DNA of 64,000 nucleotides, from the NCBI GenBank assembly GCA_965240325.2, contig OZ251236.1, positions 992,001 through 1,056,000 of the forward strand, written 5' to 3'. The DNA comes from Rebecca billardiae RCC1528. Its lineage: Eukaryota > Protista > Haptophyta. Positions within the stretch are counted from its first letter, which is position 1. Every line of letters begins with the position of its first letter. Of the stretch, positions 1 to 64,000 are shown piece after piece. A program made the position numbers and the translations under genes. The notes beneath the pieces are model-generated. The model was given only the letters and a program-made list of their open reading frames with translations, ran no database searches and was not told the origin of the DNA.

Positions 1-1628
1 TGAACCGCGTGTGGAGACGCGGCCACGCTCAGCCGTCGGTTTTTGAGGTCGGCCGACGAGTCGACGGCCGTGAGCGGCTCATCCATGGCCGACTTCTCCT
101 TGGGCCTGAGGCCCACCTTTTGCAGAAGAGGCACGTACCACGGGGTGGTGCACACGTAGATGGCGCAGTATGTGAGCAGCCCGCCCACGACGCCGTTGGC
201 GATGGAGTAGGTGAGCGGCATGACGGCGATGGTCAGGTACGCTGGGAACGACTCATTGAACTCGTCCCAGTTCATCACGCCGGCAGGCCCCATCATGAGC
301 GCGCCTGCGGCGCGCGCACGGCGCGTGCAGACGGTGCCAGCGTACGACGCTCGTGAGCGTGCCTCCGCGCGTGGCGCAGGCGGGGCGCACGCGCCGCGCG
401 AGGCCCGCACCGACGATGATGAGCGCCGGCGCCGTCGCCGTGGGCGGCACCGCCGAGAAGATCGGGATGAAGAAGACCGCGAGCGCAAAGTAGCCGGCGA
501 TCACCAGCGCCGTCAGCCCCGTGCGCCCGCCGTCGGCAATGCCCGCGCACGTCTCGTTGGCGATGATGATCGGCGAGGTGCCGAGCACCGCGCCGGCGAT
601 CGTGCCTATGGCCGAGGCGAGGAAGGCGGCCGTCGAGCCCGGCAGCTTGTGCGTCACCGGGTCCACCAGCCCAGCCTGCAGCCCCGCGCCAAACTGCACG
701 CCCGCCGTGTCAAAGATAGCAACGAACAGGAAGGCGAGCGTGACCGGCACCGTCTGCTGCCACCGCTCCATGTAGCCGGCGAAGTCCATGTGGTTGAAGG
801 TGCCCTCGAAGGTGGGCAGCTCGACGACGCCGGAGGGCAGCGGCGAGAGGCCGGAGAACCACGAGACGCACGACGAGAGCACCACGCCGATCAGCATCGC
901 GCCTTGCACCTGGTGCACCGTGAGGATCGCGATCAGCAGCGTGGTCGCGACGCCGAGCAGCACGTGCATCGACGTCACGTCGCCGAGCGCGACGAGTGTC
1001 TCGTCGTTAGGCACGACCAGGCCGGTCATCCGGAAGCCGATGAACGCCTGGAAGAGCCCGATGCCCACGGTGATCGCGTGCTTGAGGTTGTGCGGCATGA
1101 TGGACTGGATCAGCGTCGACGCACCGCACGCCGACAGCAGCGCGAAGACCTGCGGCCGCGGCGGGCGAGCGGGAGGGGCCGCGGTGCGATGCGGCGCATG
1201 AGCGCAGCGCAGGCGGACGTGCGTACATCACGCAAGGCTTCGCATGCCGGGCGGGTGCTGCACGGGCTGCGCGCGACACCCACCACGCCATTCACGGCGC
1301 ACGCGGCGAGAGCAATGCCGTAGGACATGTTGTTGGCGACGCACACGCCAAACGCAAAGTAGGCGTTCAGGCCCATGCCGGGACCCAGGCCGAACGGCAG
1401 GTTGGCCACGAGCCCCACGAAGGTGCACGCGATGATCGCGCTCACGGCGGTCGCGGACGCCACGGGCCGGAACGGCATGCCCGAGCCGCTCAGGATGGTC
1501 GGGTTCACAAGCAGGATGTACGCCATCGTCATGAAGGTCACCGTCCCGGCACGGAATTCCGTGCCGATCGTGGTGCCGCGCTCGGTGAGTTTGAAGTACG
1601 CATCGAACTTTTCCGCGAGCCAGCTCAT
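1..1628 (-). CDS. azgA: AzgA/AZG-family (NCS2-like) purine permease; 3' end runs off the window
   Basis: Motifs TTIGTEFRAGTVTFMTMAYILLVNP, ANLPFGLGPGMGLNAYF, FDTAG, GGRTGLT, MPLTYSIANG. Exons 1628-1284, 1149-411, 304-<1. GT-AG introns 1150-1283 and 305-410 join the frames. Confidence 0.93.
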
Positions 1629-3068
1629 GGTGGCGACCTCGATCCAGGCCGTCTTTTCGCACGGTTGGCCGCCTGCGAACGCGCGCCTGCTGCAGCACGC
1701 GGCAAGGCCGCGCGCACTCTCGATCGTCAGCTACGGCCTGTCCAGGTGCAACTTGAAACTGCGGTCTGAGAACGGTCGTGTAGAAATACGACACGCCTCA
1801 CGCCGCTTCGCTACTGTACTTCACGATAAGCACCATAGTTCATTTCGAAACGGACTATCATGGGAGGGAGAATCTCATCAGCAACTACTTTTGGTAGCTC
1901 ATCGCCCTATCTGGTTACTACTACTACTACCACGGGCTTATTGCCCGTTTCGGAATCGCCAGCAATGTTTGCTGAGCAAGCACAGCGACAAGCCAAAAGG
2001 TGTGATGGAGGGTAGCTGGGAGCTCAGATCACTGATCAGCTGCGAGCGCAGCGAGCAGCATTAAGGTGGCTGGCGACGAACAATGATGAATGATGACGAT
2101 CGAAATGTTTCGCGCGCTGTGGCGAGCGACGCTCAGGATCGGTCTGTGCGCCCCGACATAACGCCGCAGTCTGAATCACTCACAGTGCGGCGTACGCCCG
2201 TACGCGCCGTACGCCGGCCGCGTTTCGCGCGCGGGCCAACCGCTCCACTGACGAGTGACGGGTCTGACGCCAGGCACTGCTACTGTGGAGTATGAAATCT
2301 TAATGCGAGAGTATATCGTCAGCGCTGCCATCAGCATATTGAGGTGTGCGTACACATATTCAGACGCGCGCGCACTCGCATCAGTGATCAGACGTCATCA
2401 GCGCCCAGCTGGCCAGCATTCCGATCAGGTTGACCCTGTCGTCTCAGTCGTACTGCATGCCGGTCTCAAGCGCAAGGATCGCTCCCGTCTGTGCCTCGGC
2501 CGCCTACGGCGCGTACAGTTTGGTGCGCAGGCAGTCGACCTCCTCCGGTGCGAAGGTGCGCTCGCTGTGGCGGTCGCCCAGGCACATCATGCCCGTGGAT
2601 GAGACGCCTGCGATGGCGTGCGGCACGCTGCCGGGGTGGCTCGAGCTGCCCGCTGGCTCGGCAGCTGCTGTGTCGGCAGTCACGGAAGAGGTCGCGTCAG
2701 CGTGTGAGCAGCTGCCTGCCGCGCTAGGCGCGACATCGTGCTGCTCGTGCGTGTCGAGACTCGCGTACACCTCCGTGGCGATCGCGGCGCCGCCATCGTC
2801 GCCAGCTGACTAGTTTCGTCGTAACGCACGAGCTTCGCGCACATTCATCGTTATTCCCGCCACATTTACTGCGCGCATCAGGACGAAACCCAACCCCGCG
2901 TCGTCGGATCCACCGTGACCAATAATTAGGTGAACGAGGCGCGGCACTGCGCCCACGCATGCGTGCGTGCTGCTCGGCCCGGATGATGCTTGCTGTGCGT
3001 GCCCATGCGACGGACCTGTGTGCCATGCACCGCGCTGGCATTGTTGCCACGTCCCACCGCACCGTCGC

Positions 3069-3412
3069 CGCTCGTGTTGCCACTGCTGGTGCTGCCTCTT
3101 CTGTCTCTGCCTCTTCTGTCTTCGTGCCACCACTCGACCCCTGCCATGCACGTGCGAGGCTGTTGCCCGTGTGAGAGAGGTGCTCGCCCGTGTGTTTGGG
3201 GCAGTTTCTGCTGTGCTTGCGAACCTGTTGGTCAGAACGCTCGTGTTGCCATTGCTCGTGCTGCCTCTTCTGTCTTCGTGTGCCGCTCGACCGCTGCCGA
3301 GCACGTGCGACGCTGTGGCTCGTGTGAGAGAGGTGCTCACCTGTGTGTTTGGGGCAGTCTCTGCTGTGCTTGCCAACCTTTTCTGCTGTGCTTGCCAACC
3401 TGCTGCTCAGAA
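3069..3412. repeat. Diverged tandem duplication, 2 x ~170 bp
   Basis: The unit cgctcgtgttgcc...gtgagagaggtgctc...tgtgtttggggcagt...ctgctgtgcttgc...cagaac occurs at ~3069-3238 and ~3238-3412. Confidence 0.85.
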
Positions 3413-3701
3413 CAGATCCGACGATGACGATTGCCTGTGCCGCCGTGTTAGCAAACTCCCAGGCCAGCCCACGACTGGCAGGCCTTGGGTCGGCTCTTCC
3501 TCCGCTGCGGGCACATCTCTTTCTCCATGGATACCGGACTTTTTAAGTCCGGGCTCTATGGGGAGCTGAGCAATCTGCCGAGCGGAGCAAGAGCTGATAT
3601 AAAAAACAGCGTTCATTCATTTTTTTTCGAGCGGAATCTGGCCACATCAGCTTTGAGCGGCTCGTGGAGTCGTGGCCGGCAGTTGGGCTTGCGCACGCAC
3701 G

Positions 3702-3952
3702 ATGGCCTCGCCCGCCACCGGCGGCGGCAATCAGCGGCTGCTGACCACTGCCATCGTGTTCTTGGGGCTGGTAGGCTTCCTGAGCCAGGTGGAGTATGCA
3801 GGCATTTCCCGGGCGAGCGTATGGAGCGGCCGCATGGACCCGGCCGGCGTTCATCCGGTCCCGCGCGGCGCGGGCGGGCTCGGGCTGAGCAGCAGCTCGA
3901 ATGGCGACGCGGAGGGAATGGGTGGCACCGACAGCGGTGACGAGGGCGACGG

Positions 3953-4003
<51 letters not shown>

Positions 4004-6957
4004 AAACGACAGCGACTCGCCTTCCGGCGCGCGCAGCGCCTCGGGTGCGCGTCCCGGCGCTGCTCGCCTCGGGGTCGGCGGCAGCTTGCGCAGCAAGCGC
4101 GCGCACGCGCGGCGCGGCTCGCCAACCGGGCTCGAGTGCTTCCACTCGGCGATGCGCACATTCCGCACGCACGGGCGGCGACGAATGAAGCCGTACCGCG
4201 TCGTGGACGCCACGCGCTGCGTGATCAAGCTGCGCATCAACAGCAAGTTTGCGTACATGGGGCCGCAGGGCAAGGCGATGCCGGACGTCTCGTTCGACAT
4301 GTGCAACGCGCTCCGGCTGATCGACGAGCTGCGCGCGCAGCCGACGCTGTACTGGGACGGGCAGCGGCCGAAGAGCGACTTCTGCGACTGGGACGCCGCC
4401 GCGCGCGCGCAGCTCAACGACTCGGACGTGCACGACATGTACGTCGACCGCGCGCAGAAGATCCGCTTCAAAGGGCTGCGCTTCGAGGGCGGCAAGCACC
4501 GCGAGAAGTACCGGCGGTACGGCACGTGCGCGCTGGTGGGCGGCGCGCCGACGCTGCTCGAGGCGGAGTACGGCGCGCAGATCGACGAGCACGAGGCCGT
4601 CGTCCGCTTCAACGACCACCCCGCCGGCGGGCCGCAGGCGTCCAAGGTGGGCGCGCGCACAACGCACCGCATCACCAACTGCGTGTACGCGTCCGTCTCC
4701 GCCAAGGAGGACACGCCGTTCGAGTGGATGCGGCCGTCGCGGCTGCAGGAGACGGAGCTGGTGCAGGTGTGCACGCGGAAGGCCAAGTTCAAGCGGATGA
4801 TCGAGCTCATCGGCGAGGAGGGACCCGGCCACCGCCACGTCATGTCGCCCGAGACGCTGTGCGCCTTCTTTGAGCAGTTTGGCTCGGGCGGGCTGACGGG
4901 CGCGATCGGCCTCACGTTCGTGCTCGGCATGTGCGACTCGGTCACGCTGTACGGCTTCACGAGCCCATGCGACCTGGGGCGGCCGTACTCGCACTACCAC
5001 TCCAAGACGTTCGACGAGCTGATCCAGGTCAACACGATCAAGGTCATCCTGTGGACGCACGCGCTCCGCTGCAGCGGGATCGTGCGCTGGGCGCGCTCCG
5101 ACTCGGACGGCTCGCGCTGCGGCCAGGGCCGGCGCGCGCGCACGGCCAACGTGTCGACCAGCGCGGCGGCGTACGCGAGGACGCAGCCGGGCTCGGACGC
5201 GGCGGCGATCGCCGCCGAGGCGGACGACGAGCTCGACGGCGCGGCGTGGGCCCTCCCCTCCTCCTTCGTCGGCGGCGAGGACGCGCTCGACGACGAGGGC
5301 GAGGCGGATGAGAACATTGCGCTCACGGCAGAGGCGGCGCTCGAGATGCCCGTCGCCAAGTGGCGGCTGTACACGTACACGGTGCCGTACAGCGAGCTGA
5401 ACATCTCGTACGTCGCGGAGGACCGGTACCGCGCGGCGATCAAGCGCGAGCCCGCGCCCGGCATGGACGAGGCCGGGCTGTACCAAGCGATCGTGCGCGA
5501 CCTGCCCCGGCTGATGCCGCCATGGGCGCCGCCGCCCGACGCCGACGTCTCGGACGAGAGCACGTGGGGCGCGCAGAACGTGCTGTACCTGTTCCCGGTC
5601 TCGCCGTACCACCTGTGCAAGGCGGCGGAGCACGGCACGAAGCCGTGGGGCTCGCTGTGGATGCGGCCGAAGGGCGTGATCCCCGTGCCCTTCGTCGAGT
5701 CGATACGCGCCGCGTACGCGGACGGGCTGGCCAACATGACGATCACCTGCCCGACATACGAGCGCGCGCTCAGGTGGCTCTTCGAGCAGCCGTCGTGGAA
5801 GGTGGCGCCGGAGCGGCACGTGTTCGGCTTCATGCACTCGCACGTGCTGCGCGTCGCGCTCGAGGCGGACACGATGCGGCACGGCGGCGCGCGCTCGCTG
5901 TACGCGCGCATGGGCCAAGGGATGGTGATCACTGCGGAGGACAGGCGTCACGACTGGGAGGCCGCCGCGTACTGCGGCCGCGTCGTGCTCGCGCCGCTCT
6001 ACTCGCCGCCGTCGTTCATGCTGGACGAGACGGCGAAGCCGCTCGAGGCGCAGAAGGACACGCTGATCGCCACGAGCGGCGCGATCTCCGTCAAGTGCCA
6101 CCGCTTCGACGACCCGGCCAACCCGGAGACATACGCGTGCGCCGACTGGAGCCTTGGCCACGCCAAGGCGGTCCGGCAGGGGCTCTCGACCGCTATGCTG
6201 TATCTGGCCAAGGAGCTGCCGGAGGGGAAGGTGCGCGACCGGCCGACGTCGCGCTGGGACACGATGCTCAAGCTCGACGAGACGCTCGTCGTCAAGGCCG
6301 AGCTGTACCAGCGCTCCACCTTCTGCGTCATCCCGCCGGGCGACTCGGCCGTCACCACGCGCGTCTTCTCCGCGGTCGCTGCCGTGTGCATCCCCGGTGC
6401 GGCCGGCCACGCCACGACGCACGCGTCCGATGGCCGCGCGCGCCGCGCGCCGCGCGCGTCGAGCACGCACGCACGCGCGCGGCCCCCCTGAGACGCCGCG
6501 TGGCCGCGCGCCGCCCGTGCGCTCCCCACCGCGCGCAGTCCTGCTCTTCCCGCACGCGTACCTGCCCTTCCAGCAGCTGGTGCCGTGGGCAAACCTCACG
6601 CTCACGCTGCCGGCGGAGCCGTTCGTCAAGTATCACATCAAGCAGGGCCGGACCAACCCGCTCTCGCCGATCGTGGCCATGGCGGAGAGGGAGCCCGAGC
6701 GCGTGCGCGAGATGCAGCGCGGCCTGCTCGAGGCGCGATGGCACCTGCTCTACCACCGCAACGACGTGCCCACGCCAGGCCGCGCGCAGTCGACACCCGC
6801 GCCCAGCTCAGCGGGCAAGGCGCTCGTCCATCACCTCGTGCTCGCCGCGCAGCAGCGCGTGCGCGCCGCGCTGCCCGAGGGCGACGACGGCGGCGCGTGC
6901 GGCCGCAGCACGCTCGGTGACATCGACCTCTACCGCCGCGGCAGGATACTACAATGA
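3702..6957 (+). CDS. Type II membrane glycosyltransferase: GT29 (sialyltransferase)-like domain fused to a GT47 (exostosin) domain
   Basis: N-terminal TM anchor. Sialylmotif L-like YGTCALVGG..LLEAEYGAQIDEHEAVVRFN, motif S-like LTGAIGLTFVLGMCDSVTLYGF, and HY. C-terminal exostosin motif STFCVIPPGDSAVTTRVFSAVAAVCIP|VLL...YLPF..LVPW. Intron 6397-6538. Confidence 0.85.
3954..4001 (+). repeat. (GACGAG)8 coding repeat, Asp-Glu tract in the stem of the glycosyltransferase
   Basis: Seen directly. Confidence 0.95.
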
Positions 6958-7699
6958 TGAGCGACACGGCACTAGCTACTACTACGACGCGATGATGCAT
7001 CGCTGCCATCACACGCGATAGGCGGCGGCGCCGCTATGCCATCAGTCACAGTGCACATGCCGCGACTCGCGAGTGCCCGTCACCGGTGTGCGGGCTCAGG
7101 CTGTGCGGCGTCAGCAATCGGCTGCACGGTCGCGATAGGCATCATCAGCGGCACTATGCCACTATAGTAGCTATTATTAGCTTATTAAATATATATATAT
7201 ATTATTTTTAACTATAGGCGCGGCGCGCTCACTCTCCTTGAAGCCCCTCTTCTGCAGGCCTGCATGCAGCTGCGCGCCGCTTGTCGGCCCGGGCGCGCGG
7301 CGACGCGTACTACACGACCTCATCCTCATCCAGGCGAGTGACGCAGGCGCAAGGCCAAGGGGGCGACAGTCGCGGCTGCCGTCTGCCGCAGCTGCTCGCC
7401 GCTATTGGTCGGCGGGCGGCGACATTGACTACGACCTCACCCTCATCCAAGTGCGGAAGGCGCTCGGCCGCGGCGGCATCTGCCGTCGCCGCCGCGTGCC
7501 CCAGGCCGAGCCCGAGGCGGTGCTCCATCCCGGCCCTGCTCCCTCAGAGGGGCAGGGCTGCGGGTGGCGCACTGCCTGACCTGGTTGGAAGGCGCGGACG
7601 CCTTCTATGTGTCTGCTGCACTCTGAGCCTGACGCTTGCCCGTTGCATACCACGTCGTTAAATATATGTATATATATATATCATATGTATACATATGTG

Positions 7700-8200
7700 G
7701 CGTTATAGCGGAGCTATAACCGAGGGTGTCCGGCGGCAACAATCATAGGTGACTTGCCGCTGGTGGTGAAGAGCTCTCTCCCTCCAACTGCCGTACAAGA
7801 TCCTGCAGGTCCTTTCTGCTGATGGTAACCAATCCAAATAAAAGTGCTCGCTCATTTTTGTACCAGCTCCCAACATCATCATATCTTGGGTGCGCATGCT
7901 GAGCATATTCTATGAGTCGTTTACCTACCGACTTGACGCGGCCTTCCGCTCACTTGCGGACCTCTCCAAGCTCTAGTTATGTACCCGCTCCTATCTACTG
8001 GCGAGCCCGAGATCGTACCTGCTGCAAAGTAGCTAGGTGTCGGGCAGCTGTTCTCATTCCAACCGTGTCTGACTCTGCAAGTCATAGTATCGACGGCTTA
8101 TTTGTCGTTACTGCGCACTCACCTTCGGCGCCGACGAGCTATTATTCCGCATCGGCCCTGCTGCGCTTGCTTTGCTCATCAACGCACAGTGCCTAGCTCG
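7700..8200 (-). other. Lower-GC island, probable decayed coding or transposon relic, bounded by a perfect hairpin
   Basis: GC drops to about 50%. One minus frame reads ...LIEYAQHAHPRYDDVGSWYKNERALLFGLVTISRKDLQDLVRQLE with stops upstream. Hairpin gttatagc-gga-gctataac at 7702-7720 next to a TA tract. Confidence 0.35.
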
Positions 8201-8655
8201 TTTGCTCGCATATATAGTTAGATATAGTAGCGCGTATATATTCTTACTGGCGTCAGCAGTAACCGCCGCACACTGGCGGCATCAGCGAGTAGCATAAGCA
8301 CTGCCACTAGTGACTCTGCCGTAGTGCCGAGTCGGTATGTACACTGCATCATCAGCGCAATGTAGTGCTGCATATAGTCGCGGTCACTGATGTATAACTG
8401 TATGATGGTCGATCGCGTGGCGTGTGCTGCTTCGGAGCCCGGGTCCGCCGGTCCGGGAGCCGCTGGCCCGACGCGGGAGCCGCCGCCAGCGCCGCAGTGT
8501 GCGCCGCACTCCGCGCTCACGGCTCAGCGACAGTGCCATCATCTATTTTATGCACCATACAAGCGCAGTACAGCGGGGATGAGCCCTCCCTTGCCAGAAC
8601 CAGCACCAATCTGGTCACGGAGCCTCTCGCCGCGAGCGCCATGCGAGCAGATGAA

Positions 8656-8720
8656 CGCTGTGTGTCGGCGTTGCTGCTGGGCGTGATGGCCCATGCGCAG
8701 CAGCGCGTCATGTACAGTGC
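8656..8720 (-). promoter_or_regulatory. Candidate SECIS element (non-canonical apical loop)
   Basis: In the 3' UTR on the minus strand: CUGU-ac-AUGAC-GC-GCUGCUG...CAGCAGC-aac-GC-CGAC-ac-ACAG. This gives helix I, an AUGA/GA non-Watson-Crick core, and helix II. No unpaired AA in the apex. Confidence 0.55.
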
Positions 8721-8777
8721 TCGCCCGTCAAGGCGCGCGCAGACGGCCGTGACCAGGCGCGTGGCCGCAGGGAGGGC

Positions 8778-9248
8778 TTAGCGTCAGCCGCGGTTGCGGT
8801 TCGCCGGGCGATATTGCTGCCCTCCCGAAGGCGCGAGCGGCGAGAACGCCGGAGGCGTGTACCGGGAAGTGCTGGGACCGGACGATGAACTCGGGCGCGC
8901 AGCAGCCTCCCGCACGCGCTGCTCGCGCAGCTGGCGCTCGCGCTCCTCGGCACGCTTCTTCGCCTCGGCAGCACCCTGGGCCAGCTTCTGCTGCTGCCGC
9001 TCCCGCGCGGCGGCCATTGCCTCGTTCGCAGTCATGGGGGCCTTGCCGTTGTCAGTGCCGGCCTCCTTCACGGCGGTGGGCGCCGCTGCGCGCTCGAGCG
9101 GCATGCGCTGCATGGCGATGACTAGCGCCGCCGCGGCGGCGAGCACGTACACGCCATATGCCTGAAGCACGGTCCGGGCGTCGTCGGGTAAGTGGCTCGT
9201 CACCACGCCCCCCGCCAGCGCGGCGAGGAGGAGGTTCAGCGTCATCAT
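8778..9248 (-). CDS. SELENOS: Selenoprotein S (VIMP)-like, 156 aa, with UGA at 8784-8786 read as Sec
   Basis: N-terminal TM region, VIM-like EAMAAARERQQQKL, coiled coil, G/P-rich tail FSPLAPSGGQQYRPANRNRG, then TGA-CGC-TAA (G-U-R-stop). SECIS candidate downstream. Confidence 0.8.
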
Positions 9249-9500
9249 GGCGGCGGACGCCCAATGCGCGCCCGTTGCTTGAGGACGCGGGCGGAGAGGG
9301 CGTGCTGCGGCGCCCCTCGGAGAGCCCGCCAAAATAAATGCCCAAATCCTGTAGTCGATTTTTCTCGCGGCCTTGATTTTCGGAATTCCCGCCCAATCGT
9401 CCAGAGCGGTGGCCAGGGCAGAGTGCAGGTGCACCTGCGACCTGATCACCGCACCTCGCATCCACGTCCGCCACACGAGCGCTCGGCCGGCTGCTGCACG

Positions 9501-11456
9501 ATGAACTTCAAGAATAAGATGAAGCCCTCGAGCTCGGCGGCGCGAGCAAACCCTGGTGGTATGTCGCTGCCCTGCGCACGCGCCTGCACCCACTGTCACA
9601 GCGCGCGCGGCCCACCGCCGACATCGCCGCGCCTCTCCACCTCGGCTGCGTGCGCTGCCCGTCGCAGGCAAGCAGTATATCACAGCCAAGCTGGTGAAAG
9701 GCATCAAGGGGCTCGGTCTTGCGATCCAGGACGATGGTCTCATCGTCGGTATCGACCCGAGTGGCACCGTCGCGCAGATGGACCAGCTGAGGGTGGGCGA
9801 CAGGATCATCGCCATCAACGGCCTGCCCGTCTTTGACAAGCCGATCCGGCAGATCCTCTCGACGGGCTCGGCGTGGGAGGTCAAGGCGGAGCGCGACCCG
9901 AATGTGCAGACCGGGCCGGCCGACTACGCGCTGCAGCTCCAGCAGGAGCAAGAGCGCAAGCAGCAGGAGAAGCTGCGGCTGGCGGCGGCGGCTGGCGGGT
10001 GCGTGGCTGCGCGCGCATCGCACACGACCGGCCTCAGCGCACCCGCTGATGCATGCGTGCCGCCGTGCGCGCCGGCCCGTCTTCGCGCAGGGGACGTCCG
10101 GCGCAGCAGCCGGCCCGCCAGCCCCAGTACGATGCGCCGCAGACACGCTCGCAACCCGCGCAGCCTGCGCAGCAGCGGCCTCCGCCGCAGCCCGCAGCCG
10201 ACAGCGCAGCTCTGCAGGAGTACTTCGCGCTGTTCGAGGCGCAGGGGTTCGAGCGCACGCAGGTGCAAGCCGCCCTCGAGGCGCACAACTTCGACACCAA
10301 TCGCGCGGCTGACTGGCTGCTCTCGGGCGGCCACGCCGCTGCGGACCAGCGCGAGACGGAGGCTGCGCTTCGTGCGTCAGCCGCGGCGGCGCCGCCGCAG
10401 AGCGCGCCAGATCTGCTTGGGGACCTCTCGCTCGATTCGCCAGCGCCGCTGCCCCAGCCGCCACCGCCGCCACCCGGCGACATGGACCCGTTCGGCTCCG
10501 CGGGTGATCCGTTCGGGAGCACGGACTTTGGCGGCGGCGGCGGCGGCGGCGGCGGAGGGGACAGCCTCGCCGACGCGCTTGGCGGTCTCACGATGCAACC
10601 GCAGCCACCGGCCGGCGCCGCGCCCGCGGGTGGCATGCCAGCTGCCCAGCAGCAGCCGACGGCAGCCATGGGCGGCATGGCGGGCGGCGGCGGCGGGCCC
10701 CCGCCCTCTTCGGCGGGCATGGCCGCGGCTCGTGACCCAATGGCTTCGTTCGTGCCTGCGGGCGGTGGCAGCATGGGCGGCGGCTTGGGCACAGCCATGG
10801 GCGGCGGTATGGGCGGCGGCATGGGCGGCGGCATGGGTGGCGGCATGGGTGGTGGCATGGGTGGCGGCATGGGCGGCGGCATGGGTGGCGGCATGGGTGG
10901 CGGCATGGGCGGAGGAATGGGTGGCGGCATGGGTGGAGGAATGGGCGGAGGCATGGGCGGTGGCATGGGGGCCATGGGCGCCCAGCCACAGCAATTTGGC
11001 ATGGGCGGTGGCGGCGGCGGATATGGCGGCGGCATGCCTCAGGGTGGCGCCTACGGTGCTGGGCATGTGGGTGGGGCGTACGCCGGCGGACACGGCGGCG
11101 CGGCTGCTGGTGCGGCGCCGCCCGCACCACCAAACGCCGGGCCTGCAGCGCCTGATGCCTCGGCGGACCCATTTGCGGCGCTGGTCGGCGACAGCATGAC
11201 CAAGACAGCCGTGCCCGCACGGCCGGCTGCGCAGGCAGCCGCTGCCGTTGGTGGTGCGGCGGCCGAGAGCAAGCCGCGCGGGCCGTCCATGGCCGAGCTG
11301 AGCAAGCGCCAGGCACCGCCACAGCCACAGCCTACGGCGTCGGAGGGGTTCGGCGCCAACGACTTCTCCGTCCCCGATTCTGACAACCCGTTCGCGGCAC
11401 CGCCTGACCCCAGTGCTGGTGTCGCAGGAGCCGACTTGGACAACCCCTTCGCATAG
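9501..11456 (+). CDS. PDZ + UBA domain protein with DPF/NPF motifs and a GGGM repeat; putative endocytic adaptor
   Basis: PDZ motif KGIKGLGLAI...LRVGDRIIAING. UBA motif FEAQGFERTQVQAALEAHNFDTNRAADWLL. Three DPF and two NPF motifs. Introns 9559-9667 and 9999-10090 join the frames. Confidence 0.82.
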
Positions 11457-12423
11457 ACATAGTTCGCATGAGACTCGCCTGCTGTCGAGCGGCCGAGCGC
11501 GACTTGTTAGCTACTGTGCTTGTCATACCATGTCATACGATGATCGACGATGCTGCTGCTGATGATGCCATGCTGACAGCCTGCGCGACGAATTCTCGGT
11601 TCATCGTCACTCGTCAGTACTCAGTGACAGCACTCAGCAGCGGCCGCCGCGGATCGTCCGCCGGCGCCGCCCGACTCCGGCGACTCCCACTCCCAGGACC
11701 GGGCTCCTCGACCTCAGGACCGCCCCCACTCCGGCTCCGCCGGCGGCGGACGCGGTCCGATGGATCGGATCTGCGCCGCCATCAGTATAGCCCGAGACCG
11801 AGTACGACGGCGGTACCGCGTCCGCGGCGTGCTCGCCTCCGCCTGACGAGCTTATCTTGAGTCGTAGTCAGTGGCATCGAATATCGATATCGGCAGAACG
11901 TACAGTAGCTGAACTAGGCGTAGCGGAGCGCGGCTGCCGTCAGACGCCGACGGTCAGTTGAGGCTCGTAGCTGACCGTAACGCAGGCGGCGCGCGGCATG
12001 CTGAAGGCAGCTGAAGCCGATGGGCAGTGTGTGAGCGTCACCAGCCAGCTGATGAGACTCGTCGTCGATTATCATAGAAGCCAGCGACCCGAGCCTTGTC
12101 GTTGTTCGCCCAACCGTGCCCGAGGAAGGAAATGGCCGCGTGTGGTGCGTGCAACGTGCGGGCCCCATCCACGGCGCAGGACCACCCGTGCAGCGCCGTG
12201 GATGAACACCGGCCTCTCGCGGGAAGAAGGTCGTCGACGAGCCGTCGTCGACGACAACCTGCGTCATAACGGCAAGTACGGCTGCGTCCGTGCCACGACC
12301 GAGGGCGAGGCGGCGGCAGGTGGGCCACAGTGCGGCGCCGATCAGCAGGCTGCCGGCAGGCGCGTGCCAGGCGCCGCGCCGCACACAGGTGAGCGCCACG
12401 AGGCGGCGTGAGCGCACGTCGCT

Positions 12424-13701
12424 TCATACGTTGTGGTCTCTCCGGAGCACGCTGAGCACGCCCTTCAGGACGCCGCCCTGGTTGGGCGTGTACGAGTAGA
12501 GAAAGATGGAGACGAAGACCGCGAGCACGCCCAGCCAGAAGACAAACGACGGCCGGAAGTCGAACGCGGCGATCGCCATCGAGAGGAAGCACGAGCACAC
12601 GATGGCGAGCACGGTCGCGAACGTCTTCAGGATGTTGTCGGCGTACTTGATGACCACGGCGACGAGCAGCCCACCGCCCGTGTTGATGAGCACCACTGTC
12701 CACGGCACCGCCCCGAACCCGCCGAGCAGCCCCCTGCTCGAGACCGCCGCGAAGTCCTGCTGCACGATCGCGAGCAGCTGCAGCGGCACTGAGAAGAGGC
12801 ACAGCTGGATGTTGCGCATCCACAGCGTCGTGCGCGTGCCCTTGAGCATCTTCTCGAGGAAGACGCCCGCGAACCTGCGCGCGGGCGGCGGGGCGGCGGC
12901 ACGCGGGGCGGCTGAGCACGGGCGCGCGGCGCAGTCGGCGGCGCGCTCTCGCCAGCTGGGCGCGCCGAGCGCGCCGCGCGCCGCGCGCCGCGCGCCGCGC
13001 GCCGCCCCGCACCCTGAGAGCAGGCTGCACGACGCGACGGCGATGAGGCCGAGCATGGGGCTCGCGCTCTCGCCGAGCGAGGAGGTGGCCGAGTCCTTCC
13101 ACTGCACGAGCACGACGCCGAACACGAGCAGCACTAGCGCCACCCACTGCAGGCTGCGGATCTGCTTCTGCAGCAGCAAAATAGACCAGAAGGCTGTCGA
13201 CAGAGTCTTCGTCTGGTACAGCACCTGGCACACGGCGGGCGAGAGGTTGGAGAGCGCGACGAAGAGCAGGTTGTTCTGCAGCGTGTAGCAGAACGCGGGC
13301 ACGCCCACCTTTACCGTCTCGAACGGCTTGGCGACGATCTCGTTCTGGATTGCGTCCAGCAGCCCAGACACGCCGCCCTCGGTCGACATGATCACGATTG
13401 CGCACATGATCATCTTGCCGACCTCGGCGAAGAGGACGGCGACGGAGACGAGGTACAAGGGCGAGTGATCCTCCGCGGGGCGCCGCGAGTACCCCGTCAC
13501 TAAGAACTGTGCGCTATTCTGCAGCACGAGGAGGCCTAGGCTGATGGCCTTGATGTGCCGCATCACAAAACTCATCTCCATCGGTGGGGTGCCGGGCGAG
13601 TCGGGGATGTACGGGCTGACGGTGGACGGACGGAGCGGTGTCTCCTCCGTCGCGGGGCCGTGCTCGTGCTCGTGACTGTCGTCAGACGACTCCTCGACCA
13701 T
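12424..13701 (-). CDS. Nucleotide-sugar transporter, SLC35A family (UDP-Gal/UDP-GlcNAc/CMP-Sia type)
   Basis: Motifs VPAFCYTLQNNLLFVALSNL, QVLYQTKTLSTA, FAGVFLEKMLK, LWMRNIQL, GGLLVAVVIKYADNILKTFA. In-frame intron 12875-13012. Start is uncertain because upstream in-frame ATGs exist. Confidence 0.92.
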   Translation of the reverse strand: MVEESSDDSHEHEHGPATEETPLRPSTVSPYIPDSPGTPPMEMSFVMRHIKAISLGLLVLQNSAQFLVTGYSRRPAEDHSPLYLVSVAVLFAEVGKMIMCAIVIMSTEGGVSGLLDAIQNEIVAKPFETVKVGVPAFCYTLQNNLLFVALSNLSPAVCQVLYQTKTLSTAFWSILLLQKQIRSLQWVALVLLVFGVVLVQWKDSATSSLGESASPMLGLIAVASCSLLSGCGAARGARRAARGALGAPSWRERAADCAARPCSAAPRAAAPPPARRFAGVFLEKMLKGTRTTLWMRNIQLCLFSVPLQLLAIVQQDFAAVSSRGLLGGFGAVPWTVVLINTGGGLLVAVVIKYADNILKTFATVLAIVCSCFLSMAIAAFDFRPSFVFWLGVLAVFVSIFLYSYTPNQGGVLKGVLSVLRRDHNV

Positions 13702-14026
13702 CAGGCCCGCCGCGGCGGGGCCCGGGCCGTTGCACTGCGCCCCCACGTCGCGGTCGACACTGCGCGGCAATTCGTGCATCGTCACGCGAAAACTAATATC
13801 GCGGAAAAAATGCGGCGTAAAATTCATCGGCATTTCTAGCTGCTGATTCCGTACGACGTCTTCCTCTGTTGGACTCTCGTCCGGCCACTGCGGCAGCCCT
13901 GTCAATTGTCATTGGCCTCGGTGAGCCTCGGATGCGCGATCCAGCACCCGGCCGGCGCTCGGCAGGTCTACGGCAGTCGGCGTTCTACCCCGGCGGGAGG
14001 CCGCGAAGTGTGCGACCACGCCCGCG

Positions 14027-16076
14027 ATGCGCTCTCGGAAGCTCTCGTTGGCTCACGCCGTGGCCGAGGCCGGCGGCATCGACGCCTGGAACAAGCGCGA
14101 CCCCCAGGTCAAGGCGATGCTCGAGCTGCTCAGCCGCACGTGCACGGCCAAGACGGTGGCGCAGGCGCTCGAGCAGGTCGATGGCTTCATGGCGCTCGGC
14201 CACCTCATCTGGGCGTACGCGTACATGCGCATGCTCTACCACAAGAACGCGGACCTGTACTTCGCCACGCTCCTCGCCGCGCCGCAGAAGCTCATGCCCG
14301 TCGTGTACACGCCGACCGTCGGCGAGGCGTGCCAAAAGTTTGGGCACATGCCGCAGTACGAGCGCGGCTGCTACGTCTCGATCACGCACCGCGGGCGCGT
14401 CGCGGCGGTGCTGCGCGAGTACGCGGCCGCGCACCTGCAGCGGCGGTCGGACGGCACGTACGCGTGCGAGTGCATCGTCTTCTCCGACGGCGGGCGCATC
14501 CTCGGCCTGGGCGACCTCGGCGCGTGGGGCATGGGCATCCCGATCGGCAAGCTCGATCTCTACACCGTGTGCGCCGGCCTCAACCCGGCGCGCACGGTGC
14601 CGGTGATCCTCGACGCGGGCGTGGCGGGCAGGGAGGGGAACACGGCGAGGCTCGAGATCCGCGGCGACACGCGGTACACCGGGCTGCGCCGCGACCGAGA
14701 CATGACGACGAGCGCCGCGGGCACGCAGATCAACAGCTGCTACTACGGTGTGCGCGGGCGCGCGGCCGTGGCGCGGCCGCGCGTGCTCGCTGGCCCCGCG
14801 TCTCGACTCGCGCGCGCGGCGCGACGGCGCCCGCGCCCGACCGCGCGCTCCCCGCGCTCACGCGGCGCACGCAGGCGCGGACAGCTTTGTCGACGAGTTC
14901 ATGGCCGCCGCGGTCGAGCTGTTCGGGCCGCACGTGCTGCTGCAGTTTGAGGACTTTAACTCGAACGACGCGTTCCCGCTGCTCGCGGCGGTGCGCGGCA
15001 AGTACCTGACGTACAACGACGACATCCAGGGCACGGCGGCGGTGACGGTGGCGGGCATCCTCGGCGGGCTGCGGCTGCGCCACCCCGGCGCGTCCGACCT
15101 CGTCGCCAAGCTGCGCGAGCAGACGTATCTCTTCCACGGCGCCGGCTCGGCCAACGTGGGCGCTGCCTCGCTGCTCATCGGCGCGGCGGGCGTGCCGCGC
15201 GAGCGGGTCTTCATGACGAACTCGCGCGGGCTGATCTGGCGCGCCGCGAGCGGCGGCGGCGGGAGCTACCGCAACGACGAGCAGCGCGGGCTCGCGCACG
15301 CGGGCAAGCCGTCGTTTGCGCACGTCGAGCTGGTCGACATTGTGAGGCACGTGCAGCCGAGCGTGCTGGTGGGCGCGGTCGGGCGGCAGCCCGGCTGCTT
15401 CTCGAAGGCGGTCGTCGAGGCGCTGCTCGGCGGGCGCGGGCGGCAGTCGTGGGCGCAGTGCTGGAGCCTTGGCGGGGTGCGCGGCGCGCGCGCCCGCCCC
15501 GCGCTCGCCAGCCCGGCCCTGAGCGCGCGCTGACGCGCGCGCGCGCGCACGGCGGCGCCACGCCGCGCGCGCTCGGCGCAGGACTCGGCTGGCGCACAGC
15601 GGCCGATCATGTTCGCGCTCTCCAACCCGAAGACGCAGGCGGAGATCACGGCGTCCGACGCGTACACGTGGTCGGCGGGGCGCGTCATCTTCGGCTCGGG
15701 CACCTCCTTCGACCCGGTCAGCGTCGCGGGCGCCGAGCGCTGCCCCGGCCAGGTGAACAATGTCTACGTGTTCCCAGGGCTCTCGTTTGGCGCGGTCAGC
15801 TGCCAGGCGAGCACGATCCCGGACGAGCTCTTCCTCGCGGCGGCGGAGGCGGTGGCGGGCACGCTGAGCGAGATGGACATCCGGCAGGACCGCGTCGTGC
15901 CACACCCGGACCGCATCCGCGAGGTCGGGCTCAACGTCGCCGCGGCGACCGCGTGGCGCTGCCAGCAGCTCGGCCTCGCAAGCCGGCCGCTCGGCGACTC
16001 GCTCGGCGCCGTGCGCGCCAAGCTGAAGAGCATGATGTGGACGCCCTCGGTGAGCGGACGGAGCGCGAAGCTGTGA
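14027..16076 (+). CDS. Malic enzyme (NAD(P)-dependent, decarboxylating)
   Basis: Motifs VYTPTVGEACQKF, DGGRILGLGDLG..GMGIPIGKL, QFEDF, NDDIQGTAAV, GAGSA, FALSNP, PGQVNNVYVFPG. Introns 14748-14874 and 15477-15581. Confidence 0.95.
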
Positions 16077-16334
16077 GCAGGCGCTCTCCGCGCCGCACCA
16101 CGCACCGTCGGCGACTCTGCGGGCTCACACATAATCTCAGCCTGACGAGCGTCTGTAGCGAGCAAGGCGATATCTGACTCTAAGTGATGGCTGATCAACG
16201 GATCGTGACGGCTACACAGTACAGTTTATTTGTTTTAACGTGCGTAAGGCTCACGGTGGCAGCAGGTTGCCGCGCCATCCTTCTTCATCGCACGCTCTCC
16301 GAATAGAGACCTGGAAACTGGTTATTTTGAACCC

Positions 16335-19016
16335 ATGACCTCAGACGAGGACCCGGACACAGCCGGAAGCCGGACCACTGCAGATGAGTGGCGCCAAGCC
16401 AGCCAAGGCTCAATGCCGTCCGGTTGCGAGACCCACGGCCGCAGCGTGCCTGAGGGGCCTGTGGCCGATGCCGTGCCGCACGGCGCGCATGGGCTTCAGA
16501 CCATCCCTGCATGCAGCGACGGAGAGCACAAGGCAGACCAGCACACCCGGGGCAGCTCCACCTCGCAGCGCGCGGCGCCGATGATCTACGAGCAGCGCGC
16601 GGGAGACGAGGCTGCATGCGAGGCTGAAGGCAGTGGCGGGCAGCTCGTCCGTGAGGCGTACACGGACGGCTACCGTGATGGATACGCGGATGGGCTCCGC
16701 CATGTACTCGCTCAGCTCACGGGCACCGGGTTCGCGGGTGAGCCGGTGGCGCTGACATGGCAGCCGGGCGCTCAGGCGGAAGGACTCGCTCGCTCGGCAG
16801 CACGCGCGTCTGAGCCAGGCGCGTCGATGGGCGGAGACGAGCGCCGTCGGGTAGGCCCGCAGGAGGACCGACCAGCCGCACACAGTCCACCACATGGCAG
16901 CCCCGCAGGTGTCGCCGTCGCTCGCGGCACGCTGACCCCGGCCGGGCGAGGCAGCAGCCCGAGCGTTCGCGAGGCTCCAGCCTCGGCCACCCGGACCGCC
17001 TCGCACTCCGACAGCCCTCACCTGCTGAGCAGAGGGGCACAGGCGCGACCATCCTCACGGACGTTCGATCATTTGGCCCCGCCACCGTCACCAAGCGCGC
17101 TGGCTGGGCTCACGCTCCCCGCAAGCCGGAGGCCGCCTCGGCTCGCGCGGCGCACCTCGAGCCAAGCTTCTGTGGCCTCAGCAGGCTCAGCCATCGTGCG
17201 CGACGACAGGGCGGGTGGCAGGGACGCGTGCCACGCGGTTCCCACCTCGATGCTCGCGGCCTCGATCACCGCCGCGGCTGCGCCAGCCGCCTCCGCCCTC
17301 ACTGCCGGGGACGCGGACGGCGCCAAGGCAGAGGGTCGCGCGGTGCGTTTCAGCAATGCCTCAACCGCCTCCTGTGTCTCGGTTGTCTCCGTCACCTCGT
17401 GCGTGAGCGCGCTCTCCGTGGCGTCGGCGCGCTCGGCGCGCTCGGCAGATTCGCGCCACTCGGCTCTCTCGGCGCTCTCCGCTCGCTCGAGCGCGACAAC
17501 TCCGCCTGACGACGCCGACGCCTTCGCATCGGCCGCGCGCGCTGAGCGCGGGCGGGTGCGCTCTCGGCTGCTCAGGCCCGGTGGCGTTGGGCGCACCGCT
17601 CGGCGCCACGCGTCACGCTCCAGCTCGCCACCGCCACAGCTCACGGGTATGGGCGGCTCGAGCGCCCTCGGCGACTCTGGTCTCTTTGGTGCGGAGCGTG
17701 ACATGCGCCTTCGCGCCGTCGCGGCGGCGCTGGCGCCAGGTGTGCGCCCAACGGAGGCCACAGCCGGCGCGCCCAGGCGCGCATCCGCGCACGCGCACGC
17801 ACCGTCGGCCGAGGGTGTCCGACGGGTGAGCCGGCTCGGCAGCGGAGCCGCAGGGCGCGCCGAGGGCGCGGGGCGGAACAGCAGGCGCGTGGGCGGCGAC
17901 GCCCCGCCCTGGACGGGTGTTCGTGGCAGCTCGTGGCAACGGCAGCAGCTGTGGCGAGGCATCGGGGCTGGGGCATGGGCGCGGCAGCGCTCGCAGAGCG
18001 TCGCTGGTCCCGCCTCGTCGACTCCCGCCGGCTCCGCCGCCGGCTCAGCAGCGGAGGAGACGGGGACATCGCCCAGGCTGCCGAACGCCGCGGTGCGTGC
18101 TTCGGTGCTGCTGGAACAACCCCCTTGCGCAAGCCCCGCACGCCCCTTCGGCTCGGGCGGCCTGTCATCGCCCACCACGCTGCGCAGCACAGCCGAGGCG
18201 TGCTCGGGGGCGCAGCCAGAGCCTGCGGCGCCGACGACCGCCGCACAGCTCCGAGCCGACCCGCTGCGTCTCCGCCTCGCACACAGCTGGCGCGACACAC
18301 TCAGCGCTGCTCGGGCTGGAGTCGGCCCACGCTCGGCTCGGGGGACGGCGACTGCGCCAGCCCCAGTCGAGAGCAGCAGCTCAACAGGGCACGAAGCCAA
18401 CGCTGCCGACGCGGCTGGGGCCGCCCTGCTCTCACCTGGATCAGTGCTGGGGGTGCGTCGCATGCAGAGCGCCATCAGCACGATCACGCTGGCGAGCAGT
18501 GACAGTACGCTCTCCACCGCCAGTGCATGCCGAGTGGAGCCAAGCGAGCCCGGCGCGGCCGCACCTAGCGCAGGTCCGGCGCTCACCCCTCCACGCATTC
18601 GCGCCGCTCCGTTGCGGCGCTGCGCTCATCCCGCCTCGCCCACCGCCTCGCACGGCAGCACGATGATCAGCGCCATGGGCACGGGGACGGAGTCGGTGCC
18701 GGGCTCTTTTGGTGACGTGCCAACTGACCCGCGCATGTGGCCTACCTCCAACGCCGAGCTCAGCGCCGGCACGGCCAAAGGCACCGCAGCCAGACACCCT
18801 CCAGACGTGCGCCCGCACATCAGCTGGGGACAGCGCCGAGACGCTGTCACTGGCGGAGACTTGCTGCGCAGACGCTTCGCCCTGCAGTCCGTCGACGGGC
18901 AGCCGGCAGCACCGGCTACTCGTCCAACCGTGCGGCGCCTAGCCGCGTCAGCGGCGGAAGACTTGGCACGCGCGCCAGACTCCCCTGGGCTTATGACGAT
19001 AGCAGTGGCCCGATGA
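16335..19016 (+). CDS. Hypothetical 893-aa low-complexity (Ser/Ala/Arg/Pro) protein
   Basis: Long uninterrupted ORF flanked by AT-richer spacers. No recognisable domain apart from a short YTDGYRDGYADG motif. Confidence 0.55.
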   Translation: MTSDEDPDTAGSRTTADEWRQASQGSMPSGCETHGRSVPEGPVADAVPHGAHGLQTIPACSDGEHKADQHTRGSSTSQRAAPMIYEQRAGDEAACEAEGSGGQLVREAYTDGYRDGYADGLRHVLAQLTGTGFAGEPVALTWQPGAQAEGLARSAARASEPGASMGGDERRRVGPQEDRPAAHSPPHGSPAGVAVARGTLTPAGRGSSPSVREAPASATRTASHSDSPHLLSRGAQARPSSRTFDHLAPPPSPSALAGLTLPASRRPPRLARRTSSQASVASAGSAIVRDDRAGGRDACHAVPTSMLAASITAAAAPAASALTAGDADGAKAEGRAVRFSNASTASCVSVVSVTSCVSALSVASARSARSADSRHSALSALSARSSATTPPDDADAFASAARAERGRVRSRLLRPGGVGRTARRHASRSSSPPPQLTGMGGSSALGDSGLFGAERDMRLRAVAAALAPGVRPTEATAGAPRRASAHAHAPSAEGVRRVSRLGSGAAGRAEGAGRNSRRVGGDAPPWTGVRGSSWQRQQLWRGIGAGAWARQRSQSVAGPASSTPAGSAAGSAAEETGTSPRLPNAAVRASVLLEQPPCASPARPFGSGGLSSPTTLRSTAEACSGAQPEPAAPTTAAQLRADPLRLRLAHSWRDTLSAARAGVGPRSARGTATAPAPVESSSSTGHEANAADAAGAALLSPGSVLGVRRMQSAISTITLASSDSTLSTASACRVEPSEPGAAAPSAGPALTPPRIRAAPLRRCAHPASPTASHGSTMISAMGTGTESVPGSFGDVPTDPRMWPTSNAELSAGTAKGTAARHPPDVRPHISWGQRRDAVTGGDLLRRRFALQSVDGQPAAPATRPTVRRLAASAAEDLARAPDSPGLMTIAVAR

Positions 19017-19397
19017 CGACCCGACGGCTGAGTCGGCTGACAACTCTGCTGTCTGCTGATTCGTGACTATCACTGATTGATGATGACTACGATGTGATGA
19101 TGTAGTCGCGCCGTCGTCATCGTCAAACGTGAAAAGATATATATATGTCGTCATATCGTCGCGTCACGACTTGACGACGATCTCTGCGAAGCCTGCGGCT
19201 GCGTCACCGCTGCTGCGTGCTCGGAGAATGAGATCTCTCTCTATACGACTACGAGTTCTTGCGTCGTCGTCGTCTCTCTCTCTACTCTCGACGATCGTCT
19301 CTCTACATGCTACGTACTGCTACTTCATCGATATCGATCTACGACGCTGTAGTACCCCATATCATAGCGGACTAAGACCTACTCTCAACTCCGATGT

Positions 19398-21791
19398 CTA
19401 GGACCGTAGTCTTGCTGATGATGTCGTCGTCGTCGTTGTCGGCGTCGCATCATCAGCAGCAACAGCCTCCGGCGCCTTGGCGGCTGCAGCCAGCCGCTGG
19501 AGCTCCGCAGACAACGAGGGCCTACCTCCGCCATCCGCCGATTTGTCGCTTGCCGCTGAGCCGTTCACCTTCAACGTCGAGACTGCCGGCGGCGGGTGGT
19601 GCAGTGCCCACCGCTGCGCGACGCACCCCAGAACAGTGGGCGTGGCGTTGCCGTCTCCACGACCGCGCGCCGCGAGCAGCTCCTGCCGCTTCGTCGCGGC
19701 AGCGGTGAGATGGTGGATGAGGGCGCGCCCCGCGGACGGCGGCTCGCCCGGCCCGAAGAGCTTGCCCATCTTGTCGCGCTCGTCGTGGTACAGCAGGTGC
19801 CAGCGGAAGCGCGCCAGGGCGGCCTGCAGCTTGGCGATGCGCGCAGGCTCGCGCTCCAGCATCGTGCGCAGCTGCATCAGCGGCGACACCTTGAACCGGC
19901 GCGGGTAGAACATGTGGAAGAAGAAGGCCTTCGCGTCGAGCAAGATCGAGATCTCCTCCCACGGCACGAGGTCCGGGAAAGGCAGGTACTCGAGCGGCAC
20001 CACAAACACTGGCGCCGCGGAGGGCGGCGCGCGAGCCGCGCGGCGCGCATGCGCGTGCGGTCGGGGTGAGGTCGCGCGCGCGACGCGCGGCGGTGCGCGG
20101 CGGTGCGCGCGTCCCTGCCCACCTGGGATGCACAGCGCGGCGACCGCCGAGAAGATGCGCGTGGTGATCGCCGAGTCGCCCGGCGGGATGATGCAGAAGA
20201 CCGAGCGCTGGTACAGCTCGGCCTTGGAGCGGATGATGTCGTCCAGGTGTTTGTACTGCTCCCGGTTGCGCCTCGTCCGCAAGTACTCCGTGCTCGAGCC
20301 GTTGAGGTTGCCGAGCTCCTCGACCTCCTTGGCGATCAGCTTGCGCATGCCCTTGGCCTTCGTCATCGCGATCGCGCCGCAGTTGAACCGCGTCGGGTTG
20401 CTCGGGTCGTCGAAGCGGTGGCACTCGACGAGCGGCGCGGACGAGGACGAGGCCAGCACCTTCTTCGAGGCGGGCAGCGGCAGGGCGCGCAGGTCGTGCA
20501 TGAAGAAGGGGGGCGAGTAGTACGGCGCGAGCACGGTGTGCCCGCACTCGATCGCCTCGCGCCAGTCGTACCGCCGGTCCTCCGCCGTGACAAAGATCCC
20601 CTGCCCCAGCTGAGCGTACACCGTGCGCGCCGGGCCGCGCCGCTGCGCGACGTCCGTCTCGAGCGCAGCGCGCGGCAGGTGCGACATGACGAAGCCGAAG
20701 ACGTGGAGCTCGGCCGCGGCCCTCCACGCGGGCGTGGTGTACAGCCAGCTGAGCACGCGCTCGTACGTCGGGCACGTGATGATGTGCGCGGCGAGCGCGT
20801 CCTTGTACACGTCAGTTGTTGCGAGCCGCACCGAGAGCGGCAGCACGCCCTTGTTCTGCATCCAGGTCGCGCCGTACGGGCGGTCGTGGTACTCGACCGC
20901 CTTGCACAGGTGGTACGGGGAGAGCGGGAAGAGGTACAGCACGTTCGGCGCGCGGTACGACGCCGGCTCCGACAGGTCCGAGCCCGGCGGCGGCGTCCAG
21001 CGCGGCAGCAGCCGCGCCACGTCCCGAACGACCGTGTGGTAGATCCCGCCCTCGTCGAACGCGATCGGCGTCGGCGCGTCGATCATCTCCCGGTACCGGC
21101 GCTCCGCGGCCGACGAGATGTTGAGAAGCTTGAACGGCACGTCGTGCACGAAGACGCGCCACGCCGACGGGTCGTGCGGCTCGCGCAGCTCCGGGAACGG
21201 CCCGCTGCGCGTGCGCACGCGCGCGGCGTCCCCACGAGCGGCCGGCTGGGCGGGCGCGGCGCCGCCTGCCGCGGCGCGCGCGCGCGGCGCGTTGGCTGCC
21301 ACAGCTGCGGCCGTGGGGCTCGGCTTGGCCGCGGGCGCCACTGCCGCAGGCGCCGGCGTCGCCGCCGGCTTCGGGGCCAGCTGAGGCGCCGGCTGAGGCG
21401 CTACCTTTGGGACCGGCTGTGGCTGTGGCTTTGGCACCGGCTGCGGTGCGGGCTGGGCGACTGGCTTGGGCGCCAGCTGCGGGCTCGGCTGTGGCGTCGC
21501 CGCGTGCTCCGGCATTTGCACCGGCACGGCCACCGTCTTGGCCACCGGCGGGGGCGGCGAGAACTGCACGGTGGCCATCGGCTCAGCAGCCATCGGGCGG
21601 TAGCGCAGCTCGCCGCGCGAGGGCGTGCCCGCGATCACGCCCGCGCTGCCGACCCCCGCCATCTGCAGCCACGCGCCACTCGAGAGCAGGACCACGTCTG
21701 CCGACAGCATGCATGCCGCGAGGATGACCGCGCAAAGCACAAGCACCACGACGCATGCCACCCTCCGCATAGGTCGAGGCTGCGTCGCCAT
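19398..21791 (-). CDS. GT47 (exostosin-family) glycosyltransferase, paralogue of the C-terminal half of the 3702-6957 gene
   Basis: TM anchor, Pro-rich stem, shared blocks NVLYLFP.SPYHLCKA, ITCPTYER, TAEDRR.DW, CHRFDDP, KAELYQRS.FC.IPPGDSA.TTR. In-frame intron 20009-20122 at the same CIP|V position. Start MATQPRP at 21791. Confidence 0.88.
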   Translation of the reverse strand: MATQPRPMRRVACVVVLVLCAVILAACMLSADVVLLSSGAWLQMAGVGSAGVIAGTPSRGELRYRPMAAEPMATVQFSPPPPVAKTVAVPVQMPEHAATPQPSPQLAPKPVAQPAPQPVPKPQPQPVPKVAPQPAPQLAPKPAATPAPAAVAPAAKPSPTAAAVAANAPRARAAAGGAAPAQPAARGDAARVRTRSGPFPELREPHDPSAWRVFVHDVPFKLLNISSAAERRYREMIDAPTPIAFDEGGIYHTVVRDVARLLPRWTPPPGSDLSEPASYRAPNVLYLFPLSPYHLCKAVEYHDRPYGATWMQNKGVLPLSVRLATTDVYKDALAAHIITCPTYERVLSWLYTTPAWRAAAELHVFGFVMSHLPRAALETDVAQRRGPARTVYAQLGQGIFVTAEDRRYDWREAIECGHTVLAPYYSPPFFMHDLRALPLPASKKVLASSSSAPLVECHRFDDPSNPTRFNCGAIAMTKAKGMRKLIAKEVEELGNLNGSSTEYLRTRRNREQYKHLDDIIRSKAELYQRSVFCIIPPGDSAITTRIFSAVAALCIPGGQGRAHRRAPPRVARATSPRPHAHARRAARAPPSAAPVFVVPLEYLPFPDLVPWEEISILLDAKAFFFHMFYPRRFKVSPLMQLRTMLEREPARIAKLQAALARFRWHLLYHDERDKMGKLFGPGEPPSAGRALIHHLTAAATKRQELLAARGRGDGNATPTVLGCVAQRWALHHPPPAVSTLKVNGSAASDKSADGGGRPSLSAELQRLAAAAKAPEAVAADDATPTTTTTTSSARLRS

Positions 21792-21920
21792 GCTGCCGGC
21801 TTCGACGCTACTGTACAGAACGGCTGGCGCGTCTTGCGCACTGGAGCAACCCGAGTGAGTGTCGCCCGCGTCGCACTCGGCTGCGCGCGCTCCCCAGACC
21901 GCGCGTGTGCGGGGCGGACG

Positions 21921-23455
21921 ATGACGACCCCCACGGCTGAGGAGCGCGGGCCGCTCGTGGCCAAGCCGGCTGAGACCAAGCGCCCGCCGCCCCAGCCGAG
22001 CCTGCTGCTCGCCGACGTGCCGCGCTGGGCCACGTCGCAGCGCTGGATGCTGCTGATGCTCGCGCTGTCGTGCGCGATCGAGGCGTTCTGCTACACGCTG
22101 TGCGTGCCGTTCATGACGACGCACCTGCACGCGAAGTACAAGGCGTCGGTCTCCCAGTCGGCCCTGATCTTCGTCGCGTACACCATCGGCTCGGTCACGA
22201 GCACGCCTTTTGTCGAGGGGATCACGCGCCGATTCGGCTGCTCGGGCGCCATCTCACTCGGCCTGCTCACGCTCGGGCTGAGCCAGCTCGCGTTCATGGT
22301 CGCGCCGCAGCTCTCGCTGCTCTTCGGCGCGCGCTTCGTCGGCGGCTTCGCCGCCGGGGTCATCTGGTCCGCCGTGCTCACCGCGTGCCACCTGATCTCG
22401 CTCAGCTCTCAGAACATGGGCACCCTGTTCGGGACGGTGCTCTCGGCGGTCTCGATCGGCACGATGGCGGGGCCGGCGGCGGGAGGCGTGCTGTACCGCT
22501 TCGGCGGGTGGTACGTGCCATTCGTGCTCGTCGGGCTCGTCTGCTGCGCCGCCGCGTCCGTCGTCGCCACGCTGCTGCTCGAGCTAATGCACGCGCAGCC
22601 GGCGGGCGCGCACTCCAAGCCGGCCAGCTCGCTGTGCGACGCATGCGACCGCCAGCTGCTGCTCGTGCTGATGATCGTGATGTCGGGCGCGATGCTGTTC
22701 GCGAGCATCGACTCGGTGCTGCCGATCCACCTGGAGCACGTCTTCGAATCCACCTCGCTCCACACCGCCTCCGTCTTCTTCACCATCTCGGCGCGCGCCT
22801 CGCGCTGCGAGCGGCGCGCGCCGCGCGCGCGCGGCCGGCGGCGCCGCCCCACGCGCGCGAATCGCTCACACGACGCGCGCCTGCCTTGCCCGCCCGCCGC
22901 CCGCAGGTGTTCTACGGCCTGGGAGGGCCGACGTTCGGCAGCCTGGCCGACCGCACGGGGCGCGCGCTGCACGTCAGCCTCGGCGGCCTGCTGTGCCTCG
23001 CGCTGCTGCTGCCCGTCGTCGCGAGCGTGCGCTCGCACTGGGCGTTGTACGCCGCAGCGGCGCTGTACGGCGCGTCGGGCACGGCGCAGCTCACGCCCGC
23101 GTCCACGCTGCTCGAGCAGGTGGCGGACGTCGCGCTGGGCTCGCACCCGACCCTCACCTACGCGCTGTTCAACTGCGCGTACGTCTCAGGCATGGCGATC
23201 GGTCCGGGCGCGCTCGCGACGCTCACCGACGTGTTCAGCGATGGCGACGCGGCGCAGCCGACCAAGGGCTTTGCCCTGGCGAGCGTGGTGCTCGCGCTGC
23301 TCACTTCGGCGCTGGCGCTGAGCGCGGCCGTCGGGCTGAGCTTATCCTCGAGCGCGGTCGCGGGCGGCCCACTGCAGGGCGCGCGCCGTGACTCGTCCGC
23401 TGAGGAGTCTGACGCTGGGGCCGACAACGAGGCACTCAGGACGAGGAGCACGTAG
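21921..23455 (+). CDS. MFS transporter (SLC18/DHA1-like)
   Basis: About 12 TM segments. Motifs LFGARFVGGFAAG, GTMAGPAAGGVLYRFGGW, GSLADRTGR. Joining the halves needs the GC-AG intron 22791-22906. Confidence 0.88.
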
Positions 23456-24075
23456 TAGTTAGTAGTTAGTCGTCGTCGCAGTGTATACTCTGTGTAGCAG
23501 CTAATACGTGACGCGATCGACCATCAGCATTGCTGTATATCGTCGCGTATACGACGCGCTAACTGGCTGCCGATATGTCGGATGCCGCGGCAGTGGACCC
23601 GGTCCGAACATCAGCACGGCCAGTCAGCCTGAATGATCAGCGGCAGTGCTGAGTGCAGCCTGATGATCATATATCAGTATTAGTAAAGCAGACGATGATG
23701 ATCGAATGTCGTCTGGAATATGACGCGATGTAATGATGACGATTTTCATCATCTGCTATATCGCGATGATCGATGCCGCCAGAGTCGTCGCATCGTCATC
23801 AGCATCGTCATCGGCATGCATATCAGCAGCAGCACTTAGTCTTACGGTCCGAGCGCACGGACTACGGAGTCAGCGGCGTCGCCGCTGCGGCTGCCAATGC
23901 CGCAATGGAGTATGGACATGGTGCCCAATAATGCCATTGTCAAATTCATCTGCGCGAGCCGATGAATTGCTGCGCTGATATAATAATGACGATTCTGATC
24001 GCGCGATACTGGTTCAGTAACGAGCCACGAGCAGTAGCCTCTGCTGCTGCGCACACTGACACGCGCGCCTCGGCG

Positions 24076-26220
24076 TCAGTACGCGCGCGCGAAGAGTGCC
24101 ATGTGTGTCGCGGGCTCGCCGCTGAAGAAGCACGTGCGGCCCTCCGCGCGGTGCTGCTCGGAGAACGGGTAGCATCGCAGCGTGGCTTTGGTCTCGTCCT
24201 TGATGCGCGCCTCGTTGTCCGCGTTGTCAGCCCACGGCACCAGGAAGAGGCCGATCTCTCCGCCCTCCTCGCCGCCGCCCTCCGCGTCGTCCGAGGCGGC
24301 TGCGCAGCAGGCCAGCGCGCGCGCGAGTCGGCGGCGCACGCAGCCTGAGAGTCAGCCCGAGCGCGCGAGGACGAGGGTGCGCGCGCGTGCGCCCTCACCT
24401 CCGAGCCGAGCGGCCATCTCGGTGTAGGAATCGAGCTCGATGGTGCGCGCGCGCAGGCGCTCGGTCGCGCGCTCGAGCATCGCCGCCTGGATCGAGTCGA
24501 GCTCGGCGCGCACGGCGTCCGCCGCCTCGGCCGCGTCGCCGAGCGTGAGCTCGAGCTTCTCGCTGTCCAGCCGGCGCGCCATCTTGCCCATCCCGCTCGC
24601 GAGGTCGCGCGGGCCAACGTCCACGCGCAGAGGCACCCCCTTGCGCTCCCATTCATAGTACTTGGCGCCCGGCCGCAGGTGCGCGCGGTCGTCCACGTGC
24701 GTGCGCACGCCGCGCGCGCGCAGCTCGGACTCGAGCTGCGCGACGAACGCGTCGACGCGCTCGCGCTCAGCCGCCTCCTTCGCGAAGAAGGGCAGCAGCA
24801 CCACCTGCATCGGCGCAACCTCTGGAGGGAGCACAAGCCCTGCGGCGCCGCGGGCGCGAGGCCGGCGCGCGGCGCGCGGCGGTGAGCGCGGGGGGCGCTG
24901 ATGTGGAGGAGCGCGGGCACAGCCGCGGCGGTTCGTGGCGCGCGCACGAGCGCGCGCAAGGGCTCGCGCGTCCAGCCCAGCCCAGTCTAGTCCTCTGGCG
25001 CGCGGCGCGTAGTCGCGGCGCGGCGAGGCGCACGGCGCGGCGCGGGAGAGCGCGGGAGAGCGCGGCGCGCGGCGCGCCGCACCGTTGTCGTCAGAGTGCA
25101 CCATCACGAGCGCGCCGAGCAGGCGCGTGGTCACGCCCCAGCTCGTCGCCCACACGTGCTCGCGCCCGCCCTCCGCCGTCTGGTACATCACGTCGAACGC
25201 CTTTGCGAAGTTCTGCCCGAGGAAGTGCGCGGTGCCGCACTGCAGCGCCCAGCCGTTCTGCATGAGGCCCTCGATCGTGTAGGTCTCCTCCGCGCCCGCG
25301 AAGCGCTCGGAGGCGGACTTGGCGCCGCGCACGACGGGGAGCGCAAGCACGCGCTCGCACACGTCCGCGTACGACTCGAGCATCTCGCGCGCCAGCGCGT
25401 CCGCCTCCTCCGCCTCCGCGTGCGCCGTGTGCCCCTCCTGCCACAGGAACTCGGCCGAGCGGAGGAACGGGCGCGTGCGCAGCTCCCAGCGCAGCACGTT
25501 GGCCCACTGGTTCACCTTGAGCGGCAGGTCGCGGTACGAGGTGATCCACTTGCCGAACATGTGCCAGATGATCGTCTCCGACGTCGGGCGCACGATCAGC
25601 GCCTCCTCCAGCTCCGCCGCCGGGTCGGGCTCGACGCCGGTGCCGCCGGGCACCGCGCGCAGCCTGTGGTGGGTCACGACCGCGCACTCCTTCGCAAAGC
25701 CCTCGACGTGCTCGGCCTCCTTGGAGAGGAAGGAGACGGGGATGAGCAGCGGGAAGTAGGCGTTCTGCACGCCCTTCGCCTTGATCCGCGCGTCGAGCGC
25801 GTCGCGCAGCGCCTCCCACAGCGCCATGCCGGCCGGCTTGATCACCATGCAGCCGCGCACGGGCGACGCGTCCACGAGGTCGCCCGCGCCGATCACGTCG
25901 AGGTACCACTGCGAGTAGTCCTGCGCGCGGCTGGTGATCCGGTCGCTCCCGCCCTGCTGCTGCTGCTGCTTCTGCTTCTGCTTCGGCTTCTGCTTCTGCT
26001 TCTGCTTCTGCTTCTGCTGCGCCGGCTGCGTCGGCGCGCCCGCACCGCCGCCGCCGCCGCCCTCACCACCCTCCTGTGCGAGGAGCGGGCCGACGCGGTA
26101 CGCGGCCGTGCGGGCCAGCGGTGCGCGTACGCGGCCGAGCGCCGACGTCGCTAGCGCGCGCGTCGCCGCGCCGCGTGCACCAGCGACGGAGGCGAGCAGC
26201 ATCAGCGCCGCGCGCATCAT
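24076..26220 (-). CDS. proS: Prolyl-tRNA synthetase (eukaryote/archaeal type) with N-terminal targeting presequence, probably organellar
   Basis: Motifs DYSQWYLDVI, EHVEGFAKE, RPTSET, NQWANVLRWE.RTRPFLR..EFLWQEGHTAH, TSWGVTTR, and C-terminal FARAY. Introns 24840-25082 and 24300-24398. Signal-peptide-like start. Confidence 0.96.
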
Positions 26221-26271
26221 CAACGCGACGATTGGCCGGTCGTCGTTCGACGAGCTTCGGCGACGACGACG

Positions 26272-27342
26272 ATGATTTTCGCGCAGGCGAAGTGGCGAAC
26301 AGCCGCGCCGGCTGCGCCGATGCAGCAGCAGGGCGGGCGCGGGACCGAGCGGCCAGCTCGCCGCCGCCGCGTGCCCATGGACGGCATCAGCATGTGCCGT
26401 ACCGCGTCGTCACTGCTCGGCCGCGCGGGCAGCGACGCGCCGATGCACGTGCGCGCCCTCGCCGCCGACGAGGTCCACGTCGCCCTCGACTGGGCCGAGC
26501 GCGAGGGCTGGGAGCCGGGCGTGAGCGACTTCTTCGCCTTCACCGCGATCGACTTCCCGGGCAGCTTCCTCGGCGGCTTCGTCGGCGGGCGGTGCGTCGC
26601 GGTGATCTCGGTGGTGAACTACGACCCGACGTACGCCTTCATCGGCTTCTACATCGTGCACCCGGACTTCCGCGGCCGCGGGCTCGGCGTTCGCATCTGG
26701 TCGGTGGCGATGATGCGCGCGGGAACGCGCACGTGCGGCCTCGACGGCGTGCTCGCGCAGGTGGAGAACTACAAGGCGTCGGGGTTCGTCGGCAGCCACC
26801 GCAACGTGCGCCACGCCGGCCCGATCCCCGTCGACGCCGCGCGCCGCCTCACCGCGCCGTACGCGCGCGCGCGCACCGCCGTCCTCGACTATGAGCGAGG
26901 CATGCTGCACGCGCTCGAGCGGTACGACGCGGCGGTGTTCGGCTGCGCGCGCGGAGCGTTCGTGCGCGCGTGGCTGGCGTCGGAGGGGCACGCCGCGTGC
27001 GTCGCCTTCGAGGAGGGCCGCGTCGTCGGCTACGCCGTGCTCCGCCCCACGCGTAGCGGTGCGTACAAGGTGGGCCCACTGTTTGCCGACTCGGCAGAGG
27101 CGGCCGCGCACCTGCTCGCGAGGCTGCTCTCGAGGAAGGCGCCGGCGGGCTCGCGCGCGTACCTGGACACGCCGGAGCCGAACGCGCACGCGATGCAGCT
27201 GGCGGAGCGCCTCGGCTTCGAGCGCGTCTTCGAGACCGCGCGCATGTACAGGCCGGGCAGCGGGCGCGCCGCGGAGGCGCTCTCCCCTCCTACCGCGGAC
27301 GACCCGCGCGTCTTTGGCGTCACCTCCTTCGAGCTGGGCTGA
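26272..27342 (+). CDS. Tandem GNAT N-acetyltransferase (YitH/Acetyltransf_18-like)
   Basis: Motifs LDWAEREGWEPG, FIGFYIVHPDFRGRGLG, GLDGVLAQVENYKASGF, YKVGPLFADS, FETARMY, FGVTSFELG. Intronless. Alternative start at 26377. Confidence 0.9.
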   Translation: MIFAQAKWRTAAPAAPMQQQGGRGTERPARRRRVPMDGISMCRTASSLLGRAGSDAPMHVRALAADEVHVALDWAEREGWEPGVSDFFAFTAIDFPGSFLGGFVGGRCVAVISVVNYDPTYAFIGFYIVHPDFRGRGLGVRIWSVAMMRAGTRTCGLDGVLAQVENYKASGFVGSHRNVRHAGPIPVDAARRLTAPYARARTAVLDYERGMLHALERYDAAVFGCARGAFVRAWLASEGHAACVAFEEGRVVGYAVLRPTRSGAYKVGPLFADSAEAAAHLLARLLSRKAPAGSRAYLDTPEPNAHAMQLAERLGFERVFETARMYRPGSGRAAEALSPPTADDPRVFGVTSFELG

Positions 27343-27586
27343 GCTCGCTGCGCGGGGTCGTGAGCGGGCGGTGGAGGCGGCAGCTGGTGTGCGCGCTGCA
27401 AGCGCGCGGCATCGTCGACATGCCGGGGGTGATGCGGCGATGCAGCGGTGCTCGCGGTGCTGCTGGCTGCTTGCCTGGCGGTCTACAAATATTTAGCTAC
27501 GGTAGTTAGCGCGACTACCGGAAGGTTCGGGGCGAGCCCCGGACTGCAGTCTGCCACTGGGCTACTGTTGCCTGAGCTGTGTGCGT

Positions 27587-27720
27587 CTCTTATTCTTATA
27601 CGGCGGGCCGTAGGTCCGCCCCTTGTAGTGCCCGGGGATGGCCGGCCCGGGGAACAGATAAGAAAAAGAAAAGCAAAAATGAAAATCGCCTCGCAAAGAA
27701 AAGAAAATCGCCTCGCTCAC
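27587..27720. mobile_element. Possible Helentron/DINE-1-like (rolling-circle) element terminus
   Basis: TTATAC + stem ggcgggcc-GTA-ggtccgcc + ccttgtagt, then a second GC hairpin and an A-rich tract with duplicated gaaaatcgcctcgc. Marks the start of the non-genic block. Confidence 0.35.
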
Positions 27721-28256
27721 TACCGGGCTCGCTCTCCCACTGGGGACGCTCGGCCGAAAAGACAGTTCCGGGTGGCGCGGAGCGCGTGGGCGCCGCGCCC
27801 CAGATCCAACGCCGGCGCGGACATCGCGCGGAGACACCCGAAGGGGATTTTCGCCCGATTCGCGATTGCTGCCCTCGTCGTCTCGCGTGCAGGTCAAACG
27901 GGGGCCAAAGTCGACGCGTTTGTGGAGGTACGCTCGGCGCGTCGACACGATCGTGCGACCTGGGGCAGTCCTCGCCCGACTTGCACGTCGAACGCTCGCA
28001 CGGGCCATAGTATCAAGCGCTGCGCACGACAACCGCCTCGCACGATCCACCGCCGCGCGTCGGGCTCGGTGCGGAAAGGCCCTCATCACGAGGTGTCTCG
28101 CGGGCGGGAAGCGCCATCGCACGCGACGCAAGATTTGGCGCGGCCTTCTGCAGGGGCGTTCCCCACACGGGTCATGCGCAAATAAAAACTCACGCGCGAA
28201 AACAAAGCGCGGAAAATGAAAACGCGCTTGGCGCGAAGGCGCGCTAACGTCGATGG

Positions 28257-29163
28257 GCGCTTGGCGCGCGCGCGGCGCGGCGCGCTGCGGCCGTCGAGTT
28301 GCCGTGCGAAGGCGGCGCGTTGCGTGCGTGGCATTGGAACACGACCATGCTCCGCACTGCGCCGCGCAGCTCGCTCCTCGTCGACTTTGCCGCGCCTACG
28401 ATGACGATCAGCGCGCATGCGAGCGTCGCGTCGGAATGAGCAGCCCGCGCCGGCCTCAGCCGTGAGCGCCCGCCTGGCGCGCGATGCGATCAACTCGGGG
28501 CACGAGCTGCGGCTGAGCGAGGAAGCATGTGCCTGCGCGCAAGCCGCGCCGCCTTGAGACATCGATCGTGCGCGTTGATGCAGCTTCAGACGGCTGTCAA
28601 CGAATGCCGATCAGCCTGCACGAGCCTTGCATGCAGTGGAGATGAAACAACAGACCGTGAGCGCCCTGAAGCGATGAATAGGAGTCTTCGGGTTGCGTGT
28701 GCGCGCAGTGACTCGTGTACATCCATGCATCGCCTGCGCGCGTGGCTGCCGTCATGCCATGCTTGAGTAGTTGCGCTGATGAGGAGTCCTTTCAAGGGCA
28801 CCGCGACATTCGCAAGGGCAAGAAGAAACGTTGCGTGCAAGGTGCATGCCCTGCTCACGATCGGTGTCTCAAGGCGGCGCGGCTTACGCGCAGGCACATG
28901 CTTCCTCGCTCAGCCGCAGCTCGTGCCCCGAGTTGATCGCATCGCGCGCCAGGCGGGCGCTCACGGCTGAGGCCGGCGCGGGCTGCTCATTCCGACGCGA
29001 CGCTCGCATGCGCGCTGATCGTAGGCGCGGCAAAGTCGACGAGGAGCGAGCTGCGGGGCGCAGTGCGGAGCATGGTCGTGTTCCGATGCCACGCAAGCAA
29101 CGCGCCGCCTTCGCACGGCAACTCGACGGTCGCAGCGCGCCGCGCCGCGCGCGCGCCAAGCGC
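28257..29163. repeat. Long inverted repeat A: arms 28257-28570 and 28856-29163, 285-bp spacer
   Basis: Arms are near-identical reverse complements, with a few substitutions and one 6-bp indel. Confidence 0.95.
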
Positions 29164-29214
29164 TGGTGCGCCGCAGTCCGGGTCGGCGGCCGCCACTGGC
29201 GCAGCGCCAGTCCG

Positions 29215-30594
29215 GAGGGGTTTTGGCCCCCAGGGGCTTGCAAACCAAGCCCCCCAAAACCCCTCGCGCCCCCAGGGGCGTTGCGCCAGCTGGACAAACG
29301 CCTTCCGGTCTTTTCGATCTGCGCTTTTCAAAACGAAATGTTCTGCGCTATGTCCAACGGCAAAGCGCGGCGGATGGCGGCTTCGCCGCCGCATGGGCGG
29401 GCGATGGCCGTTGCCCGCATAAAACGTGCGTCGGAGGCACGGAAGCGGGCAGATGGCGCGTCGCACGCGTCGTGGAACTCGGTCGCGACGCTCGCCAGCC
29501 TCAGCGCGCGCGGCGAAGCCACGTCCATGGGCGCCCAGCGTGCAGGCGGCCCGGTCACGCCGCTCGGCCGCAGCGACCGGCCTCGCACGCGTCCTTGCCG
29601 CGCGAAAGGGCATCCCAGCTGCGGTCATTCGACTTGTGCGTCAGGAGCAGCGTGCCAGCTAGCCGACGCGCACGCACCGCGAGCTGCACGGCGTGCGCAA
29701 ACGTAGCCCGCCGAGCGTGCGCCGATGCGGCACAGCGGGAGAGGGCCCCGATCCGAAGGCGACTCTCGTCAGAGGCCCTCCGTAGCTTCGTGATCTACGA
29801 AAGCTAGCGAGCGTCCTCGCGTTTGTCCAGCTGGCGCAACAACCGCCCTTGGCGCAACGCTCTCAGCTCCGTGGCGGGCAACACCTCTTAGGAGGCGTTG
29901 CCCGTCCGGGAGCTTTTGAATACGATCTGCGCGTGCGCGGGCACTCCCGGACTGCCGCCGCACGGAGAAGGCCAGCAAGGCCAGCCCGCCCGCCCTCCTC
30001 GGTCGTCCGCCGCGGCGCGTGCGCGTCGAGGCGCATGGCGGCGTTCGTCGCGCCCGTCGCGCCCGTGCTCACGGGTCACGCACGCCCCGCGACCGATACG
30101 CATGTCTGGCGTGCCCTCCTTTTGCTCGCACTGCGGTCTCCTCGTCGACAGCCTTGTGATCACGCGCGCCGCCATTTCAACCGCTTGCTGGCCTGCCAGC
30201 TGCCGCGCACGCGCGTGCGGTCCAACCGATGTCAGCATGGCTGATGGCGACGCAGTGATGTTGAGTACTCTCCTGCCCATCGCACAGACGCGAAAAAGCC
30301 GACCTTGAACGCCCCAGGGACGCACGCGCGCCCATCACGCTCGTCGGACAGGCCTTCTCGAGAACTGCGCCTGCCATTCGGCAGGTCTCTGCGCGCAGAG
30401 AGGGCGGCGAGGGCGTGGACGAGGCGGCGCGATGGCTGCCTACGGCTGTTCTCGCTCCCGCAAAGCGCCCGCGCACGGCTGTCAAGCCCGCATGCGGCCT
30501 TGGGAGCGCTGCGCACGCGGGCCCTCGCGTCGCCCAGTGCCCGTCATCCTGTTTTGGGGGGCTTGGTTTGCAAGCCAGGGGGCCAAAACCCCTC
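29215..30594. repeat. Short inverted repeats: ~45 bp at 29215-29260/30551-30594, plus a nested 22-bp pair at 29280-29301/29819-29840
   Basis: gaggggttttggcccc..gcttgcaaaccaagccccccaaaac and its reverse complement; gttgcgccagctggacaaacgc and its exact reverse complement. Confidence 0.85.
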
Positions 30595-30812
30595 GCGGAG
30601 CGTGTGGCAGGATCCCGGGAACGCCCTTGACCTTGTCTGAACTCGATCGCCGGGATCCGCGCACCGGACTCAGTCGTCGCTCGCGGTCCCTCAGCCGAAG
30701 CCCACGTCCGGCCTGCATGGCGTCGACGGTGACCAATGCGACGGAAGCGCAGCGCCAACGGCGTACGACGCGCAGCGGACGCACCTCCGGGGTCTGTCGC
30801 CGTGACAGCAAC

Positions 30813-31895
30813 CAAGGGTGGTCAGGGTCGCCGACTCCAGTGGCGTCGGGCGCCGGAGCTTCACCTCCGACTTTTTGCGGCGGCGCGGCGTGCGGGGCCG
30901 CCGCCGCTGTGGCGGGCCGCTCGGGGCGTGCACGGCGTGGGCTCGTGCGGCCGCTGCCGCGCACGCCGAGCGATCCGGCGCGGGCTCGCGGCTTGTCGAT
31001 GGCCTCGCGCGCCGCAGCGCGACGCGCGCCTTGCCTAGCTTCGCCTGTCTCGCGCCTTGGCCACCGTGCACGCGTGCGCCGCCAAACCGCAAGCTCGGCA
31101 TAGCTCTCAGCCGAGCGTGCACGTGCCTTGCGCGACGCGATGCGGGCATTGCCGGCGGGTGATGTAGCCGTAGTGCGAGCGCGCGTCGTGAAGCCTCGGC
31201 GCGGATCGTGAGTGTCTTCAACGTCTCGGTCAGCTGTCGACAACAGCTGACGGCACCAACCACCAATGGACACCACGGTCCTCCGTTGAACGACTCTCAG
31301 GGCTATCGCGACGCTGCAACTCGTGAAGACTAGTCGAGCGTTGTTGTCGAGAAGACACACGTCACTATGTCATGCGTGCGGGCCTTGCGTGACGATGCGA
31401 CATGACGATCGCCCCGGCAAGAGAGTCAGTCGTCAAGCTTTCAGCACTGCTCAACGCACAGACGGTCCACGCGCGTACGCGGCATCGTCTCATTGCTCTC
31501 GATCCGCGCCGAGGCTTCACGACGCGCGCTCGCACTACGGCTACATCGCCCGCTGGCAATGCCCGCGTCGCGTCGCGCAAGGCACGTGCACGCTCGGCTG
31601 AGAGCTATGCCGAGCTTGCGGTTTGGCGGCGCACGCGTGCACGGCGGCCAAGGCGCGAGACAGGCGAAGCTAGGCAAGGCGCGCGTCGCGCTGCGGCGCG
31701 CGAGGCCATCGACAAGCCGCGAGCCCGCGCCGGATCGCTCGGCGTGCGCGGCAGCGGCCGCACGAGCCCACGCCGTGCACGCCCCGAGCGGCCCGCCACA
31801 GCGGCGGCGGCCCTGCACGCCGCGCCGCCGCAAAAAATCGGAGGTGAAGCTCCGGCGCCCGACGCCACTGGAGTCGGCGACCCTGACCACCCTTG
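30813..31895. repeat. Long inverted repeat B: arms 30813-31208 and 31500-31895, 291-bp spacer
   Basis: Arms of ~396 bp are near-identical reverse complements. Mirror-image ORFs appear in the ORF track. Confidence 0.95.
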
Positions 31896-31993
31896 CAGCA
31901 ACCGCGTCTTCGCGAGTTGGCGACCCTCGCCGCAGCGCGACACAGACAAGCCCGTGATGCCATCCGCAGAGAGATGAATCGAGTTTATTAGTT

Positions 31994-34393
31994 GAGCCGA
32001 CGTCAGTTGTATTGCCGCTTTGGATAGTGTGGTCAGTTGTATTGCCAAAAGCACGTTATGACTACCGTGGTCAGTTGTATTGCCGTTTTCAGTAGTATGG
32101 GTCAAGAATATTGCCGCTTTTGGATAGTGTGTCAACAATATTGCCCCTCAAATACTGGTTTCAAACCAATGACCCTTTCACAGTACTTGGTTCACGAATA
32201 TTGCCGTTTTCGAGCTTGAACATGGGCTCGGGTACTGGAGTGCAGGCTGCAAACGGCGAGCAGCAGCACTCTCAGAAGCGGAAGAAGAAGCCTCGGCGCG
32301 GGAAGCGCGGGCCTCGGCGTGACGCGCAGGGCAGGCGGATTCGATCTCCATTCTCCATCGAGCCGCCGCACCTCGTCGCGGCGCGCCGTCGAGAAACGCC
32401 AGGAGCGCAAGGCGGCGCGGCTGGCGGCCTCTCTGCCCGCAGCACCTGCGCCTGCTCCAGCTGCTGTCCCCCACGCGGACCGAGACTCGTCCATGGACGA
32501 CGACTCGGACGACGAGGTTGCGCAGCAGTCCGGGGCAAAGCGTACCCTGCACGCCGCAGCAGCGCCAGCCGCCGCCAGCAAGCCAGCTGAGCAGAGCGGC
32601 AAGCGCGCACGCGGCCGCGCAGGGCACACGGGGACGACTACATCACCGCCGGATCACCCGCCAGGGCCCAGCGGCTGAGACGGCCGTCTGACATCCGGAC
32701 CTGCACCCTCGCCCTCGCTCGGGGCACAGCAGGTCCATGCGAGCCGCGCAGCGCAGGTGGATCGCGCTCCAGCAGCTCAAGGCCGCGCTCAAGCCATTCG
32801 ATCGCGGTTCAGGCTATGCTCTGCCACCAGCGCCGACTTCGTGTCGACGATCGGGCACTGCCGACGACGAATCAGGAGACCTGCGCCGTCCTACCTGTGT
32901 CGTTAAATCATAGAATGAGTCTGCTCAGAAATATTGCCCTTTCCATAACTATGTGTCAGTTGTATTGCCGCCAGCAGCTCATGGCTGGGGCACAACTCGC
33001 ACTCAGACAAGAGACTCGCGCAGCCCGTGTGCGCGTGCGTGCAGAGCTGCGACTGCCTGCGCGCGGCATGCAGGATACGCGACAGCAACCAACCGACATG
33101 CCATCATCATGCGGCCTGCGTAGCTCATCTTGACTTCCAGTAGCAGTCGGCGCTTCCCGTCGCCGTCGCGCTTGCCGCCCGCCGGCGGCCGGCCGCCAGC
33201 GCCATCGGGACTGCTGCTACTTCAGCGGCCACGTGAGCCGCATCGCGTCCCATGCCGCTGCACGCGCCGCCTCAAGCTGCGACCGCGCTCGCCAAGCCTG
33301 CCACTCGGGTTCCAGCAGCAGCAGGAAGCGTCGCCTGCCCCTCCTGCTTGCTGGCTCGTCGAGGCGCGCGCGGCGCACCGCCCGCCGGTCGGTGCGTTGT
33401 GTCCCAGCTGGCAGTACGCCTTGGACTTCCTCCTCCACGGGCCAATCAGCCTGCGTTGACGAGTGCGACTGGCGCACGGTCAGCCACCTGCACACGGTTG
33501 GCCACAGGGCAGTCTGCTGTTGGAGTGATGACAATCGCAAAAAGGCACGCGCCAGCAGTGTTGCACGAGCGAGAGCGACGCGCGTTGGTTGATCGCCACG
33601 GTGTGAATGACAGTCGATGGCAGGCAGTGAGAGGGACGCGCGTCGTGTTGGTCAAGCTCCTTGAGGCCGTTGAAGAGCACACGCCCGTCGTGCACGTTCG
33701 ACTCCCGCGAATCGGGGCGCAGCAACACACGCTCACCCTGCTTCACGCATGCACCTGCATGCGCTGCCGTCGCAATGTCATCGACTGCGCGCTTGACGGT
33801 CCCGGAGTCGAAGTGAGCACGGAGCAACGCCGATTCGATAGAAGTCGCGACGGATTCTCGCCCGTCTCCGCGTAGACGGCGAGTAGCCCGAGGTGCACGC
33901 GCGTGTTGCACTGCGCGCGCATGCGGCAGCGTTTGTGCAGATTCCGGTCCACGGTTCAGCTCGTCGTTCGGCTTGATGATGTGGAGGAACACGGCGCTAC
34001 CCCGGCAGAGATCGTCGTCGTTGAACGCCACTCTTCTGGCCTGGGATCAGCTAGGCCTGCTCAAGGGCACGCCGCGCACGCCGGCGGCGCGTGGGCGCCA
34101 GCGCCATCATCAGCGCGTGGGCGATCGCGGCAACAAACCTGATGAATCAAAGATGCGCAAACGGCAACACAACTGACCCACACTGTTACGCGACGGCAAT
34201 ACAGCTGGACAAAGTATTGGGCCATCATCCACGGCAATACACCTGACACAAGTATTCGACGTTGGCAACAAGATTGACACGTGATTCCCAAACATGGAAA
34301 ACGGCAATACAACTGACCACGGTAGTCAAAACGTGCGTTTGGCAATACACCTGACCACACTTTCCAAAACGGCAATACAGCTGACATTATCTC
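31994..34393. mobile_element. Mutator-like (MULE) DNA transposon, ~2.4 kb, non-autonomous or decayed
   Basis: 97-bp TIRs (31994-32090 and 34297-34393) beginning GAG and built from repeated GTCAGTTGTATTGCC. Further motif copies are subterminal. Near-9-bp TSD TTATTAGTT / TTAT-AGTT. Internal SWIM-like CxC..LPC. Confidence 0.8.
33217..34140 (-). pseudogene. Frameshifted remnant of a MULE transposase (SWIM zinc-finger region)
   Basis: Protein-like segments in alternating frames, including FCDCHHSNSRLPCGQ at ~33497-33541, which resembles SWIM CxC..LPCxH with the His lost. Confidence 0.5.
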
Positions 34394-34736
34394 TTATAGT
34401 TTATTACTACAAGCGTCGCGTCGTGTCTACTTGATCAACCGCTTGTGCGCGGTATAAACCGCCACGAAGATTATTCATAATGAATAAATGCCTTGTCGTT
34501 AAATATATCATATCCATACGACTACTTTACATCTTCGTCAGGGACGACCCTACAAAAACTCTACTAATTAAGTCTATGATCAGAAGACACAGGCACGAGG
34601 GCGCAGCTCTACTCCTGATTCGTCTGTTATCTTAATAATTGTATGCTTTAATGACTCATTATCAAAATTACCGTCGCCCTCCACGGATGAATCATGTGGA
34701 ATCACGACGAAGTGAACCGAGATTTATGCTCACGAA

Positions 34737-36540
34737 ATGACGAGTCCTCCCCGGCGCGGGTGGGTCCTCGCCCTGGCGGCGTGCGCGCAGCTCGGTGCGC
34801 GCGCCGACCTCGTCGTCCTGCGGTCGCCAGACGCCCCCGAGCTCGTCAAGTACTCCGCGCCGTTCTGCCGCCACTTCTACCCCAACTCGGACCGCACTGA
34901 CTACAGCTTTGACGCGGACGTCGTCGCGATCAAGACCTCAGACGTCGATTGGACCGGGTGCAAGCTGCGCTACACGGGCGACGAGGACCTGGAGGGCAAG
35001 GTCGCCATCTGGGTCCAGCCCCTCTCGTACAAGTGCGGAACCACGACAATCCTCAGGTATGGGCGCACGTGGGGCCTCGCCGGCCAGCTGACGTACTACC
35101 CGGACGTCATCAACACGGGGCTCCGGCACATCTCCGTCGGCTACTGGCGCAACGTGTGGCGCACAAGGGCTCCGCGCGCCGACGACCCCTACGTCGGGCC
35201 CAGCGGCGAGTTCACGGCGCGCGCCTCCATCCCCATCGTCGAGGCGCTGCTCGCCGGCCAGAAGATCAGGGCGCGGATGGCGCGCACGGAGGTGCTGTGG
35301 GAGGCGTTTGAGCACGGCGCGCTCTTTGCGCTCTGGCGGGCGTTCATCATCCTCCTCGCCGCCTTCTGCATCGAGATGGCCGCGACGCGGCTCTACGCCT
35401 TCGTCAAGCAGGACGGCGGCAAGGTCCACCTCACCGTGCCCAACCTCGTGATGATGGGCAGCATCGTCGCCAACACGGTGCGCATCCTGAACATCGGCCT
35501 GGGCCCGATGTTCACGACGCCCACGCTCTCGGTGCCGGCGAGCAACGCCATGATGGTGCTGTCGGCATCGACGGAGTACTGGACGTCGGCGGTTTTCGTG
35601 GGCTACGTCTGGCTCGGCCTCGCCAAGGGCGGCCTTGCTCAGCCCAACCTGCAGCGCGCCACGGCGCGCACTCTCCTCGCGATCGTGACGTGCGCCTTCA
35701 TCGTGGATATGCTGGGAGCGACGATGTACATGTTCGTCTATGGCCTGGTGCGGGCGCTGCGCGGCACGGGTGGGCGGTGTGCACGCCGAGCGCGCGTCGT
35801 CATCCCACGCGCGCCCTCCCGCGCGCGTGCTTACTCGCCCCCTGCCCCCGCACCCCTCCTCGCGCCCTGCGCACCGGGCGGCACCCCGCGCACCCGCACC
35901 AAGCAGTATCAGGTGCGTGTGCGGGCGGTTCGCAACGCGGATGGGCGCAGGGCACGCCGGGGCGCTGAGCGCCATCGTCATCCAGCGCGCACCCGGCCAC
36001 GCGCGCGCGCTCACTCGGCCCCTGCCCTCACGCCGTCGCACCCGCACCTCGCGGCAGGCCATGACTGCCAACTCTTGCGTCTTCCCCTGCCTCATTGCGA
36101 TCTTCTGCATCCGCGCGGACATGAAGCTGCAGAAGCTCGCCGGGCACCTTCCATCCGTGGCGCTGATGAAGCGCATCCGCTTCAAGCTGCGCGCGACCAT
36201 CCTCCTCTCGCTCGCCTTCGTGCCGATGCCGCCCCTCACGTTCATCCTCATGTTCAACCCGTACACGGTGGTCCTCATCTTCACGTACGGCATGTGTGTG
36301 CTCACGGCCACGTCGCTCGTGCAGATGACCACGTTCTGGCCGACGGCGACCAAGGTGCCGCGCGGGCCGCTCCTCTACTGCCTGGAGACGCTGGCTGGTC
36401 GCCGCATCTTCACCTCGCTCATCGGCCCCAACTCGGCGCTGCCTGGCAACGAGGTCGAGCCAGCCGGCACGGAGGAGCAGAAGGCAGCTGAGGAGGCGTC
36501 CCGCGTGCCGGCGCAATTCATCGAGATCACGCACCTCTGA
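34737..36540 (+). CDS. Membrane protein: signal peptide, PA-like ectodomain, about 7 TM helices
   Basis: EDLEGKVAIW...C...GLAG resembles a PA domain and is followed by hydrophobic helices. Exons 34737-35747, 35907-35912 (6-nt microexon) and 36058-36540. Confidence 0.75.
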
Positions 36541-36827
36541 GTCACGTCGTCCGATAAACTTGGAGGATGATCTGATGACTCGGAGAAGGAGTTGCAGCCG
36601 CCGCTGCACGCCGCCGGCAGCTTCACGACTGCTACGATGACCTTATTATTATTCATAGCTCGTACGCGTGCGCGTCTTAATCAATTATGACACAGTGATA
36701 GCCGGGTGCGGACAGCGCGTTGTGGTAACAGACTCGCTGCAGACGACGACCGTGCCGGCCGGTGTGCGCACGTCATTTAGTCGCGTCAACGTGCCAGCGA
36801 CAAGCTGCGAGAACGACTTATGGCGCA

Positions 36828-37330
36828 CGGCCCCCCCGAAAGGTCTGAGCGTGAGCGAAAGCCGGGGGGGGCGGCGCACGTGCTCCGCAAAATCAAAAAA
36901 GATAATGGCGCGCGTGATGCTGGTGGCGGGGATTTATTTGTACTTGAGTAGCAGGGGGAGAGCTGCTAGTGAATGGCATTCAACCCCCTTGATGACGCTT
37001 GATTGCGTTCGTACTATATCCGATTCCCCTGCTCGTATTAATCTCTTTTTGCAGGCATAGATACTAATAGGACAATTCCCTCGCTGAATATAGCACAAAT
37101 GGCCTTGGCCTTCTTGGCCCAATGCGGGTGGGATTCGACATCTGTCATCTCTATCTGCGAGGATTAAGAGCACTCTGATGAAAGAAGTGTAGTGAGTGTG
37201 TCCTAGACAGCCTGAGCGTAAAGGTCAATAATTGCAGTTCTGATCACAAGCCGATTCCGCTCAGCCCTTATTGCAAATAACTGATTCAAAGCCAATGTGG
37301 GTGTGATCGACGCGTTGTGATGCTCTATCT
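36828..37330. other. Low-GC insert beginning with a C7/G8-closed branched hairpin; probable transposon relic (snoRNA alternative)
   Basis: cccccccGAAAgg tctgagcgtga gcGAAAgc cgggggggg. One minus frame with stops reads ...EMTDVESHPHWAKKAKAICAIFSEGIVLL. Confidence 0.35.
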
Positions 37331-37490
37331 GGACTCGATGATCGGCGAACAGTCACGATCCAACTGCCGCCGGCACGTCGGCGCGAGTGTGTGTGGCTAG
37401 TTCCCGGTGCGATCGCGTGGGGCGCGCGGCGGCGTGTGAGTAGCGGCCAGGCGGAGGCGTCGGGGGCGGCGGCTGAAGGGAGCGAGGGCG

Positions 37491-38483
37491 ATGGTGGCGG
37501 CACGGACGAGGGAGGCGCGCCGAACGGGCATGTCCGTCCTCACCCTCGCCAGCGGCGGCCGCCCGCGCGTCACCGCCGCCGGCTCTCACTCTCTGTCTCT
37601 CAGCCGACGCCGCCGCCCGCGAGTGCCAGACCGAGTGCCGCCAACGGCGCGCGGCGGGCGCGTCACGGCAGGCGGCGGGGGCGGCGACTGCAGGGAGCGA
37701 GGGCGATGGTGGCGGCGCAGCCGAGGGAGGTGCGCCATCCGGACAGCGCGGCGGCGCGGCGCGCGGCCGAGCGCGGGAGCCTGGGCGGCGGCGGGCGCGC
37801 GGCGGGGCGGCATGTGCTGCCCGAGAGGCTGGCGCACTGGCGCCCGCAGCGCCGCCGCGCACACCGCCGCCGACCTCGCGCGCACGACCTCCGTCAACTC
37901 CTCCGTCAGCGGCGGAGAGCGCGTCGCCTCGCCGCCCACGCTGCCGCCCAGCCGGTTCGTCATCCGAGCGCTCGCCGGGCCGCGGCGTGCGCCGGGCCGC
38001 GGTCGCCGCCTACTAATAGGTGGTGGGACCGCCGCTGGGGGGCGGGGCGGGCGGAGGAGATGGCGGTGGCGAAGGAGGACACGGTGGTGGACCTGGACGT
38101 CACGCAGGCCGGGCTGCACTGGCTCATCTACCTCCTCTCCGCACTCGACCCGCCGCCGTCACCGACGGCGCAGCAGCTGGCGGCGGCGCGACGGACGGTG
38201 CTGTCGGTGGCGGGCGCGGCCGCGGCCCGAGGCGGGCGCGCGCCGCGCGCGCCGCTGCGGCGGCGTGGAGCGGCGGGAGCTGAGCGGCGCGCTGCTGCAC
38301 ACGCAGTCACGCTGCGCTTACGTGCTGCAGACGCTGTGCGAGCGCGCCACCGCCGACGCCGTCGCGCCGCCGCTGCCCCCGCGCCGCACCGGCACCGTCC
38401 GACCGTCCGACCGTGTCGTCAGTCACAAGCCGCGGCTGCTGCTTGCACTGCTCAGTGCTCACAAGCTGCGTGATGGTGACTAG
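37491..38483 (+). pseudogene. Probable decayed gene fragment with an internal duplication
   Basis: Protein-like blocks (MAVAKEDTVVDLDVTQAGLHWLIYLLSALDP; RELSGALLHTQSRCAYVLQTLCE) lie in different frames. The segment agggagcgagggcgatggtggcggc is duplicated at ~37477 and ~37692. Confidence 0.35.
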
Positions 38484-38585
38484 CCACTAGGGCCGTGCGC
38501 CCTCAACTTCGTTGTTCACTACCCGAAGATCGGCGTAGCCGATCATATATATACATACATATATATATGTATGTATATATATATA

Positions 38586-39338
38586 AGCTTGGAAGATGCA
38601 GCTCGAGAGCCGCCAAGCCGCACGAGAGCGAGGCACGAGGCACCATCGTGCAGAGGCGGGCGCCCTGAAAGATGCAGGCCCAGAACAGCTGCAGCCATCA
38701 GGACAGTGGGCGCTTCCGAAACGAAGGGCGTCGTCCGCTGCGTGAGCGAGAGAGACACAGGGCCGCGTCAGTCGGCTCGGCGCCAGATGAAAGAATCCAG
38801 GCCACCAATTGGCTGTCCAGAGCCACCATGCCAACCCGCTCAAAGCTCAGTCAGGAGCAGCACAACGAGTTAGCTAGTTCTGGGCCGTTGTGCGCGAGCA
38901 CAGAGCAGGCTCGAAAGGCCCTCGTGGCACGAGAAGAGGGTGGCCAAGATGGCAGCCGGACTTGCGCTCGGCCGCCTGCCTCGGGCCGATTGGCAGGCAG
39001 GTGTTGATACCATACGGCGCATTGCGCTCCCACCGTCCTCTTAGACAATCAGTTATTGTGATGCCAATAACCCCACATATAGTATAAGGCGTGATGCCAC
39101 TGATATGGGGTATTTTCATCGGCAGGCGCCGCCAGCCAGCCGACGCTGCTCCGGTGCCTCTCGCTCACGCAGCGAACGCCCTTCGGATGCGCCCACTGTC
39201 CGTCCTGATGAGGCTGCTGCAGCTGTTTCCGGCGGCCCGCATCTTCGAGCCTCGAGCCGCGCTCTGCACGATGTGAGGAGTCGGGCCTTCGTGCGGCCCG
39301 TCGGCTTGGCGGCTCTCGAGCTGCGCCTCTTCCAAGCT
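38586..39338. repeat. Diverged long inverted repeat (foldback/MITE-like): arms ~38586-38792 and ~39114-39338
   Basis: Colinear inverted blocks agcttggaag, gcagctcgagagccgccaagccg, catcgtgcagag, ggacagtgggcgc, cgctgcgtgagcgagag, gatgaaa. Abuts a TA tract. Confidence 0.85.
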
Positions 39339-39616
39339 CAACATTCAGCAAGACGACGACCGCGCATCGTCTGATGATTGCGTGTCGCCAGATCGAAAGC
39401 GCGCGCAGAGGCAACGTTGAACGGTGTCGGTTGTGATGCTGACAATGATGGCTGCTGATATGCGACGCGATGATGACGATCATGACTTGATGCGACGACG
39501 ACGGCCGCCGGACGACGCGGGACCGGGTCCGGGACGCCCTTGGGGGCGCCATGCTACCGCCGATGGCGATCCTCGGGCAACGCCGGGCCGCGCGCTGCGA
39601 GCGCCCGGCTAAAGAG

Positions 39617-41076
39617 TCAGGCGCCGCGCCCCAACTGCTCGAGGATGGCAGCCAGCGGGCGGCGCGCACCGTCCGCGTTGCCGTCGGGGCAGCAGTCGTC
39701 GTCGGGCTCGATGCCGCCGAGCCACTGCACCCACCTGTACGCGACGGCGGGCCGGAGGTGGTGCGCGCGCACCGGCGCGCCGCCACCTGCCACGCGCGTC
39801 ACGCCGCGGGCGGGGCGCGTCGGCGTGAGCGCCGGTGGGCGGCGTGCGCGCGCGGCGCGACGCGACAACGGCGGGCGCGCGCGCGCGCGCACCGCGCGAG
39901 GCGGCGAGCAAGGCGCGGCAGTGCGGGAAGGTCTGGCCATCGTCGTCGTGGTCGATCGCGCCGAGCAGCTCCGCCGCGCGCACGCCGCCCTTCCCCTGCA
40001 CCGCCGTCACCGCCAGCAGGTGCACCGCCGGGTGATACGAGAAGACGAGACTGAGCTGCGCGCGCGAGCACAGCAGCTCGAGGCAGACGCACCGCTCGCT
40101 CGGCCGCAGCACGGCCGGCCACGCGTGGGCGGCGTGCGCGAGCGCGTCGGCGCACGGCACGATGCGCGCGCCCACGAGGGTCGAGCCCAGCTGCGCCGAG
40201 CCGAGCAGCACGCACGCGCGCGCGTGCAGCGTGTGCAGCGGGGGCTCGAGCAGGTCCGCGGCCCGCGCGTCGGCCGCGCCGCCGCCGCCGCCCTCCGACA
40301 CCGCCACGTGAGCTGACAGTGAGAGATACAAACGCAGCGGCGCGCTCGCAGAGAGGACGGCGTCGAGCTCGGGGTGCACGCGCTCGCGCGCGTCGAGCAG
40401 GCGCTGCCGCTTCGCCCGCGTCACGCCCACCTCCGCCGTGAGCGCGCCGATCCGCTCCTGCAGCTCGCGCCGCCGCCGCAGCTCGGCGGCCAGCCGGCGC
40501 AGCCGAACTTGCTTCTGGTCCACGGGTGTGGCGGCGGCGCCGCCCGCGGCGGACGGGTCGGCGGGGAGCGGCGCGAGGGCGTCCTCGTCGAGGGTGGTGA
40601 GCGCGGGGCCCGTCTCGCACGCCTCGATCTCGCGCGCGCACACCGCGCGCTCGAGCTGCAGCTCCTGCAGCTCGGAGGCGCGCGCGTCGAGCGCGCGCCG
40701 GCCCGCCTGCGAGCCGTCGTCCGCGCGCGCGAGCTCGGCGGCGAGCTTGCGGTCGGTCTGCGCGCAGGGCGGGATGGGGCGCAGGCGCGTGTGAGGGCTC
40801 ACGCCGCATGCCGCCCGGGCGGCGCCGGCGCACGTGGGCGCCGAGTCCCAACTTGCAGCGCGCCGAGCGCGCGAGCGCGCGCGCGCTGGGGCTGCGCTCT
40901 CACGCGAGCGCACGCGCGCGCGCTGCGCTGCGCGGCGCGGCGCCCACCTCCTTGAGCGCGACGAGCGATGCGCCCACTTTGGCGAGCAGCGCGCGCTGCT
41001 CACTCGCCGAGGCGCCCTGGCGCTTCGCGCGGAGGAGCGTGTCCGCGCTCTCGCGCGCGACGCGCACGGCATCCAT
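39617..41076 (-). CDS. THOC5: THO complex subunit 5 (FMIP family)
   Basis: Motifs LQELQLERAVCAREIEAC, RLRRLAAELRRRREL, LSASAPLRLYL, LLEPPLHTL, DDDGQTFPH, AYRWVQWLGG, all in THOC5 order. Introns 40758-40947 and 39787-39892. Confidence 0.82.
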
Positions 41077-41191
41077 GGTGCGAGCTCGTGCGAGCTCGCG
41101 CCGCGCAGCTCGAGAGCTGCGCCAAGCGAAAGCCAAGTGCCACGCGGCCGACAGCGCGCGCCGGCCATCCTGCGCCTGCCGCCGAGACGAC

Positions 41192-44100
41192 ATGGCGGAT
41201 GACGCCCGCGCGATGGAGGCGAGCCTGCGCGGCGTGCTGGCCGACGAGCAGCTGGACGAGCTGCGCGCCGCGCTCGCCCCCTTCTGCCTCGCCGAGCACG
41301 AGCTGCGCACGTGGCACCGCACCCTCCGCCCGACCAGCGCCGCTCTCGGGCCGCCGACCGCAGTCGCTCCGGGCCACGAGCTCGAGCTCGTGAGCGTGGT
41401 CGACGAGGAGGGCGCCGTGCTCGGCGGCGCGCACCTGCTGCGGTACGTGGAGGGCATGCGCCACGTGCCCAGCGGGCCGGGCGCCGCGGCTCGCGAGAAG
41501 CCCGCGGCCGCGTCGGGCGCGAAGCGCGGAGGCGGCGGCGCGGCGGAGGATGCGGCTGCGGCGCGCGCGCAGGCACTCGCCAGCGTGGCGTCGCCGCCGA
41601 TCACGCCGGTGCGCTTCGCGCGCGCGGGCGTCGGTATCGAGGCGCTGCTACGCGCGCTCCCGCTCGAGCCCGTCCACGCGCACGTCCGCTACGGCTACCG
41701 CTGGGCGTGCCCCGCAGGCGGCGAGGTTGTAGCGTTCCGCCGCTGCGCGCTCGGCCGCACCGGAGCGGAGCCGGGGGCGGAGGAGGTGGGCGCGGCGGTG
41801 GGCGCGGCGCCGGGCGCGGCGGCGCGCGCGGAGGCGGGCGCCGGGCGCCCCCGCCTCGCGCCGCGCGCCGACGCCCTCGGCGCGCCGCCGCCGCGCCATC
41901 AGCTTGTGCCTCTGCGCGCCCACACGTGGGAGGTGGAGGTGGTCGCGGCGGGCGGCGCGCTCGGCGCCGAGACCGACGGCGCTCGCGACGCGCGGCTGCG
42001 CGCGCAGGCGTCGCGGCTCGGCGCGCGCGTGCCGCCCGCCGCCGGGCTCGGCGCGCGCTGGCGGCGCGCGCTACTCCTGGGCGCGGCGTGTCCGCTGCAG
42101 CCGCCCGCGGCGCGCGGCGCGGCGCCCGCGACAGCCGGGACCGCCGCGTCGGCCGCGGCCGCGGCCGAGGCGGCGGCGCTCGGCGCGGCGGTGGCGGCGG
42201 CGCGGCGGGCGGAGGCGCGCCGCCTGCGCGCGCTGCAGGCCGCGCTGCTTCTCCGCGGCTTCGACGAAGTGTCGGTCCTTGCGCCCACCGAGTTTGGCGG
42301 CGGCGGCGGCGGCGGCGCGGATGCGTCTGCGCCGCCGGGCGCGGCCGGCGCGGCCGGCGCCGGCGCCGCGCTCGGCGCCGCGCCGCCGTCGGCGCTGACG
42401 TCGTGGGCGGAGCCGAGCGCGGCCGCGTTCGCGGCGGCGCTCACGCGCATGTGCGCCGGCGCGCAGCCGGGAGACACCCTCCTAGTCCTGGCGAGTACTC
42501 ACGGTACTTGGGTGCAGAGGGCGGGCGGGGGCGGCGCGCGCGGCGGCGCGGCGCGGCGCGAGCGCGGCGCGGACGGCGGCGCCGCCTGTGGTGGCGGTGG
42601 CGCGGACGGCGCGGAGCCGCAGACGGAGGTGGCGCCGACGGAGGCGATGGTGACGGAGGAGGGCCGCGCCGTCTCGGTCGGCGCGCGCGTGTCGGAGCTG
42701 CAGCTGCAGCTGCGCTTGGCCGCGGAATGGCACCCACCGCTTGACGAGGAGGAGGAGTGGGGCGTCGCCGCGTCCAACGGCCCGCGCCACCCGCCCGGCC
42801 ACCGGCACGCCGGGCAGCTGGTGACGGCCGCGCAGACGATCTCGAAAGGGCCGCTGCACGGCAAGAGAGTCGACGCGTGCCTCCGGCGCAAGGCGCGGCC
42901 GCCTCCGCTCGTCGGCGCGCGCCGCGCCATCCACGCTGAGCTGCGCGGACTCGGCGTGAGCGTGGGCGAGGGTAAGACCGCCGCCATCGACACCGCCGCC
43001 GCCACGCCGCCCGCCGCCGACGCGCCGCCCGCCGCCGCCGCGCCGCCGACGACGACGCCGACGCCGCCGACGACGGAGACGCCGCCGGTTGGGTCGGGCG
43101 GCGCGGAGGGCTCGGCCGCGGAGGACTCGACGCCGCTTTCCCTCGCGCAGTGCGCGGCGCACTGCGCCACGGCCGCGACGCTGCTGGAGCTCCGGACCCG
43201 GGACCGTTCGTACGAGGCGGAGCAGCTGGGCGAATACCGCACCGAGCGCGCGCGGCTGGAGGCGCGCGCGGGCGCGGCCGAGGCGGAGATGACGGCGGAG
43301 GCGCTGGGCGCGGCGCGCGGCGAGCCGCCGAGCAAGAAGGCGCGCAAGGCGGCCAAGGACGCGGGCGACGACGCCGCAGACCCGGACTACGACCCCTCGG
43401 CGGGTGCGGGCGGGGGGGCCAGCAAGGTACGTAGCGCACCCGCCGGCGCCGCCAAGTCGGCCGGTGCCGCCGCCGCCGCCGCCGGCGGCAGCGCGGGCGG
43501 CGTGAGTGCGGACGAGCTGGCTCGGAGGCTGGCGCCGCACAAGAGCGCGCTCGCGGCGACAGACGAGCGTCTCCGCAAGCTCGACGAGCGCAGCGCCCTG
43601 CTCGCTCGGGTGGCGCAGCGGCATGGGCGCGCGCTGCGCCGGCTGCGGGCGTTCGTGCGCGGAGGCGCGGCGGGCGCGCGCTGCGCGCTGCTCACCGTCG
43701 ATGCCCGCGGCGTCGTCACCGCCGCGTCGGCGCGGGCGTGCGCGCTCGCCGGCCGGCCGCGCTCCCAGCTCGAGGGCGCCGTGCTCGCACCGCCGCTCTG
43801 CGCGCCCGAGCTCGCCGACGCGACGCGCCGCGCCGCCGCTGAGGGCAAGCCTGCCAAGCGAGGTCACCCCTTTGGCTCGGCTGACGGCTCCGACGCGGCC
43901 GCGTCGGGTGCAGGCGGCGGCGGCGGCGGCGCAGCGCTGCTCACGCCGCGCCCCGCGAAGGACTACGCCGGCGCGGACGCGGGCGAGGCACTGCTCACCG
44001 ACGACGGCGCGCTCGACGCCCTCGGCGACTTTGGCGCCGCGGCGGAGCGGCTCCGACGGCTGCGGCTGCCAAAGACGCTTGCGGTGTCGCGCTGGCGCGT

Positions 44101-45031
44101 GCTCAGCACGGCGGCCAAGCACGCAGAGGCGGCGCGCGCGCGGCCGGCGCCGCGCCGCGCGGCGCACATGCGCGCGTACGTGCGCGCCGCGCACGCGCTC
44201 GCGCTGATTGTCGAGGCGCAGCGCGCGGCGGACGCGGAGGCGGGCGCGTCGGACGACGAGGACGAGGCGCGCGCGCACGACGCAGCCGCCGCGGCCGAGG
44301 CCTGGGGTGCCCTCCTCGCGGACGCTGACAAACTCGACGCCGAGGCGGCGGCGGGGAAGGCGCCCTCCGCGGAGCTGGCCGAGCGCGTGCGCGCGCGGCA
44401 CGCGCTGCTCGTCGCCGCGCCCGCGCCCGCCATCTACCTGAGCACAGGGCAGCCGGTCGGCGGCCGCGGCGGCGGCGCGGCGGCCGCGGCGGTTGGCCTG
44501 GCGGGCGGTGGCGCCGCCGGCTCGCGGCTGAGCTCCGCGGAGGCGGCGGCGGCCGCCGCCGGGTGCGAGCGGCTCGCCCTGTGCGCCGAGGCGCGAGCGG
44601 CGGCGGGCGGCGGCGCGCCGAGCAGCGCCGCCGCCGCACACGCCGCGCCCAACCCGCTCGCGGACGCGCTCGGCTGCCTCGACACGCGCGCCCGATGCAC
44701 CCTCCTCCTCGACTCAGTGCACGCGGGGCCGGCGCTCGGGCCGCTGCTGGATGGCGACGCGAGGCTGGCGCGCGGCGCGGCCGTGAGCGTGCTGAGCGCG
44801 CGGCTCGACGACCCGCTGCGCTCGGGCGCGGGCGCGGGCCCCGAGTGGGCGGGCGCGCTCGCCGACGCGCTCGCCGCCGAGCTCGGCACGCCGGGCGTCG
44901 ACGACGCCGACGCGGCCGAGCTGCGCGCGCGTCTGGACGCGAGGCTAGGCGCGCGGCTTGGCCTCGGCGTGGCGCTCGAGCAGAGCGCGCGCGCGCGCGG
45001 CGCGGCGGGGCACCAGCCCGCGATGCCGTGA
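41192..45031 (+). CDS. Multidomain protein: Med18-like N-terminus + degenerate metacaspase fold interrupted by a coiled-coil/PAS-like insertion
   Basis: Med18-like MEASLRGVL..EQLDELRAAL..FC, HLLRYV, HAHVRYGYRW, TWEVEVVA. Metacaspase-like RRALLLG, EPSAAAF..AL..MCAGAQPGDTLLVLASTHG, CTLLLDSVHAG, VSVLSA, GALADAL. Probable in-frame intron 41786-41902. Further introns are possible. Confidence 0.7.
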   Translation: MADDARAMEASLRGVLADEQLDELRAALAPFCLAEHELRTWHRTLRPTSAALGPPTAVAPGHELELVSVVDEEGAVLGGAHLLRYVEGMRHVPSGPGAAAREKPAAASGAKRGGGGAAEDAAAARAQALASVASPPITPVRFARAGVGIEALLRALPLEPVHAHVRYGYRWACPAGGEVVAFRRCALGRTGAEPGAEEVGAAVGAAPGAAARAEAGAGRPRLAPRADALGAPPPRHQLVPLRAHTWEVEVVAAGGALGAETDGARDARLRAQASRLGARVPPAAGLGARWRRALLLGAACPLQPPAARGAAPATAGTAASAAAAAEAAALGAAVAAARRAEARRLRALQAALLLRGFDEVSVLAPTEFGGGGGGGADASAPPGAAGAAGAGAALGAAPPSALTSWAEPSAAAFAAALTRMCAGAQPGDTLLVLASTHGTWVQRAGGGGARGGAARRERGADGGAACGGGGADGAEPQTEVAPTEAMVTEEGRAVSVGARVSELQLQLRLAAEWHPPLDEEEEWGVAASNGPRHPPGHRHAGQLVTAAQTISKGPLHGKRVDACLRRKARPPPLVGARRAIHAELRGLGVSVGEGKTAAIDTAAATPPAADAPPAAAAPPTTTPTPPTTETPPVGSGGAEGSAAEDSTPLSLAQCAAHCATAATLLELRTRDRSYEAEQLGEYRTERARLEARAGAAEAEMTAEALGAARGEPPSKKARKAAKDAGDDAADPDYDPSAGAGGGASKVRSAPAGAAKSAGAAAAAAGGSAGGVSADELARRLAPHKSALAATDERLRKLDERSALLARVAQRHGRALRRLRAFVRGGAAGARCALLTVDARGVVTAASARACALAGRPRSQLEGAVLAPPLCAPELADATRRAAAEGKPAKRGHPFGSADGSDAAASGAGGGGGGAALLTPRPAKDYAGADAGEALLTDDGALDALGDFGAAAERLRRLRLPKTLAVSRWRVLSTAAKHAEAARARPAPRRAAHMRAYVRAAHALALIVEAQRAADAEAGASDDEDEARAHDAAAAAEAWGALLADADKLDAEAAAGKAPSAELAERVRARHALLVAAPAPAIYLSTGQPVGGRGGGAAAAAVGLAGGGAAGSRLSSAEAAAAAAGCERLALCAEARAAAGGGAPSSAAAAHAAPNPLADALGCLDTRARCTLLLDSVHAGPALGPLLDGDARLARGAAVSVLSARLDDPLRSGAGAGPEWAGALADALAAELGTPGVDDADAAELRARLDARLGARLGLGVALEQSARARGAAGHQPAMP

Positions 45032-45261
45032 GCGGCGCCGCCGTGGGAGCGGACGTCGTCGGGACGCCATCACGACGAGACATCGTTGACTGCTCCTCAA
45101 GCCGCTCAAGGCCAAGCTAGTGGCTGCACTGGACCACCGGCCCATCGGCATCCGCCACGGGCACGGCGCGCGCTGGTCGACTGGTCGTCATCGCGACGCG
45201 CACAGTCATCTGCAAAGTTAGGCGGCGGGGTCCTAGCAGGACGATGCCAGCAGCAGTGATT

Positions 45262-45271
45262 GAGAGAGAGA

Positions 45272-45320
<49 letters not shown>
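45262..45320. repeat. (GA)n microsatellite
   Basis: Seen directly, with one interruption. Confidence 0.97.
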
Positions 45321-45324
<4 letters not shown>

Positions 45325-45659
45325 TCTCAGACACTCATCAGACATCGTCACTGAGCTCGTCAGAGCGAGTACTGCACGGACGCGGATCGGACGAGAGCAC
45401 GGCAGAGCAACAGAGTCGTATACTCGTAGTAGTAGTAGTAGTATATATAGTAGCAGTCACTAGATGAGAGCGATGATTCACGAATCGTCGTCACGTCGTC
45501 ATCAGATGCATATCACGCGGTTGGCGGCAACGCGCCTGCTTGCTGGCGCCCTTATTATTGCGCAGCCGGCCGCCAGCCGCCGCCTTGATGACGATGATAG
45601 ACTGCTGATGACGAGTGATGACGATGACGACGCGACGATGCGCGCTGCTCGTACTACTG

Positions 45660-45662
<3 letters not shown>

Positions 45663-45742
<80 letters not shown>
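45663..45742. repeat. (AT)n microsatellite, about 40 units
   Basis: Seen directly. Confidence 0.98.
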
Positions 45743-45746
<4 letters not shown>

Positions 45747-45764
45747 CTGCTACTTTACGTACAC

Positions 45765-46595
45765 TAGGCCTGTTTTATTTCTACCAGAGCCCAACGGCGA
45801 CATTCGCCAACGCGGTACAATGGCGGCTTGCCCGCTGGTGGTGGGTACCGGCGCGATTGCGGAGTAGTGATGGCACGTCGTTGGCGCATGTTCGTACTAG
45901 GGCGCTGAGCTGTAGCGAAAGATCATGCCAATGCTTGCTGCTAAGCCTTGCCATGGTGCTTCGGCATGACACAGACGGGTCACTCGCAGCGCACGGCAGT
46001 GTGACGATCGCCGCGCCGCGGCGGCAAACCGCGGTTGCGGGCGCGTTGCAAGCTGCAAGCACTCTGCCTTGGCTGCGTCGCGCCCGTGTCAGTTGGTGAA
46101 CCCGGATTGTAGAACGACAGATGGACTGCAAACGATACTAGCTCTACTCGCTCCGCCGCCACTTCCTTGTCGAGCGTGAGATGTTTGCGCATGCAGCTTC
46201 AGCTTGCCTCCTGCATTTGAACGTTGTCACGGCAGGTTGGTGGGCCGGTTGTTCAGGCCTCCTCGGCGTAGATGACGACAAGGTGCGTGCCGCGCGCACC
46301 CATGGCGCGCGGAAAGGCGTGCACACGCGTCATCGCGCATCTGGCAGGCTGCAGTCTTGGCCAAGATGATGCCAGAACAAGCCTGCCAGTGCCTCAACAC
46401 GCGGGCGCGAGCGCGCAGAGAGATCTGGCTTCTGACCCGTGCTCTTCAGTGTACCTCGTGTGCGACGACGACGAGGCGGACGAGCGCCGCAACTGGATTC
46501 GTGCACTCACCGGTCACCGAGGAGTGCACGAATCGCATTCCTCACGCACGTGGGGGCCGCCATCGGCCGTGAGAGGTACACTGAACGGGGCGTGA
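45765..46595 (+). pseudogene. Possible decayed PH-domain gene
   Basis: Fragments LFYFYQSP, MVLRHDTDGSL..GSVTI and VYLVCDDDEADERRNWIRAL (like the PH C-terminal helix) are separated by stops and frameshifts. Confidence 0.3.
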
Positions 46596-46762
46596 CACCG
46601 ATTCCCACTGGCGGGCACGGGTTTGTCGCCGTGACATAGTAAATGGAATCTGGTAGAAATAAAACAGGCCACTATCCGTATACATCGCAGCAGAATATCA
46701 GACTCGCGATGTAATATAGCATCGTCATCACATCAGTCGTCGCACATCATGCTGTCGTAGTA

Positions 46763-49700
46763 TCAGACGTGCCGGCTGATCTCGGCCAGCACCCCCTCCA
46801 CGTCCGCGCACGCGCGCCGAGGCGCCGTGCCCGCGCCGTGCGCGGGCGGCTGCTTCTCCTGCTGCGCCTTCTGCTCGGCCGCGGCCGGACGGCCGTGCTC
46901 GGCGGCCGCCGCGCGCGCCACGCCGCCGAGCGAGGCGCGGCGCGGGCTGCCGGCTGGCGCCTCGCCTGCGGGTGGCGTGGTCGCCGCGCGCGAGAGCGTC
47001 GCGGAGGGCGGCACGCTGAGCGGGCCGCCGTCGGCGCCGCCGCCCGCGCGCGGCTCGGCGCGGCGCTCCGCGCTCGCCGCCGCCGCCAGCCGGCTTCCCA
47101 GGCTGGCGCCGCACGCCGGCAGCGTGGCGGAGGCGGGCGTGCGCGCCGAGCGCTCCCTCGTGTGCGTCCGCACGCGCTCCGACAGCGCCAGCGTCTCGCC
47201 CTCGAGGCGGGAGGCGGTCCGGATGCCGTCCATCGTCACCTGCCTCGGCGCGCGCGCGCGGGCGGCGTCGGGCGGGTCGAGCGAGCGGTGCGCGGCGCGT
47301 GAGCGCGGCGCGCACCGCTGCGTGCGCTGCGCGCGCGTCACCGCCGCGCCGCGCGGAGGCGCCGCGCCGCGCGCGCGGCGCTCATCGGCCGCGCGCGCAC
47401 GCATCCCGCGCGCGCACACACACCTGCGAGAACGAGCGGCTGAGCACCTCGTGCAGCGACGCCACCTCCCCGGCGCGCGCCTGCGCCGCAGCCGCCACCG
47501 CGTCACGCGACGACTCAAGTTCCCGCACTCGCCGCTCGAGCGACTGCGAACCCCCGATGCGCGGTGGCCGGGAGAGGGGGCGCGGGGAGAGGGAGGCAGG
47601 TGGGAGGGAGCGCGGCGGCGAGGGGCCGGAGCGAGGCGCGGTTGCCGGCACAGGGGGCGGGAGGCGGAGGGAGCGCGGCGGCGCGCGGGCGGGCTCGTCG
47701 CGTGCGTGTGAGCAGGGGCACGCGGCGCGGCGGCGGCGTGCGCGCCGCTCGCCTGCCCACCGCGCCGCACCGCACCGCACCGCGCCGCGCGCGCTCGCCG
47801 CGCCGCGCCGCGCCGCGCGGGCGCGCGCGCCGCACCGCAACGGTCTCTCGGGCGGCGGAGAGGGCGGCGGCGTCGGCATTGGCGCGCGCCTCCGCGGCCA
47901 ATCTGCGCTCGGCCGCGTCGGCGTCCGCGCGCTCGAGCGCTGCGCGCAGCCGCGCCTTGTCCGCCGCCTCGGCGCGCACCTCGTCCGAGCGGCGGCGCGC
48001 CTCCTCCGCCGCGGCGTCCGCGCGCCGCCGCTCCGCGTCCGCCTGTGCGCGCGCCGCGGCCGCGGACGCCTCCGCCTCCTCGCGCGCGCGCGCCACCGCG
48101 GCCTCCGCCTCCCTCCGCGCGCCGTCGAGCGCTGCGCTCGCCTCGGCGCCGCGCGCCACGAGCGCGGCGTCGTGCGCGCGCGACGCCGCGTCCGCGCGCG
48201 CGCGAGCCTCGCTCAGCTCGGCGCGCAGCGGCGCGGTGGCGGTGGCGACGGCGGTGGCTGCGGCTCGCTGCGCCTGCGCGGTGGCGCGGTGGCGGTGCGA
48301 CGGCGCGGACGCGCGCGGACGCGCGCGGACGCGTGTAGACACGGCGGGTGCGGGTTACGATGCGGCGCGGCGCGGCGGGCGCGGGGCCCGGCCGGCCCCG
48401 AGCCTCGCGCCACGCGTGCCACGCGTCACCACACGCGCGCGCCGCGCGCGGCGGGCGGGCGGCGCGCCGCACACACACACCTCCTCAGCGGCGCGCGCGC
48501 CCGCGGCCTCGGCCGCGCGCGCCGCCTCGCGCGAGCGCGCCTCCGCCGCGCGCGCCTCCGCCGCCGCCGCGCTCGCGGCGTCGCGCGCGCTCGCCTCGGC
48601 GGCGCGCGCGGCGCTCGCCTCGGCCTCCGCGCTCGCGCGCGCCTCCGCCTCCGCGCCCAGCTCGGCGCGCAGCCGCTCCAGGTCCGAGCGCGCCCTCTCC
48701 GCCTCGCGCGCCGCCGCCGCCACCTGCCGTCGGACTGCCGCCGCGGCAGCTTCACCGTCCGCGCGCGCGCGCTCGGCCGCGCGCGCGGCGGCGCCCTCGA
48801 GCGCGGCGCGCAGCGCGGCGGAGAGCGCGCGCGCGGCGCCGCTGCCGTCGCCCACGAGGATGCCGCCGTACTCCACGTCGCCGCCCGCGCCGCGCTCGCC
48901 CGCCTCTGCGCCCGCGCCCGCCGCGCCTTCGGCCGCGCCCGCCGCCGGCCGCGCGGCCGGCGGCGGCGCGCCGCGCGTCGCGCGGCACAGCCGATCGAGA
49001 CACGCGCCCTCGGCGGCGGCTGCGCCGAGGTGTGGCGAGAGCTCGGCGCGGATCGCGCCGAGCGCGCGCGCCGCCTCGCTCGTCGCGCGCGCCGCCTGCT
49101 CGCGCGCCGCCTCCGCCGCGTCCGCCCTCGCGTCCGCGGCGGCGCCGTCGGCGCGCGCCGCGTCCGCGTCCGCGCGCGCAGCGGCGGCGCGCGCCGCCGC
49201 CTCATCCGCTGCGAGCGTCGCGGCGGCGCGCTCGGCCTGGAGCGCCGCCGCCGCGTCGGAGCCCTCGCGCGCGCTCATCGCGGCGGCGGCGGCGGCGGCG
49301 CGCGCCTCCGCGAGCGACTGCGCCGCGGCGCGCAGCTCCGCCGCTCGGCGGGTCGCATCAGCGTCGGCGGTGGCCGCGCGCGCCTCGGCCGCGGCCGCGC
49401 GCGCCTCCGCCTCCGCCGCCCTCGCCTCCTGAGCCGCCGCGCGCTCGCGCCACGCGGCGGCCTCGCCGAAGCCGCCGCCGCCGGCGCGCACCGCGGCGGA
49501 CGCCGCCGCCGCGGCCGAGGCGGCGGCGGCGGCGTCGGCGCCCCAGCCCAGCGGCGGCGCCGTCGGCGCGGGCGCGGCGGCAGGCGCGCGCCCCTCGACG
49601 CCCGCCGCCGCGACCGCCGCCTCAGATGCGCGGCGCTTGGGCGAGCGCGCCCGCTGCTGGGGCGGCGGGTGCGCGGCGGCGGTGGCGCCCGCCGCGCCGA

Positions 49701-52700
49701 GCGCGGCGGAGGCCGCCGACGCCGCCGCGCGCGCCGCCGCCGCCTCGTCGCGCGCGCGCCGCGCCTCCGCCTCCGCCGCGCGCCGCGCGTCGCGCTCAGC
49801 ACCGACCGCGCGCGCAGCGGCGCGCGTGTCACGAGCGTGCCGCTCTGCGAGCGCTCGGACGGCGGCGGCGCCGTCGGCCGCGGCCTCTTGCAGCGCGGAG
49901 GTGGCCTGCGCGCGCAGCGCGCGCAGCGCGCGGTGCAGCTCCGCCGCGTGCGCGCGCACCGCCGAGCGCGCGCGCGCGCGCGTCTCGCGCAGCGCTGCGC
50001 GCGCGCGCGCCGCCGCCGCCTCGGCCGCGGCCGCGCGGCCGCGCGCGTGGGCGAGCGAAGCAGCGGCCGCGCGCATCGCGTCGCCGCCCGCCTCCGCCTC
50101 GGCCTCGGCGGCGCGCGCGCGGCGCAGCGCGGCGCCGATGTGCTCGGCGGCGCCGCCGCCCTCGCTCCCGCCACCGCCGTACACCTCGTGCCCGTGCTGG
50201 CCGCCGTATCCAACGCCCCCGCCGCCTCCGCCGCCGCGCGCGTCGCCCGCGCCGCGCGCGCCCGCCGCCGGCTGCGCCGCGCCGCCGCCACTGGCGGCGC
50301 CGCCGCCGGCGCGCGGCCAGCCGCCGTCGCCGCCAGTGCCGCCCGCGTCGTACGCATGGTGGTGCGCGTGGTACGCGCCGCCGCCGCCGCCGCCACCCGG
50401 CGGCATGCCGAACGGCGGCGGCGGCGGCGGCGGCGGCGACGGCGCGCGCGGCGGCGGCGCGGCGGCCGCGGCGGCCGCCGCGCGCCGCGCCGCCGCCGCC
50501 TCCGCCTCCGCCACCGCCGCGCGCGCCTCGGCCGCCGCCGCGCGGCGCTCGGCGCGCGCGAGCGCGTCGGCGAGCTCGGCCTCGCCCGCGCGCGCGTGCC
50601 ACGCCTCCTCCGCCGCCGCCTCCGCCCCGCGCTCCGCCTCCGCCGCCCTCGCGCGCTGCCGCCACTCGCCGGCCGCGCCCGCGGCGCGCGCCGCGTCGGC
50701 CGCGTGCGCGTCGAGCGACCGACGAGCGGACTCGGCCGCGGCCGCGGCGGCCTCGGCGGCGGCCTCGGCGTCGGCGCGCGCGGCGGCCTCGTCCTCGAGG
50801 CGCGCGCGCAGCGCCATCACGATCGAGCGCGCCTCCTCCAGCTCCTCGCCCAGCGCGCCGCGCTCCGCCGAGCGCTGCGCCGCCGCCTCTGCCGCCGCGT
50901 CCGCCGCCGCCTCGGCGCGCGCCTCCGCGTCCGCGCGCGCGCCGTCCGCGTCCGCCGCGGCGCGGCGCGCGCCGTCGAGCTCGGCGCGCGCGGCGTCGAG
51001 CTGCTCGGCGTGCGCGGCGAGCAGCGCGCGCTCGCGCGCGGCGAGCGCGCCGCGCGCCGCCGCCTCGTACTCGCTCAGCGCCGCCTTCGACTCGCCGACG
51101 AAGCGCGCCTCGAGTGCAGTCAGCTGCGCGTCCGCGCGCGCGTCCGCGGCGGCGGCGGCGTCGCGCGCCGCGGAAGCATCTGCGCTCAGCCGCGCGGCGG
51201 CGGAGTGCGCGGCGGCGCGCTCGCGCGCGAGGAGCTCGGCGGTCTGCTGCTCCAGCTGCGCGCGCTCCGCCTCGCGCGCGCCGTGCGCCGCGCCCACCGC
51301 CTCGCGCGCCTCATCCAGCTGACGGGCCGCGAGCGCTGCCGCCGCGCCCAGCGCTGCGCACAGCGCCCCAACCGCCTCCGCCGCGGCCGCGGCCGCGGCG
51401 GGCGCGGGCGCGGGCGTGGGCGTGGGCAGGTGTGCGGCGGCGGCGCGCGGCGGCGAGGGCAGCCCGCCGCCCTGGCGCGCGCGCTGCCCCGGCGGCGTGC
51501 CGCGCCCGCCGAGTGCTGCGGACAGCGGCGAGCCGAGCCCAGCGCCGAGCGAGCCGCGCGCGCGCTGCTGCGCCGCCGGCGTGGCGGTGGCGGCGGCGGC
51601 GGCGCCGCGCCCGCCGCCGTCCGCCGCCGCGGCCGATGGCACGCCGTCGAGGGCCGCGGCCACCGCCGCCTCGGCGACGGCCTCGAGGTCCGCGCTCTCA
51701 CCACCCGCCCCGCCCACATCGCCGCCGCCCAGCCCGTGTGCCCTCAGCGCGGACGCGGCGCCGCCGCCATCGCCCACGCCGCCGCCGCCGCCGCCCATCA
51801 CCAAGCCCGCCGGCGCGGCGGCGCCGCCGCCGCCACCGCCGAGCGCGGCGTCGAGCAGCGCCTGGAGGCGCGCGGCGGAGAGCTCCTCGCCCGCGCGGAC
51901 GAGGCTGCGCGCGCGCGGCGCGTCCAGCGTCGACGCGCGCGGCTCGCCCTCCTCCACGCCCTCCGCCGCCGTCGCGAGCGGCGCCGCCGCCGTCGCGAGC
52001 CGGCGCGCGGCCGCCGCCGCCGCGGTTGCAAGCGCTGTGCGCTCGGCGCGCGCTCGCTGCAGCGCGCCCGCCGCGGCGGCGGTGGCGGCGTGCGCGGCGC
52101 GCGCGGCGGCGGCGGCGGCCTCCTCGGCCAGCCGCCCCTCGGCCGCCTCGCGCGCCTCGCGCACCGCGCCCTCCGCCTCCGCCTCCGCCGCGGCCGCGCG
52201 GCGCGCGGCGGCGTCGGTGGCGGCGCTGGCCTCGGAGCGCGCGGCCGCGAGCGCCGCCGCCGTCGCCTCCGCCTCGGCGCGGCGCGCGGCCGCGCCCTCG
52301 TCGGCGTCGGCGCGCGCGCGTGCCGCGCGCGCGTCGGCGTCCTCGAGCGCCGCGCGCATCGCGCCGAGCTGCGCGCCCAGTGCCGCCGCCTTCGCCTCCG
52401 CCGCATCGGCGCGCGAGCGCTGCTCAGAGGCGGCGGCGTCGGCATCGGCGCGCGCCGCCGCCTCGCGCGCCGCCTCGGCCGCGCTCGCGCTCGCCGCGGC
52501 GTCGGCGGCGACGAGCTGGTCGAGCTTGGCCGCGAGCGCGGCGTACTGCGCGCGCGCCTCGTCGCGCGCCGCCTCCGCCTCCGCGCGCGCGCGCTGCGCC
52601 GCCTCCGCGCCCTCGCGCGCCGCGGCCGCGTCGGCGGCCGCGGCGGCGCGCGCCGCGTCCGCGCCGTCGCGCGCGGCAAGCGCGCTCGCTTCGCGCACGC

Positions 52701-53625
52701 GGCTCTCGGCGAGCTCGTCGCGCCAGCGCTCGGCGTCGGCCTTGGCGGCGGAGAGCGCGGCCTCGCGACCGAGCACGTCCGCCGTCGCCGCCTCCAGCCG
52801 CGCGTCGCGCCCCTCCAGCGCCGCCGCCATCGTGGTCAGCTCGTCACGAGCGCGCGCCGCGTCTGCGCGGGCGTCGGCGAGCGCGGCCGCGGCGCCGCGC
52901 GAGGGCTCGAGCTCGGCGCGCGCGGCGTCGCGCTCGGCGCGCGCGGCGTCGCGCTCGGACGCGGCGCGCTTCAGCGCGCCGGACAGCTCGAGCACGCGCG
53001 CCTGCAGCCCGTCCAGCTGCGAGCGCGCCTCCGTCGCCTCACGCTCCGCAGCGCCGCGCGCCGCCTGCGCGCGGTCGCAGCCTTCGCGCGCGCGAGAGAG
53101 GTCGTCGGCGAGGCGCGGCACGGCGCCCTCGCGCTCGGCGTCGCGCGCGCGAAGCACCTCCACCTCGCGCGCCGCCGCCTGCGCCGCCGCCTGCGCCGCA
53201 GCCAGCTGGCGCGCCTGCGCGCCGAGCGCGGCCTCCGCCTCGGCGCTTAGCGCCGCCGCCACCACCTCGCGCGCGCGCTCGAGCGCGTGGCCCGCCGTGG
53301 CGGGGTCGGCGCGCATGGCGTGGAGGGCCTCATCCGCCGCGACGATGTGCGTGATCTCGTCCAGCCGGCGGCTCAGCGACGAGAGCCGCTCCTCGTACGC
53401 GTGCGTGAGCGCGACAATCATCGGGTGATGCGACTCGTCCGCGCCGCCGCCGCCGCCGCCGCCGAGCGAGTGCGACGCGCGGAGCTGGAGGCCGCTGGGC
53501 ATCGCGAAGCCGCGCGTACTCGGGTACCCGGGCGTCTGCGGCGTGCCGTACGCGCCCGCCGGCGCCGCGCCCGGCGTGTGCGCCGGCGGCGCGTGCACGT
53601 CCCACGCCGTGGTGCCGCCAAGCAT
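46763..53625 (-). CDS. Very large Ala/Glu/Arg-rich coiled-coil protein (~2060 aa)
   Basis: Continuous heptad-like ORF. Exons 53625-48481, 48273-47836, 47543-47424 and 47239-46763 are joined by GT-AG introns in phase 0. Confidence 0.78.
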
Positions 53626-53720
53626 GCCGTGCGGCCGAAGCTCAAACCGTGCCGCGTTCGAACGAAAGTGCGGGTTGGTGCAACTGTGCATCCGGACCAG
53701 CGGCAACACTCATCAGATCC

Positions 53721-54698
53721 ATGGCTGCTGCGCCGCCGCCAGACGGCACCTTCGACTGGCACGCGTCGCTGCGCAGCTGCGAGGCGCTGCGCGACGTGGT
53801 GCTGCCGGCAGCGCACGGGCTCGCCCCGTCGGCGCGCGTGCTCGTGCTCGGCTGCGGCGACTCCACGCTCTCGGAGGACGTGCTCGCCGCGGGCGGATGC
53901 GCGGAGGTGACTTCGATCGACACGGAGCCGCGCTGCATCGCGCACATGCGCGCGCGCACCGCGGGCGTGGCGGCGCTGCGCTGGGAGGTGCTCGACGCGA
54001 CCCACGCCGGTGGCCTCCTCGCGCCGCTCGGCGGAGCGGCCCCCTTCGACCTCGTGCTCGACAAGGGCACGCTGGACGCGATCGTGTGCGCAGGCGACGA
54101 CGCCGCGTGCCGAGCCGCGTTCAACGCGCGGCGCGCGCTCGCGCCCGGCGGCGTGCTGGCGGTGGTGACGCTGCACGTGGACAGCAAGGTGCGCCGATTC
54201 CTCGACGCGCCCGCCGGGCCCGGCGCCCGCGGCGCGTACGCCCTCGGCTGGGCGAGCGTGCGCGCGACACCGCTGCGCGCGCCGCCCGCCTTCAGCGGAC
54301 AAGCGCTCGTGTGCGTGGCACCGTCCGCGGCGGAGGGGGCGGAAGGGAGCGCGGGCGGGTGGGAGGGCGACGCGCGGTTTGACGCGTACGCGCGCGCCGT
54401 CGCGGGCGCGGCGCACGCCGACGAGACGCCGCTGCTCACGCCGCAGCGCGAGGCGGAGCTCAGGCTGGCGTGGGGCATGCGCGCGCTCGGCGCCGCCTCG
54501 CCCGCGCAGGCGCGCGTGCCGCTGCGCGAGGCGCATGCGCTCATCTTCAGCGCGGCCGAGCGCGCGGAGTACGCGCTCGAGGACTTCGAGGCGGACGTGG
54601 CGGCGTGGCGCGCGTCCCAGCGCGCGCCCGACCGCGGCGCGTCCGACGCCGGGCTCACCGCCGACGAGGCGGTGGCGCTGGTGCATGCGATCGAGTGA
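53721..54698 (+). CDS. Class I SAM methyltransferase, METTL13/EEF1AKMT4-like
   Basis: Motifs TFDWH, VLVLGCGDSTLSE, FDLVLDKGTLDAIVC, RALAPGG. Confidence 0.88.
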   Translation: MAAAPPPDGTFDWHASLRSCEALRDVVLPAAHGLAPSARVLVLGCGDSTLSEDVLAAGGCAEVTSIDTEPRCIAHMRARTAGVAALRWEVLDATHAGGLLAPLGGAAPFDLVLDKGTLDAIVCAGDDAACRAAFNARRALAPGGVLAVVTLHVDSKVRRFLDAPAGPGARGAYALGWASVRATPLRAPPAFSGQALVCVAPSAAEGAEGSAGGWEGDARFDAYARAVAGAAHADETPLLTPQREAELRLAWGMRALGAASPAQARVPLREAHALIFSAAERAEYALEDFEADVAAWRASQRAPDRGASDAGLTADEAVALVHAIE

Positions 54699-55199
54699 CT
54701 CTCAGACTCACTCCGCCCGGTCACGGTGGCCCAAGGCCAAGGCCGTCCCGCGGCCGCGGCCGTCCGTCGCGCCGCCGTGGTCGTCGACCGTCACAGTAAT
54801 TATCTGCTGTAATAGTCTGCTGAGACTGGCATGCCGATCCTGCGATGCTGTCCGACCGTGTACGGCCGAGTGACTGAGTACTGACAGTCTGACTTAGCAG
54901 TGGCACATCACTCCGGGTCCAATTCACTGATGTCTGACATTATTGCACATTGACAGCAACTGCTGTCACAGCAGCGCGGCGGCTACGACACGTATGTGAT
55001 GCAACGTTCCATGTTGTCGCAGGTTGTCGGAGCAGACCGTCAGCACTGATGAACAGCAGCGCCTCTGCTCAAGCTGATGCAGCGGATGCTGGTGAGCAGC
55101 CTCTGTCCGGGCGCGCGCCAGGTCCGGGCCAGACTGCGCCAGGCGCGCCAGCCGAGCCGTGAACACTGGGAGCGCCGCAGTCTCCGGCCGCGAGAAGCC

Positions 55200-57869
55200 A
55201 TGCTGGGCGTGCTCGCCGCCGTGGTCCTCGCCGTGCTACCCCCGGGGTATGAGGACGAGCTCTACTGCCCAGTGGGCGCGTGCATGCGCCCCCACGCCAA
55301 CCCCGCGGGCTTCGTCGGCCCGCGCAGCCGCTTCCACGAGTGCGTGCTCGCGGACGGCTCGGTCGGCGCGGTCAAGTCGTGGGGCTTCAAGCGCGGCGGC
55401 GAGGCCGCGCGCGAGCGGCTGCTCGCCGAGGGGTACCACTCGCGCCGGTGCGAGGAGGGCGGCGAGGGCCCCCACGCTCAACCCGCGCCCGCGCCCGGCG
55501 CCGGGCCTGCCACCCCCGCCGCCGGCATGGCCGGTGCGAGCGCGGCGACGGCGAGCCAGCTGGTCGCGCGCACGGCGCAGGCGCTGCGCGCGCTCCCGCC
55601 TGGGTACGAGGACGAGCTGTACTGCCCGCCGGGCGCGTGCATGCGCGACAAGCCGGGCCTGCCCAGCTTCCTCGGCCCGCGCTCCGCCATGGTCGAGTGC
55701 CTGCGGCCCGACGGCGCCGCGCAGCCGGTCGTGGCCTGGGGCTCTCGAGACGGTGACGACGTGCGCGCTGGGCTGCTGGCCGATGGCTTCCACACGCGCG
55801 AGTGCGCGGCAGAGGCGGCGGAGAGCGCCGGGGAGCCCGCGCTCTCGGACTTCGCCGCGATCGCCGCCGCCGCTTCCGCCGCCGCGAGCGGCGCGCTTCC
55901 CAACGGCGGCCCAGGCCTCGGACCGGCGCGCGCGCGCGCGGCCGGCGCCTCTGGCGCCTCGCCTCTGCGCGCGCTGCCGCCGGGCTTCGAGGACGAGCTC
56001 TTCTGCGAGGCGGGCGCGTGCCTGCGGCGGCGGGCGCACCCGCCGCACGTCCTTGGCCCGCGCGCCGCCGAGTACGAGTGCGTCCGTCCCCTCGACGGCG
56101 CGGGGCGCTCGAGCTCCGCACCTGTCGGCTGGGGATCGGCGCTGGGGTTGGCCGCACGCGCGGCGCTGGTTGGGCGCGGCATGCACACGCGCACGTGCGC
56201 CGAGGCGGTGGCGCACGGGGGCGGCGGAGGCGGTGGGCGCGCGCCCGCGGCGAGCGACGCCGACGCGGAGGCCGCGCCCGCCGGCGCCACACTCGCCGAC
56301 GGCCAGGTGTGCGGCAACCCGCACTGGCCAGCGGACGTCGGCGTGCTGCGAGCACGCGATTGCGGTGAGCTCGCCGCGGGTCTTGGCCGCGCTGTGTTCG
56401 CGTGGTCGGCGCGGACGATGTACTGCTACGCGTGCACGGACAAGGAGGCGGCGCAGCCGCGGCCGGACGCGGCGTACGCCATGTACCGCACCGGCGCGTA
56501 CGCGCGCCTCTCGCCGCGCCCGCCGCCGCCGCCGCCGCCGTCGCACCCGCCGCCCGCAGCCCCGCCCGCGCCGCCCGCGCCGCCGGGCACGCGGCACGGC
56601 GTCAAGTGGCACGGCTGGTTCTGCACGACCTTCTTCTCGCCGATACTGCGCAGCGGCGCGCGCTCGCCCGCCGCGTGCGCCGCCGCGCTCCGCGCCACCG
56701 AGTGGGCGCGCGACACGCCCTACTTCTCGTGGGGCGCCGCGCGCGGCGACTGTTACGGCTGCAACCCGCGGCGTAACGGCTCTTTCAAGATGAACTATTA
56801 CACGAACCGGTACGACACGTTCGAGCTGGACAAGTTCGGCCCGCTCGCGGCGGGCGCGCTCGCGGCGGCGCCGCCGCCCCCGCCGCCGCCCTCGCCGCCC
56901 GTGCGCGCGTGCGCCGAGACGCTGCTCTGCGCCAAGCCCGGACTCTCGCCGTGCGATCTCGTGCGCGAGATCGAGATCGCGATCTCGCCGAGTGGCTGCT
57001 GCGCCTTCTGGGCGGGCCCGTGCGTGCGCTGCTGCGAGATGAGCGCGGAGGAGCTCCGAGCGGCGAACCCGAGGCCGGGGAGCTCACCCGCCGCGCAGCC
57101 GCCACCGAGCCCCACCGCCGCGGCACCGCGCCGGCCGCCGAGCGCGGCGCCGGCCGCCGCCGCGCCGGCGGCCGCGCCGCGCTCGGCCGGGCCAGCGGCC
57201 GCACCGGGCTCGCCCGCGGCGCCGGCCGTGGCGGACGCCGTCTCGGCGGGATGTGAGGGCGCGCGAGCGACGATGGAGCTGAGTGACTCGACGGGGGCGG
57301 ACTGGGCCGGCGCGCAGTGGCGCCTGCGCGCCCCAGCCGCCGCAGAGCCCGTTGCCAGCGGCACGCTGCGCGCGCGCGGCTCGGCGCACGCGCCGCTCTG
57401 CGTGCCAGCTGGCTGCTACGTGCTCTCGGCACTCGGCGGCGCGCACGACCAGAGCCTGGGCTGGACGCTCACGCAGCCGGCGGCGGAGGGCGCTGGCGGC
57501 GCGGCGGCGGGCCCCCGCGCCGTCGTCGCGAGCGGAGGCGCCACGTTCGGCCGGCGCGTCTGTCTCACTGCGACTGGCTCGGCAGGCGGCGGCGGCGCCC
57601 CAGGCCGCGTGGCGCGCGTGACGGCCGCGCACGCCATCGGCGTGGCGCCGATGGGCGCGGCGCCGACCGACGGTGTCGCGGCCGCGGCTGGCATGCGCTG
57701 GGGCATCGCAGCGGCCGCGCTCCTCCTCCTCGCGCCCGCGCTCGTGGGGAGCACGCGCGCCGCGTACTTGGCCGGCAGGCGGCTGCGCGCGGCAATCGAC
57801 CGGCGGTCGCGGCCACGCGGCCACGGGGCAGGGTCCGCGCACCTTTCGCCGCGGGCCGCCATGCTGTAA
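55200..57869 (+). CDS. Cell-surface type I membrane protein with three Cys-rich LPPG(Y/F)EDE repeats, two PAN/apple-like modules, a DSxGxxW module and a C-terminal TM
   Basis: Signal peptide MLGVLAAVVLAV, internal repeats, Pro-rich linkers, TM WGIAAAALLLLAPALVG. Confidence 0.8.
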   Translation: MLGVLAAVVLAVLPPGYEDELYCPVGACMRPHANPAGFVGPRSRFHECVLADGSVGAVKSWGFKRGGEAARERLLAEGYHSRRCEEGGEGPHAQPAPAPGAGPATPAAGMAGASAATASQLVARTAQALRALPPGYEDELYCPPGACMRDKPGLPSFLGPRSAMVECLRPDGAAQPVVAWGSRDGDDVRAGLLADGFHTRECAAEAAESAGEPALSDFAAIAAAASAAASGALPNGGPGLGPARARAAGASGASPLRALPPGFEDELFCEAGACLRRRAHPPHVLGPRAAEYECVRPLDGAGRSSSAPVGWGSALGLAARAALVGRGMHTRTCAEAVAHGGGGGGGRAPAASDADAEAAPAGATLADGQVCGNPHWPADVGVLRARDCGELAAGLGRAVFAWSARTMYCYACTDKEAAQPRPDAAYAMYRTGAYARLSPRPPPPPPPSHPPPAAPPAPPAPPGTRHGVKWHGWFCTTFFSPILRSGARSPAACAAALRATEWARDTPYFSWGAARGDCYGCNPRRNGSFKMNYYTNRYDTFELDKFGPLAAGALAAAPPPPPPPSPPVRACAETLLCAKPGLSPCDLVREIEIAISPSGCCAFWAGPCVRCCEMSAEELRAANPRPGSSPAAQPPPSPTAAAPRRPPSAAPAAAAPAAAPRSAGPAAAPGSPAAPAVADAVSAGCEGARATMELSDSTGADWAGAQWRLRAPAAAEPVASGTLRARGSAHAPLCVPAGCYVLSALGGAHDQSLGWTLTQPAAEGAGGAAAGPRAVVASGGATFGRRVCLTATGSAGGGGAPGRVARVTAAHAIGVAPMGAAPTDGVAAAAGMRWGIAAAALLLLAPALVGSTRAAYLAGRRLRAAIDRRSRPRGHGAGSAHLSPRAAML

Positions 57870-58499
57870 CTAGTAGCACTGTGACTGCATGACAGCGCAG
57901 TGTCGCAGCGTGGCAGAGTCGTACACGTATACGACGTACGTACTGATGTATACGCGCGCAGTCCGGAGGAGTCAGGAGAGTACCAGACAGGGCGCGAGGT
58001 GGGCGCCTGAGTCGCGACGCCGTCTCAGACTGCTGGACTCCACACTTGCCCGAATCGCGGCCGTTGACCAGGCTGAGTCATCCCGCGTGCGAGCATGCGG
58101 GGCAGGCGCACGGGTCGTCAATTGTGGGCCACTGATTGGCACCCGGTCCGATGAGCAGCGGAGCAACAGAGGCTAGCACATGTCCAGCGAGGGCTACCTG
58201 CGACCGAATCTGCGAGCGCGCCGCCGTGCGCCGTGCGCCGTCCAAGGTCGACAATGGCAAGGCCCCGGCGGACGGCGTGACGGACGGTGCTCGCGGATCG
58301 TACGCGCCGCCAACGGACACGCAAGTGCGCAACCATCCGCGCCTGTCATGCGCACGCGCAATGATGTCAAGGTGCCGAAGGCCGCGGAGCGCGCAAGTGC
58401 TCGTCGACGCGCACATTCCTCTGCAGAGGAACAGTGACTCAGGAACAGCTCAGCCGATGGTACGCCGCTGCCGACTGCCACCCATGTGGTGCTGCGCTT

Positions 58500-59500
58500 G
58501 ACGCAACCCATGTTGTGTAGCATCACCGTATTGTAGCCAGCCTCGCGCGCTACCGAAGACGACTTTGATCTGCTAGTTACTACTGGGGAAGTCGGCGGCA
58601 AGCCTGCCGGAGCGGACGTCGGTGCTCCGCTGTAGACGCATGCGCTCGTGCGCTCGAGGTGGCGTTCGTCGTACAGCGAGGTGAACTGCGTACGCGTCGT
58701 CGGGCTCGAGCCCTCAGCGCACGTGTAGCTCTGCATAGCGCCCAGCCCGGCGATAAGCGCGGAGGACGGCGCGGAGGTGTCGCTCCGGCGCTCCACTGTG
58801 CGCATGCGCTGACGCAGCAGTCCCTGGAGCGCGTCGGCGAGCGCGTGCGTGTTGAGGTGGTCGAGGCAAGCGTCGAGCACGCGGCGGTGCAGGTGCAGCC
58901 GCTGAACAAGCAACTACTCGCAGCACACGCGGACGCGTGGCGCAAGGAGGAACCGCTCGAGCTGCTGAAGGGCACGCTGAGCGCGCTCAAGGCTGAGCCT
59001 TGAGCGAGGCTGCGCTGAGCGCAACTTGCAGCTCAGCGCAGCCGTGCGCGTGCAGACGCGCGTGCGGGGGCATGCTGCGCAGACGCAGCGCTGCAGCCAA
59101 CATGGAGCCTGCCTGGAACTGACCTCCAGCGCACACTCTTGCGCGCGCCCTTCAGCGCAGCTGATCGACAAGGGCCTTGGCCACGGGTCTGACGGAGCAC
59201 TCTCGCATGGTGGCCTGCTCAACGCCGTGTATGCCAGCAGCGCGCTTCGCACGCTGGCCGTCAGCGGCGAGCACGGCGAGATCATCTACCGAGTGCTCGA
59301 GGTGTCCCTGCTTGAACTGCTTTCCCTTTGCGAGCAGCACGTACTTCACCGCGAGCACGGCGCGCGCGCGCCGCCACGCTGCTTCTTGTCGGGCGCGGGC
59401 TCGCCAGCCTCACCGAGGAACTCGAAGTGCTTCCCGACGCCCGGCGCCACTGCCTCCGCCGGCCAGTGCACGACTGCGTCGAGCAAGGGCGACTGAACAG
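58500..59500 (-). pseudogene. Possible decayed gene
   Basis: Helical protein-like frame LERAQRALQQLERFLLAPRVRVCCE*LLVQRLHLHRRVLDACLDHLNTHALADALQGLL with an internal TAG at 58914-58916 and upstream frameshifts. Confidence 0.3.
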
Positions 59501-59728
59501 GCCAGCGCGGTTCAGGACGTTTGCGACCGAGCCGATGAAGACCGTCGTCGGCGCATCGCTCCGCGCGCGTGGCGTGGTCCGAAAAATACCCCCCCAAGGC
59601 CCCAATTGGAGCAAAGGAATCGATTGGAGCAGGCAATTTCATTCCTTAATTAATTTGTTGTGATGTGGCGCTTGCGCGTGTCGTGGAGTTCCGGTTGGAT
59701 CGCGCGCCGCGCGCCGGTTGCGTTCAGG

Positions 59729-61418
59729 ATGTGCGCCCTTCTTCGGGAGCCGCGGCGTCCATACACCACGGAGTGTACAAGCACCGTGCTGTGTGTGCTC
59801 ACGGTGGCGTGCGCGATCTGGTCGGCGCCGACGATGGCCCTCGGGCAGTCGTCACACTCACGCCCGCCAGACCAAGATGGAATCGTCATCGTGCGTCTCG
59901 CAAGGGGGGGGCGTGCTGCTCCCGTGGGTGGAACCGGCGCCTCGCCCTGGCAAGCTGAACTGTGGTGCGCCCGAGCAGGCACACGCGCCCCACCGCCCCT
60001 GCATCCTGCAGCTCCTCAACGCCAGCAGCCGAGAAGAGTTAAATCCTAACAGCGGCAACCTGGTCTGGGGCTTCGGAGCTGGCAGGCTCCTTCCGCCGAG
60101 GCTGGACGACAGTGGGGCCACGGGCTGGGTGGATGCACGCTTGCCGAACGCCACGGATGCCACATTCTCCGCGACTGCGAACATCGTGTGCCCGGCGGAA
60201 GCCGCCTGTGAGCCCCATGGAGCAGATAGCCTCAACAGGATCGTGGATCGGGTCAAGCGCGCTCATCATGCCACCACGCCTGCGCCAGTTGTGGTCGTCG
60301 GCATGGGGATCCAGCTCAGCTTTGACAGCTACACCCGGGGAGTGTGCTCGCCAGGATGCTGCGACCTGGGCAGCCTGGCGCGCATTGGCACCACGGACGG
60401 CAGCCGAGTGGTGCTCAGCGAGAGGATGCGCGCCAAGCTTCGTGCTCTCAACGACCATGCCGTGCAGCATGGCGGTGGCATCGGCCTGCGGGGCACGTTC
60501 ACGCTCGCAGCCGTGCGCGCCAACTGCCAGGGGTGCACCGCCTTCCGCGCCCTCGGATGCCCCTCGCTCTTTCTCAACACGGGGCCTCAGCTGGGCATGC
60601 GCCTGCAGGCGCGGTACCGAGCGCTGGTGAGCAAGCTCGCGGCGGGTGAGGGACAGACGCGCCCGCCGCTGCGATTGGCCGTGAACTTTCCGGCCAACTG
60701 CGACAACAGGGATGCATGCCCGCAGCTGTGGGCCGGGCTGCTCGGCCTGCTGCGGCGCCACCCAAGCTCCTTCGCGGTGCTGCAAACGCCACAGGATGTC
60801 AGTGCAGCCCATAGGTTCCGCATTCCGCACAACCGCCTGCGCTACTTCACGGATGTTCGGGCGTGGATCCGAGCACTCGAGGACGTCGACCTGGTGCTGG
60901 GCGCGCGCATCCACGGCTCCATGGCGGGCATCGCGGCGGGTACGCCAGTGCTGCTGCTCGCGACCGACTGGCGGCAGCTGGAGCTCGCAAACATCATGCA
61001 CATTAGCTCCGCCGTGGTGGAGCTGGGCAGTGCGGGCATGCGCCACGCTCCTTCGGCTCCAGCTGCTGCGGGCTCAGCGACGGCCGGCCCGCCACCCGCA
61101 GCGGGGGCAGGGCAGCGCGGTCTTGAGCCGATACTCTCCGAGCATGCCGACCCAGTGCGGCGCTCAATGAGCAGCGCCCGCGCCGGCCGACCCCCCGAGG
61201 TCACCTGGGGGTCGAAAAGTATGAAGAGCGGCGCCGCCTCTGCTAGGCTGCTCAATCTGGCGGCGCACGCTGCTGCACACTTCGATGGGGCGGCCTTCGA
61301 CGTAAACCGGCGCATGCTGGCTGTGGAGTACGTCACGATGCTGCGCGCGGCCGGCATGCCCACTGCGTGGGATGCATATTCCGGCAGCGAGCTGGCTGCA
61401 TGGCGATTGATGTCGTAG
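59729..61418 (+). CDS. Polysaccharide pyruvyltransferase-family protein; the N-terminal anchor is out of frame at a G8 tract
   Basis: Motifs NSGNLVWGFGA, VVVGMGIQ, IGLRGTFT, ALGCPSLF, WIRALEDVDLVLGARIHGSMAGIAAGTP...DWRQLELA. The TM-containing frame from ATG 59729 joins if one G is removed from 59904-59911. Confidence 0.82.
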
Positions 61419-61951
61419 TAGTACGTCGTCATGATGGCTAAGCGCCGCCGCCGGCGAATCGTCTCCGTGCTCTGTCTCTCTCTCTCTCTCCGTCACTATC
61501 GTCAGTCTCTCTGAGTCTCTGAACTCTGAAGTCTGATGCCGTCCGAGACTCTGCAGGGCAGCATTAGCCAGCACTAGACTAGTAGACGCAGCAGGCCGTC
61601 CGCGCGTCTTATTATATATATAGCGCGCAGCAGTAGCTAGCCGCTTATACGCTGCTGATATAGCGCAGTAGTATAGACGATCACTTAGCAGCATCGACTC
61701 ACATTATTTAATGATTTATTTCGACTGCTCAACTACTAGCAGAGTGAACTACGACGGCTCTGTGCGATCTCGTAGTCTTAGTCTACTCTCATCTGCTCTC
61801 TCTCTAGCTCTCAGCTCAGTCTCTCTCTCTCCCTTTCTCCCTCTAACCACTCCGCCATGCCCTGCTCGCTCGAAGCGCCGACGAGCGCCGCATCAGCCTC
61901 CTCACAGTGGCAGCAGCAGTGGCAGCAGTATCACCGCAGTCCTGCCTTCGG

Positions 61952-63292
61952 CTACGCGCGCGCGGAGGACGACGCACACGCCTCGAAGACGCCCAGCAGC
62001 TTGGCCACGTCCGACTCGTCGCAGAAGTAGTGCGCGCTCACGCGCAGCAGCGGCGGCAGCTGGCGGCGCGCGGCGTCGAGCGGCGTGCTCGACGGGTAGC
62101 TCACAGAGAGGGACACACCCGCTGCCTGCGCGGCCGCGTGAACGGCCGGGGCGCCGCCGATGCCGTCGACGTCGAGCGCGACGATGCCCGAGCGCCCGCA
62201 TCCGCCCGGCCCGTCCGCTGGCAGGTCCGCCACGCGCACCCCGCGCACGCCCACCGCCTCGCGCCGGATCTGCTCCGCGAGGCCGCGCACCCGCTCGGCA
62301 ATCGGCTCGAGCCCGAGGCCGAGGGCGTAGTCGACGGCGGCGCCGAGACCGAGCTGCGCGGCGACGCTCGACTCCCAGAACTGGTAGCGCCGCGCGTCGG
62401 GGCGCATCTGGTACGCGTCGGGGCCCTGCCACGTCGCCGAGTACATGTCGAGCATCGGCGGCTCGTCGAGCACCTCGGGCGCGCTCCCCTGCAGCAGCGC
62501 GCCGCGACAGTAGAGCACACCCACGCCGCGCGGGCCGCGGAGCCACTTGCGCGAGGTGGTCGCGGCAAAGTCGGCGTTGGCGGCGCGCACGTCGACGGGG
62601 AGCTGGCCGACGGACTGGCACGCGTCGAGCAGGTACAGCGGACCGCCCTCCTCCGGCGCGCCGCCCACCTCGCGCACCAGCCTGCCCACCGCGACCGCGT
62701 CGTACACAGCGCCGCCGTTGGTGGGCACGTGTGTCAAGCACACGGCCTTGGCCGTGCGGCCGGCGCGCTCGAGCTCGCGGCCGAGGGCGTCGAGGTCGCA
62801 CCCGCCGCTCGGCGCCGCCGCGACGAACCTGACACGCGCGCCGTGCCGCCGCGCGTGCTGCACCAGCCCGATCGCATTCGCCGCGTACTCGGCGTCGCCT
62901 GCCGAGATGAGCACATCCCCGGGCGCAAGCCGGACCGAGTAGATCGCGCGCGCGAGCGCGGTGGTGGACGAGTCGAGGAGGGCGATCTCGGCGGACGACG
63001 CGGCGTTGAACAGCGTGGCACATGACTCGAACACTCGCTCGTGCTCGTCCTTCACCGCCGCCGCCGCGGCGTACCCGCCGATCTCGGCCTCGAGATTCAG
63101 GTGCTGCACCATGCGCTCCAGCACGGGCGCGGGCGGAGGCGACGCGCCGGCGGCGTTGAGGTGCGCGTGGCGGGCGCACGAGGGGGTGGCCGCGCGGACA
63201 GCCTGCACGTCGATGCACAGTGCTCTGCGGTGCGGCAGGAATGGCAGCGAGGCGGCGAGGAGGCGAACGGCGCGATGGGCCGCCGCCGCCAT
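61952..63292 (-). CDS. Aminotransferase class V PLP-dependent C-S/C-Se lyase (EgtE-like)
   Basis: Motifs HLNAAGAS, HLNLEAEIGGY, LLDACQSVGQ, SRKWLRGPRGVG (PLP Lys), LRVSAHYF. Arg/Ala-rich presequence. Intronless. Confidence 0.9.
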   Translation of the reverse strand: MAAAAHRAVRLLAASLPFLPHRRALCIDVQAVRAATPSCARHAHLNAAGASPPPAPVLERMVQHLNLEAEIGGYAAAAAVKDEHERVFESCATLFNAASSAEIALLDSSTTALARAIYSVRLAPGDVLISAGDAEYAANAIGLVQHARRHGARVRFVAAAPSGGCDLDALGRELERAGRTAKAVCLTHVPTNGGAVYDAVAVGRLVREVGGAPEEGGPLYLLDACQSVGQLPVDVRAANADFAATTSRKWLRGPRGVGVLYCRGALLQGSAPEVLDEPPMLDMYSATWQGPDAYQMRPDARRYQFWESSVAAQLGLGAAVDYALGLGLEPIAERVRGLAEQIRREAVGVRGVRVADLPADGPGGCGRSGIVALDVDGIGGAPAVHAAAQAAGVSLSVSYPSSTPLDAARRQLPPLLRVSAHYFCDESDVAKLLGVFEACASSSARA

Positions 63293-63567
63293 GATGAATG
63301 AAGCCCGAGCTTGCCAGTGCGGCGACTCTGACAGAATTGTATGATGGCTTGAATGGTACCTGAATAAGAATGTACGACAGCTGCTAGTACAGTACAGTAA
63401 GTACAGTCGTAAACCTCGTCCGCTCTGTGAGTCTGACTCTGCGGCAGGCCACTCTCTTCGACGACGACGTGCGCTGCCGTCGTCCACGAAGACTGCACGT
63501 GCCGCTGCGGCGTTTGACCGCCAGTAATACAGCTGTTCACGGTCAGGTCAGCTTGGATATCCGAATC

Positions 63568-64000
63568 TCAGCACGAGCGCGCCCGCTTCTCGGCTGGCCG
63601 CCCGTCGACCGCCGCGACAGCACTCGCCGGCGCCGCGGCGTCGTGTAGCACAGCGTCCCGGGCCGATTCGGCCGCATCGCACGGCCGCGCGCCATCCGCT
63701 GCGCCGCCATTGCGCACGTGGGCTTCACACGCGCCTCGGGCGCAGCCGCACGATGGGCTGGCTGGCACCGTCCCGGCCGCGGGCAGCGCTCTGGCCTCAG
63801 ACGCGCCGGGCGCGCCGCAGCCGTCAGCGCCCGCCTCAGCCTGCTCGTCGTCGACGACGACGACGATGCGCGCGCGGGGGAGCACGCGCGGAAGCTGCTC
63901 CCCGATCACGGCCGCGCACGAGTCGCAGAGCGGCTTCTTCGACCACAGCGTCACCGTCCCATCGTACCCGTCGCACACGCCCTCGGCCGAGCCGCCCGCG
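63568..64000 (-). CDS. C-terminal part of a zinc-dependent nucleic-acid deaminase-fold protein; 5' end outside the window
   Basis: GTVTLWSKKPLCDSCAAVIGEQLPRVLPRARIVV gives strand, PxCxxC, helix, strand, as in toxin-type deaminases. Confidence 0.65.
   Translation of the reverse strand, partial: AGGSAEGVCDGYDGTVTLWSKKPLCDSCAAVIGEQLPRVLPRARIVVVVDDEQAEAGADGCGAPGASEARALPAAGTVPASPSCGCARGACEAHVRNGGAADGARPCDAAESARDAVLHDAAAPASAVAAVDGRPAEKRARSC

Follow-up and report, generated by a model that had tools for sequence, protein, structure and literature searches.

A probable selenoprotein S gene with a penultimate UGA codon and a variant SECIS-like hairpin in the haptophyte Rebecca billardiae

The 64,000-nucleotide stretch of Rebecca billardiae DNA that was analyzed here (the window, whose own numbering is used throughout) probably contains, on its minus strand, a single-exon SELENOS/VIMP homolog in which an in-frame TGA is read as selenocysteine (Sec) under the direction of a type II SECIS-like hairpin. 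In the predicted protein, a membrane anchor at the N terminus precedes a charged coiled coil that includes a VIM-like helix, and the disordered Pro/Ser/Gly tail would end in YRPANRNRG-Sec-Arg. We propose that the TGA at 8786 to 8784 is decoded as selenocysteine, that a single Arg follows before translation ends at TAA, and that the hairpin at 8720 to 8655 directs this recoding, the SECIS machinery presumably binding it despite a C-A bulge and a CGAC core. By analogy with animal SelS, the product may serve at the ER membrane as an adaptor whose C-terminal Sec is redox-active. Algae are already known to have this protein family, and the gene is a further, unannotated SelS member.

By sequence reading, the SelS open reading frame starts with an ATG at 9248 and runs without an intron for 154 codons on the minus strand (9248 to 8787), with its Met1 aligned with the N termini of two relatives (P0002 and P0003). 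The coding sequence up to the proposed Sec codon (8787 to 9248) was delimited by the open reading frame, by Pfam family PF06936, and by profile alignment (hhalign) to animal SelS. On the minus strand, the frame ends at 8787 with ...TAT CGC CCG GCG AAC CGC AAC CGC GGC, and this GGC is followed by TGA (8786 to 8784), CGC (8783 to 8781), and TAA (8780 to 8778), giving a C terminus of ...PANRNRG-U-R if the TGA is translated. The letters at 8786 to 8778 are thus just as an earlier model-made reading, which had only the sequence and its open reading frames to work from (the sequence-only reading), had quoted them. The G+C content of the window is 62 to 87%, and no tRNA genes were found in it.

Several searches, all run with the portion of the protein that precedes the UGA, support the assignment of the window gene as a SelS homolog, as the sequence-only reading had called it. 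In Pfam, PF06936 matched residues 26 to 113 with an E value of 1.3e-6 and a score of 28.8 bits, where the gathering cutoff is 29.8, and the same family was matched by 4 of 6 aligned relatives. When 1.84 billion representative proteins were searched with HMMER, five relatives came back, all of them SelS-type: a protein from a marine metagenome contig (P0002), an MMETSP protein for which no DNA sequence is recorded (P0003), the hypothetical protein T492DRAFT_1029292 of Pavlovales sp. CCMP2436 (P0004, from locus L002), a protein from an MMETSP-type transcript (P0005), and an animal SelS (P0006) that itself matches the Pfam family with an E value of 5e-62. With phmmer, the window protein matched this animal SelS at an E value of 7e-4 over the same 1.84 billion proteins. 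Word-indexed protein searches with the window protein, with a four-sequence alignment, and with P0005 added only P0007, P0008, and P0009. A haptophyte-type profile was built from four sequences (the window protein, P0002, P0003, and P0004), which hhalign aligned with animal SelS at 96.6% probability and an E value of 5e-10 over 119 columns (columns 30 to 152); the matched stretch takes in the YG(V/W)Y membrane segment at one end, the EA(M/L)AAAR helix between, and (Y/F)RPxxR at the C-terminal end. A scan of metagenome contigs with the four-sequence alignment confirmed no relative. At the DNA level, the exact pattern YRPxxRxxG-TGA-CGC-TAR matched three bacterial sequences, which lack an open reading frame there and were set aside as chance matches.

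A hydrophobic segment of the predicted protein at approximately residues 27 to 46 (9111 to 9170, minus strand), delimited by hydropathy and alignment and containing YGVYVLAAAAALVIAM, is the putative membrane anchor; the Kyte-Doolittle maximum, a 19-residue mean of 2.04 at residue 27, marks a predicted transmembrane segment, and animal SelS has its YGWY transmembrane region at these alignment positions. At the head of the Lys/Arg/Glu-rich coiled-coil region lies a VIM-like helix, ANEAMAAARER (residues 74 to 84; 8997 to 9029, minus strand), which the alignment pairs with RQEAMEAARQR in animal SelS and RQEALAAARLK in PDB entry 2q2f, and the stretch EAMAAARERQQQKL was found at residues 76 to 89. 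The VCP/p97-interacting motif of human SelS, RX5AAX2R, occupies residues 78 to 88 (PMC5725882). The sequence-only reading had assigned a p97-binding VIM to the window protein, and a VIM-like helix does sit at the matching position; however, the window protein departs from the strict RX5AAX2R motif in having Ala for the first Arg. At this position, P0002, P0003, and P0004 carry R...K versions, and animal P0006 carries the strict motif.

Toward the C terminus, the alignment revealed a conserved Y-R-P-x-x-R-x-x-G directly ahead of the Sec codon (8787 to 8813, minus strand), in which R147, P148, and R151 are invariant in 6 of 6 aligned sequences. Y146 and G154 do not vary among the four haptophyte-type sequences, and animal SelS has F in the Y146 column. 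The window protein contains no Cys at all. In human SelS, Cys174 is the proposed selenosulfide partner of Sec188, which lies about 14 residues after it (PMC3628699). The corresponding column holds Gln in the window protein and A, S, or V in P0002 to P0004, and it is Cys in P0005 and Ser in the close EukProt relatives of that protein, P0007 and P0008. From this alignment, a Cys-Sec pair does not seem to be general in the family, and protists appear to gain or lose the resolving Cys of SelS easily.

The DNA of homologs provided the evidence on the reading of the UGA codon. We compared the stop region of the window with those of the three homologs for which DNA was available, whose proteins are 33 to 43% identical to the window protein. 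Locus L001 reads GGA TGA CGC TAA, locus L002 of Pavlovales sp. CCMP2436 reads GGA TGA CGC TAG, and L003, the transcript of P0005, reads GGG TGA CGC TAG. An identical TGA therefore follows the conserved Gly in all three, with CGC and then TAA or TAG behind it in each, so that none has TAA or TAG at the Sec position and the proposed true frame end of the window gene (8778 to 8783, minus strand) has its counterpart in 3 of 3. Across the window and these homologs, the third base of the Gly codon varies and TGA CGC TAR is constant; the similarity ends directly past the second stop, the next 10 nucleotides differing in all four. If the TGA were a true stop, the six bases behind it would not be translated, and nothing would account for their conservation. 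The constancy of TGA-CGC-TAR between flanks that are not constant instead indicates that translation continues through the UGA, with a G-U-R C terminus predicted in 4 of 4 nonanimal sequences with DNA. On the strength of this comparison, the UGA at 8786 to 8784 is very probably recoded as Sec, in agreement with the earlier proposal of recoding. That reading had also warned that automated annotation would truncate the protein, and indeed six of six predicted proteins, including T492DRAFT_1029292 at NCBI, stop at the same-column Gly before the UGA.

What has been published on the family accounts for such an ending. The penultimate residue of human SelS is Sec188 (PMC3628699), and Ostreococcus tauri and O. 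lucimarinus also have SelS as a selenoprotein (PMC2375036). In a survey of 137 algae, SELENOS occurred almost exclusively in the Sec form and was among the least widely distributed algal selenoproteins (PMC7539508).

The window gene's 3' untranslated region (UTR) contains a SECIS-like type II stem-loop at 8655 to 8720 (minus strand), recognized by its folds, by a descriptor match, and by conservation with the Pavlovales ortholog. From the base upward, helix I pairs 8720 to 8714 with 8661 to 8655 (GC.CUGU/ACAG.GU), and above an internal loop the quartet sets AUGA (8711 to 8708) opposite GA (8666 to 8665). Helix II pairs 8706 to 8697 with 8677 to 8668 with one C/A mismatch, comprising 11 positions (the N/K position, 3 pairs, the C/A mismatch, and 6 pairs) with 9 of 10 paired. 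A 3-nucleotide 5' bulge, GCA (8696 to 8694), is followed by helix III of 5 bp, UGGGC (8693 to 8689) with GCCCA (8682 to 8678), and by a 6-nucleotide apical loop, CAUCAC (8688 to 8683). The AUGA lies 66 nucleotides after the TAA, where the sequence-only reading had placed it at about 65, and the hairpin starts 72 nucleotides after the UGA. Folding under a SECIS constraint, with the quartet unpaired, cost little (-26.8 versus -27.1 kcal/mol for the minimum free energy [MFE] fold) and disrupted none of helices I, II, and III. The bulge lies 12 nucleotides from the quartet and 27 from the GA, both within the published SECISearch spacing windows of 10 to 13 and 15 to 39 nucleotides (PMC2375036). 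The CUGU/ACAG outer helix, the CGAC, and the GCUGCUG/CAGCAGC helix that had been pointed out are all present as letters; the register of the last is a slipped alternative made possible by CUG/CAG repeats, and both the MFE fold and the Pavlovales sequence favor UGCUGC/GCAGCA together with helix III.

A relaxed SECIS descriptor (R-UGA, GA, helix II, and helix I) gave 18 matches over the 128 kb that make up both strands of the window, and three of these, the hairpin included, had helix II paired at 9 or more of 10 positions. The chance of such a shape in a given 300-nucleotide 3' UTR is roughly 0.01 to 0.04. Within 800 nucleotides downstream of the UGA, there was no better SECIS candidate. The stability of the hairpin relative to shuffled sequences was not exceptional in this GC-rich DNA (z = -0.6 to -1.2). 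Rfam covariance models detected no SECIS at an E value of ≤10 in 1.3 kb or in 101 nucleotides around the element, and on L001, L002, and L003 they likewise gave no SECIS family and only noise. The consensus-like Pavlovales element was thus missed as well, and the Rfam negative for the window carries little weight. The other two descriptor matches with 9 of 10 helix II pairs, at 23962 to 24023 (plus strand) and 1843 to 1808 (minus strand), are AT-richer and intergenic-looking, with ATGA/TGATGA repeats.

The main weight for a SECIS comes from conservation in relatives and not from shape. The 3' UTR comparison was made with one ortholog, L002, as L001 ends 104 nucleotides after its stop, too soon for a SECIS to be seen. 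The only significant 3' UTR similarity between the window and L002 runs from ATGA to GCAGCAA, with a score of 38 versus 21.3 ± 2.7 in dinucleotide shuffles, 0 of 300 of which scored as well. The Pavlovales element, at 2511 to 2558 of L002, shares the block GCCCAGCAGCAA with the window and has the same type of fold, with GA at the matching place. Its bulge is CAA, 14 nucleotides after the quartet, and its 3' core is GGAU. Between the two elements, there is one compensatory change of G-C to C-G in helix II, one change of G-C to G-U, and an inserted pair position, and the outer helix differs in sequence yet pairs in both, as CUGU/ACAG in the window and CACCAG/CUGGUG in Pavlovales. The sequence-only reading had named covariation in the stem as a thing to look for; one compensatory helix II pair and a re-paired outer helix were found, but covariation from two sequences is thin. 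Taken together, the comparison supports the stem-loop as the conserved 3' UTR element that is expected of a SECIS. In the transcript of P0005, a segment at 781 to 888 of L003 offers AUGA/UGAU and a 12-bp outer helix (helix I), but with its 102-nucleotide upper part it is an atypical candidate and was given no weight. That segment has a z score of -3.1 and, if a SECIS, would be unusually long.

The window element is off the SECIS consensus at three places: the AA, and the K and the W of KGAW. Its bulge, G-C-A, offers one C and one A and not AA or CC, and its 3' core is CGAC and not KGAW, which yields U.C and C.C at the outer quartet positions. Among known elements, only UGA/GA is invariable, the K and W classes are found in at least 70%, and the apical motif amounts to consecutive A or C residues (PMC2647825); human SelM, SelO, and Trxr3 have CC in place of AA (PMC2761289). 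The invariable features, AUGA and GA, are present in the window hairpin, as are the helix II length, helix III, and the loop. Judged by these features, the window element is a mild SECIS variant and not a new form. The suggestion of a lineage-specific SECIS form did not hold up, as the Pavlovales ortholog, with its CAA bulge and GGAU core, shares none of the deviations; on the one comparison made, the variation would belong to this genome and not to the wider lineage. We lean, with some reserve, toward the hairpin being a fully working SECIS despite the single bulge adenine in G-C-A and the CGAC core. If so, the AA/CC dinucleotide and the K/W quartet flanks would be dispensable in the Sec machinery of this alga, and pattern searches of the type NTGA..AA/CC..GA would systematically miss such selenoprotein genes. 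A Cys-free SelS would further mean that Sec acts alone or between the two chains of a coiled-coil dimer, and not via a Cys-Sec bond.

The same departures from consensus could mark a SECIS in decay, in which AA has become CA and GGAU has become CGAC; the UGA would then be mostly or wholly a stop, and SelS would end at ...NRNRG without Sec. Three simultaneous departures that are absent in the Pavlovales ortholog, together with the lack of an Rfam match, point in this direction, and transcripts without the SECIS are known to give a shortened human SelS (PMC3628699, PMC5133445). However, TGA-CGC-TAA and the full hairpin geometry are intact, with no invariable feature lost (PMC2647825), and a second allele (contig L004) carries the element unchanged, the differences starting only about 150 nucleotides further downstream. 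We consider decay unlikely, and Sec insertion directed by the hairpin is the reading that we prefer.

A leaky stop codon might also be passed without any SECIS. UGA-C is a weak termination context, and C follows the UGA in all four sequences, so that SECIS-independent read-through could insert a standard amino acid and then Arg, the hairpin being a stimulator or an unrelated UTR element. This is very improbable in our view, given that animal and algal SelS have Sec as the penultimate residue (PMC3628699, PMC7539508, PMC2375036). Moreover, the conserved UTR block starts exactly at AUGA and has GA at the matching position, which is a SECIS signature and not a feature of known read-through stimulators. 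It could be argued more fundamentally that the gene is not SelS but a low-complexity Ala/Arg/Glu-rich open reading frame that resembles a coiled coil by composition and ends in an ordinary TGA stop, since the Pfam score falls 1 bit below the gathering cutoff and a haptophyte-only profile run against PDB reached the SelS coiled-coil fragment only at a nonsignificant E value of 0.09. Yet the hhalign alignment covers the membrane segment, the VIM-like helix, and the Y/F-R-P-x-x-R motif besides the coiled coil, and composition leaves TGA-CGC-stop in three homologs unexplained; these comparisons largely refute the argument, and we give it next to no credence. The preferred reading thus remains a SelS homolog with a recoded UGA.

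Compared with animal SelS (PF06936; PDB 2q2f and 5kiu), the window protein shares the plan of a small single-pass membrane protein, with the YG(W/V)Y segment, the EA(L/M)AAAR helix at the VIM position, the charged coiled coil, the disordered (Y/F)RPxxR tail, and, as predicted here, the penultimate Sec and the SECIS in the 3' UTR (PMC3628699, PMC5725882). It differs in ending G-U-R where animal SelS ends G-U-G, in having a shorter tail and an extra N-terminal hydrophobic stretch at residues 3 to 17, and in the position of its SECIS, only 72 nucleotides after the UGA. It also differs from human SelS in having no Cys, so that a selenosulfide of the Cys174-Sec188 kind is impossible. The algal SELENOS proteins, compared here by description, are members of the same family in photosynthetic protists (PMC2375036, PMC7539508).

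The closest relative with genomic DNA is T492DRAFT_1029292 of Pavlovales sp. CCMP2436, which is 43% identical over about 100 residues. It ends like the window protein in YRPxxRxRG-TGA-CGC-stop, and its annotated protein is cut at the UGA; the frame at 2001 to 2399 of L002 continues with TGA CGC TAG, and a consensus-like SECIS follows. This Pavlovales SECIS lies 117 nucleotides after the UGA and differs from that of the window in a helix II that is one position longer, in the CAA bulge, and in the GGAU core. With type II SECIS elements in general, the window hairpin shares the unpaired A before UGA, the tandem G.A/A.G partners, the 11-position helix II, the 3-nucleotide 5' bulge, the 5-bp helix III, the 6-nucleotide loop, and spacings in the published windows, and it differs in having G-C-A in place of AAR/CC in the bulge, in the CGAC core, and in going unscored by the Rfam models. 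Selenoprotein K resembles the predicted window protein in being a small ER-membrane protein with a disordered tail, with Sec near the C terminus (the human protein ends G-G-U-G-R), and with no resolving tail Cys. The window protein had no sequence match to SelK in any search, and it differs from that protein in its SelS-type architecture of membrane segment, VIM, and coiled coil.

These results would correct an annotation error, in that the window protein and its relatives are predicted as hypothetical proteins cut at the Sec codon. They add to SELENOS, which is rare among algae, a small subgroup of four members that are Cys-free and end in G-U-R. The natural pair of homologous SECIS elements, CAA/GGAU and GCA/CGAC, offers a route to weighing the contributions of the apical adenines and the quartet flanks. 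Knowledge of how selenocysteine is encoded is unchanged.

The second allele comes from a public contig (L004) that is 98.3% identical to the window and colinear with it from 9345 to 8357. The 5' leader, the coding sequence, and the first approximately 230 nucleotides of the 3' UTR are identical in the two, and the differences, which are mismatches and indels of 2 to 8 nucleotides, all lie downstream of about 8551 (8341 to 8551). The onset of differences at about 8551 may reflect the end of the transcript. Beyond window position 8357, the next 29 nucleotides of L004 (977 to 1005) are identical to window positions 30630 to 30602 on the minus strand, and this junction reflects either an insertion polymorphism about 420 nucleotides downstream of where SelS stops or chimerism of the assembly. 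On the other side of the gene, a divergent neighbor on the plus strand (9556 to 11456) starts about 300 to 400 nucleotides upstream of the SelS ATG. It gave a weak PDZ match under the cutoff (E value of 0.002), and inspection by eye picked out a UBA-like stretch together with a long (MGGG)n repeat; the neighbor extends over two reading frames and so probably has an intron.

Follow-up and report, generated by a model that had tools for sequence, protein, structure and literature searches.

Few components of the Pol II machinery are as conserved and compact as the subunits of the Mediator head. Non-catalytic scaffolds with a caspase fold are represented by the N-terminal caspase-like domain of Raptor, by c-FLIP and by the pseudo-protease domain of separase; these caspase-type domains are contiguous and, to our knowledge, none of them is joined to a Mediator subunit or bears a detectable sequence relation to the protein described below. 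In phytoplankton, metacaspases of types I and III as well as p10-less forms have been described, in domain orders that all differ from the present one (Choi and Berges 2013, PMC3734836).

Overall organization of the gene

The stretch of DNA analysed here (the window, 64,000 nucleotides) carries at 41192-45031 a genuine nuclear gene without introns, belonging to a haptophyte of Pavlovales type; its coding status was established by our analysis (Table 1). The reading that we are inclined to accept, and that we regard as rather probable, is that its 1279-residue Ala/Gly/Arg-rich product combines a Med18 fold with a degenerate C14 domain (clan CD, metacaspase type) and a PAS- and NLS-like insert of ~710 residues. 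Essentially this anatomy had been proposed in an earlier note on the same DNA, which described a Med18-like domain fused to a dead metacaspase; all of its motifs were located at the positions it gave, and the anatomy largely held, apart from the p10-like motifs and RRALLLG, which were not separable from chance. As to the profile matches expected there, PAS_4 was recovered with Pfam and C14 with an HMM of our own, but Med18 and Peptidase_C14 were not recovered with Pfam.

Table 1. Features of the gene, with positions in the window and residues of the predicted protein.
Feature	Residues	Position	Strand	Remarks
Whole CDS, single exon		41192..45031	+	1279 codons plus stop; continuous GC3 periodicity; ATG agrees with relatives
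Med18-like domain	1-285	41192..42046	+	phmmer, language-model clusters, predicted-structure matches
Proposed caspase beta1-alpha1-beta2 region		42047..42415	+	WRRALLLG (res 288-297), LRGFDEVSVL (res ~354-363), Ala/Gly runs between
Caspase (C14) His block	409-445	42416..42526	+	own C14 HMM, PSSM, hhalign, language-model search
Intervening segment (~710 residues)	446-1155	42527..44656	+	Gly/Ala/Pro low complexity, long helices, PAS-like domain, helical region
Long predicted helix	~651-728	43142..43375	+	AF2 helix 366-423/430-443 (model numbering), pLDDT 70-86
NLS-like PPSKKARK	712	43325-43348	+	ends helix 43142..43375
Long predicted helix	~773-827	43508..43672	+	AF2 helix 488-542 (model numbering), pLDDT up to 90; directly before PAS
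PAS-like domain	831-900	43682..43891	+	Pfam PAS_4 (PF08448), profile positions 6-77 of 110
Caspase Cys-site-like block	1156-1181	44657..44734	+	..RCTLLLDSVHAGP; C14 HMM positions 152-178 align
C-terminal tail	1182-1279	44735..45028	+	proposed p10-like VSVLSA (res 1198), GALADAL (res 1221)

Caspase-type domain

The protein is rich in Ala (27.5%), Gly (12%), Leu (10%) and Arg (9.5%), so that chance alone should produce short motifs built from them. Once the background is matched for composition, the His block and the DSVHAG block are the only sites that stand out. The caspase His block reported in the earlier note is statistically solid. An HMM derived from 47 caspase domains of bacteria, of which 45 were verified as Pfam Peptidase_C14, assigned it 15.8 bits with hmmsearch --max (15.8-19.2 across runs; HMM positions 87-123; P 4e-7), a score reached by none of 2000 shuffles, while its PSSM score of 24.4 bits was reached by none of 20000. 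The block was aligned with C14 by hhalign at 90.9% (E 1e-6), and the top matches of residues 286-445 in a language-model search (Atlas) were all Peptidase_C14 (PF00656; 0.81). The stretch AQPGDTLLVLASTHG occupies residues 424-438 and retains His437-Gly438, the His codon lying at 42500; judged by these alignments, a His-Gly block of C14 type, placed after helix alpha2 and strand beta3, has been kept. Pfam Peptidase_C14 gave no match to E 10 with the whole protein and six sub-segments, and no caspase match was found with NCBIfam and PADLOC profiles either.

Upstream of this block, the beta1 and beta2 segments were not significant against the C14 HMM after composition correction. RRALLLG (residues 291-297, at 42062), which had been taken for the first element of the caspase fold, could not be separated from composition-driven chance, but it is conserved in the relative Pavlovales sp. 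CCMP2436.

Besides the His block, the DSVHAG block is the sole caspase-like site in the protein. It forms part of LLLDSVHAG (residues 1171-1179), with Val1176 at the place where the catalytic Cys is expected, the Cys of D-[SA]-C-H-S-G being absent. Owing to this replacement of the nucleophilic Cys by Val, the caspase-type domain is most likely catalytically dead. The 18-residue block (residues 1164-1181) scored 9.8 bits by PSSM versus -2.6 for the next window, and 24 of 20000 composition-matched whole-protein shuffles reached its score (p ~1.2e-3), which bears out the degenerate Cys site claimed earlier. The distance of 739 codons between His437 and Val1176, also claimed earlier, was confirmed. 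The caspase domain is apparently split by the long PAS-containing insert, and its two halves would be expected to pack together.

The most serious competing explanation, which we nevertheless consider doubtful, is that a relic N-half of the caspase is all that persists, DSVHAG and the tail being chance look-alikes, and that the protein comprises Med18, a decayed p20 fragment and a largely disordered PAS-bearing extension with no split fold. In line with it, the C-half as a whole is marginal against the C14 HMM (2.2 bits by HMMER, reached by 42 of 2000 shuffles), the probability assigned by hhalign to the Cys-site block is 33.5% (P 4e-4), and the C14 HMM, having been ascertained on the exact DSCHSG motif, favours DS.H.G matches by construction. 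The p10-like VSVLSA and GALADAL of the earlier note are indistinguishable from composition-driven chance, and block PSSMs pick other sites. The AF2 single-sequence model of residues 286-1279 (pLDDT 44.8) consists of helices and coil throughout; with no strands in it, and with even the PAS fold unrecovered, it lends no support to a caspase sheet. Against the relic-only explanation stand the rarity of the Cys-site block among composition-matched shuffles, its lead of 12 bits over the next window and its location on the required, downstream side of the His block, along with the alignment of HMM positions 241-269 to GALADAL.. after it in the right order, at -1.0 bits. The split, degenerate C14 domain is for us the better account.

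Intervening segment and PAS-like domain

Coding periodicity persists across the segment between the two caspase blocks, in which no families other than PAS were matched by Pfam, NCBIfam and PADLOC. The PAS-like stretch of the earlier note (residues 833-862) was substantiated by Pfam PAS_4, whose score exceeded the cut-off of 23.1 bits both with the whole protein (23.9) and with the isolated segment (29.7, E 8e-7); the match stops at profile position 77 and is followed by a Gly/Ala run. With phmmer, residues 810-905 matched the bacterial multi-PAS histidine kinases P0003-P0007 (E 8e-13 to 4e-4).

Med18-like N-terminus

The Med18-like N-terminus proposed earlier was recovered by predicted fold and by language-model search, but not by any sequence HMM. 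The Med18 profile of Pfam (PF09637) gave no match to E 10 with the whole protein and N-terminal pieces, nor did it match the relatives P0001 and P0002, and a profile built on the N-terminal domain retrieved no Med18 among PDB sequences. In phmmer, P0001 matched residues 8-285 at E 4e-25. Med18 clusters were nearest in the Atlas language-model search (0.93, with 196-197 of 256 features in common) and accounted for 15 of the 40 matches, CYTH appearing at 0.82. The AF2 model of the N-terminus, in which two low-complexity loops (residues ~89-142 and ~188-226) were noted, has the open beta-barrel of Med18 type with moderate confidence. Foldseek aligned this model with Med18 chains of the PDB at probabilities of 0.97-0.99, and its top 9 PDB matches were all Mediator entries (0.84-0.99), at least 7 of them Med18 chains. 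In the VIA structure comparison, Med18 chains occupied ranks 1-3 among 48,161 solved chains (Z 7.6, 7.5 and 7.0; 139-162 residues aligned), followed by CYTH/TTM enzymes with Z up to 6.1 and unrelated chains with Z up to 3.6; these values are to be read against the low confidence of the model (pLDDT 49.6, core 60-73) and the tool's own designation of Z 7-8 as 'middling'. In the Atlas shape search, a Med18 cluster had the best TM by query, the service's own order being led by CYTH/TTM and VTC folds. The ~285 N-terminal residues are predicted, with moderate confidence, to adopt the fold of Med18, the movable jaw of the Mediator head, and the protein may by extension be a member of Mediator.

The open-barrel fold is common to Med18 and CYTH/TTM enzymes.

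An explanation that we find unlikely, and weaker than the relic-only one, is that the N-terminus merely shares this barrel, the protein being a lineage-specific signalling or scaffold protein and the real Med18 being encoded elsewhere. It would fit the lack of any Med18 HMM match, the small distance of ~1.5 Z units separating CYTH/TTM and VTC folds from Med18, their lead in the service order of the shape search, and the restriction of detectable relatives to Pavlovales sequences. It is opposed by fungal and human Med18 chains coming first in three structure searches, by the language-model preference for Med18 over CYTH, and by the invariant E-A-x-L-R-G of the N-terminus, which we take to look more like the N-terminal strand of Med18 than like the TTM-enzyme motif ExExK. 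Assignment of the N-terminus to Med18 is preferred here.

Reading frame and conservation in a relative

The uninterrupted 1279-codon frame seen in the earlier note was confirmed on the plus strand. The frame is free of stop codons from 40808 to 45031, which by itself is little proof, as the region has ~80% GC, composition shuffles yield longest ORFs with a median of 526 and a maximum of 1280 codons, and ORFs of 719 and 655 aa lie antisense to the CDS. Codon periodicity is what marks the interval as coding. In the CDS reading frame, GC3 lies at 0.82-0.96 in every 150-nt window from ~41250 to 45000, and GC2 is usually the lowest phase (0.50-0.88), the phases lying closer together in two windows rich in Gly (42450-42599 and 43800-43949). 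The periodicity ends at 45000, and that seen upstream of ~41100 belongs to a minus-strand gene. No intron-like GC dip was found inside the CDS in 150-nt windows, and codon phase is kept over 3.8 kb. The start ATG at 41192 matches the N-termini of P0001 and P0002. We infer that the whole frame is made as one polypeptide.

The earlier note had also asked whether relatives share the fusion. In Pavlovales sp. CCMP2436, locus L001 contains a Med18 exon (E 4e-34), a colinear match to the WRRALLL and RG[FY]DEV segments (WRRALLLSGA..LRARGYDEV, 11074-11289), a conserved His block ..GDELLLVACTHG (..THG; 12428-12514, E 1e-3) and, further on, a weak colinear PAS-like match (19667-19765, E 0.02), all on one strand and in order. 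The Med18-plus-His-block arrangement is, at the level of sequence, shown to be conserved in this second Pavlovales genome; sharing of the fusion was followed up to the weak PAS match, as L001 has assembly gaps and ends ahead of the C-half. The annotated CCMP2436 orthologue T492DRAFT_879128 has 264 aa and is a truncated model, since conserved colinear segments fall outside the annotation.

The annotated length of this orthologue, together with the intron-rich gene of the relative, is what could be cited for the view that the long ORF is not one protein, the locus giving either separate transcripts (one for Med18 only, another for a PAS protein further downstream) or a transcript from which the insert is spliced out as an in-frame intron. 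We regard this as very improbable in view of 3.8 kb without a stop, a GC dip or a loss of codon phase, and of conserved coding segments that lie, in matching order, immediately beyond the truncated model. That the frame arose by chance from the high GC content, with no gene at all, has a negligible probability: long stop-free frames are common at such composition and the CDS is overlapped by antisense ORFs (655-719 aa), yet the strong codon periodicity, the homologues at E 4e-25 and the PAS match over the Pfam threshold effectively refute it. A single, continuous coding sequence is the reading retained below.

Possible function and significance

If the favoured anatomy is correct, the Med18 part would dock with Med8C/Med20 as in other eukaryotes, and the C-terminal extension could form a non-catalytic docking and regulatory platform off the head module, in which the PAS-like domain may mediate a protein-protein or ligand-dependent contact. 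The PAS-containing module might have a sensing function, and a signal could conceivably be coupled directly to Pol II, as the earlier note had suggested. That Med18 of Pavlovales has permanently gained a pseudo-caspase platform split by a PAS module, through which a ligand, redox or protein signal would reach the contacts between Mediator and Pol II directly, with no need of a separate transcription factor, is a speculative proposal to which we give a slim chance.

A Med18 with a 1000-residue extension that includes a dead caspase-type domain and a PAS-type domain would, if true, represent a new wiring of regulation into a core co-activator, and a caspase fold that tolerates an insertion of ~700 residues between its His strand and its Cys strand would be an unusual example of how domains are inserted and pseudo-enzymes evolve. 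In such extremely GC- and Ala-rich proteomes, all of these domains except PAS escape standard HMM annotation. As a practical point, the annotation of T492DRAFT_879128 needs to be read as a truncated model.

Comparison with known systems

A combination of Med18-like, caspase-type and PAS domains was found described nowhere. Med18/Srb5 (PF09637; PDB 3c0t_A, 6xp5_R, 7emf_R) has the same fold by model and provides the nearest language-model clusters, and its core is comparable in size once the two low-complexity loops are discounted; the present protein differs in giving no profile match and in extending ~1000 residues further at its C-terminus, against a total length of 167-256 residues for the matched Med18 chains. 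The bacterial multi-PAS sensor histidine kinases P0003-P0007 align through their PAS repeats with residues 810-905 at ~30% identity, but here a single PAS copy (profile 6-77/110) is present, with no kinase or other output domain.

With metacaspases and bacterial Peptidase_C14 (PF00656) the protein shares the His-Gly block with its preceding helix and strand (..AQPGD.LLV..S.HG) and, in the right order, D-S-x-H-x-G at the position of DSCHSG. It departs from them in the Val for the nucleophilic Cys, in the missing Pfam match, in a p10 that is not demonstrable, in the Med18-like fusion and in the His-to-Cys spacing, which is ~57 in the 47-domain reference alignment versus 739 here. A parallel in kind may be offered by Raptor, c-FLIP and separase, in which a caspase-derived fold is likewise part of a large regulatory protein and presumably serves as a binding surface.

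Coding status and neighbourhood of the gene

We read the gene on the forward strand at window positions 41192-45031 as one coding exon that joins a Med18-fold domain, the His block of a C14 peptidase, a PAS-like domain and a degenerate Cys-site block further downstream, an interpretation we hold to be somewhat better than even. Codon periodicity provided the decisive evidence that this stretch is coding and forms a single exon. GC at the third codon position amounted to 82-96% in all 150-nt windows from ~41250 to 45000, the second position was mostly the lowest in GC (50-88%), and the phase was weakest at 42450-42599 and 43800-43949, which are Gly-rich runs. The periodicity ends sharply at 45000, beyond which the sequence is phaseless with a GC of 50-60%, and the same 150-nt scan of GC by codon position found no intron-like window within 41192-45031. 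A chance open reading frame was rejected as a reading of this stretch. Between 40808 and 45031 the frame contains no stop codon, which taken alone is weak evidence of coding: in shuffles of the region the longest stop-free frame had a median of 526 and a maximum of 1280 codons, and two antisense frames, one of 655 and one of 719 aa, overlie the gene region. The GC content of the window is 62-87% per 2-kb bin and ~80% across the gene.

The start at 41192 (MADDARAMEASLRG) matches the N-termini of both detectable relatives. All motifs reported in the earlier note were found where it had placed them, which confirmed its overall observation, including the 739 codons that separate His437 from Val1176. 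The encoded protein contains 27.5% Ala, 12% Gly, 10% Leu and 9.5% Arg, and short motifs of those residues therefore weigh little.

The longer antisense frame shows no independent coding periodicity; the shorter one is real only across the THOC5/Fms-interacting-protein homologue (Table), where the periodicity at 39900-40800 is that of the minus strand; ORF length is no evidence of a gene in this genome. This homologue lies head-to-head with the Med18-like gene, and because their coding regions are only ~340 bp apart, the two genes probably use a common bidirectional promoter. No THOC5 was seen beside the orthologue in the Pavlovales sp. CCMP2436 locus, where an adjoining assembly gap could hide it. 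The most extreme composition of the window was observed at 48001-54000 (81-87% GC, negative GC skew and strongly negative AT skew).

Coordinates of genes, frames and matches in the window, in the protein (res, residue) and in L001, the Pavlovales sp. CCMP2436 locus
Feature	Location	Search	Result
THOC5/Fms-interacting-protein homologue	window 39609-40850 (-)	PF09766	E 4e-13
Antisense 655-aa stop-free frame	window 39609-41576 (-)
Antisense 719-aa stop-free frame	window 42482-44641 (-)
P0001, 264 aa	res 8-285	phmmer	E 4e-25
P0002, 140-aa metagenome fragment	res 3-110	phmmer	E 8e-13
Five bacterial multi-PAS histidine kinases	res 810-905 (every one)	phmmer
Med18-like exon	L001 9983-10699	tblastn	E 4e-34
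..GGWRRALLLSGA...LRARGYDEV (window RWRRALLLGAA...LRGFDEV)	L001 11074-11289	tblastn	E 0.03
FLSELTSLCAATRAGDELLLVACTHG (window FAAALTRMCAGAQPGDTLLVLASTHG)	L001 12428-12514	tblastn	E 1e-3
CAALVVDADSLVLAASAR, PAS-like	L001 19667-19765	tblastn	E 0.02
RLRLP and RAAxxRAY segments	L001 20998 and 21264	tblastn	weaker

Relatives and the corresponding locus in Pavlovales sp. CCMP2436

When residues 1-1200 were compared exhaustively by phmmer with 1.84 billion representative proteins, seven matches in total were obtained (Table). The protein itself was absent from them, so the genome that carries the window has no annotation in this collection; that genome evidently belongs to a haptophyte related to CCMP2436 and far richer in GC. 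P0001 is recorded as 'hypothetical protein T492DRAFT_879128 [Pavlovales sp. CCMP2436]', and the assembly carrying it (GCA_026770615.1) has been listed as that of a Pavlovales haptophyte (bioRxiv 10.1101/2025.06.04.657860). P0001 was the sole match recovered by word-indexed homology searching, whether the query was the full protein, the N-terminal domain or the profile of that domain's alignment. JGI metagenome contigs, scanned with the C-terminal half and with the full protein, yielded no relatives; queries of PDB sequences with the whole protein, either half or the N-terminal profile brought up nothing but noise, namely RuBisCO, PilQ and a designed helical protein, and the ESM Atlas returned no usable match to the whole C-terminal 989 residues.

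The CCMP2436 locus is intron-rich, lower in GC than the window gene and interrupted by assembly gaps, and it stops short of the C-terminal part that includes the DSVHAG block. The tblastn matches of the window's protein were colinear in it and all on the same strand (Table). The WRRALLL segment lies just 5' of the second exon of P0001 and the THG exon ~400 bp past its annotated stop. With these conserved coding segments (WRRALLLSGA and ..GDELLLVACTHG) falling outside the P0001 exons, the 264-aa model of T492DRAFT_879128 (MU631570.1, L001 10001-12514) is, on sequence grounds, a truncated gene model. The ..GDELLLVACTHG exon was also the best match of our C14 HMM in the six-frame translation of the locus. 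As to whether relatives share the fusion, the Med18-like and His-block segments are colinear in CCMP2436, where the Med18-like domain and the caspase-like N-terminal half are parts of one gene, and the downstream PAS-like segment probably belongs to it as well. The exon end 'ggctacgacgaggtacac' is present twice in this locus, ~115 bp apart (11270 and 11385).

Caspase-like and PAS-like regions

Pfam, NCBIfam and PADLOC assigned no C14 match to the protein. A search of the ESM Atlas with residues 286-445 placed Peptidase_C14 clusters in all top positions at a score of 0.81, which we take as a lead and not as evidence. As a reference, a bacterial and archaeal genome collection was scanned with a DNA pattern encoding DSCHSG (14 plain bases), and 47 non-redundant ORF segments with this pattern and an upstream HG, 45 of which are assigned to Peptidase_C14 by Pfam, were used for a custom C14 HMM that was searched unfiltered across all 1279 residues. 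Its best match, at residues 409-445, scored 15.8 bits (P 4e-7) over HMM positions 87-123, that is helix alpha2, strand beta3 and the His-Gly, a score reached by none of 1000 global (maximum 6.6) or 1000 local shuffles (maximum 12.5). The same block was found by hhalign (probability 90.9%, E 1e-6) and by a block PSSM whose background was set to the composition of the protein itself (24.4 bits, with the runner-up at -3.4; equalled by 0 of 20000 shuffles). A C14-derived His block is thus likely to be present. Of the profile matches proposed in the earlier note, Pfam gave neither Med18 nor C14, and the custom C14 HMM was significant at the His block.

A further match of the HMM (positions 152-176) covers the DSVHAG site at residues 1156-1180, a match favoured by an HMM that was ascertained on exact DSCHSG. 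The C-terminal 131 residues, the second-best C14 locus of the protein behind the His site, scored 2.2 bits, which was matched by 42 of 2000 shuffles, with sub-alignments in the right order and at the right HMM positions: the Cys site, followed by HMM 241-269 on GALADAL... The Cys-site columns were also placed on the DSVHAG region by hhalign (P 4e-4, probability 33.5%), and the Cys-site PSSM selected residues 1164-1181 (9.8 bits against -2.6 for the runner-up; 24 of 20000 shuffles, p ~1.2e-3). We slightly favour the DSVHAG block being the displaced Cys-site strand of the C14 domain; that the C-terminal half is a chance look-alike seems unlikely. PSSMs for beta1, beta2, beta5 and alpha5 did not single out RRALLLG, GFDEV, VSVLSA or GALADAL, and RRALLLG, VSVLSA and GALADAL, made up of the commonest residues, were rejected as independent evidence. 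From the split dead caspase put forward earlier, the His block and the DSVHAG block with its Val are thus retained, in the right order, while RRALLLG and the p10-like motifs are not, and a p10 part is not demonstrable from the sequence. Protease activity of the putative C14-like domain is unlikely, because Val occupies the nucleophile position.

The PAS-like domain claimed for the insert was borne out by PAS_4, which matched residues 831-900 (profile positions 6-77 of 110) at 23.9 bits when the full sequence was searched and at 29.7 bits (E 8e-7) when the segment was searched by itself, above the cut-off of 23.1, and independently by the phmmer matches to the PAS repeats present in bacterial sensor kinases. 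A Gly/Ala run breaks its distal third. A single-sequence AlphaFold2 model of residues 286-1279 (pLDDT 44.8) consisted of helices and coil only and missed the PAS fold too, its sole confident elements being long helices at residues ~651-728 and ~773-827.

N-terminal domain

Neither the protein nor its pieces or relatives matched Pfam Med18 at E up to 10, and a three-sequence profile recovered no Med18 from PDB sequences. In an ESM Atlas feature search with residues 1-290, Med18 clusters were nearest (0.93, 196-197 of 256 features) and made up 15 of 40 matches, with Med20 at 0.84 and CYTH at 0.82. With the three-sequence alignment as input, AlphaFold2 gave a model that was poor overall (pLDDT 49.6; core segments 60-73), and the best PDB matches of this model were Med18 chains of Chaetomium, human, S. 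pombe and S. cerevisiae (Foldseek prob 0.97-0.99, E 7e-3 to 2e-2; Z 7.0-7.5 on VIA re-ranking). When 48,161 representative chains were scanned independently of Foldseek, the top places went to 5n9j_X, 6xp5_R and 7emf_R (Z 7.6, 7.5 and 7.0; 139-162 residues aligned), followed by CYTH/TTM enzymes at Z up to 6.1 and unrelated chains at Z up to 3.6. In the Atlas shape search, a Med18 cluster gave the best TM by query (0.42, 163 residues aligned). Chain R of the matched Mediator entries we take to be MED18 by the letter-for-number convention of chain naming; 3c0t_A is Med18 by entry title and chain length.

The language-model and predicted-fold matches make it likely that the N-terminal domain is Med18-like, as the earlier note had proposed, with the profile searches of Pfam and PDB sequences failing to join them. 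A TTM/CYTH enzyme, which has a related barrel and ranked next in the scan, is the less likely identity, and we consider it improbable that the domain is not a Mediator subunit.

Proposed architecture and comparison with known proteins

The anatomy outlined in the earlier note largely holds, and its interpretation is supported in part. The N-terminal two-thirds of the arrangement are conserved in a second Pavlovales genome, the PAS-like part probably so. That the frame is not expressed as one protein is very improbable given its continuous codon phase. The architecture is unusual and shared by at least two species, and it builds on remote homology of moderate confidence in an extremely biased sequence. 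The Med18 domain would join Med8C and Med20 in the Mediator head, the C-terminal extension could serve as a non-catalytic platform, and the PAS-like domain may mediate a regulated contact; the basic PPSKKARK patch would fit a nuclear protein.

Standard HMM annotation (Pfam, NCBIfam) of this Ala-rich protein detects the PAS domain only; it took searches by fold or by language model, or custom HMMs run unfiltered, to recover the Med18 and C14 signals. Proteomes as compositionally biased as this one are probably under-annotated systematically.

Full-text literature on Med18 with metacaspase and on Mediator or Med18 with haptophytes described no such protein. Choi and Berges 2013 (PMC3734836) reported metacaspases of types I and III, along with p10-less metacaspase-like proteases, from phytoplankton that include haptophytes; unlike the gene described here, the domain orders given in that paper have neither an interrupted p20 nor a Mediator fusion. 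The Med18-like, C14-like and PAS modules would represent a new combination of known kinds.
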